Source: a virus (Duplodnaviria > Heunggongvirae > Uroviricota > Caudoviricetes). From it: DNA of 42,396 nucleotides. The number at the start of each line of letters is the position of its first letter. Position 1 is the stretch's first letter. The notes beneath the pieces are model-generated. The model had not been told where the DNA came from. It saw only the letters and a list, made by a program, of their open reading frames with translations, and did not search any database. Shown here piece by piece: positions 1 through 42,396 of the stretch. The stretch lies in the IMG/VR virus record IMGVR_UViG_2861064056_000003; one strand, written 5' to 3'. The position numbers and the translations under genes were made by a program.

Positions 1-19295: not shown

Positions 19296-19367
19296 TAAAA
19301 ATCCTCACCGGAACCGGAAATACCCAAAATGAAAAAATACTAAAAACGAGCGAGTTTTTGCGCGTCT

Positions 19368-19404
19368 ACCGACCCTCGGTGTTTTGGATTTCGGAAAGGA
19401 CCCG
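19368..19404. other. Putative cos region (cosN-like palindrome ACCGACCCTCGGT with cosQ-like CGGAAAGGACCCG)
   Basis: CGGAAAGGACCCG matches the recalled lambda sequence next to the right cohesive end; 13-bp palindrome 12 bp away on the Nu1 side. Confidence 0.35.
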
Positions 19405-19648
19405 CGACCAGGGGGCTATCTCCCTTTCAGGACAGGAATTAGGGGCTCGCATCAGGTTCATCAAACTCAACTGTAGCCTCGCGGCGTACTTGTTTGCATA
19501 CATCAGCTTTGTGTATCTGATTATCAGCGTAAGCTTTCACTTTGGCAGCGAGCCATCCTTTTGTGCTGTATCGATAGACTACCGAACAAGTTTTCCATAT
19601 ATGTATATATCTTGAACTTATTGATATCATTACAGAAAAACAACAACC

Positions 19649-19909
19649 ATGAGAACGCAAAAAATGAACAGAGAAAAAATTGAAGCCTTAATGAGCGTAA
19701 TATTAAAAGAAGCTGACCCAAAAAAGTTTCCTGAGAAGTTATCAGAGGACGCCATCGTATCTTTTTATCGTGCGAACTCCTCTTATCTAAATTGTTCAAC
19801 TTTAAGAGAATGGCTAAGCGGCGAAGCAGAGCCTTCAGATGAGATACTTCAGAAGATTATGGTTCAGAACAACTGGCGCGCAACAAAATGGTCAAATCAG
19901 TTACCTTAA
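19649..19909 (+). CDS. Hypothetical small protein (possible moron near cos)
   Basis: 86 aa ORF in AT-rich DNA opposite to the late operon; no clear RBS. Confidence 0.25.
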   Translation: MRTQKMNREKIEALMSVILKEADPKKFPEKLSEDAIVSFYRANSSYLNCSTLREWLSGEAEPSDEILQKIMVQNNWRATKWSNQLP

Positions 19910-19923
19910 TCTGTTGAATGTGT

Positions 19924-19947
19924 GCCGCCTTAAAACAAAAAGGCGGC
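19924..19947. terminator. Hairpin between convergent genes (GCCGCCT-N10-AGGCGGC)
   Basis: 7-bp GC stem between the 3' ends of 19649..19909 (+) and 19969..20163 (-); weak U-tract. Confidence 0.3.
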
Positions 19948-19968
19948 CTCTCGTTAAAGTAAATTACC

Positions 19969-20163
19969 CTATTTTCCACCAAGGCATGAAGCCTCTGCCC
20001 CGGTTGAATCAATACAACCACCGTTCGCAGTAGTAATCTTCGTACCCGGCGCGATCATCACGTGTTTAATACTGCTGCCGTCAGCGCGAGTCGCTTCGGT
20101 GTATGTCGAATGTGTGCAGCCTGCCAGCGTGAAGAACGCGACAGCTAAGAGAAGTTTTTTCAC
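19969..20163 (-). CDS. Small lipoprotein (signal peptide with lipobox LAGC)
   Basis: MKKLLLAVAFFTLAGC start; 64 aa, three Cys; directly after the endolysin-like gene. Confidence 0.5.
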   Translation of the reverse strand: MKKLLLAVAFFTLAGCTHSTYTEATRADGSSIKHVMIAPGTKITTANGGCIDSTGAEASCLGGK

Positions 20164-20170
20164 GTTTTAC

Positions 20171-20650
20171 CTACGCTTCTGAGATAGATTTCTCAGCATT
20201 CACCAATGGAAGTGATTGTGGAACATCCGTTTGACCTGCTGGCCAGCGGTAGCCTGTTACGCGGGAACGAGGAAAAGCTTTGATATTTACTTCATCTGCC
20301 TGGTTGCCCCCCAAAATCATTAAATCCCCGGCGGCATTTTTCCCGACAACAAAGCCGACGTGACCACCGCCAGACCGAGACAGAATAGCAATGCATCCAT
20401 AGGCGGGTTCCTTCAGTTCATTACCCCAATCGAGATAAGAATTCGCAGACTCAAAACGCGTTGAGCGAATACCCGCACGTTCCAGCATTGCCCCGGTGAA
20501 AGCAGCGCACCACGGTGTTTCGTCATCCTTAATGCCGCCGCGTTTGATATCTTTCCAGTACTGCACAATTTCTGCAGCATGTTGCTTCCCTTTCATTTCC
20601 CGAATGCCGAGGTTTTTTCGAGCCTCGATTAGCCATTTAGGATCCGTCAT
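20171..20650 (-). CDS. Putative endolysin, cysteine peptidase type (CHAP/NlpC-P60-like)
   Basis: Candidate catalytic Cys (ETPWCAAF) and His (GGHVGFVVG); located in the lysis cassette. Confidence 0.5.
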   Translation of the reverse strand: MTDPKWLIEARKNLGIREMKGKQHAAEIVQYWKDIKRGGIKDDETPWCAAFTGAMLERAGIRSTRFESANSYLDWGNELKEPAYGCIAILSRSGGGHVGFVVGKNAAGDLMILGGNQADEVNIKAFPRSRVTGYRWPAGQTDVPQSLPLVNAEKSISEA

Positions 20651-20922
20651 TACCTGTCTCCTGTTATTTTTGAAATATTCCCTCGTGCCCGCCAGACAGC
20701 AATACAGATGGTGAGGTTGAGAAAGAACTCTGCGGGATCAACCTGCGTATATTTCCCGTAAAAAATTCGTAGGGCTATCCACGCAGCAGACAGAATCGCG
20801 AGGTAAGCAGTTAGTGAGATGAAAAAACGATAGCGGCCTGTTTTTTGAAAAAACATCAACCGTAGTGCCAACATCAGACAAATAATTGCATTGGCATTGA
20901 TGAGGACAGAGTGCAGGGTCAT
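20650..20922 (-). CDS. Small membrane protein, holin/antiholin-like
   Basis: 90 aa with 2-3 hydrophobic segments, between the holin and endolysin genes. Confidence 0.4.
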   Translation of the reverse strand: MTLHSVLINANAIICLMLALRLMFFQKTGRYRFFISLTAYLAILSAAWIALRIFYGKYTQVDPAEFFLNLTICIAVWRARGNISKITGDR

Positions 20923-21305
20923 TATTTCATCCCCTTATCTGATTTCCATAAACGAGCTTGTGACATGATCCGCAACAGTGATGTAACGCTGATTACTGAT
21001 GCAACCAGTGCACCAATGGCGGGAGAGACTTTTACTGTTACGGGAGGGTTCAGGTGACTCAGCACCGCGTTCAGAATACCGGTAATGATGGCTGACGCTG
21101 TCTCAGCGCAATACACACCGCCAACAAACGAAATGAGTGCGAAAATAACCTGCTTCCAGAATCGATGCTGCCCGGACGACAACACATAGAGAGCTGCGCC
21201 TGCCAGCGCACAGATCATCACTGCAGGTGTTGCCTCAGGAAATAACGCAGCAAACGTCACCCCCGCCGAGCCAGCAGCAACGCCAGCGGTTAGAGGTTCA
21301 GACAT
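20922..21305 (-). CDS. Holin
   Basis: Membrane protein with several TM segments; start taken at internal ATG (MSEPLTAG) with RBS AGGAAA; first gene after the Q-like gene and tR'-like terminator. Confidence 0.5.
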   Translation of the reverse strand: MSEPLTAGVAAGSAGVTFAALFPEATPAVMICALAGAALYVLSSGQHRFWKQVIFALISFVGGVYCAETASAIITGILNAVLSHLNPPVTVKVSPAIGALVASVISVTSLLRIMSQARLWKSDKGMK

Positions 21306-21320
21306 GATTTTTCCTGATTC

Positions 21321-21349
21321 AGAAACGACAAAACCCCGCCGTGGCGAGG
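21321..21349 (-). terminator. tR'-like intrinsic terminator between the Q-like gene and holin
   Basis: Minus strand CCTCGC-CACG-GCGGGG hairpin followed by TTTTGTCGTTTC. Confidence 0.45.
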
Positions 21350-21417
21350 TTCTTAGAAATTTGGCAACATACCAAATTAGCGTCAAATATGGCCTATTTT
21401 GTTCGTTTTTGCAAGCA
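21350..21417 (-). promoter_or_regulatory. Probable late promoter / Q-utilisation region
   Basis: Between the Q-like stop and the terminator; TTGCAA and TATTTG hexamers on the minus strand with 19-bp spacing, so exact elements are uncertain. Confidence 0.3.
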
Positions 21418-22089
21418 TTATACGCAAACGTCGTCTAAATGGTTCTGATAATGATGCAAAGTTGCAAGAAGTGCCACTTCATCAAGTGCTCTCACCGCCT
21501 CTTTCATTCCTACCCAGTGCAGGGAGTATGTTTCGCACCAGGTGGAACGAGAAACCGACAGCATTCCTGCTAGGGTAGATCCGGCCATCTCCTTAAAATC
21601 CTCGCGTTTATTTGCTGCTGCGACCGCCTGCACGGACAACCACACCAACGAAAGCAGGCGCTTAACTACTTTTCTCTGAGTTGACGCGGGGATGTTTCCT
21701 TTATAGCGACTCCAGACAGCCTCACAAATAGCTGTTTGGTGTTTGAATGCCAGGTTACCACCGTAGCAATAACGCAACCACGCTTGCTGACTTGCATCCA
21801 GCGAGTTCACAGAACGCCGCCAGGATGAATCAGCAAATTCAAAATCACTCATCGGCGGCGCGGGGCGACGTCTGCTGAAACTTTCCAGAGCGTAAACTGG
21901 CGTAACCAGAGCATCAACGGTCCGGTCCTCCAGCTGCACACGGTGAATATGTTTGCGTGGGTATGCGTTTTTGTCTGCCGGTGGGTGCTCACACAATGCT
22001 TCCAGTTGCCCCTTAGAACCACCAGACAAATCCCGCAATGCAGCGCGCAGTTTTATGCGGGTATATTCCAATAAATACTCGTTACTCAT
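21418..22089 (-). CDS. Late-gene antitermination protein Q-like
   Basis: 223 aa, Cys-containing, immediately upstream of the late promoter and lysis genes and after the YbcO-like gene. Confidence 0.5.
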   Translation of the reverse strand: MSNEYLLEYTRIKLRAALRDLSGGSKGQLEALCEHPPADKNAYPRKHIHRVQLEDRTVDALVTPVYALESFSRRRPAPPMSDFEFADSSWRRSVNSLDASQQAWLRYCYGGNLAFKHQTAICEAVWSRYKGNIPASTQRKVVKRLLSLVWLSVQAVAAANKREDFKEMAGSTLAGMLSVSRSTWCETYSLHWVGMKEAVRALDEVALLATLHHYQNHLDDVCV

Positions 22090-22382
22090 CAGATAAACTC
22101 CTCATCGCGCCAGATAGCCAGTGTTCTGAAAACTCCCTCAGCGTGCATCAACAACAATGAGTCGTGCTCGTAATCCGTTTTTGTACGTCCGTCGATGGCA
22201 TCGTGACACGCACTGCAGGCGATAGCGCCCTGCATATCGTGAGGTTTGATGGCTGTGCCGCACGTTCCGGCGAGACGATAATGAGCCAGTACGCTGGTTT
22301 CAGGATTGTGATTGCACACACCGGGGATACGCACAGTACAAGCGCGACTGCGTGCAGCTTTTCTCAGGTCGATTTTTTTCAT
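22089..22382 (-). CDS. YbcO-like protein (DUF1364, predicted nuclease of nin regions)
   Basis: RKAAR.R.C.VRIPGVCN.NPETSVLAH.RL.G.CGT..KP.D...AIACSACHD.ID.R matches recalled E. coli YbcO. Confidence 0.65.
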   Translation of the reverse strand: MKKIDLRKAARSRACTVRIPGVCNHNPETSVLAHYRLAGTCGTAIKPHDMQGAIACSACHDAIDGRTKTDYEHDSLLLMHAEGVFRTLAIWRDEEFI

Positions 22383-22975
22383 GATGTGTAATCCAGCAGC
22401 TGCGCGGCGGCATTTTCAGCGGCCTCCTGAGAGGCAAATGTGCGGAACAAAATATAATTCCACAGCACATCTAAAACGGCTGAATACAGTTGACCGAACT
22501 CAAGATCGTCCATCGCTGCAAACGAGATTGAACGAGGTACGCGCATCAAACTGCCGTCTGGCATCTGATGAACGTCATAAAACCCAGCTTCCATAATCGC
22601 CCATGCGCGAAACGCCTCGAACGACTTCACCGCACTGATACTCCCCGCGCGCTTTTCCGACTCATCGAGAAGATACTGATCAGCCAGCTCTGCCATGACA
22701 TCACCGTGTCCACCGTAATACGCCAGTAACTTAACGTAGCCGTGAACCAGTTCGCGCTCCGCAGGAGAAATAGCCCCTCCGGACGGATGCCAGTAATCAA
22801 AGCCCAGGTTGAGAAGTGAGAAAAATTTACGATGAAACGCGGGATTACGCGCCTGTTTGAAATCTGCATACACAACAGCACCTGGTTTGACTCGTTCAGT
22901 CAACCAGCGTTGCGTGTCTGGTGTCGCGGGTATTAGCGAACCGCCGGATACCCTGATAAATGAATGCTGCGCCAT
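22379..22975 (-). CDS. nin-region protein (DUF1367/YbcN-like)
   Basis: 198 aa directly upstream of the YbcO-like gene with overlapping start; family assignment from memory. Confidence 0.4.
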   Translation of the reverse strand: MAQHSFIRVSGGSLIPATPDTQRWLTERVKPGAVVYADFKQARNPAFHRKFFSLLNLGFDYWHPSGGAISPAERELVHGYVKLLAYYGGHGDVMAELADQYLLDESEKRAGSISAVKSFEAFRAWAIMEAGFYDVHQMPDGSLMRVPRSISFAAMDDLEFGQLYSAVLDVLWNYILFRTFASQEAAENAAAQLLDYTS

Positions 22976-23052
22976 GGTTAACTCCAGGTGGCGCGGCAGT
23001 GTTCAGAAAATGGTGCCGGGTGTTCAATCCAGCACCGATATTATACCGTGTT

Positions 23053-23232
23053 TTACGCGTCAGGGGGTGTAATAGTATATCCAGCTATTTCTGCCAACTC
23101 GAGAAACGCCATCAGGCTGGCAATCCGCTCATCATCGGTCAGAACACGCACACCAACGATGTGTCCGTCCTTACGCTTGATAACAGCCCGGCATGTTTCC
23201 GGTAGTTCGCCTATAGATTCTTGAATATTCAT
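23053..23232 (-). CDS. Small protein (59 aa) downstream of a LexA-box promoter
   Basis: ATG at 23232 preceded by a G-rich RBS; track start at 23253 is TTG and sits inside the LexA box. Confidence 0.4.
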   Translation of the reverse strand: MNIQESIGELPETCRAVIKRKDGHIVGVRVLTDDERIASLMAFLELAEIAGYTITPPDA

Positions 23233-23254
23233 GTCTTCCCCCCAATGCCACAAC

Positions 23255-23270
23255 CTGTATATTTATACAG
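23255..23270. promoter_or_regulatory. LexA (SOS) box CTGTATATTTATACAG
   Basis: Fits CTGT-N8-ACAG with AT-rich spacer; 16/20 match to the recalled consensus taCTGTatatatatACAGta. Confidence 0.6.
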
Positions 23271-23289
23271 TATTTTATGGCATTTGTCA
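23262..23289 (-). promoter_or_regulatory. Sigma70-like promoter overlapping the LexA box
   Basis: Minus strand TGACAA -35, 16-bp spacer, TATAAA -10 lying inside the LexA box. Confidence 0.45.
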
Positions 23290-23383
23290 TAACGCCAAAT
23301 ACAATGAGGGAATAATGAACAATTATATTCACGTCGTGAATTTTATTAAACGGTTTTATAGGGGATTAAACCGTTTATGGTCA

Positions 23384-24025
23384 TTATTTATCACTCCTGT
23401 AAATTGGAATTAACCATTTTCTAATCGTCGACGCTGCAGGTGGGTCAGAGTATTTCGCCACAAAAATACCGGATATGTATTGCACGCCACGCGATAATGG
23501 CGCTGTCGGGTTTTCAGTAAAAAAACGATCAGCCAGTTCAATGGCTTCGCTTTTTAATCTGTGCTGTGGTCGTCCTCCGCCCTTTGTTCCCAGGTATCGC
23601 GCCAGTTGTTTGAAACGGTAGGCGATGATTAACGGTCGCATCATCATATTGAAAAAATCGCGGGCATCGTTGTCAGCGCCTTGCGCTATCAACAGTGCAA
23701 AAAACAGATACGGGATTATGTACACTTCAGGAGATATACGAACCCGTTCACAAGTTGGTGGAGCCAACTCAATAAGTAAGTCAGCCAGCGGATTCCCCTT
23801 TTCTCCACGTTTGTAATAGCGATACAGCGGCCCGATATCAAGTTCACTCACGTCGATTTCAGGATGCCCGGCAACGACTGTACGTATCTCTTCTGCCAGA
23901 GCGTCAAATATTGCCCCGGTCCGTTCAAGATAGAGCCTCCGGGTCGAACCGCGATCATCCAACGCCCGTAACATATCTAACCGGCTAACGAAAGTTTCAG
24001 GCCAGTCCTCATAGAAGGTTTTCAT
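23384..24025 (-). CDS. Hypothetical protein (~213 aa), no recognised family
   Basis: ORF track; start taken at MKTFYEDW with a weak GAGGT RBS; divergent from 24269..24502. Confidence 0.45.
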   Translation of the reverse strand: MKTFYEDWPETFVSRLDMLRALDDRGSTRRLYLERTGAIFDALAEEIRTVVAGHPEIDVSELDIGPLYRYYKRGEKGNPLADLLIELAPPTCERVRISPEVYIIPYLFFALLIAQGADNDARDFFNMMMRPLIIAYRFKQLARYLGTKGGGRPQHRLKSEAIELADRFFTENPTAPLSRGVQYISGIFVAKYSDPPAASTIRKWLIPIYRSDK

Positions 24026-24268
24026 AATTACCTCGAATAATAAAAACTGCACTATTTGCACAATTTATTATTCGTTTTCACGCCGCTGAGTTCTATAAAA
24101 AAGAAAAAACCTCCGAGGCAGGGTTTTGTTATGGCTCGTTAAATCATCATCCAACTTTTTAGACTGAACGGTGATACTTGCAAATATTTGAAAATATGGG
24201 CTGGAACCCTATCTTATGATGTGCCTGGTAATTTATATTGTTGGGTCTTTATATCATGAGGAATCACT

Positions 24269-24502
24269 ATGGGTACGTTAGGCAACCAGCCGTGCAGAAG
24301 TCGTTATGAGTTCGATGATTTTAATTTAGCCAATCGAGCTGCGGCTCTTACTAAGTTAGCAAAAGAAACTGGTGTATCGGTGGATACCTTAATCAAACTT
24401 GAAATTGCTATGCAACTGAATCGGCTCAACTCCATCCTTATCGAAAACGGTGACAAGATGGACGAGAATCTGGCAGGTATTGGCGAGATACTGCAGAAGT
24501 GA
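24269..24502 (+). CDS. Small protein with probable helix-turn-helix
   Basis: 77 aa; RBS GAGGAA; LAKETGVSVDTLIKLE resembles an HTH; followed by a hairpin. Confidence 0.4.
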   Translation: MGTLGNQPCRSRYEFDDFNLANRAAALTKLAKETGVSVDTLIKLEIAMQLNRLNSILIENGDKMDENLAGIGEILQK

Positions 24503-24508
24503 GAGTAG

Positions 24509-24524
24509 CCCCTCTTCTGAGGGG
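24509..24524 (+). terminator. Hairpin CCCCTC-TTCT-GAGGGG after the 77-aa gene
   Basis: Perfect 6-bp stem directly 3' of the stop codon; short U-tract. Confidence 0.35.
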
Positions 24525-24801
24525 TTGCACATTTAAAATATTAAGGGCGGTCTTCTTCACGTACACAGTCACCTGGTCGAATCGTTCACGCATACTGAGT
24601 ACAAAAAATCTCAACGATAAGATCAGGTTAGACCTGTATTTTCCAGAAACATATAGACGCCTAAAAAAACACTAAACTCATGATTATCATGTATGTTTTT
24701 ACTGGAAACATTGAACCATCCACAATACAGCGTAAAAAGCAAGCAATTCACAAGATTTTAAAGTGATTTATCTGGAAGACTTTACTACTAACAGTTAATA
24801 T

Positions 24802-24846
24802 CGTACCAGAAGTGCAGAATTTGCACTTTTACAGGAATGTGGTACG
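24802..24846. promoter_or_regulatory. Nested dyad symmetry upstream of the ImmA-like gene
   Basis: Outer CGTACCA...TGGTACG and inner GTGCA-gaatt-TGCAC inverted repeats 55-100 bp upstream of the ATG at 24901. Confidence 0.4.
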
Positions 24847-24900
24847 GAACATGCTGTCTATATTTCAACCAATAATCGTAATGCAGTAACTGGAGGAGCT

Positions 24901-25389
24901 ATGGCTACCAACCCAAGAGAGCACGCCCGGCGAGTGCTGGACACGTTCTGGTGCGGGCGTGGTTTCCCTGTTGATCCAGCGAAAATTGCTCACGACATGG
25001 GATTAGATGTTTTTATTACCGATCTTCCTGGGAAAGTTTCTGGCGCACTGATTAAACAAAAAGATCAAGATCCAGCGATCTTTCTAAACAGTGATGACAA
25101 CAAAGTTCGTCAACGTTTTTCATGTGGGCATGAGTTGGGGCATTACATCGCCCGGCAAGCATCGCATAGCGATGAATATGAGTACGTTGATTTACGTGGC
25201 GAAACCGCAAGCGCCGGAACGCATCCTGATGAAATTTTTGCAAACAAGTTCGCAGCAGAACTTCTGATGCCGGTAGATGAGGTCAGAAAACTGCACGCTG
25301 ACGGTCAACCAAGTTATATAATGGCGCATTATTTTGGCGTATCTGACGATGCGATGACTTATCGTTTAAAGAACTTGAGGTTGGGGTAA
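24901..25389 (+). CDS. ImmA/IrrE-family zinc metallopeptidase (M78-type)
   Basis: RQRFSCGHELGHY signature (HEXXH after RxRF); strong RBS GGAGGAG; 162 aa. Confidence 0.7.
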   Translation: MATNPREHARRVLDTFWCGRGFPVDPAKIAHDMGLDVFITDLPGKVSGALIKQKDQDPAIFLNSDDNKVRQRFSCGHELGHYIARQASHSDEYEYVDLRGETASAGTHPDEIFANKFAAELLMPVDEVRKLHADGQPSYIMAHYFGVSDDAMTYRLKNLRLG

Positions 25390-25398
25390 CGCTTTAAA

Positions 25399-25914
25399 AT
25401 GCCATCGGATGACGATTTTAACAGCCGTTTCAAACAGGAAGTAGCACGCAGACTGAAGGATTCCCTCAACCTACACCGTCAGTTAGCAGAAGAGGTTGAG
25501 CCGGAGGACGATGAAACTCCGGTTCAGTCTCCTGACGAAGCTTCACCTCAGCCAAAGGTTTCGCACGCCCCCAAAAAAACGGCTGTCCGTATTCGCGGAA
25601 TAGCCAGAAAAAGAGCTGCCGAAGCTCGCAAAATGGCTGTAGCTGCGTCTAGCAAAAGAATTCCAACTGCTACACCCTCTCAACAAGTCACCCGTACTGA
25701 GAGTAAAATCTTGACCGAGTTCACATCTGTGAAACAGGTGAATTCACTTGATACCGAGCATGAGCGCAAACAACTCAACAACAAAGATTTTGAAGCAGAA
25801 ATCGCTCTAAAAAAACGATACGGGAAATGGTTCCTGATTATCCTTGCTTTCCAACTTCTGATAATGAATGGTGTATTTATTGCCGACGGCGCAGGTAAGC
25901 TGGAATTTGGGTGA
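25399..25914 (+). CDS. Charged protein with C-terminal TM segment, 3' end interrupted by IS1
   Basis: Start 10 nt after the ImmA-like stop; stop codon supplied by the IS1 end; frame continues in 26686..26780 once IS1 and one TSD copy are removed. Confidence 0.5.
   Translation: MPSDDDFNSRFKQEVARRLKDSLNLHRQLAEEVEPEDDETPVQSPDEASPQPKVSHAPKKTAVRIRGIARKRAAEARKMAVAASSKRIPTATPSQQVTRTESKILTEFTSVKQVNSLDTEHERKQLNNKDFEAEIALKKRYGKWFLIILAFQLLIMNGVFIADGAGKLEFG
25902..25909. repeat. Target-site duplication GGAATTTG, left copy
   Basis: Identical 8-mer immediately flanks both IS1 ends. Confidence 0.75.
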
Positions 25915-25964
25915 TGCTGCCAACTTACTGATTTAGTGTATGATGGTGTTTTTGAGGTGCTCCA

Positions 25965-26240
25965 GTGGCTTCTGTTTCTATCAGCTGTCCCTCCTGTTCA
26001 GCTACTGACGGGGTGGTGCGTAACGGCAAAAGCACCGCCGGACATCAGCGCTATCTCTGCTCTCACTGCCGTAAAACATGGCAACTGCAGTTCACTTACA
26101 CCGCTTCTCAACCCGGTACGCACCAGAAAATCATTGATATGGCCATGAATGGCGTTGGATGCCGGGCAACCGCCCGCATTATGGGCGTTGGCCTCAACAC
26201 GATTTTACGTCACTTAAAAAACTCAGGCCGCAGTCGGTAA
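25965..26240 (+). CDS. insA: IS1 InsA
   Basis: 91 aa [42 protein letters not shown]..., the IS1 InsA sequence. Confidence 0.9.
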
Positions 26241-26662
26241 CCTCGCGCATACAGCCGGGCAGTGATGTGATTGTCTGCGCTGAAATGGACGAACAGTGGG
26301 GCTACGTCGGTGCTAAATCACGTCAGCGCTGGCTGTTTTACGCGTATGACAGGATACGGAGGACGGTTGTGGCGCACGTCTTCGGTGAACGCACTCTGGC
26401 CACACTGGAGCGTCTTCTGAGCCTGCTGTCGGCCTTTGAGGTCGTGGTATGGATGACGGATGGCTGGCCGCTGTATGAATCCCGCCTGAAGGGAAAGCTG
26501 CACGTAATCAGCAAGCGTTACACTCAGCGAATTGAGCGGCATAACCTGAATCTGAGACAACATCTGGCAAGGCTGGGACGGAAGTCACTGTCGTTCTCAA
26601 AATCGGTGGAGCTGCATGACAAGGTCATCGGGCATTATCTGAACATAAAACACTATCAGTAA
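26159..26662 (+). CDS. insB: IS1 InsB (made as InsAB' by frameshift)
   Basis: 167 aa ORF with the IS1 InsB sequence (..[28 protein letters not shown]..). Confidence 0.85.
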
Positions 26663-26677
26663 GTTGGAGTCATTACC

Positions 26678-26685
26678 GGAATTTG
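26678..26685. repeat. Target-site duplication GGAATTTG, right copy
   Basis: Matches 25902..25909. Confidence 0.75.
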
Positions 26686-26708
26686 AGGATTTAACACTAC
26701 AGTTGTAC

Positions 26709-26780
26709 ATGGGCGGTACTTTGACAGAGGTATTCGGCCTCGTGCTGGTCGTGACAAAATACCTTTTTAAACGCAAGTAA
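26709..26780 (+). repeat. Copy 1 of a ~75-bp direct repeat encoding MGGTLTEVFGLVLVVTKYLFKRK
   Basis: ~92% identical to 30132..30203; here in frame with the IS1-interrupted gene 25399.. Confidence 0.6.
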
Positions 26781-27027
26781 CTCTCTCGGTCCAACAGTCT
26801 TTCGAAGGCCCTGATCAAAGGGCCTTGATAAATTAGCAGTGCGTTGAAAACAGATAGTTATTCCCATCAGTTCCAACGTAATACACATCAAAAAAATCAC
26901 CATTCTTTTGCTCTAACGTCAACACCTACCCTTAAAAAAATAATTCTCCAAGAATGAGAAAGTTATTGTGTGTATTAGATAAGATATGAGCTGACACATC
27001 TATGGCGTGGAGCCAAATTTAATATGA

Positions 27028-27059
27028 CAGTCCGCTCTGTGCCATAAGCGGACTGTCAA
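27028..27059 (-). terminator. Hairpin GACAGTCCGC-N12-GCGGACTGTC downstream of the low-GC gene
   Basis: Perfect 10-bp inverted repeat; A/T-rich on the minus-strand 3' side. Confidence 0.4.
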
Positions 27060-27242
27060 TAAACAGATTCACTTGTAAATCTTGAAGCTATACATATTTA
27101 CTTTCAATGATAAATAAAAGAACTATCCAAAAATCACTGAGAGCATATTTTAACTAACCCTCCGCTACTATTAACATAAATTTCACCCAACCATAATTAA
27201 ATTGATACATATAGCAACTTACCTTGATACGAATCATCTGGG

Positions 27243-27941
27243 TTATATTTTTCCATATTTTTTTCCGTCAAATCGAATCATGCCAGGATCAAGAAAATTA
27301 ATTAAATCGATTAACGCGTGCTGTATTCTGATTAGCCTTTCTTTATAAATTCCGATATCTCTTGTCATATTTATCACTTCATTGTTTAAATCTAAAAAAA
27401 ATGGCTCATTGATAAAGCAATTTTCCTTTGTGAAACTGCCGTAACCTATGCAATCAAATCCAGTATCTGTTGATATCAGCATCTTTTCTGCAATAGCTCT
27501 CTGCTCTCCTATGAAAAACATAAAATACTGACCAAAGACGTCTGTTTGGATTAATGAGTTAATATTGTTCTGTAATCTAATAAACTCCCTCATTTTTTTA
27601 TTTTTTTCTAGGCTAAGGTATTGAATGTCTATGCGGGCAGCTTCTGTCCATGCAAAAAACTGGGAAAAAAGAAAAACAGTATTGTTGATAACATAATCTT
27701 GTTGGCGCTTATTCCCATTATGATAAAACTCTTCAATGAACCCCAATTCTAATATATTATAAATACGGCTTTGTAAGTCTGAAGCTGAGCGAATTAACGG
27801 TTCAATATAGTACTGATGTTTTCTCCTTACATCCAGTGATTCATTGAGCTTGTTTATTCTATTCTGATTATAAGTAGATATAGCAATAGAGATTATAGCT
27901 ATTGCACCACTAATAAAGCTTGAAATTAATGCCGTACCCAT
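27243..27941 (-). CDS. Hypothetical membrane-anchored protein (232 aa), low GC, no recognised family
   Basis: N-terminal hydrophobic segment (ALISSFISGAIAIISIAI); RBS AAGGA; AT-rich codon usage unlike the rest of the prophage. Confidence 0.55.
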   Translation of the reverse strand: MGTALISSFISGAIAIISIAISTYNQNRINKLNESLDVRRKHQYYIEPLIRSASDLQSRIYNILELGFIEEFYHNGNKRQQDYVINNTVFLFSQFFAWTEAARIDIQYLSLEKNKKMREFIRLQNNINSLIQTDVFGQYFMFFIGEQRAIAEKMLISTDTGFDCIGYGSFTKENCFINEPFFLDLNNEVINMTRDIGIYKERLIRIQHALIDLINFLDPGMIRFDGKKYGKI

Positions 27942-28504
27942 CTAAAAGTCCTTTGATTCTTGCTTGGTTAACAAAATGACATAATTTTATTTAATGCCAT
28001 AACAACTTAACAATATATCATAATATGATTATTATGGTGTAGCTTGTCGCATCTACGCTCCATTACAAACAGATGTAAGATATAACCTATATGTTTTAGC
28101 CAGCAAATTCGAAAGCATTCAAAGTAGTCTCATCGAACTCTCGAAACCCTATGTCTTCGGGTATAAAATATTTAAATCCATTTGCATAATATCGACTCAT
28201 GTTTATTATATTCTCCCCATTCACCATTAAGATTTGACATTATTTTCAACAATCGGTTATTGCAAGATTGAAATATATTTTTACTTGACACAATATTCCA
28301 TGTAGCCCAGCGATTCGACTTACCCCCAACTATACGGACAATCTAAATTAAATCGATGATTTTTTGATACATTCTCCTCTCTCCATTACTTTATGTTTTT
28401 GTTCCCCAAAAATACCTTGCTCTCTAAAAAATAATTGTTCTTTAAGTTCAAAATCGAGATCTACATGAGCGTTAGATACAAAGCTAATATGTTGAAATGT
28501 CTTT

Positions 28505-28513
28505 CCCCCCCCC
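28505..28513. repeat. C9 homopolymer (G9 on the minus strand) in AT-rich ORF-free DNA
   Basis: Read directly; on the minus strand the tract follows an ATG opening a 55-codon ORF (28348..28515). Confidence 0.8.
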
Positions 28514-29129
28514 ATAACGGCATTGTTATCTAAACTATGTTACACAAATATAATATTACCCTTTCAACGTAATCCAAGAATAAGATTAATGCCATTATAT
28601 ATATCATAAATATGATATTTTGTATATTTTTATCATTTAGCCTTGATTGTACTAGGTGTACTCTCAACGAAGTAGGGAAAGTCTGTTCCTCGCTCACAGC
28701 TGCCCTTCAGTAAGCGAAAAAATGCCTACTCGGTGCCATATACAGCCATTGTTATTAACAGCAGGGAATAATTCAAAACTGAAATTAAATATCTACCTTT
28801 TACAGTAGAAATAGTTCCTCCAGGACACTATCCATTGCCGGGCACAATCACTCGGGGTATAACGATATAAAATATGTTCATGATAGTGCAGGTTCGTATA
28901 TTAAGTTCAGCAGCGAAAACATGCCTTACAGGTTTCCGGTTTTGGGAGCGTCGTTACAGGATCCTGCGCATACCGTTCCCATCTGTTGAATTAAAGGTTT
29001 CACAGCCTTTGCCGATATCACCTTTTACCTTACCTGTGATGCGTTCAGTGCTCAGCGTTGTTTACTGTAGCTCTCGGGACTGATTACAGACCGCGTCTTA
29101 AAAACCAATCCTTACTCTAAAGGGAATTC

Positions 29130-30053
29130 ATGAGATTAAAATACTCAGTACTCTTACTCGCCATTGCCCTTACAGGCTGTGATAACAAAAAAGATGAGAT
29201 CGGTTGTTCTTCGGAAATAACCCAGTCAGCTCTCATGGATTTATTAAAAAAATCTGCTTATGAAGGACTCTCTGAACAGGTCGATAAATACCCTGATGTC
29301 ACTAATCAGACCAAACGAAGCACACTGGACAAGATCAAACTAGCCATCTCTGAGATCTCCACAACATCAAGTGACACGGGCAGCACAATGAAAACTTGTG
29401 AAGGGACCGTGACGATGACTCTATCTGCGAACGAGTACGTCCAGCTTTCAGATGCTTACAGAAAGAATTTTAATCGTAATCTCGATAAGCAAATGGAAAG
29501 CCTGTTTTTGGAGAACAACGCAAACGCCTTTTCAAAACGTATCACCTACACCGTGCAGGCGACCGACGATCAGAAAAACGTTTTTGTAAAAACCTCTACT
29601 GATAATCCGATATCAGTGGGCGCCGCTTTACTGACATCGCTTTCCATTATCACCCCGATCGTTGAGCAGCAGAAAATCCAGCAGGCTAAGGATGCCCAAC
29701 AGAGTCAAATTGAAGCGGAACAACAGGTGCAACTCAGGGCGCAAGAACAGGCTAAGTATGAGGCGGAGAAGCAAATAGAGAGACAGGCACAACTTCAGCC
29801 GCAAAAAGCTGACAACCTTGATCAGTCCCGAATGGCATTTGCGAATGCCGACTCTGATTTGAGTACCGTCTGGAGCAAGTTAACCCCGGCGAAGAAAAAA
29901 GATTTGCTGCCTTCTCAGCGTCAGTGGATCAAAACTAAGGATGCTATGTGCGGTAAAGTTTCAATGCAGGGAACAGATGCTGAAGTCAAGAAAATGGTCG
30001 ACTGCCAGACGCAAATGACCCTTTCAAGAATCGCTTTCCTCAGAAACCAATAA
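29130..30053 (+). CDS. Lipoprotein with C-terminal DUF1311-like domain (LprI-type lysozyme inhibitor family)
   Basis: Lipobox LTGC after a signal peptide; Q-rich coiled region; C-terminal ..W.KL....K..L...Q..WIK..D..C.. pattern; RBS AAGGGA. Confidence 0.6.
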   Translation: MRLKYSVLLLAIALTGCDNKKDEIGCSSEITQSALMDLLKKSAYEGLSEQVDKYPDVTNQTKRSTLDKIKLAISEISTTSSDTGSTMKTCEGTVTMTLSANEYVQLSDAYRKNFNRNLDKQMESLFLENNANAFSKRITYTVQATDDQKNVFVKTSTDNPISVGAALLTSLSIITPIVEQQKIQQAKDAQQSQIEAEQQVQLRAQEQAKYEAEKQIERQAQLQPQKADNLDQSRMAFANADSDLSTVWSKLTPAKKKDLLPSQRQWIKTKDAMCGKVSMQGTDAEVKKMVDCQTQMTLSRIAFLRNQ

Positions 30054-30067
30054 CTGAAGTCTCCTTC

Positions 30068-30101
30068 AAGCTGGCGCCAGGTGTTAACCTGGTGCCAGCT
30101 T
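30068..30101 (+). terminator. Long imperfect hairpin after the lipoprotein gene
   Basis: AAGCTGGCGCCAGG-tgttaa-CCTGGTGCCAGCTT, 14-bp stem with one mismatch; no clear U-tract. Confidence 0.35.
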
Positions 30102-30131
30102 AGTCATCAAGTGCATATGTAACTGTTTTAT

Positions 30132-30203
30132 ATGGGCGGTACTTTGACAGAGGTATTCGGTCTCGTGCTGGTCGTGGTCAAATACCTTTTTAAGCGCAAA
30201 TAG
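30132..30203 (+). repeat. Copy 2 of the ~75-bp direct repeat; free-standing 23-codon ORF MGGTLTEVFGLVLVVVKYLFKRK
   Basis: ~92% identical to 26709..26780; no upstream RBS. Confidence 0.6.
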
Positions 30204-30227
30204 AGTATTTCCGCCCCAAACAACCTG

Positions 30228-31046
30228 TCAAAATGCTGAATTAGCAACGGATATAGCCGACTTTTTCCCCATTACCATCAATTTATCCAGTGTCATACTT
30301 CGCAGATTGTCGCTGTGGATCACCAGATACCCTGCCCGCTCAGCGATCTCTTTGAAAGCGTCAAAGGTCATCAGATGTTCGCCTTTGGCAACATGGCGCA
30401 TCCCGGTCACTTTTCCATTTTTGATAGTGGTGATAAAAGAAAAATCTGGAATGGTTGGGTGATTTTCATCGAGTAGCAGGCAGTGGATGTATTCAATCGC
30501 CTCTAACATTTGCGTCTGTGACAGTTGTTCTATGTGAGAGACGGCGAAGCGTTGATGAATCATGGTGTAGGCATCGGGATACATCATGCCTTTCTTGCCG
30601 ACCAGTATATTAACGGCATCACGCAAGGGAGTACGGTCATCGGTAGTTGTACTCCGCCTCTCTGGACGCTGGCTAAAATAACAATCTTCCAGCTTTTCGA
30701 AAACTTCCCAGGCCTGTTCTGTTTCCAGCATTTTGGCATGGCGAGCTGCGCCGCGTTCTGTCCAGAGAATGAGGGATCGGGTATGTTTAGCAACTGACTG
30801 ACTATCTGTCAGTCTGTTTTTGAAGTCGCGTAATTCATTACCTTCCAGCTTAAAAAAATGCTTTCCTACGACAAATCTGGCGATGTTGCGCTTGAAGTTT
30901 TGCTGGATACCATTTACTTCCGTGCCATACAAACTGGCAAGCAATTCAGTAGTGATGACGGGAAGTTGGTTATGATGTAGCGGAGAAAGGGATTCCGCAG
31001 ATATTTGGACTGTCATCGCAGTGGCCTCACTTAGTGTTTTTTTCAT
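30228..31046 (-). CDS. Putative phage antirepressor (Ant-like, KilA-N/ORF6N-type N-terminus)
   Basis: 272 aa; N-terminal region resembles antirepressor DNA-binding domains (memory-based); start taken at ATG 31046. Confidence 0.45.
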   Translation of the reverse strand: MKKTLSEATAMTVQISAESLSPLHHNQLPVITTELLASLYGTEVNGIQQNFKRNIARFVVGKHFFKLEGNELRDFKNRLTDSQSVAKHTRSLILWTERGAARHAKMLETEQAWEVFEKLEDCYFSQRPERRSTTTDDRTPLRDAVNILVGKKGMMYPDAYTMIHQRFAVSHIEQLSQTQMLEAIEYIHCLLLDENHPTIPDFSFITTIKNGKVTGMRHVAKGEHLMTFDAFKEIAERAGYLVIHSDNLRSMTLDKLMVMGKKSAISVANSAF

Positions 31047-31077
31047 CACCACCAGCGACGCCAATCATCTGGTGGTG
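31047..31077 (-). promoter_or_regulatory. RNA hairpin abutting the ant start codon
   Basis: Perfect 9-bp inverted repeat CACCACCAG-N13-CTGGTGGTG; on the mRNA the 3' arm ends directly at the AUG and covers the SD-like GGUGGUG. Confidence 0.4.
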
Positions 31078-31177
31078 AGCTGTGCAGGGTTGGCGTAACC
31101 GGCTAAGTGAACCCGGCGCTTCCACAGAAGCCCCCACACAGCCCACCATAATGCGAATGTGGCCGTGCCTAACACAT

Positions 31178-31197
31178 AAAAAAACCGCTAACGCGGC
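31178..31197 (-). terminator. Weak terminator between the nin genes and ant
   Basis: Minus strand CCGCGTTAGCGG hairpin followed by TTTTTTT. Confidence 0.3.
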
Positions 31198-31288
31198 TAT
31201 GCGTCACTTAGATATCCGGGACGCCAATCCCGGCAACCGATTTTGCGGCTGCGCGGAAACTATAGCCCCGGACTTTTTCTAAGTCAAT

Positions 31289-31510
31289 TCAATCAACTTC
31301 AAACCTCCGGTGTTCACATTCCATACACTCAACGGGAACATCATCGCGATGCAAGTCCACATATCCGACCCGCTTATACAACTCAATAATGTCCGGTAAC
31401 GTGACCAGATGTTTTTCCGGTTCCAACACCTCAGCCCGGGTTACTTTGTAATCTGAAATATAGAGCACTATCCGCCCGTTCCGTGGTAACTCCAGTTTAT
31501 CGCCAAACAT
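31289..31510 (-). CDS. Hypothetical nin-region protein
   Basis: 73 aa ORF in the minus-strand early operon. Confidence 0.35.
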   Translation of the reverse strand: MFGDKLELPRNGRIVLYISDYKVTRAEVLEPEKHLVTLPDIIELYKRVGYVDLHRDDVPVECMECEHRRFEVD

Positions 31511-31697
31511 GTCCTTTCCCTCCGGGAAACCAATGATATTGACGATATTACACCCACAACGATTCGTTTTACGTCACTCCGCAATCACCATACATCCGTA
31601 CCAATCCGTACATTCCCACCACAAAAACGATATTTGACAGGCACTGGTAATAGATTTTTAACGCGTGCTATTGCCTTGCGACGTATTTTCAATTCAC

Positions 31698-31922
31698 TCA
31701 TACAGCCTCCCTGCTCTCAAACGGACGAATATTGGTTGGTTCTCCACACGGAATAGCCCAACCCAGCCAGGTAAATATTTTCAGGTCACACATCGCGTCA
31801 TACCGTTCGCCAGGATTCACATCCACCATGCTGCAGGCAATTTCATATTGTTCACCATTATCAGTCAGTGCGATCTGGTCATTAATAAACCGGGGCACAA
31901 ATGCAAGAAAAAGTTCTTTCAT
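31698..31922 (-). CDS. Hypothetical nin-region protein
   Basis: 74 aa ORF; start overlaps the upstream gene's stop. Confidence 0.35.
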   Translation of the reverse strand: MKELFLAFVPRFINDQIALTDNGEQYEIACSMVDVNPGERYDAMCDLKIFTWLGWAIPCGEPTNIRPFESREAV

Positions 31923-32230
31923 GAAATTCTCCGCTCAAAATAAACAAACTGATTCACCGCTCCGATCGGCATTTCGAGTTTTTCTGCGATATCCTGGCGA
32001 TTAATACCCGACTGATGTAATTCCCTTGCCAGCTCGATATCTTCCTGGAGGTATTTCACTGACTGGTGATAATTACCCCGCAGATACATACAGATTTTCA
32101 GCTCGCGCGCTTTTGTGCGTACCGCTGCACCGGTTCTGCCAATAAGCTGCCCTATACGTTCAACTGTCATGCTGCCCGCACATTGTTTGATGATTACGAC
32201 TTCCGCACGCACCCACCGTTTGTATTTCAT
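31919..32230 (-). CDS. Hypothetical DNA-binding protein (possible HTH)
   Basis: 103 aa; QSGINRQDIAEKLEMPIGAVNQFV looks like an HTH; coupled to neighbours. Confidence 0.35.
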   Translation of the reverse strand: MKYKRWVRAEVVIIKQCAGSMTVERIGQLIGRTGAAVRTKARELKICMYLRGNYHQSVKYLQEDIELARELHQSGINRQDIAEKLEMPIGAVNQFVYFERRIS

Positions 32231-32463
32231 TGTTCCATCACCCCTCTCCAGTAGTTCAGACGCTCTCTGAAAAATTCCCGGTACGTATCTGGCGTCATTC
32301 CGATTTGCTCAATCACGCTTCCCCTCGGAATACGTTTCTCAAAGAGTTGGCGGATCAGCGCCGCCGCTCGCATGTCGTAGTGCTCTTTAAGCTGGTATTC
32401 CTGGGGCCATTTGGCGCGGTTGTGTGGTAAGCCGGGCGGCAGGTAATCTGATTGCCCGGCCAT
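32227..32463 (-). CDS. Hypothetical nin-region protein
   Basis: 78 aa ORF with 4-bp overlaps to both neighbours. Confidence 0.35.
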   Translation of the reverse strand: MAGQSDYLPPGLPHNRAKWPQEYQLKEHYDMRAAALIRQLFEKRIPRGSVIEQIGMTPDTYREFFRERLNYWRGVMEQ

Positions 32464-32464
32464 A

Positions 32465-32875
32465 TCACGCCCCTTTCTTTGCTATCGGAGTGATGGAACT
32501 CAGCAGCAGGCGGCAGCGACCAGGCGCGCCAATGCGCTGCCCGGTTATCTTGTCGTAAGTTTCATGCGGTGAGGCACACCAGGTTGTCGCTGTTTCGTGG
32601 AGTTTCACTTGCCGCTCACCATTTCTGCGAATCGCGATCCCGGTGTGCGTTTTGCCCTTACGTTTCACTGCTGGCGCTGCGGCTACGGATGCCTGACGGG
32701 CAGGCTTAGCAGGGGTTGAAAAATTGCCTGCTTTAGGTCTTGGCACAAAAACCGCGCGAGTGCGCGCACGTGGCCCGACGTTCATATTCCACAAAATGAC
32801 GTCGAGATAGTTTTTACCGTCGTCTATGTGTCCTTTGTCCGACGGGTACTCTAATTTGCCTGGAGTGGTGGTCAT
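32465..32875 (-). CDS. Hypothetical protein downstream of the helicase
   Basis: 136 aa; ATG preceded by the conserved CCGAGGAAAGACCA motif. Confidence 0.35.
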   Translation of the reverse strand: MTTTPGKLEYPSDKGHIDDGKNYLDVILWNMNVGPRARTRAVFVPRPKAGNFSTPAKPARQASVAAAPAVKRKGKTHTGIAIRRNGERQVKLHETATTWCASPHETYDKITGQRIGAPGRCRLLLSSITPIAKKGA

Positions 32876-32896
32876 TGGTCTTTCCTCGGTTATTTC

Positions 32897-32910
32897 ACGC
32901 TGGTCAGGCG
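32897..32910 (-). repeat. Intercistronic motif CGCCTGACCAGCG, copy A
   Basis: Directly after the helicase stop and before CCGAGGAAAGACCA-ATG; near-identical copies at 35321..35333 and 37326..37338. Confidence 0.6.
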
Positions 32911-32913
32911 TGG

Positions 32914-34356
32914 TTAAAATTCATTTGTGCGAGAATTATCGCTACGGGAATAACGTTTATTTTTTTCTGAGCGGTCGTTGGTAAGGCGATAAACCTCCTC
33001 ATCGCTGATATCAATAACTGAGCCATTTTTCATCAGGGCATAGGCTGTTCCCGATGGTCCTTCGCGGTTCAGACGTAGCAACATTTCCATGAGATTTGGG
33101 TCGGCATTTTCGTTATAAACAGCATCACGATAGAGGCCAATCCAGACATCGCAATCTTGTTCGATCTGCCCGGTATCTTTACTGTCGCTCGGGTTAGGCC
33201 GCTTATCGGCACGTTCTTCAAGCTTTCGGTTGAGTTGCGTCAGCAGGACCACAACACAATCCAGCTCTTTTGCCAGGTTCTTCAAACCGGTTGTGATATC
33301 GCCATACGCAATATCCCTACGCTCTGCCGATTCGGTCTTCATCAGCGTCAAATAGTCAATTGCCACCAGGCCAACCGAGCCACGCATCCGTTTAACTTTT
33401 CGACATTCAGCGACAATATGCGCAAGGGTTACACCTGCCGTGCTGTCAATCATCATGTTGGATTCGGCAATCTCCCCCGCCTTTGCTATTGCGAGACTCA
33501 ATTCAGATTCATCGTTAGGGCCAAGATAAAAAATCTCCGAATTGACCTTTGCTTCCTGCGCAACCATGCGTTCAATGAGACTTCTGTCAGTCATTTCCAG
33601 GCTAAATACCAGCGTCGGCAAACGATGATTCAGAGCAAAATGCACCGCAATTTTATTAAACGCGGCTGTCTTGCCCATTTTTGGCCGGGCACCAATAACG
33701 ACCAATGAACCTCTTAACGCCTGCTTTGGTGCCATTAAGCGATCAAGGCTTTCGATTCCGAGCGTTAGTCCGGCTGCATGTGCTGGATCATTGAAACGGC
33801 GCTCAAGGTCATCTATCCAGTCATCGACGACTTCACTTGCCGGACGCAAACCGCCCTTATGCCCGGTACGGGAATGTTCGGCCACCTGCCCAATCACTTG
33901 CTGAACGGCGGTGATCCTGTCAGTAGCAGTCATATCTGCAGGCTGGATCATAATCTCCAGACAAGAATTCAACTTTTCCACGGCATAACGAAGAATGGCT
34001 TTTTCACGTACAATTTTCGCGTAGTTGACCATTGAGGCCGGAATCGCCGCCTTACTCATTTCAGCCAGGTATGCGAATCCCCCCACGCGCTCATACAGCC
34101 CCTTCGATTCCATCAGTTCGGTCAGTGTTATCAGGTCAGTTGGTTTATCAGCTTGAAATAATCCTTTGATCTCCCGGTAGATAACCTGATGCGCATTGAT
34201 ATAAAACGTTTCCGGTTTCAGTAACGCAAATACCGCATTGGTTCTGTCGTGGTCGGTATTCAGCATCAGACAGCCCAGAACAGCCTGTTCTGCGTCAACG
34301 CTGTACAGTGCAATCGCGTTATTTATCATTTGCGCGTTCTTCCTTGACCGAAACAT
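32914..34356 (-). CDS. Replicative DNA helicase, DnaB family (P22 gene 12-like)
   Basis: AEQAVLGCLML, Walker A GARPKMGKT, LNRKLEERADKRPNPSDSKDTGQIEQD..YRD.VYNEN match recalled E. coli DnaB. Confidence 0.85.
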   Translation of the reverse strand: MFRSRKNAQMINNAIALYSVDAEQAVLGCLMLNTDHDRTNAVFALLKPETFYINAHQVIYREIKGLFQADKPTDLITLTELMESKGLYERVGGFAYLAEMSKAAIPASMVNYAKIVREKAILRYAVEKLNSCLEIMIQPADMTATDRITAVQQVIGQVAEHSRTGHKGGLRPASEVVDDWIDDLERRFNDPAHAAGLTLGIESLDRLMAPKQALRGSLVVIGARPKMGKTAAFNKIAVHFALNHRLPTLVFSLEMTDRSLIERMVAQEAKVNSEIFYLGPNDESELSLAIAKAGEIAESNMMIDSTAGVTLAHIVAECRKVKRMRGSVGLVAIDYLTLMKTESAERRDIAYGDITTGLKNLAKELDCVVVLLTQLNRKLEERADKRPNPSDSKDTGQIEQDCDVWIGLYRDAVYNENADPNLMEMLLRLNREGPSGTAYALMKNGSVIDISDEEVYRLTNDRSEKNKRYSRSDNSRTNEF

Positions 34357-35074
34357 AGCAGCGTTCGGTAATCAGATAATCAAGATTTTTACGCCGCCAG
34401 AATCCTCCCCTGCCATTTGGCCTGTCCTCCAGCATCCAGCGACAATTGCCACCGATAAATTCCAGATAGGCCCGCCAACGGGACTCATTGAAATTGAATT
34501 TTTTCCAGAAAGTGCGAAGGTGTTTTTTTCTGCCGTCAGTGAGGATTTTCACTGGTGGCATCTCTGGCAAAATCTCGTGATAGGTATCGAGTATCACCTG
34601 ATAATTTATTCTCTGGTCGGCAGGTTGTTGGGTGTCGGCGTCAGCCGATTCACCATCAGTAATAATCTCTGTAGTATTCTCTGTAAGAATGTTTGTTGGT
34701 TTTCCACGTACAGGCCTGGTGGTTTTCCCCTCACCTGTATGTGGTTTTTCCGCATCCTTGTATGCGGACGTAAGTAGCTGGCACAACACATCATTATCGA
34801 TTTTGTAGTACAGCCTGGCAGGCAAGCCCTGTTTACGTTCCAGCAAGACGCCGAGACCACGTAGTTTTTTGCGCGCGCCCTCCTGCTCGTATCGTGAAAG
34901 CCCTGTTTCCTCTTCCCACTCATCCTGGGTTTTATATACCCAGCCGTCGTCAGTTGTTCTGTTTGTCCAGTACGTCAACTGCGACAGAAACAATGCGGCA
35001 GTCACGCCCATTTCAAGACGGATAAAACTTCTCTGGAAGGCTATGGGTCTATCAAGTAACGGGAGGATGTTCAT
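34319..35074 (-). CDS. Replication initiation / replisome organiser protein (O-like)
   Basis: 251 aa; N-terminal region resembles phage replisome-organiser domains; overlaps the helicase start. Confidence 0.55.
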   Translation of the reverse strand: MNILPLLDRPIAFQRSFIRLEMGVTAALFLSQLTYWTNRTTDDGWVYKTQDEWEEETGLSRYEQEGARKKLRGLGVLLERKQGLPARLYYKIDNDVLCQLLTSAYKDAEKPHTGEGKTTRPVRGKPTNILTENTTEIITDGESADADTQQPADQRINYQVILDTYHEILPEMPPVKILTDGRKKHLRTFWKKFNFNESRWRAYLEFIGGNCRWMLEDRPNGRGGFWRRKNLDYLITERCYVSVKEERANDK

Positions 35075-35295
35075 ATGCCCAAAGCCTCTGAGAGAACGCG
35101 ACAGCCAGCCTCATAGGCAGCGCCAGAGAGATTTTGCTCACGCAGTTTCGCTTTTTCTTCTTCGTACTTTTCCCATACAGAACGTGCAGCTGCGACGCGG
35201 CCATCGAATATGGGGCGGATCTCTGCAACATGTGCCGGGCGTCCATTCAGGTGCCAGCCGTTACGCCAGGTAATGCGGTCAATATGTCTTAACAT
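35071..35295 (-). CDS. Hypothetical small early protein
   Basis: 74 aa; ATGA-type overlap with the replication gene; preceded by the conserved GAGGAAAGACC motif. Confidence 0.4.
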   Translation of the reverse strand: MLRHIDRITWRNGWHLNGRPAHVAEIRPIFDGRVAAARSVWEKYEEEKAKLREQNLSGAAYEAGCRVLSEALGI

Positions 35296-35320
35296 CGGTC
35301 TTTCCTCGGTATAAGTTAAA

Positions 35321-35333
35321 CGCTGGTCAGGCG
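35321..35333 (-). repeat. Intercistronic motif CGCCTGACCAGCG, copy B
   Basis: Directly after the YdaT-like stop and before CCGAGGAAAGACCG-ATG. Confidence 0.6.
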
Positions 35334-35334
35334 C

Positions 35335-35811
35335 TCATGCATGGTGGTCTTGCGCAGTGCGTATCACTGCTCCTCGCGTCGCTACCAGCGCCGCTATTGC
35401 TTCGTCAATTTCCTGAATAGTTAACTCTGGCGCGAAGTGGAGATGTACAGCGTTAATCGCTTCCACCCCTTCTTTTGCCGCCAGCGTTGCCAGCAAAACG
35501 GGATCGCCCGGCGACTCCAGACGTGCCCGCCGTTCTGCGGGTAGCACGGCTTTCATCACACTGGCCAGCACCTGAGTTTTTCGGCGCGCCGCCGTTGTCT
35601 CGCCACGTAACCAGCGAAAGATTTTCTGCCGATTGTTGTTGATGGCTCTCCAGTCCACGTTGCCGTCCGCGTCCTCAAATTCATGTAGTCTCAACTCATC
35701 ATTGCGTCCCTGACTGAACCAGGCCCGGCAGATTTCAATCGTGACGAGTTCCTGCCCTGCCCTTGCCGCCCAGGTCAAAATCTCTTTTTGTAATTCCTCT
35801 TGGTTTTCCAT
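35335..35811 (-). CDS. YdaT-like early regulatory protein (CII position)
   Basis: 158 aa; NNNRQKIFRWLRGET resembles the recalled YdaT segment NQQNIYHRWLKGET; RBS AGGAGA. Confidence 0.45.
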   Translation of the reverse strand: MENQEELQKEILTWAARAGQELVTIEICRAWFSQGRNDELRLHEFEDADGNVDWRAINNNRQKIFRWLRGETTAARRKTQVLASVMKAVLPAERRARLESPGDPVLLATLAAKEGVEAINAVHLHFAPELTIQEIDEAIAALVATRGAVIRTAQDHHA

Positions 35812-35833
35812 AGCGTCTCCTGTCGCTAAAAAT

Positions 35834-35849
35834 TGATTACGCTTAATCA
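35834..35849. promoter_or_regulatory. Palindrome TGATTA-CGCT-TAATCA between the cro-like and YdaT-like genes
   Basis: Perfect 6-bp inverted repeat in the 58-bp gap. Confidence 0.25.
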
Positions 35850-35869
35850 GATTTGGGGCTCACCAACAG

Positions 35870-36100
35870 TTAAGCTGCTTCCGTTTTAGGCAAGCTGTCA
35901 TCTGGGTTTGGGTAAAGATCCGGTCTAAGATCATGAGGGGTCACGCGCCATTCAAGAGCTTCAGATGTGCGCAAAACCTCTTCACCGGGAACCCGTCCTT
36001 TGAACCAGAGGCTTACCGTTTGTGGTTTTTTCCCTAATCGCCGCCCTAACTCGGATTGACTCATTACGGAAAGAATTTTGTCTTGCAGTTGTTTATCCAT
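35870..36100 (-). CDS. Cro/YdaS-like HTH regulator
   Basis: Start taken at MDKQ with RBS AAGGAG; SQSELGRRLGKKPQTVSLW HTH; divergent from the repressor gene. Confidence 0.65.
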   Translation of the reverse strand: MDKQLQDKILSVMSQSELGRRLGKKPQTVSLWFKGRVPGEEVLRTSEALEWRVTPHDLRPDLYPNPDDSLPKTEAA

Positions 36101-36198
36101 ATGGACTCCTTGTGTCCGCGTCATCATTACAAACAATAACTGTAATTACAAATTATATTTGCAATGCTCCCTACAATTAAACCTTGTATCCTTACGGT
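36101..36198. promoter_or_regulatory. Divergent promoter/operator region (OR-like)
   Basis: 98-bp AT-rich gap with TTACAAA at 36127 and 36146, inverted TTTGCAA at 36158, and dyad TTACA-N9-TGTAA at 36127..36145. Confidence 0.5.
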
Positions 36199-36612
36199 AT
36201 GAACACAAAAACGAAAAACATGGCTTTTGCTAGCCGACTACAACGGATTCTAAAAGACTTAGGCTGGTCTCAATCTGAGTTAGCTCGCCATATTGGGGTT
36301 ACGGCTCAATCAGTTCAGGCATGGTGTAATGGGGTAACTCCAAGAAAAGATAAATTAGACAAGCTAGCAAAAGTGACCGGATACCCTGTTCATTTTTTCT
36401 TCATGAATGAAGGGGAATATTTGGATGAATCCACACTACACCCGGGTAATTACAATCAAGAACTAACCCCGCAAGAACAGGCTCTACTGCAACTATTCAG
36501 AGGACTGCCTGAGAGCGAAAAAAATAAATTAATCAATGAGCTAAAAGAAAAAAGAGAGCACTTCGATCTACTGCTAAAAGAACTACTTGAAGCCAAAAAC
36601 CAGACAAAATAG
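36199..36612 (+). CDS. DicA-like HTH repressor without a peptidase domain
   Basis: XRE-type HTH (QSELARHIGVTAQSVQAW) plus C-terminal LTPQEQALLQLFRGLPESEKNKLINELKEKREHFDLLLKELLEAKNQTK resembling the recalled E. coli DicA C-terminus; no SD before the ATG. Confidence 0.7.
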   Translation: MNTKTKNMAFASRLQRILKDLGWSQSELARHIGVTAQSVQAWCNGVTPRKDKLDKLAKVTGYPVHFFFMNEGEYLDESTLHPGNYNQELTPQEQALLQLFRGLPESEKNKLINELKEKREHFDLLLKELLEAKNQTK

Positions 36613-36730
36613 TTCAGTTCAAATTTCCAGGCCAGCCGCTGCTGGCATGCAACTTTCCCCTAACACAAAAACACCTTTACACAGTGAATATTTTTTTGCC
36701 CCTCACTACAAATTATTTTTTAAAAACACA

Positions 36731-36759
36731 TTGACCATTACAAATACAAATTGTAAAGT
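36731..36759 (+). promoter_or_regulatory. Putative PL-like promoter with operator dyad
   Basis: TTGACC, 17-bp spacer, TAAAGT; the spacer holds dyad TTACAAAT-ACA-AATTGTAA sharing the OR half-site. Confidence 0.35.
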
Positions 36760-37095
36760 CACTTTCATCAACAACGCTTACCCAGCGGCAGTTGTTCAGA
36801 AACACGTTCTGACAGCCGGAAAGACGGCACCAAATTTTGCGCGTCGGCGCCAACACGGTGACAGAGGGAAAGACTTCACCGGCATATGGCACATGTGTCG
36901 AAGCGGTCTGGATGGAAGCGGAGCCTTAACGCGTTGTCTCCATAGCAGGTAGCCGGAATGTGCAAGCCACAGCCAGGTATGAGCGATTGATTCACCATCA
37001 AGGCGATACGGTGTGACCACCAGGGAAGAGTCCTGGCTACAACACGAGAGCGCACTTCATCGACTCAACTTTGAGCTTTGTCGTTAAATTTTGAA

Positions 37096-37181
37096 ATGGC
37101 GGAGTGCGCTCCCGGTTGTGGTGAACAGGTGTTTAACGGGAACTCCCTGCCCGTTACCCGGTTCGATTCCGGGCGCCCATC
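37096..37181 (+). other. tRNA-like element with canonical T-arm, not a confident tRNA
   Basis: CCCGG-TTCGATT-CCGGG T-arm and a preceding AACGGG..CCCGTT stem-loop, but the acceptor stem fails in two of seven pairs and there is no CCA. Confidence 0.15.
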
Positions 37182-37325
37182 ATCAATTTGCTGTGTTTAG
37201 TCTTTGCCCAGTCCGCACGATGGGCCATTTTTTCACACAGCCAGGTTTTATCGCTGTGCCTGAGTCCCCAACAGGAGAGGCCAAACCCGCAGCGTGACAC
37301 CAGGGAAAGACCGGAGGAAGTACCA

Positions 37326-37338
37326 CGCCTGACCAGCG
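37326..37338 (+). repeat. Intercistronic motif CGCCTGACCAGCG, copy C
   Basis: Same 13-mer as 32897..32910 and 35321..35333 in the plus orientation; GCCTGACCAGC recurs at 37349 and 37384. Confidence 0.55.
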
Positions 37339-37622
37339 TTGACCATGAGCCTGACCAGCTCAAAACAGGAAAGACCAGCCCGGGCCTGACCAGCCCTGTA
37401 CGGTCGTAATGGAAACATAACGACGCCGGAAACGTAACCGGCACCCTTTAGATAGCAAAAGACCCGCACAAGGCGGGCCAGTTACCCCGAACGGCGACCA
37501 AACCATTCGGATTTATCACAAGTGACCAAACTTGTGATGAGGAAAGACCAACGACACTGACGCTATGGAAGCTGATCAATATTCGCTGATCGGCTCTGAG
37601 TATACATTACCAAGGAGTCGCT

Positions 37623-37943
37623 ATGGAAGCGCGCACCATCCCAGTAACACTCTTTATTCATTATGCAACTTCAACTTTCAGCCACGAAAAGCTGCTTGTT
37701 GCGACTGTTGATATGTCAAAAAATTTTCCAGACAGGTACATCCTTCTGGAAAGCCGCGAAATTGAAATTACCGTTAACCAGCCCGAGCCAATCGACATCA
37801 TCGGTTTACAGGTCGAGCAACTGCGTGAACAAAAACAGAAAACAGTCGCCGACGCCCAACAGCGTATTGCTGCTATCGATGACAAAATCCAGCAGTTACT
37901 TTGCATCGAATACACGCCAGATACCGATGAGCTCCCCTACTAA
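37623..37943 (+). CDS. Hypothetical early protein
   Basis: 106 aa; strong RBS AAGGAG; first clear gene of the plus-strand operon. Confidence 0.45.
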   Translation: MEARTIPVTLFIHYATSTFSHEKLLVATVDMSKNFPDRYILLESREIEITVNQPEPIDIIGLQVEQLREQKQKTVADAQQRIAAIDDKIQQLLCIEYTPDTDELPY

Positions 37944-37973
37944 AAACCACTGACCTGTAATGAGGAAAGACCA

Positions 37974-40190
37974 ATGACCATTTTTAACGGCTTGTTAGAA
38001 GCGAAAAAAGGCGCGCTCAAAAACGGCGCGATCCCGGCGCTGGCCATCGCCATCGCCGCCCCTAACAAAAAAGTTGCCGAGAACATCATCATCGGCAAAT
38101 TGTGGGAAGCCTACCCTGACCACGGCGACAACTATTTCAAACCTAAAATCTGGGAAGATGCCCCGGGCCAACCGCGCCCAGGCGTCGGTGAGTTTGATGA
38201 GACGTTTGCCACAGAACACAGTTTTGATGGCGAAAAATGGGTAGTTAACACTCCTGTTGATTCAGATTGCAGTTCAGCAGATATCTCACAGGTTAGCGAC
38301 CTGATGAAACTGCCGGCTCGTGAACGATTCGCCGCCGTTCTGCTGTTCAGCCACGACGCCAACGAAGTCGACAGTGAATTGCTTGTGCAGACGCGTGAAT
38401 ACCTGGAGATGCTCGATAACAGTGATACTGACAGTGAGGATGAGGTTGACGCGTTTAACCGCATCGTTCTTGATGCCATGGTGGCGTGTAAGCCCATCGA
38501 GTACATGCATATTGCTGGATTGAATAATCTGGTACATGCAATTTTGGCAAGTTGCGATACCCAGGAACAAAACCCGACCAGTTGGACTATCTCCAAATTT
38601 ATAAAAAAATGGGTAGAGAATCCCGGTAAACGAGATGAAATGCTGCCGGAGGTAAAACCAGAAACAGCATCCGCACGTCCTTACAAACAGACTCACGCCA
38701 CTCTGGATCGTGAAATTGCCTGCGCCCTGTTACCTGTTGCCCCGGAAAAAATCACCCCCAGCATCCTGAAAGCGGCAGACGAAATAATCAGTCAGGACAG
38801 GGAAGATTTTAAACGCTGGTCAATGGCCTTGCGCACAACGGATCAGATCCTTGCCTATGACCGCGCATCAGTATTCGGTGTTATTCAGAGCGCCCCCGCA
38901 AAAGACACGTACCACTTCCCACAATCCCTGCGCAGTCACATCGACAACTGGCTGCAAGCTAACGGGCAGCGTGATGCAAATGCTGTTGAAGAGAAGCCAA
39001 AGGAAGCAGCACCCAAGGATGATGTAAAAGTCACCAACCACGGCGGCGGACGATTCTCAATTGATGGGATGATGTCAGAAACACCCTCAAATCAGGGCGA
39101 AAAAAGCGAAGCTGCAAATGCTGGAGAACGTAGTTTGCAGCAGTTGCGTGAGCAGTTTGTCACGCCTCGCCATGTGTATGACGTACCTGAAAATAACGCC
39201 GTATCACAGAGGGAACCTGCAGCTATTACCCTGGCAGAAGAGACTCCTCCACAAGAACAACTTAGCGAGCAGGTAAAGGATCTGGTGCAGAACGTTGACG
39301 CGCTGGTTGAGCGGATCCATGCCGAAGAGCACAAGCGGCAGAATGCAATCTCAGCTATCGAAACGGAGTTAAAGGACTCAGATGACACGGATAACCTGGC
39401 ATTGTGGAAGAACGTATTCAAAACCGATGAGCGCTTCACCAGTGCTTTCTCTCAGAATGGCGGCGGCACATCCATCAACGGCACTTATATAGCGATGAAA
39501 GCGACTCGCGAATTTGGGCCATTTGGTATTGGCTGGGGGGTAGAGGTGCTGGAGGAGCGCTTTGATAAAGGCGCACCAATAGTTCGCAAAAAACAGGTTG
39601 GTGAAAAAATAGAATGGGATCTGATTCAAGACGGTGTTGGCGGGTACCTATGTGAAATGCACCACACCATGAAAGTGAGAGTCTGGTACATATTGAATGG
39701 GGTACGCGGTGAGTCCGAGGCTTACGGATGCACACCTTATATCTACGACACTAAATACGGACCAACAAGCGACGGCGAAGCACCGAAGAAATCCTGGACG
39801 GATGCTGTTAAGAAAGCGCTATCCCCTCTCGGATTCAGCGCCGATATTTTCATGGGCCTGTACGACAATCCGGAATACCGCCAGAGGAATAAAGCTGAGT
39901 TTGATATCAAGAATGCCAGCGAGAATGCGGAAGATGCTACCCGTCTGCGTAAGGAACTGGATGAGAAGCTTATCAACGTTGCCAATACGCTGGCCGCCGC
40001 GGTAACCGCCAACGAAGTAAACAAGGTATTTGGCCTCATCGCCCGCGAAGTGGATGTACACAGGAAAGCAGCGGAAACCAAAGGCGATAAAGAATATTCA
40101 TCGTATCTGGGATCACGTCTGCGCCGTATCACCGACATTAAAACTGAACGCCTCGCCGCCCTTACCGCTGCACAGGAGCAAACAGCATGA
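37974..40190 (+). CDS. Rad52/Sak-like single-strand annealing protein with ~480-aa N-terminal extension
   Basis: C-terminal half has YIAMKATREFGPFGIGWG and SWTDAVKKALSPLGFSADIFMGLYD, resembling Rad52-family motifs (YIEG...ANE.FG.NGW and TDA.KRAL..FGN..G..LYD); acidic linkers; 738 aa. Confidence 0.5.
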   Translation: MTIFNGLLEAKKGALKNGAIPALAIAIAAPNKKVAENIIIGKLWEAYPDHGDNYFKPKIWEDAPGQPRPGVGEFDETFATEHSFDGEKWVVNTPVDSDCSSADISQVSDLMKLPARERFAAVLLFSHDANEVDSELLVQTREYLEMLDNSDTDSEDEVDAFNRIVLDAMVACKPIEYMHIAGLNNLVHAILASCDTQEQNPTSWTISKFIKKWVENPGKRDEMLPEVKPETASARPYKQTHATLDREIACALLPVAPEKITPSILKAADEIISQDREDFKRWSMALRTTDQILAYDRASVFGVIQSAPAKDTYHFPQSLRSHIDNWLQANGQRDANAVEEKPKEAAPKDDVKVTNHGGGRFSIDGMMSETPSNQGEKSEAANAGERSLQQLREQFVTPRHVYDVPENNAVSQREPAAITLAEETPPQEQLSEQVKDLVQNVDALVERIHAEEHKRQNAISAIETELKDSDDTDNLALWKNVFKTDERFTSAFSQNGGGTSINGTYIAMKATREFGPFGIGWGVEVLEERFDKGAPIVRKKQVGEKIEWDLIQDGVGGYLCEMHHTMKVRVWYILNGVRGESEAYGCTPYIYDTKYGPTSDGEAPKKSWTDAVKKALSPLGFSADIFMGLYDNPEYRQRNKAEFDIKNASENAEDATRLRKELDEKLINVANTLAAAVTANEVNKVFGLIAREVDVHRKAAETKGDKEYSSYLGSRLRRITDIKTERLAALTAAQEQTA

Positions 40191-40756
40191 GCACTGCTAT
40201 CGCTATTGCAAAAGAATATGCCAGTCTGATTGACCTGTTAGAAACCGCCGATGAACTGACGCCAGAGATGATCGCCGACACGCTTGAAGGCATGGAAGGA
40301 GAACTGGGAGACAAACTGGACGCCATGATGGTCATCTGCCGTAATTTACAGGGCAATGCCAATACCTGCGCTGAAGAAATGTCTCGCCTGGCAACCCGTA
40401 AGACGTCCTTTGAAGGCAAGGAAAAAGCAATTCGAAAGCATATGCTCACCTGCCTGCAAGCTGCTGGCCTGGATAAACTGAAAACCGCAAAAAACACATT
40501 TACTGATGCACAGGGGGCTATCCGGGTAATTATCGATAGCAAAGATAAGATCCCGGATGAGTATGAGGGCGTGTCACTTGTTGATGTAGAAACGGTTATT
40601 ACACCAAACAAGCGAGCCATTAAAGAAGTGATTGAATCTGCGGAGGCGGTTGCCGCCGAAATACTGGCGCGTGGAGAAACACCACCAGCCGAGTTATTAA
40701 ACCCGGTACCAGGCGCACATCTGGAACGCGGCGAACGGTCACTGAGGATACGCTAA
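40187..40756 (+). CDS. Gp157-family protein
   Basis: 189 aa; ATGA overlap with the annealing-protein gene; ..DSKDKIPDEYEG.. resembles the Gp157 family pattern. Confidence 0.5.
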   Translation: MSTAIAIAKEYASLIDLLETADELTPEMIADTLEGMEGELGDKLDAMMVICRNLQGNANTCAEEMSRLATRKTSFEGKEKAIRKHMLTCLQAAGLDKLKTAKNTFTDAQGAIRVIIDSKDKIPDEYEGVSLVDVETVITPNKRAIKEVIESAEAVAAEILARGETPPAELLNPVPGAHLERGERSLRIR

Positions 40757-40938
40757 TGCTTAAACTCACATTAAAGCGTGGTGACGCGGTTCACCTGGTA
40801 CTTGCCGATGGTACCAATGGCATTATTGAAGCACGGAGCCGCTGCGAACTTGGGCTACACCTGCCAGAAAACATTAAGGTCACTCGGGAGAAATCGGCAT
40901 TCACCCCACAAGAACTGATTACGCCTAATCAGAAATAA
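40756..40938 (+). CDS. Small protein (60 aa), loosely CsrA-like at the N-terminus
   Basis: TAATG overlap with the upstream gene; MLKLTLKRGDAVHL.. has weak resemblance to CsrA MLILTRRVGETLMI.. Confidence 0.35.
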   Translation: MLKLTLKRGDAVHLVLADGTNGIIEARSRCELGLHLPENIKVTREKSAFTPQELITPNQK

Positions 40939-40987
40939 AAACTCACCATCGCTAGCATTGCGATTCACCAGACACCGGAGGATCACA

Positions 40988-41212
40988 ATGCTGCGATGGC
41001 AACCGGGAGCAACTCTGCTCTCCGCATTTGATATCAAAATTGGTCGACTGTCGGCCAGCGTCAGGAAACAGACTTTGACCGAGTCTGATATTGCCCGTGC
41101 CTGCCAGAAGGCAGATGACGCAATAAGCTACATAATGAGGAAAGACCATGAAAAGCGATCACGACATAATCACCAGAGAAGAAATGGTCGAGCTGACGGG
41201 AAGCCCACTTAA
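40988..41212 (+). CDS. Hypothetical small basic protein
   Basis: ATG at 40988 preceded by RBS GGAGGA; overlaps the next gene by 64 nt. Confidence 0.3.
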   Translation: MLRWQPGATLLSAFDIKIGRLSASVRKQTLTESDIARACQKADDAISYIMRKDHEKRSRHNHQRRNGRADGKPT

Positions 41213-41411
41213 ATCAAAGCAATGTGAGGCTCTTCGCCGGGCTGGAATTTTCTTCATGGAAAGGGCTGACGGACACCCAAAAACAACCTGGGGCCATTTC
41301 ATGAACCCAATAAAATTTCGCAATTTACAGGAGGTGACGACGCGAAAAGATGATGAACCTGATTTTGGAGCAATATTTAATGGCCGGAAAGAGAAAGAAC
41401 CCAGCAGATAA
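41148..41411 (+). CDS. Excisionase-like protein (DUF4224-type, directly upstream of int)
   Basis: 87 aa preceded by AATGAGGAAAGACC; position and size fit small integrase-adjacent directionality factors. Confidence 0.45.
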   Translation: MKSDHDIITREEMVELTGSPLKSKQCEALRRAGIFFMERADGHPKTTWGHFMNPIKFRNLQEVTTRKDDEPDFGAIFNGRKEKEPSR

Positions 41412-42396
41412 CTGGATGCCGCCTCGTGTTTACCAGGGCAAAGCGGCCTACGAATTCAGGAATAAAGATAACAAAGCGATACGCCTGTGCGCATTGGATG
41501 CACCACGATCAGCCGTATGGCTGGCATATGAAAAAGCGGTCGGTGACGAAAAAGAAAGAAATACTTTTCAGGCGCTCACGGAACAATTCATGACCTCCCC
41601 TGATTTTATGGATTTGGCAGTCGAAACCCGGAAAGACTACACAAAATATTCCGGAAAAGTTCTGCCTGTCTTCGGGAAGATCGACCCGGATAAAATCAAA
41701 CCTGAACATATTCGGCGCTATATGGATCAACGCGGTTTATCAAGCCGAACTCAGGCAAACAGGGAAAAAAGCTTTATGTCCCGGGTATTCCGTTGGGGTT
41801 ATGAACGAGGTTATGTTCAGAGGAATCCTTGTCAGGGAGTTAAACAGTTTAAAGAGAAAGCTCGCGAACGTTATATTACGGATGAAGAATATCAGGCCGT
41901 TTATGAAGTGTCTCCTGATGTTGTTCGCGTAGCAATGGAGATTGCCTACTTATGCGTGGCCAGACAGAGTGATGTACTTTCATTGCAGAAAGACCAGCTG
42001 TTCGATTCCGGGATCTACATTCGTCAGGGAAAAACCGGCGTTAAGCAAATCAAAGCCTGGTCGCCTCGTCTGCAGAAAGCGATAGCTCTGGCTCGTTCTC
42101 TGCCATTAAAAACGGGAATCAGTAGCCTGTTTGTGATTCATCAAACTACCGGTGGCAAGTATACCCGTGATGGTTTTAACTCTCGTTGGCGTGATGTCAA
42201 AGCGGCAGCACAGGAAAAATATCCTCATCTGCAAATAGACTTCACATTTCATGATCTGAAAGCAAAAGGTATCTCTGATCTGGAAGGCAGCCTGGAAGAG
42301 AAGCAAGCAATTTCCGGGCATAAGAACCCGCGACAGACAGCAGCATATGACCGGAAAGTTAAAGTAGTGCCCGTAGTTGGTGGCCAGAGAAAATGA
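41380..42396 (+). CDS. int: Tyrosine integrase (lambda Int family)
   Basis: C-terminal HDLKAKG...GHKNPRQTAAYDR matches the catalytic region of recalled lambda Int (HELRS...GHKSDTMASQYRD); start taken at MAGKRKN; track ORF is 41350..42396. Confidence 0.85.
   Translation: MAGKRKNPADNWMPPRVYQGKAAYEFRNKDNKAIRLCALDAPRSAVWLAYEKAVGDEKERNTFQALTEQFMTSPDFMDLAVETRKDYTKYSGKVLPVFGKIDPDKIKPEHIRRYMDQRGLSSRTQANREKSFMSRVFRWGYERGYVQRNPCQGVKQFKEKARERYITDEEYQAVYEVSPDVVRVAMEIAYLCVARQSDVLSLQKDQLFDSGIYIRQGKTGVKQIKAWSPRLQKAIALARSLPLKTGISSLFVIHQTTGGKYTRDGFNSRWRDVKAAAQEKYPHLQIDFTFHDLKAKGISDLEGSLEEKQAISGHKNPRQTAAYDRKVKVVPVVGGQRK

Follow-up and report, generated by a model that had tools for sequence, protein, structure and literature searches.

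Between the early-left promoter of an E. coli prophage and its first early-left gene lies a long stretch without genes. What does it encode, and how does RNA polymerase get through it? The locus is part of the window, i.e., the whole stretch of 42,396 nucleotides that was analysed, in which a predicted repressor-type early-left promoter is followed by a gene-free leader and then by the first gene at 37623. A preliminary description had noticed a tRNA-type T-arm and clustered repeats in the leader. Our analysis shows that the leader is the untranslated part of the early-left operon, an array of + strand RNA modules in the order 5' hairpins, core RNA, interrupted helix, double hairpin, small RNA, a spacer with gene-junction motifs and the first gene. 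The array shows non-coding cargo packaged by phages as shuffleable modules.

The early-left leader and its core RNA

The PL-like promoter of the preliminary description can be placed at 36731-36759 (+ strand), where TTGACC-17-TAAAGT is a predicted sigma-70-type PL equivalent (consensus match only). It overlaps an operator-like, repressor-type palindrome, TTACAAATACAAATTGTAA, of the type TTACAA-N7-TTGTAA (36738-36756) inside its spacer. The Cro-like and cI-like genes, which diverge, have two palindromes of the same type between them (36128-36146 and 36147-36165). Transcription would start at about 36766 on the + strand. The cI-like HTH gene (36184-36612), identified by Pfam and PHROG profile comparison, is directly followed past its stop by the hairpin GCCAGC-CGCT-GCTGGC (36631-36646, + strand) with a weak T run behind it, and the repressor transcript could conceivably run on past this hairpin. 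At the other end, the first gene (37623-37943, + strand) encodes 106 aa matching phrog_2479, and its ribosome binding site AAGGAG and start lie at 37613-37625 (+ strand).

The interval had been described as ORF-poor and non-coding, with short overlapping ORFs on both strands, and this is borne out. A protein gene was looked for by homology, and the four longest ORFs lying mostly in the interval have no match in Pfam or PHROG; CDS annotation is absent from the leader in the RefSeq records listed. The gaps between the leader and BUCT709 are 1, 2, 4 and 7 nt long, i.e., not multiples of three, which is evidence against coding. On these grounds the leader ORFs are ruled out as genes.

The first module is a block of 5' leader hairpins (36769-36878, + strand) with a weak fold (z = -1.5), kept solely in the closest relatives according to the BUCT709 alignment and a tile search. 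It includes a P5-like hairpin, GCCG-GAAAGA-CGGC (36815-36828, + strand), with GGAAAGAC in its loop.

The second module is the core RNA, 162 nt at 36879-37040 (+ strand), which the covariance model R1 finds at 132.7 bits (E = 2e-39), as the only copy in the window. It consists of five helices and a pseudoknot, all on the + strand: P1 (36880-36885 / 36895-36900), P2 with a variable arm (36907-36910 / 36946-36949), a variable P3, P4 (36987-36991 / 36997-37001) and P5 with the loop GAAGAGU (37020-37024 / 37032-37036), while the P4 loop CACC (36993-36996) forms the pseudoknot with GGUG (37010-37013). A further loop-to-junction pairing, GCACAU/AUGUGC (36889-36894 / 36958-36963), is invariant and hence without covariation signal; it is retained as a possible pseudoknot. 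RNAalifold proposes a nested fold instead, in which the 5' end pairs with GGUAGCCGGAAUGUGC; it is disfavoured as columns 6/18 and 4/20 covary as the local hairpin P1.

Covariation across related prophages had been proposed as a check in the preliminary description, and the core helices do covary. Among 37 diverse sequences, 93.7% of the cells in the core helices are paired and 14 pairs have changed on both sides. This was matched by none of 500 shuffles, and slid controls gave 27-51%. The covariation supports P1, P2, P4, the pseudoknot and P5. It also reveals the strand: 128 of the 1146 cells hold G-U pairs, and these would not pair if the opposite strand were the RNA, so the RNA strand is +.

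The same data bear on the idea that the conserved block acts as DNA, i.e., as a recombination hot spot, a replication origin or a packaging site. The core does mark mosaic boundaries with shuffled flanking modules, and in L033 two tandem core copies, the second a decaying duplicate, flank an inserted opposite-strand gene. However, the helices are preserved by compensatory changes, the G-U cells are strand-specific and tRNAs and promoters always have the same orientation relative to the block, and we give this idea next to no weight.

The core RNA is widespread. Apart from the copy in the window, about 155 were collected from P1-like, epsilon15-like, lambdoid and Klebsiella phages and prophages, P1, P7 and D6 among them, and 744 of 5426 complete E. 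coli genomes (~14%) carry it. None of the phage records checked, including those of P1, P7 and D6, has a feature annotated on it. Rfam 15 contains no match over 36879-37040 at E up to 10, nor for the homologues of SPN1S, P1, SopranoGao, KsaM-C1 and mEp390 at E up to 1. A description was not found in the searchable literature, including that on RprA and prophages, the P1 ban operon and epsilon15/phiV10; subscription-only papers lie outside its reach. The core RNA is thus an uncatalogued family, a covarying RNA present in a model phage that neither Rfam nor the searchable literature accounts for.

Modules behind the core RNA

A long interrupted helix, P6/M1 (37038-37120, + strand), follows. In it, ACAAC..GAGAGCGCACUUC (37038-37059) pairs with GGAGUGCGCUC..GUUGU (37101-37120), enclosing a variable insert. 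Six of the 18 pairs in its alignment (A4) have two-sided changes, its fold z is -3.6, and a P6-type helix is present in 96 of the 110 loci that have the CAAC junction. The depositors of the epsilon15 sequence marked the homologous module as an RNase III site, which is itself a prediction; it is plausible that P6/M1 is an RNase III substrate.

The perfect T-arm and the adjacent stem-loop of the preliminary description could both be located on the + strand, the stem-loop AACGGG-loop-CCCGUU at 37134-37156 and, abutting it, the exact T-arm CCCGG-UUCGAUU-CCGGG at 37157-37173 (one occurrence, none expected by chance). Together, the two hairpins (37134-37173) resemble the top half of a tRNA. The step from T-arm to tRNA gene does not hold: ARAGORN reports neither a tRNA nor a tmRNA in the window, no Rfam tRNA family reaches its gathering score there, and the best tRNA-type score in the leader is 19.3 bits for tRNA-Sec vs a cutoff of 47, with the anticodon arm absent. 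A tRNA or tmRNA gene is ruled out, only the T-arm being present. According to the tile search, the double-hairpin module recurs in two near-identical loci only, while further relatives have unrelated T-arm-like hairpins at other positions.

The next module is a small RNA similar to the 3' half of RprA (37185-37233, + strand), found by a partial match to Rfam RprA and a terminator scan. The RprA model (RF00034) scores 37.4 bits (E = 0.015), under its gathering score of 70, and model positions ~60-108 align almost identically with 37185-37235. This is not a full-length RprA, which would need at least 70 bits; what is present is the 3' seed and a Rho-independent terminator. The seed GCUGUGUUUAGUCUUUG covers 37190-37206, the predicted terminator stem (consensus match only) 37206-37210 / 37221-37225 and the U tract 37228-37233, all on the + strand. 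Downstream of the core, the seed GCUGUGUGUAGUCUU is found in 28 loci with terminator-like hairpins of various kinds behind it; the seed itself stays the same while the terminator part differs. Judged by its sequence, the predicted small RNA at 37185-37233 mimics the last ~47 nt of RprA, i.e., the processed 3' form of seed plus terminator.

A structured RNA or a small RNA had been suggested for the interval, and it contains both; the antitermination element also suggested there may be present as well. The two features themselves, the pseudoknotted RNA at 36879-37040 and the RprA-like RNA, are the most informative ones in the leader and were absent from the preliminary description.

From the terminator to the first gene extends a spacer (37234-37622, + strand) that contains repeats and several hairpins, for example AUCACAAGU...ACUUGUGAU at 37523-37546. 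GCCTGACCAGC is observed five times in the window vs 0.03 expected, on the + strand at 37327, 37349 and 37384 and on the - strand at 32899 and 35322. GGAAAGAC is observed 11 times vs 1.4 expected, with five copies in the interval (36818, 36867, 37304, 37368 and 37541), the last three of which are GGAAAGACC. The "three and several" copies noticed earlier are therefore three and five. These repeats are the prophage's own gene-junction and ribosome-binding-site motif, a stop/Shine-Dalgarno/start arrangement of the form GAGGAAAGACC-ATG, with CGCCTGACCAGCG in front in two cases. Four real genes across both early operons use it, always in sense orientation. The leader copies are without ORFs and are fossil copies; the one at 37535-37554 is a gene junction in which ACG replaces ATG. 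The repeats are conserved in BUCT709.

Could these elements still be the functional heart of the leader, with the T-arm hairpins as a tRNA-like decoy and the GCCTGACCAGC and GGAAAGACC copies as a protein-binding array? The T-arm is exact, similar hairpins occur elsewhere in relatives, and the repeats are far over chance and kept in BUCT709. However, the T-arm module is confined to two loci, the repeats serve real genes in both operons, and GGA motifs number 20 in the 863 nt of the leader vs a window mean of 11 (sd 5), only ~1.8 sd above. We therefore regard a decoy or array as quite unlikely, and the earlier proposal of a protein-binding array is not upheld. A CsrA sponge via GGA-rich loops is, with the same small excess, not compelling.

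Genomic setting and possible roles

Predicted sigma-70-type promoters (consensus matches only) lie 3-120 nt upstream of the core in many loci, and in five (L043, L140, L143, L010 and L014) the core starts a few bases past the predicted -10 element. In mEp390, BUCT709 and the window it stands directly behind the repressor gene. In P1 it is inside the C1-controlled ban operon, between trnI and ban and immediately before ban, in company with a dicF-like region and three tRNAs. Epsilon15-like phages carry the unit as a separate cassette, which points away from the structural genes and has a predicted promoter and terminator to itself. Where tRNA genes are near the core they are on its strand (63 of 63 loci). 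A tRNA-Arg(UCU) is located 164-230 nt downstream in 35 loci and begins right after the P6 3' strand in the loci examined, while in P1-like phages a tRNA ends ~30 nt upstream of the core. In L076 a small ORF follows after 30 nt, with the core as its 5' UTR. The core is always 5' of the other cargo, be it tRNA-Arg(UCU), the RprA-seed small RNA, a small ORF or ban, and the sequence immediately 3' of P5 is variable, with at least four junction types.

A consensus scan detected no terminator closer than ~115 nt past P5 in any locus; the next one is 115 to >700 nt behind the core, with unrelated modules between. Of the 58 loci in which a terminator follows, 45 have an ORF on the same strand that starts at most 250 nt past it; the distance from the U tract is often ~15 nt, too short for a promoter to fit in. 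The 3 kb downstream of the core were scanned heuristically in 114 loci for arginine-rich, N-like ORFs, and none was convincing (four hits were judged spurious). In L095 the core RNA is followed at 35 nt by an exact boxA of the rrn type, so such leaders do recruit anti-termination signals; the window has no boxA from -700 to +1500 of the core. The P6 3' strand was also considered as a hidden boxA and rejected, as a degenerate boxA-like motif is equally frequent in antisense (77 vs 72 sites) and a true boxA exists only in L095.

We suggest that the array consists of processed, untranslated RNA modules in which the core acts in cis as a put-like read-through element, and we give this model a probability of about 40%. 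Upon removal of the repressor, RNA polymerase would start at about 36766 and transcribe the whole array. Host RNases would cleave it; the likely enzymes are RNase III for the long helix and RNase E or RNase P for sites near the tRNA-like hairpins. This would give a structured, stable RNA and a small RNA of the Hfq type, and the latter, once released, would act on RprA targets. On its way to the exonuclease, excisionase-like and integrase genes, the polymerase would have to pass the intrinsic terminator of the small RNA and ~850 nt of untranslated RNA, all without an N-like protein. The core RNA would be the cis-acting element that modifies or protects the elongation complex, similar to HK022 put or EAR but unrelated to either. 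Processing would be compatible with a put-like role, since HK022 put stays active untethered from the transcript (PMC9378689).

Counted for read-through in cis were the covarying, strand-specific structure, the wide distribution, the position of the core close behind predicted promoters or repressor genes and 5' of all cargo, the distance of at least ~115 nt between P5 and any terminator detected, the ORFs that start shortly past the terminators, the lack of a convincing N-like ORF in the heuristic scan, and the boxA of L095. Several were counted against it. The window has a single copy and R1 finds none in the rightward operon, while HK022 has both putL and putR. In P1 the core is ~2.4 kb from Pban, and P1 can grow lytically without any of the ban operon (PMC10695390). 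Of the core, only ~45 nt are left in epsilon15, which still keeps the terminator and the downstream gene. The boxA of L095 means that antitermination there may not be due to the core, a tRNA that begins where P6 ends, as in many loci, suits release of a trans-acting product by RNase P equally well, and the window's terminator, with a stem of 5 bp and a 10-nt loop, is weak.

In the close rival model, RNase P, RNase III or RNase E releases the core, either alone or together with P6, as a stable non-coding RNA that acts in trans on a host or phage factor, e.g., in translation, RNA decay or a defence system. The downstream genes would then be expressed by partial read-through or from their own promoters. 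RNase P would set a defined 3' end where tRNA-Arg follows the P6 3' strand, and the tRNA upstream in P1-like phages, the stand-alone cassettes of epsilon15-like phages and the invariant single-stranded junctions and pseudoknot, which look like a binding or catalytic core, all fit. Lambda carries the lysogen-expressed rexAB just after its repressor gene, the position that the core takes here. However, no locus has the RNA alone with its own terminator, the junctions behind P5 vary, the core is a mere 5' UTR in L076, and no constant protein partner is encoded nearby. We consider action in trans possible and favour the cis-acting role.

The core might also be a self-cleaving ribozyme, or another RNA-processing element that separates the modules of a polycistronic non-coding transcript. 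Precedent exists in the HDV-like theta ribozymes adjoining phage tRNAs, and the core is compact and pseudoknotted, with invariant junction nucleotides, tRNA neighbours and multi-module transcripts. This is unlikely: six diverse copies match no Rfam ribozyme family at permissive thresholds, upstream cleavage is unnecessary in the five loci where the core begins at the inferred transcription start, and in our own comparison the fold is unlike the nested double pseudoknot of HDV-like ribozymes. A ligand-sensing riboswitch controlling the early-left operon is very unlikely. Conserved junctions, variable peripheral stems and a 5' leader position upstream of a terminator would suit one, but there is no directly coupled expression platform, unrelated modules separate the core from the distant next terminator, the cargo includes tRNAs and small RNAs, and no Rfam riboswitch matches.

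A cis-acting role in transcription would make the core only the second put-type class among phage RNAs, and would explain early-left expression in temperate phages without N. If it acts in trans, it would be a new phage non-coding RNA with some host target. It can be speculated, although we hold this doubtful, that the core represents a new class of protein-independent processive antiterminators in P1-like, epsilon15-like and lambdoid phages of Enterobacteriaceae, a put analogue unrelated in sequence and fold. The putative antiterminator would let polymerase through tRNA and small RNA cargo and intrinsic terminators to the downstream genes.

Comparison with known systems

The closest parallel to the proposed role is HK022 put. 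In each case a phage that lacks an N-like protein has the RNA at the 5' end of an early transcript under repressor control, or close to it, upstream of terminators that need to be passed, and both occur only in enterobacterial phages. However, the core has 162 nt with five helices and a pseudoknot, while put has ~70 nt and two stem-loops. The core occurs once per phage, in the window only in the leftward operon, while putL and putR serve one early operon each. It is also found in stand-alone cassettes and deep in the P1 ban operon, and its read-through role is a proposal only. Homology can be rejected, as the put sequences of HK022 show no similarity to the core and R1 gives 7.1 bits (noise) on the HK022 region, and not at the put sites.

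The lambda N/nut system differs in that the window has no boxA near the core and its first early-left gene lacks an arginine-rich N-terminus; the earlier remark that no N-like protein is evident thus stands. The rrn leaders are also untranslated multi-RNA transcripts with long flanking helices and embedded tRNAs, and share the exact boxA with L095; the window lacks one, and the degenerate motif is no commoner in sense than in antisense.

As non-coding cargo, the core has a direct counterpart in the leader of the P1 ban operon, which carries the core itself next to a dicF-like region and three tRNAs. The C4 RNA of P1 and P7 is likewise non-coding cargo in phage operons that is processed by a host RNase, being matured by RNase P, and the window holds a C4/isrK module elsewhere. 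GOLLD and ROOL are phage-borne, tRNA-adjacent and ornate multi-helix RNAs as well. However, the core is much smaller, has different hosts and modular, variable 3' parts, and the GOLLD and ROOL models of Rfam match neither the window nor the diverse core copies searched.

The junction motif recalls the start-associated sequences of Cluster K mycobacteriophages, where several genes of one phage have a conserved motif directly in front of their start codons, just as several genes of this prophage have GAGGAAAGACC. The sequence and the host are unrelated, and here the motif includes the stop of the upstream gene, sometimes has a GCCTGACCAGC partner, and has accumulated extra ORF-less copies in the leader.

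Finally, the seed UUGCUGUGU(G/U)UAGUCUUUGCCC and the terminator of the small RNA in the window are nearly identical to those of RprA, whose processed form RprAproc (47 nt) is a functional species in vivo (PMC9262595). The phage version lacks the 5' two-thirds of RprA, including nt 30-70, the region that pairs with the narP translation-initiation region (PMC9262595). It would come from a phage early transcript and not from the Rcs-controlled rprA promoter, and it belongs to a phage family with a constant seed and a varying terminator. The recurring carriage of the RprA 3' seed by phages points to a deliberate rewiring of pathways under RprA control, among them those with biofilm, envelope-stress and nitrate-response targets.

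Composition and setting of the leader

The ORF-poor leader (36613-37622) is a non-coding array, composed of a deeply conserved structured RNA (the core), a helix, a tRNA-like pair of hairpins, and a small RNA that mimics RprA and ends at an intrinsic terminator. The preliminary description had proposed a non-coding region, possibly with a structured RNA, and both parts are borne out by these elements and by the reading frames. Only short and overlapping ORFs are present, the four that were tested match neither Pfam nor PHROG, and the listed records annotate zero CDS there. Gaps against BUCT709, a 72% identical relative, are 1, 2, 4 and 7 nt long.

A queried stretch of 1.2 kb matches, at 100% identity, a prophage that 474 complete E. 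coli genomes carry. It is located beside glyW-cysT-leuZ. A Cro-like gene (35870-36136, minus strand) and a cI-like HTH gene (36184-36612, plus strand) diverge, with two TTACAA-N7-TTGTAA-type palindromes between them. Since the spacer of the promoter TTGACC-17-TAAAGT (36731-36759) is filled by a palindrome of the same type, this promoter is plausibly the repressor-controlled equivalent of PL. On the 3' side, the leader is followed by a 106-aa gene (phrog_2479), a 738-aa exonuclease-family gene, Gp157, a DUF4224 gene and the integrase.

The integrase adjoins the 3' end of leuZ in the glyW-cysT-leuZ operon (10881-12329 of the E. coli prophage locus, L001). The 3' external spacer of leuZ is known to act as a sponge for small RNAs, and integration may change it. 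The phages of records OM816834 and OM816835, deposited as Stenotrophomonas phages BUCT708/709, are syntenic with the E. coli prophage over the region with immunity genes, leader and integrase and share 72% identity with it in the leader; their host label looks doubtful. Elsewhere in the same prophage, 31068-31265 (minus strand) is a P1/P7-type ImmI RNA immunity module, with matches at Rfam gathering score to isrK (80.4 bits), C4 antisense RNA (75.2) and its a1/b1 targets (52.9).

The clustered repeats noticed earlier are indeed enriched: GCCTGACCAGC has three copies in the interval and five in the window (0.03 expected), and GGAAAGAC has five and eleven (1.4 expected). Some GGAAAGAC copies form P5-like hairpin loops. 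GAGGAAAGACC, followed after 0-1 nt by ATG, is a sequence associated with gene starts and peculiar to this phage group. It serves as ribosome-binding junction for four genes, spread over both early operons (32886 and 35306, minus strand; 37963 and 41138, plus strand), and CGCCTGACCAGCG lies 13-16 nt 5' of two of these. Repeat copies flanking genes are in the sense orientation of their own operon. Those in the leader have no ORFs, and at 37541 ACG takes the expected place of ATG; we read the leader copies as fossil or spare gene junctions.

A conserved pseudoknotted RNA

A sensitive DNA search reveals conservation of 36880-37051 across many phages, mostly without annotation there. The carriers include the epsilon15-like phages SPN1S, phiV10, Tyrion and PAT1, as well as P1, P7 and D6, the lambdoid mEp390 and several Klebsiella phages. 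An exact 19-mer of the core, GGTAGCCGGAATGTGCAAG, matches at least 120 viral contigs and 24 bacterial genomes, which are Enterobacteriaceae except for two doubtful metagenome bins. Of 5426 complete E. coli genomes, 744 carry the core, with 256 places on plasmids, and it is unannotated in every case. It is outside every Rfam family: Rfam 15 at permissive thresholds gave no match in the window or in five diverse relatives. Searches of the literature accessible without subscription, sequence strings included, found no account of it. Scanning with its covariance model (R1) places a single copy in the window (36879-37040, 132.7 bits); the HK022 put sites give no match.

In an alignment of 37 diverse copies (A3), the junctions AGCGGUC, GGUAGCCGGAAUGUGCAAG and GGCG are invariant and the helices between them vary by compensation. 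Pairs were counted for a model of P1, P2, P4, P5 and two pseudoknots. Over the 37 copies, 93.7% of the cells are paired and both sides have changed in 14 of the 31 pairs (87 cells), values reached by 0 of 500 shuffles; slid partners gave 27-51% paired. The P4-loop pseudoknot CACC/GGUG becomes AACC/GGUU in five sequences and UGGUC/GACCA in phage KsaM-C1. A possible loop-junction pairing, GCACAU/AUGUGC, is invariant, so covariation neither supports nor refutes it. RNAalifold prefers a nested alternative, but columns 6/18 and 4/20 covary, which speaks for P1 as a local hairpin. The RNA is on the plus strand, because 128 cells are G-U and nearby tRNA genes share its strand in all 63 loci that have them.

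In L033, tandem cores (3996-4153 and 4803-4958, minus strand) flank an inserted opposite-strand membrane-protein gene, and the second has helix-breaking mutations. Epsilon15 (L005, 2001-2045) keeps only ~45 nt from the start of the core; it has lost the remainder together with the tRNA-Arg, and the terminator and gene p50 are still present.

Downstream modules and cargo

P6/M1 (37038-37120) is an interrupted helix of 18 bp with 6 covarying pairs in nine homologous modules and a fold z of -3.6. A P6-type helix follows P5 in 96 of the 110 loci with a CAAC junction, enclosing 35-377 nt, and in the epsilon15 record the homologous module is labelled as an RNase III site, a prediction. The T-arm CCCGG-TTCGATT-CCGGG reported before occurs once, at 37157-37173, with the extra hairpin immediately adjoining (37134-37156); ARAGORN found no tRNA. 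This double hairpin recurs only in two near-identical loci, and T-arm-like hairpins inside P6 of other phages are unrelated to it.

The segment 37185-37233 aligns to the 3' half of RprA (seed and terminator) with 37.4 bits, under the gathering score. The last 47 nt of RprA are a functional processed species (PMC9262595). The seed GCUGUGUGUAGUCUU does not vary among 28 loci and the terminator-like hairpin behind it differs, the pattern that marks Hfq small RNAs acting through a seed. GCCCAUC (37175-37181), 5' of the seed, can form 7 bp with GAUGGGC (37219-37225), in place of the 5-bp terminator stem; this alternative fold could affect termination or seed access.

Promoter-like sites lie 3-120 nt 5' of the core in many loci. 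At L043, L140, L143, L010 and L014, five separate loci, P1 begins a few bases past the end of the -10 element, so that the core would start the transcript. The core follows the repressor gene in mEp390, BUCT709 and the window, lies between trnI and ban within the C1-controlled ban operon of P1, and heads an opposite-strand cassette between terL and portal in epsilon15-like phages. In all loci it is 5' of another element, for example a tRNA-Arg(UCU) 164-230 nt 3' of it (35 loci), the RprA-seed small RNA (28 loci), an ORF 30 nt 3' (L076) or ban (P1). No terminator was detected directly after the core in the loci scanned, the nearest being ~115 nt past P5. A same-strand ORF begins within 250 nt after the terminator in 45 of the 58 loci with a downstream terminator, often ~15 nt past the U tract, and these ORFs are highly diverse. 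In epsilon15-like loci (e.g. L011, L130, L146 and L160), a strong terminator, CCCGGTTCGCCGGG or CCCACTTCGGTGGG with a T run, is followed after ~15 nt by cargo ORFs that differ greatly, as though variable genes docked at one fixed point. Four loci (L010, L014, L031 and L106) share a module ~150-350 nt past the core, a helix GUUGUGGUG/CACCACAAC around two hairpins, whose complementary loops GCUGAU and AUCAGC are possible kissing loops.

Possible role of the core

We suggest that upon derepression the array would be transcribed from PL and cut by host RNases, and that the small RNA would act on RprA targets. Polymerase would need help past the terminator and ~850 nt of untranslated RNA, and the conserved 5' RNA could give it in cis, as HK022 put does. 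We give this cis read-through a probability of about 0.4 within the overall description. HK022 put is still active once untethered from the transcript (PMC9378689), so processing is compatible with a put-like reading. Against read-through in cis stand the single core copy per phage, the distal position in P1, where the ban operon is dispensable (PMC10695390), and the loss of the core in epsilon15 with terminator and gene kept. So does the true boxA beside the core in L095, the only one among 157 loci; it is an exact rrn-type TGCTCTTTAACAA (3345-3375), 35 nt past the core and beside the terminator of an inserted opposite-strand gene. Neat release of a discrete RNA by RNase P would instead suit a stable RNA acting in trans, which we consider somewhat less probable than cis read-through. 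Readings of the core as a ribozyme, a riboswitch or a DNA-level element, and of the T-arm hairpins and repeats as a decoy and a binding array, rank lower.

We place the core and its array among phage leader and non-coding RNA cargo, with a putative role for the core. The small RNA has the 3'-half features of RprA and falls short of the family threshold. The core differs from HK022 put in each membership feature open to computation; by analogy, it may nevertheless work like put or EAR.

Follow-up and report, generated by a model that had tools for sequence, protein, structure and literature searches.

Within the window (the whole stretch of 42,396 nucleotides that was analyzed), the early-left operon of what appears to be a complete prophage carries a long fusion gene, between a cI-like gene (36184–36612) and xis/int (xis at 41148–41411, int from 41350 onwards). 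The surrounding prophage has complete replication, lysis, packaging, and structural genes. After the cI-like gene come the small gene orf106 (37623–37943), the fusion gene (37974–40190; 738 aa, RefSeq WP_000151806.1), a Sipho_Gp157 gene (40187–40756; 189 aa), and the small gene orf60 (40756–40938), all on the + strand, and then xis and int. The same gene order is found in phages BUCT708 and ZF40 and at 55 fused-type loci. The fusion gene has a ribosome binding site (GAGGAAA) 6 nt 5' of its ATG. Its TGA overlaps the ATG of the Gp157 gene as ATGA (within ...GGAGCAAACAGCATGAGC...), so the coupling to a Gp157-like gene that was reported in the preliminary description is present.

From its N-terminus, the fusion protein has a scaffold of the RecE type and then an acidic linker; a single-strand annealing protein (SSAP) domain with the Rad52 fold comes next, and helices form the tail. 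The scaffold starts with an alpha/beta head domain (residues 1–95, 37974–38258; precomputed Pfam PF27430, for which no name was found in the searchable literature). A helical block follows (residues ~110–225, 38301–38648; AF2 helices at 115–223), and then a RecE-homologous helical block, which is the most conserved block (residues 233–336, 38670–38981). The acidic linker (residues 337–470, 38982–39383) is predicted to be disordered at ~345–430 and then to form a long helix (432–468). Next are the Rad52-fold single-strand annealing core (residues 472–640, 39387–39893; from the predicted structure) and a C-terminal bundle of three long helices (residues 641–738, 39894–40187; AF2 helices at model residues 169–273). 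Our Pfam scan of the full 738-aa protein matched no families, and neither phmmer nor the family profiles found a sequence match to it in the PDB.

That the C-terminal third carries Rad52/Sak-type motifs, and that some 480 residues precede them, were both claims of the preliminary description, and both hold: the annealing core begins at residue ~472, and with its helical tail it runs to residue 738. The predicted structure of this domain has the fold of the Rad52 N-terminal domain (a beta-hairpin and a beta-beta-beta-alpha core). The domain from the window scores 13.6 bits against the Pfam model Rad52_Rad22 (PF04098; E = 0.066), below the threshold of 20.3, but 38 of 81 family members match this model in a Pfam scan (best E = 3e-6), and relatives at 40–48% identity carry precomputed PF04098 and the NCBI name Rad52/Rad22. 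The family profile of the C-domain has no sequence match in the PDB. Because the window's own domain is below the Pfam threshold and lacks a PDB match, its assignment to the Rad52 family comes from structure prediction and transitive homology (the family-wide Pfam scan and one transitive relative). In an alignment made transitively through P0312, two of the five DNA-site residues of RAD52 map to conserved positions in the family: RAD52 K152/R153 correspond to K613/K614, which are invariant or nearly so. Nearby, T148/D149 correspond to T609/D610. R55, Y65, and R156 of RAD52 have no conserved equivalents in this alignment. The Rad52 signature helix is kept and is under strong purifying selection. 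Together, the modeling and the homology support a Rad52/Sak-type annealing domain in the C-terminal third. The stand-alone relatives of this domain are 240–290 aa, in line with the usual size of ~200–300 aa that had been quoted for phage Rad52-like annealases. The tail is also conserved (R659, E661, D663, N680, E681, R691, A700, and R715 are invariant), and it is a candidate partner-binding module.

The N-terminal part had been described as having no recognizable similarity, and this did not stand. By hhalign, residues 50–331 of the fusion protein, which include the first helical block, align with residues 46–354 of RecE (99.5% probability, E = 2.5e-22). Residues 233–336 align with positions 262–370 of the NCBIfam profile for ExoVIII (PRK09709, E = 1.9e-12), residues 232–336 match the RecE-like families phrog_607 (E = 6e-25) and phrog_2082 (E = 6e-21), and AF2 models the block at 233–336 with a pLDDT of 90–97. 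Judged by these alignments, the first ~335 residues of the protein are a divergent version of the N-terminal, non-catalytic part of RecE/ExoVIII. The head is of the PF27430 type: the Pfam head model PF06630 does not match the fusion protein.

One explanation to consider is that the fusion protein is itself a nuclease, similar to RecE and with a divergent or cryptic catalytic domain. The homology to RecE invites this reading, as do the annotations: the protein matches phrog_2489 and phrog_7838, both annotated as "exonuclease" by PHROG, and RefSeq/NCBI entries call it "phage-associated endonuclease" or "exonuclease family protein" (others "hypothetical"). The preliminary description had named an N-terminal match to a known exonuclease as evidence against its interpretation. 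RecE is matched, but in a formal sense only, as the nuclease domain of RecE (a PD-(D/E)XK nuclease at residues about 564–866, with the PF12684 match at 615–850) lies outside the part that is matched. A scan of the fusion protein for PF12684 found no match (RecE of the Rac prophage matches with E = 4e-28), the protein reaches 46 bits against the NCBIfam ExoVIII equivalog, whose cutoff is 1269, and the predicted model has no nuclease fold. We rejected a cryptic nuclease in the N-terminus on this basis and consider it scarcely credible that the protein is a nuclease.

The acidic character of the N-terminal part, which had been pointed out before, is apparent in both the linker (20% D+E in residues 336–470) and the first helical region (19% in residues 96–225). 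AF2 assigns a pLDDT of 36–53 across linker residues 345–430. Within this disordered segment is a short linear motif, NHGGGRFSIDGMM (residues 355–367, 39036–39074), that is conserved in the family alignment. The pattern GxGxF[SGA][IVLM][DE]x[LMIF] is matched by 25 of 55 fused loci, by ZF40 gp07, and by the chimera P0125. Another linker motif, RGE[YF]V[ED]GIS, is common to RecE and some other fusions and is missing from the window protein.

The preliminary description had suggested searching for the same fusion in other prophages, and it is widespread. We found the fused form at 57 loci in over 25 genera of Enterobacterales and in the isolated phages ZF40 and BUCT708; the fusion protein is also present in many Salmonella. 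Of 5,426 complete E. coli genomes, 433 (~8%), ST131 included, cover at least 80% of the region. The full-length architecture is conserved at 30–55% identity across more than 25 genera, and it is not due to chance or to an assembly artefact. The folded parts are under purifying selection (dN/dS is 0.08 in the Rad52 core, 0.11 in the tail, and 0.13 in the scaffold, as compared to 0.92 in the linker). These results also bear on whether the fusion is a non-functional chimera, that is, what is left of a RecE gene, decaying in a defective prophage after illegitimate recombination had exchanged the nuclease domain. The early regions of lambdoid phages are very mosaic, and many of the database entries for the family are partial. 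Also, several E. coli genomes have ISEc52 inserted in the fusion gene, so a resident prophage can do without it. But a remnant would not be expected to keep its architecture at such levels of divergence, or to have dN/dS values of 0.08–0.13 in its folded parts, or to preserve its coupling to Gp157. Furthermore, ZF40 and BUCT708 were isolated or induced as viable particles, and the prophage in the window is apparently complete. We therefore consider a decaying remnant to be very unlikely.

The partner is a clear member of the Gp157 family: it matches PF05565 with 101 bits (cutoff 28.6; E = 9e-29), as do 17 of 17 diverse orthologs that were scanned. The Gp157 gene is directly 3' of the SSAP gene at 75 of 77 loci (55 of 57 with the fused form and 20 of 20 with a stand-alone SSAP). 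The two genes overlap by 4 nt at 61 of the 77 loci and by 1 nt at another 13. Hosts with a native pair of annealase and Gp157 include E. coli, Salmonella, Klebsiella, Serratia, Yersinia, and Proteus. As for function, the protein matches phrog_253, "Mu Gam-like end protection" (E = 1e-46), and is homologous to the "Mu Gam-like" proteins of phages HK140 and ZF40. The "Mu Gam" label comes from phrog_253 and from PMC12315714. We could not reproduce the homology to Mu Gam itself. None of the 17 Gp157 members matched the Mu Gam family (PF07352) at E ≤ 1, a search of the PDB with Gp157 gave no match, and Mu Gam compared by hhalign with a profile of 75 Gp157 sequences gave a probability of 0.6% (this is a weak comparison, as the template was a single sequence). 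Thus, it is annotation and gene position that suggest the presumed role of Gp157 in protecting DNA ends or opposing RecBCD. On gene position, Sipho_gp157 takes the same place as Mu gam beside erf and sak4 genes (PMC8093625).

Two small genes flank the pair. Orf106 matches phrog_2479 over its full length (E = 6e-53), and it has a homolog just 5' of the fusion gene at most fused-type loci, as seen from phmmer matches and from a gene cluster with 37 loci; the stand-alone loci in Pseudomonas have none. Orf106 may belong to the module. Orf60 (phrog_2482, E = 2e-36) has a homolog by phmmer at about half of the fused-type loci, mostly right after Gp157 and in some cases ~1 kb further; BUCT708 and ZF40 have small ORFs at its position.

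From the cI-like gene to xis/int, the operon contains no gene for an exonuclease, which bears out the earlier remark that no such partner is apparent. The only nuclease-like ORF in the window encodes a 96-aa HNH protein in the nin region, 15 kb away. We also looked for a nuclease partner at the 77 related loci and found no consistent one. (Candidates were an HNH_3 gene ~1 kb downstream at 9 loci of the Providencia/Proteus type and a flanking host uvrC.) There is no RecT in the window; the downstream neighbor of the fusion gene is Gp157. The fusion architecture and the missing nuclease had both been called notable, but the latter is less unusual than it had seemed, as lambdoid Rec modules that pair an annealase with an end-protection or anti-RecBCD protein and lack a nuclease form a recognized class, the P22/HK140 type (Zheng et al., 2025, PMC12315714). 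The window has two Chi sites, which is the level expected by chance; this level is expected for phages with their own Rec and anti-RecBCD functions (PMC12315714; PMC3784561).

Given these findings, we think it quite probable that the 738-aa SSAP and its Gp157 partner make up the module for homologous recombination (Rec) in a lambdoid prophage. By analogy to RAD52, Mgm101, and Sak, the C-terminal domain would form an oligomer, hold ssDNA in a basic groove with K613/K614 as part of it, and anneal complementary strands independently of ATP. Annealing would serve to circularize the genome, to form concatemers, and to support recombination-dependent replication. The translationally coupled Gp157 would be an obligate partner and would most likely guard linear DNA ends or neutralize RecBCD, because it holds the position that Mu Gam-type proteins have beside other annealases. 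As the phage supplies no exonuclease, the ssDNA would be provided by replication forks or by nucleases or helicases of the host, as with the P22 and HK140 modules, which also lack one.

Another possibility is that the main role of the pair is in phage-host or phage-phage conflict (anti-defense, superinfection exclusion, or as a decoy). The first description of Gp157 was linked to phage resistance in Streptococcus thermophilus. Phage SSAPs are often targets or triggers of defense systems (PMC11846896), and the linker motifs are typical of protein-protein hijacking. But no component of the module matches the PADLOC defense models, the module is in the canonical position of a Rec module, and its annealing domain retains the Rad52 signature helix, on which purifying selection is strong. 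A role in conflict would also be compatible with a role in recombination. As the main function of the pair, it seems improbable.

What the scaffold contributes to recombination is a related question. It has three folded domains and, behind them, an acidic linker that bears short motifs; in related phages its cargo is a PD-(D/E)XK exonuclease, an exonuclease of the DnaQ type, or this annealase. We infer that the scaffold probably tethers its DNA-end-processing domain to a common partner or substrate. A more specific proposal is that it makes up for the absent exonuclease by bringing in a nuclease or helicase of the host (RecBCD, RecJ/RecQ, or another), so that the protein would "recruit and anneal" as a self-sufficient recombinase. 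This would fit with the lack of a phage exonuclease, and with the sharing of the scaffold by proteins that act on dsDNA ends (RecE and the DEDD fusions) and of linker motifs across effector types. Also, full-length RecE, unlike its nuclease domain alone, boosts linear-linear recombination (PMC11611040). However, the scaffold is also found on proteins that are already exonucleases, which argues against general recruitment of nucleases, and the stand-alone SSAP-Gp157 pairs of Pseudomonas manage without it, so we view this proposal as rather unlikely. A broader idea, which is speculative and has a small chance of being correct, is that RecE's N-terminal region serves as a portable scaffold for targeting. 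It would consist of alternative heads (PF06630 or PF27430), the helical block, and an acidic linker with docking motifs, and it would deliver swappable cargo (a PD-(D/E)XK 5'-3' exonuclease, a DEDD 3'-5' exonuclease, a Rad52-type annealase, or possibly RecT) to a common host or DNA target. If so, one could think of dsDNA ends, the replisome, or host helicases or nucleases as the common target, and the Rad52 fusion would dispense with the exonuclease-annealase handshake, leaving Gp157 as its sole partner.

To our knowledge, the N-terminal ~560 residues of RecE have for decades had no assigned function apart from the boost to linear-linear recombination. That this scaffold also occurs on an annealase and on an exonuclease unrelated to RecE makes its function testable: what do the three proteins need in common? 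Our reading also affects annotation, as a protein that is present in ~8% of complete E. coli genomes and labeled as an exonuclease, an endonuclease, or hypothetical would be a prophage recombinase. Surveys that relate phage Rec functions to Chi content, mosaicism, or RecBCD dependence would then misclassify such phages. ZF40 appears to be an example: Table 1 of PMC12315714 scores it as without an annealase, and ZF40 gp07 is a full-length homolog of the fusion protein. Finally, this Rad52-type annealase, which comes with one small partner and without an exonuclease, is a candidate for use in recombineering.

[quoted passage not shown] The fusion protein is about three times longer, because ~470 residues of RecE-type scaffold and linker precede the domain, and it differs in its conserved three-helix tail, its pairing with Gp157, and the lack of conservation at three of the five DNA-site residues. 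(We found no link between this family and the "Sak" entries in Table S6 of Bobay et al., 2013, most of which pair with Abc2 in P22-like prophages.)

RecE of the Rac prophage resembles the fusion protein in its homologous N-terminal ~335 residues, in the acidic disordered linker that follows, and in the early-left position of its gene beside xis/int. The fusion protein lacks the PD-(D/E)XK domain because the Rad52 annealing domain is in its place; its head is of the other type, and its gene adjoins Gp157 instead of RecT. The chimeras P0130 and P0125 combine a RecE-type N-terminus with this Rad52 domain and directly link RecE to the fusion family (in P0130, RecE residues 1–518, at 49% identity and E = 6e-156, precede the Rad52 domain). 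"RecE-2" proteins without a nuclease domain or known role are mentioned in PMC12315714; our guess is that they may be this fusion family. Gp33 of Escherichia phage HannyBb and prophage proteins of the EHEC ECO26_1771 type (NCBI "RecE family exodeoxyribonuclease") have the window-type scaffold and the linker motifs and are encoded beside xis/int. HannyBb gp33 is 26% identical to the window scaffold over residues 18–331 (E = 2e-19). In this type the C-terminus is a DEDD 3'-5' exonuclease (PF16473) instead of an annealase, and no Gp157 gene adjoins.

A parallel in organization is the P22 class, as set out in PMC12315714 and exemplified by HK140 (SAP-4 and MuGam). There, as here, an annealase gene is beside a Gp157/"MuGam" gene in the early-left operon of a Chi-poor phage that has no exonuclease of its own. 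In contrast to that class, the annealase in our module is of the Rad52 type rather than the RecT or Erf type, it is carried on a RecE scaffold, and the SSAP gene is followed by, and translationally coupled to, the gene for Gp157.

We find that the C-terminal third of the 738-aa protein is a Rad52-fold domain, as the preliminary description had proposed, and we infer that it anneals DNA. With the full protein as query, neither Pfam nor the PDB sequences gave a match. However, an exhaustive search across 1.84 billion representative proteins identified 2,559 relatives, among them about 30 full-length proteins (35–53% identity) and hundreds of stand-alone proteins of 240–290 aa, which is the size expected of phage annealases. 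These align from their own first residues to residues ~472–700 of the query. Because the stand-alone relatives start at query residue ~472, this part of the protein is a domain in its own right. When residues 465–738 were aligned with 80 stand-alone relatives, 38 of the 81 sequences matched Pfam's Rad52_Rad22 (best E = 3e-6), although the window's own domain was below the cutoff (13.6 bits vs. 20.3). A profile search of a 5.8-billion-protein collection gave stand-alone relatives that are 40–48% identical to the window's domain, and some of these have precomputed PF04098 assignments and the NCBI name "Rad52/Rad22 family DNA repair protein." For one relative (P0312; 44% identity to the window's domain, E = 2e-58), the nine best PDB sequence matches were all human RAD52 (E = 0.015). 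In the alignment of P0312 to RAD52, the family's signature ..KKS-TDA-KKAL--LGF.. corresponds to RAD52 K144–G159, and therefore K613/K614 of the window protein correspond to K152/R153. The DNA-binding site of RAD52 consists of R55, Y65, K152, R153, and R156 (PMC9989933); only K152 and R153 have conserved counterparts in the window's family, while R55, Y65, and R156 do not.

The N-terminal part had been described as lacking any recognizable similarity, but profile comparisons indicate that it is a diverged RecE N-terminal region, without the nuclease. (We will refer to it as the scaffold.) RecE-like PHROGs and NCBIfam's ExoVIII match only residues ~232–336, which correspond to RecE ~262–370. Comparing profiles of the two types of N-terminus extended the similarity to residues 50–331 versus RecE 46–354 (256 columns; hhalign 99.5%, E = 2.5e-22). 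Natural chimeras show the relationship directly: residues 1–518 of Rac RecE have 49% identity with P0130 (775 aa; E = 6e-156), whose sequence continues into a Rad52-like domain that is 62% identical to the window's, and P0125 has the same architecture. As to a nuclease, PF06630 ("Exonuc_VIII") models the first ~200 residues of RecE, and the nuclease of RecE is PF12684 (residues 615–850); the window protein has neither. Its head has a precomputed match to PF27430, which is seen on N-terminal fragments and never on stand-alone Rad52-like proteins. Also, across 31 diverse homologs, the sole invariant residue in positions 1–470 is an alanine, which speaks against a cryptic active site. Given this and the absence of PF12684, we rejected the idea that the N-terminal part is a nuclease: it does match a known exonuclease, but in the N-terminal region of RecE. 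The protein's RefSeq entry, WP_000151806.1, bears the name "hypothetical protein" or "phage-associated endonuclease." As the likeness to RecE is confined to a non-nuclease region, the "exonuclease" and "endonuclease" labels look like transitive errors, and recognizing the fusion corrects a widespread misannotation.

Other C-terminal domains (effectors) are attached to similar scaffolds. An 823-aa "exonuclease" from Escherichia phage HannyBb matches window residues 18–331 with its residues 20–339 (E = 2e-19) and ends in a DnaQ-like 3'-5' exonuclease (PF16473, E = 2e-67); its gene adjoins xis/int and has no annealase gene as a neighbor. A scaffold-profile search with local domain typing also found a RecE-type head with a DEDD exonuclease (NCBI's "RecE family exodeoxyribonuclease") and one cluster, P0434, in which RecT follows a RecE-type head. 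In these combinations, therefore, the head is one of two types, the middle block is shared, and the C-terminal DNA-processing domain is one of at least three. Scaffold-RecT, seen in that single cluster, would be a fourth effector type. In P0434 (632 aa), RecE ~1–375 leads directly to a RecT domain (410–632); the cluster reflects either an independent second fusion of an annealase to the RecE scaffold or an in-frame deletion within a Rac-like prophage that is decaying. Short motifs make up the linkers in mosaic fashion: RecE, HannyBb, P0130, and P0125 have RGE[YF]V[ED]GIS, and the window protein (at residue 357), gp07 of Pectobacterium phage ZF40, and 25 of 55 fused loci have GxGxFS[IV]DGL.

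The fusion gene (37974..40190, + strand) has a GAGGAAA ribosome-binding site 6 nt 5' of its ATG, and its stop codon (TGA) overlaps the start (ATG) of the Gp157 gene (40187..40756, + strand, 189 aa) within ...GGAGCAAACAGCATGAGC..., which confirms the reported ATGA coupling. The Gp157 protein matches Pfam's Sipho_Gp157 (101 bits, E = 9e-29) and phrog_253 (E = 1e-46), which PHROGs labels "Mu Gam-like end protection." We scanned one genome per species for similar loci, and the single-strand annealing protein (SSAP) gene was detected in 77 of the 80 loci returned. The proposed fusion to a long extension is widespread: the fused form is found in >25 genera of Enterobacterales, and Pseudomonas is the main genus with the stand-alone form. 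A Gp157 homolog lies immediately 3' of the SSAP gene in 75 of 77 loci (55/57 fused and 20/20 short genes), and the two genes overlap by 4 nt in 61 loci and by 1 nt in 13. (Of the two unpaired loci, one has a truncated gene and the other lies at a contig end.) Thus, the conserved unit is the SSAP-Gp157 pair. Other recurrent neighbors were immunity, replication, and integration genes and orf106; the only nuclease-like neighbor was an HNH_3 gene ~1 kb downstream in 9 Providencia/Proteus-type loci.

The module lies on the + strand in the early-left operon of a lambdoid prophage: a cI-like repressor (36184–36612), a ~1-kb leader without an ORF, orf106 (37623–37943, +, phrog_2479), the fusion-Gp157 pair, orf60 (40756–40938, +, phrog_2482), excisionase (41148–41411), and integrase (41350 onwards). 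The cro-like, cII/YdaT-like, O-like initiator, and DnaB-like helicase genes run in the opposite direction. In many Enterobacterales loci orf106 and orf60 accompany the fused-type module, but the stand-alone pairs of Pseudomonas lack both; Pfam gives orf60 a weak CsrA-like match (E = 0.097). The leader (36612–37623) has no credible ORF and no RefSeq annotation, and its DNA is partly conserved across related prophages as well as phage BUCT708 (71% over 869 nt). There are 8 terminator-like hairpins in 35800–38000 (2.5 expected), including 5 on the minus strand at 37371–37479, and 37125–37235 has a weak RprA-like Rfam match (37 bits vs. a gathering score of 70). This region is a candidate early-left leader, antitermination RNA, or sRNA. 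Separately, a low-GC segment inside the prophage (24000–30000, 0.40–0.43) carries + strand cargo, namely metalloprotease-like (24901–25389) and transposase-like (26159–26662) ORFs and others without known function; this segment, between the lysis and early regions, resembles a moron or cargo island.

The window's DNA is from E. coli, and at least 80% of 36000–42396 is present in 433 of 5,426 complete genomes, including ST131 strains, with integration beside tRNA-Leu/Cys/Gly, pgsA, and uvrC. In several E. coli genomes ISEc52 splits the 738-aa gene, and in others IS150 or IS1 lies within the 6.4-kb module region, such as IS150 between orf60 and xis. (Examples of insertions are 5938–7107 of locus L001 from NZ_CP107114.1, 5773–7142 of locus L002 from NZ_CP103562.1, and NZ_CP124410.1.) Evidently, the resident prophage can do without the module. 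A comparison with E. whittamii's ortholog, one pair with small counts, gave dN/dS values of 0.13 (scaffold), 0.08 (Rad52 core), 0.11 (tail), and 0.92 (linker). Two phages obtained as particles carry the module: the five genes are in the same order in BUCT708, and in ZF40 gp07 and gp06 overlap as the window's pair does. ZF40's gp07 (2315–4992 of locus L006) is annotated as "exonuclease," is coupled to the Gam-like gp06, and is 36% identical to the window protein over its whole length (E = 3e-128).

A Rad52-type annealase and Gp157 would together serve as the prophage's Rec module, and this is probably how they function. We sought homology between Gp157 and Mu Gam and did not reproduce it, so the end-protection role of Gp157 is one that we infer; sipho_gp157 has been noted in mu gam's position beside erf and sak4 genes (Steczkiewicz et al., 2021, PMC8093625). 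The window also encodes a NinB/Orf-type recombination mediator (22379–22975, −) and a 96-aa HNH endonuclease (22089–22382, −) in the nin region, just upstream of a Q-like antiterminator, and the phage therefore has a second, separate recombination accessory function.

The searchable literature apparently contains no description of the fusion of the scaffold to a Rad52-like domain, and this fusion opens the function of RecE's N-terminal region to experiment. The family may correspond to "RecE-2," which is mentioned by Zheng et al. (2025, PMC12315714) as RecE-related, without a nuclease domain, and with no known role. Table 1 of that paper scores ZF40 with only an anti-RecBCD function and no annealase, and the survey gives it many Chi sites (19/2), whereas we find that gp07 is a full-length member of the fusion family; the combination of a fusion module with abundant Chi sites may merit re-examination. 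The preliminary description was correct that there is no exonuclease partner: no processive exonuclease is encoded in the window, and none recurs consistently in the 77 loci. But its absence is not unusual, because an annealase with an anti-RecBCD function and no nuclease is a recognized lambdoid Rec class, the P22 type (Zheng et al., 2025, PMC12315714). In the same paper, HK140 pairs SAP-4 with a "MuGam" protein, to which the window's Gp157 is homologous (E = 5e-13). Finally, that paper reports that phages are Chi-poor if they have Rec and anti-RecBCD functions of their own, and the window, with 2 Chi sites (chance level), fits this rule.
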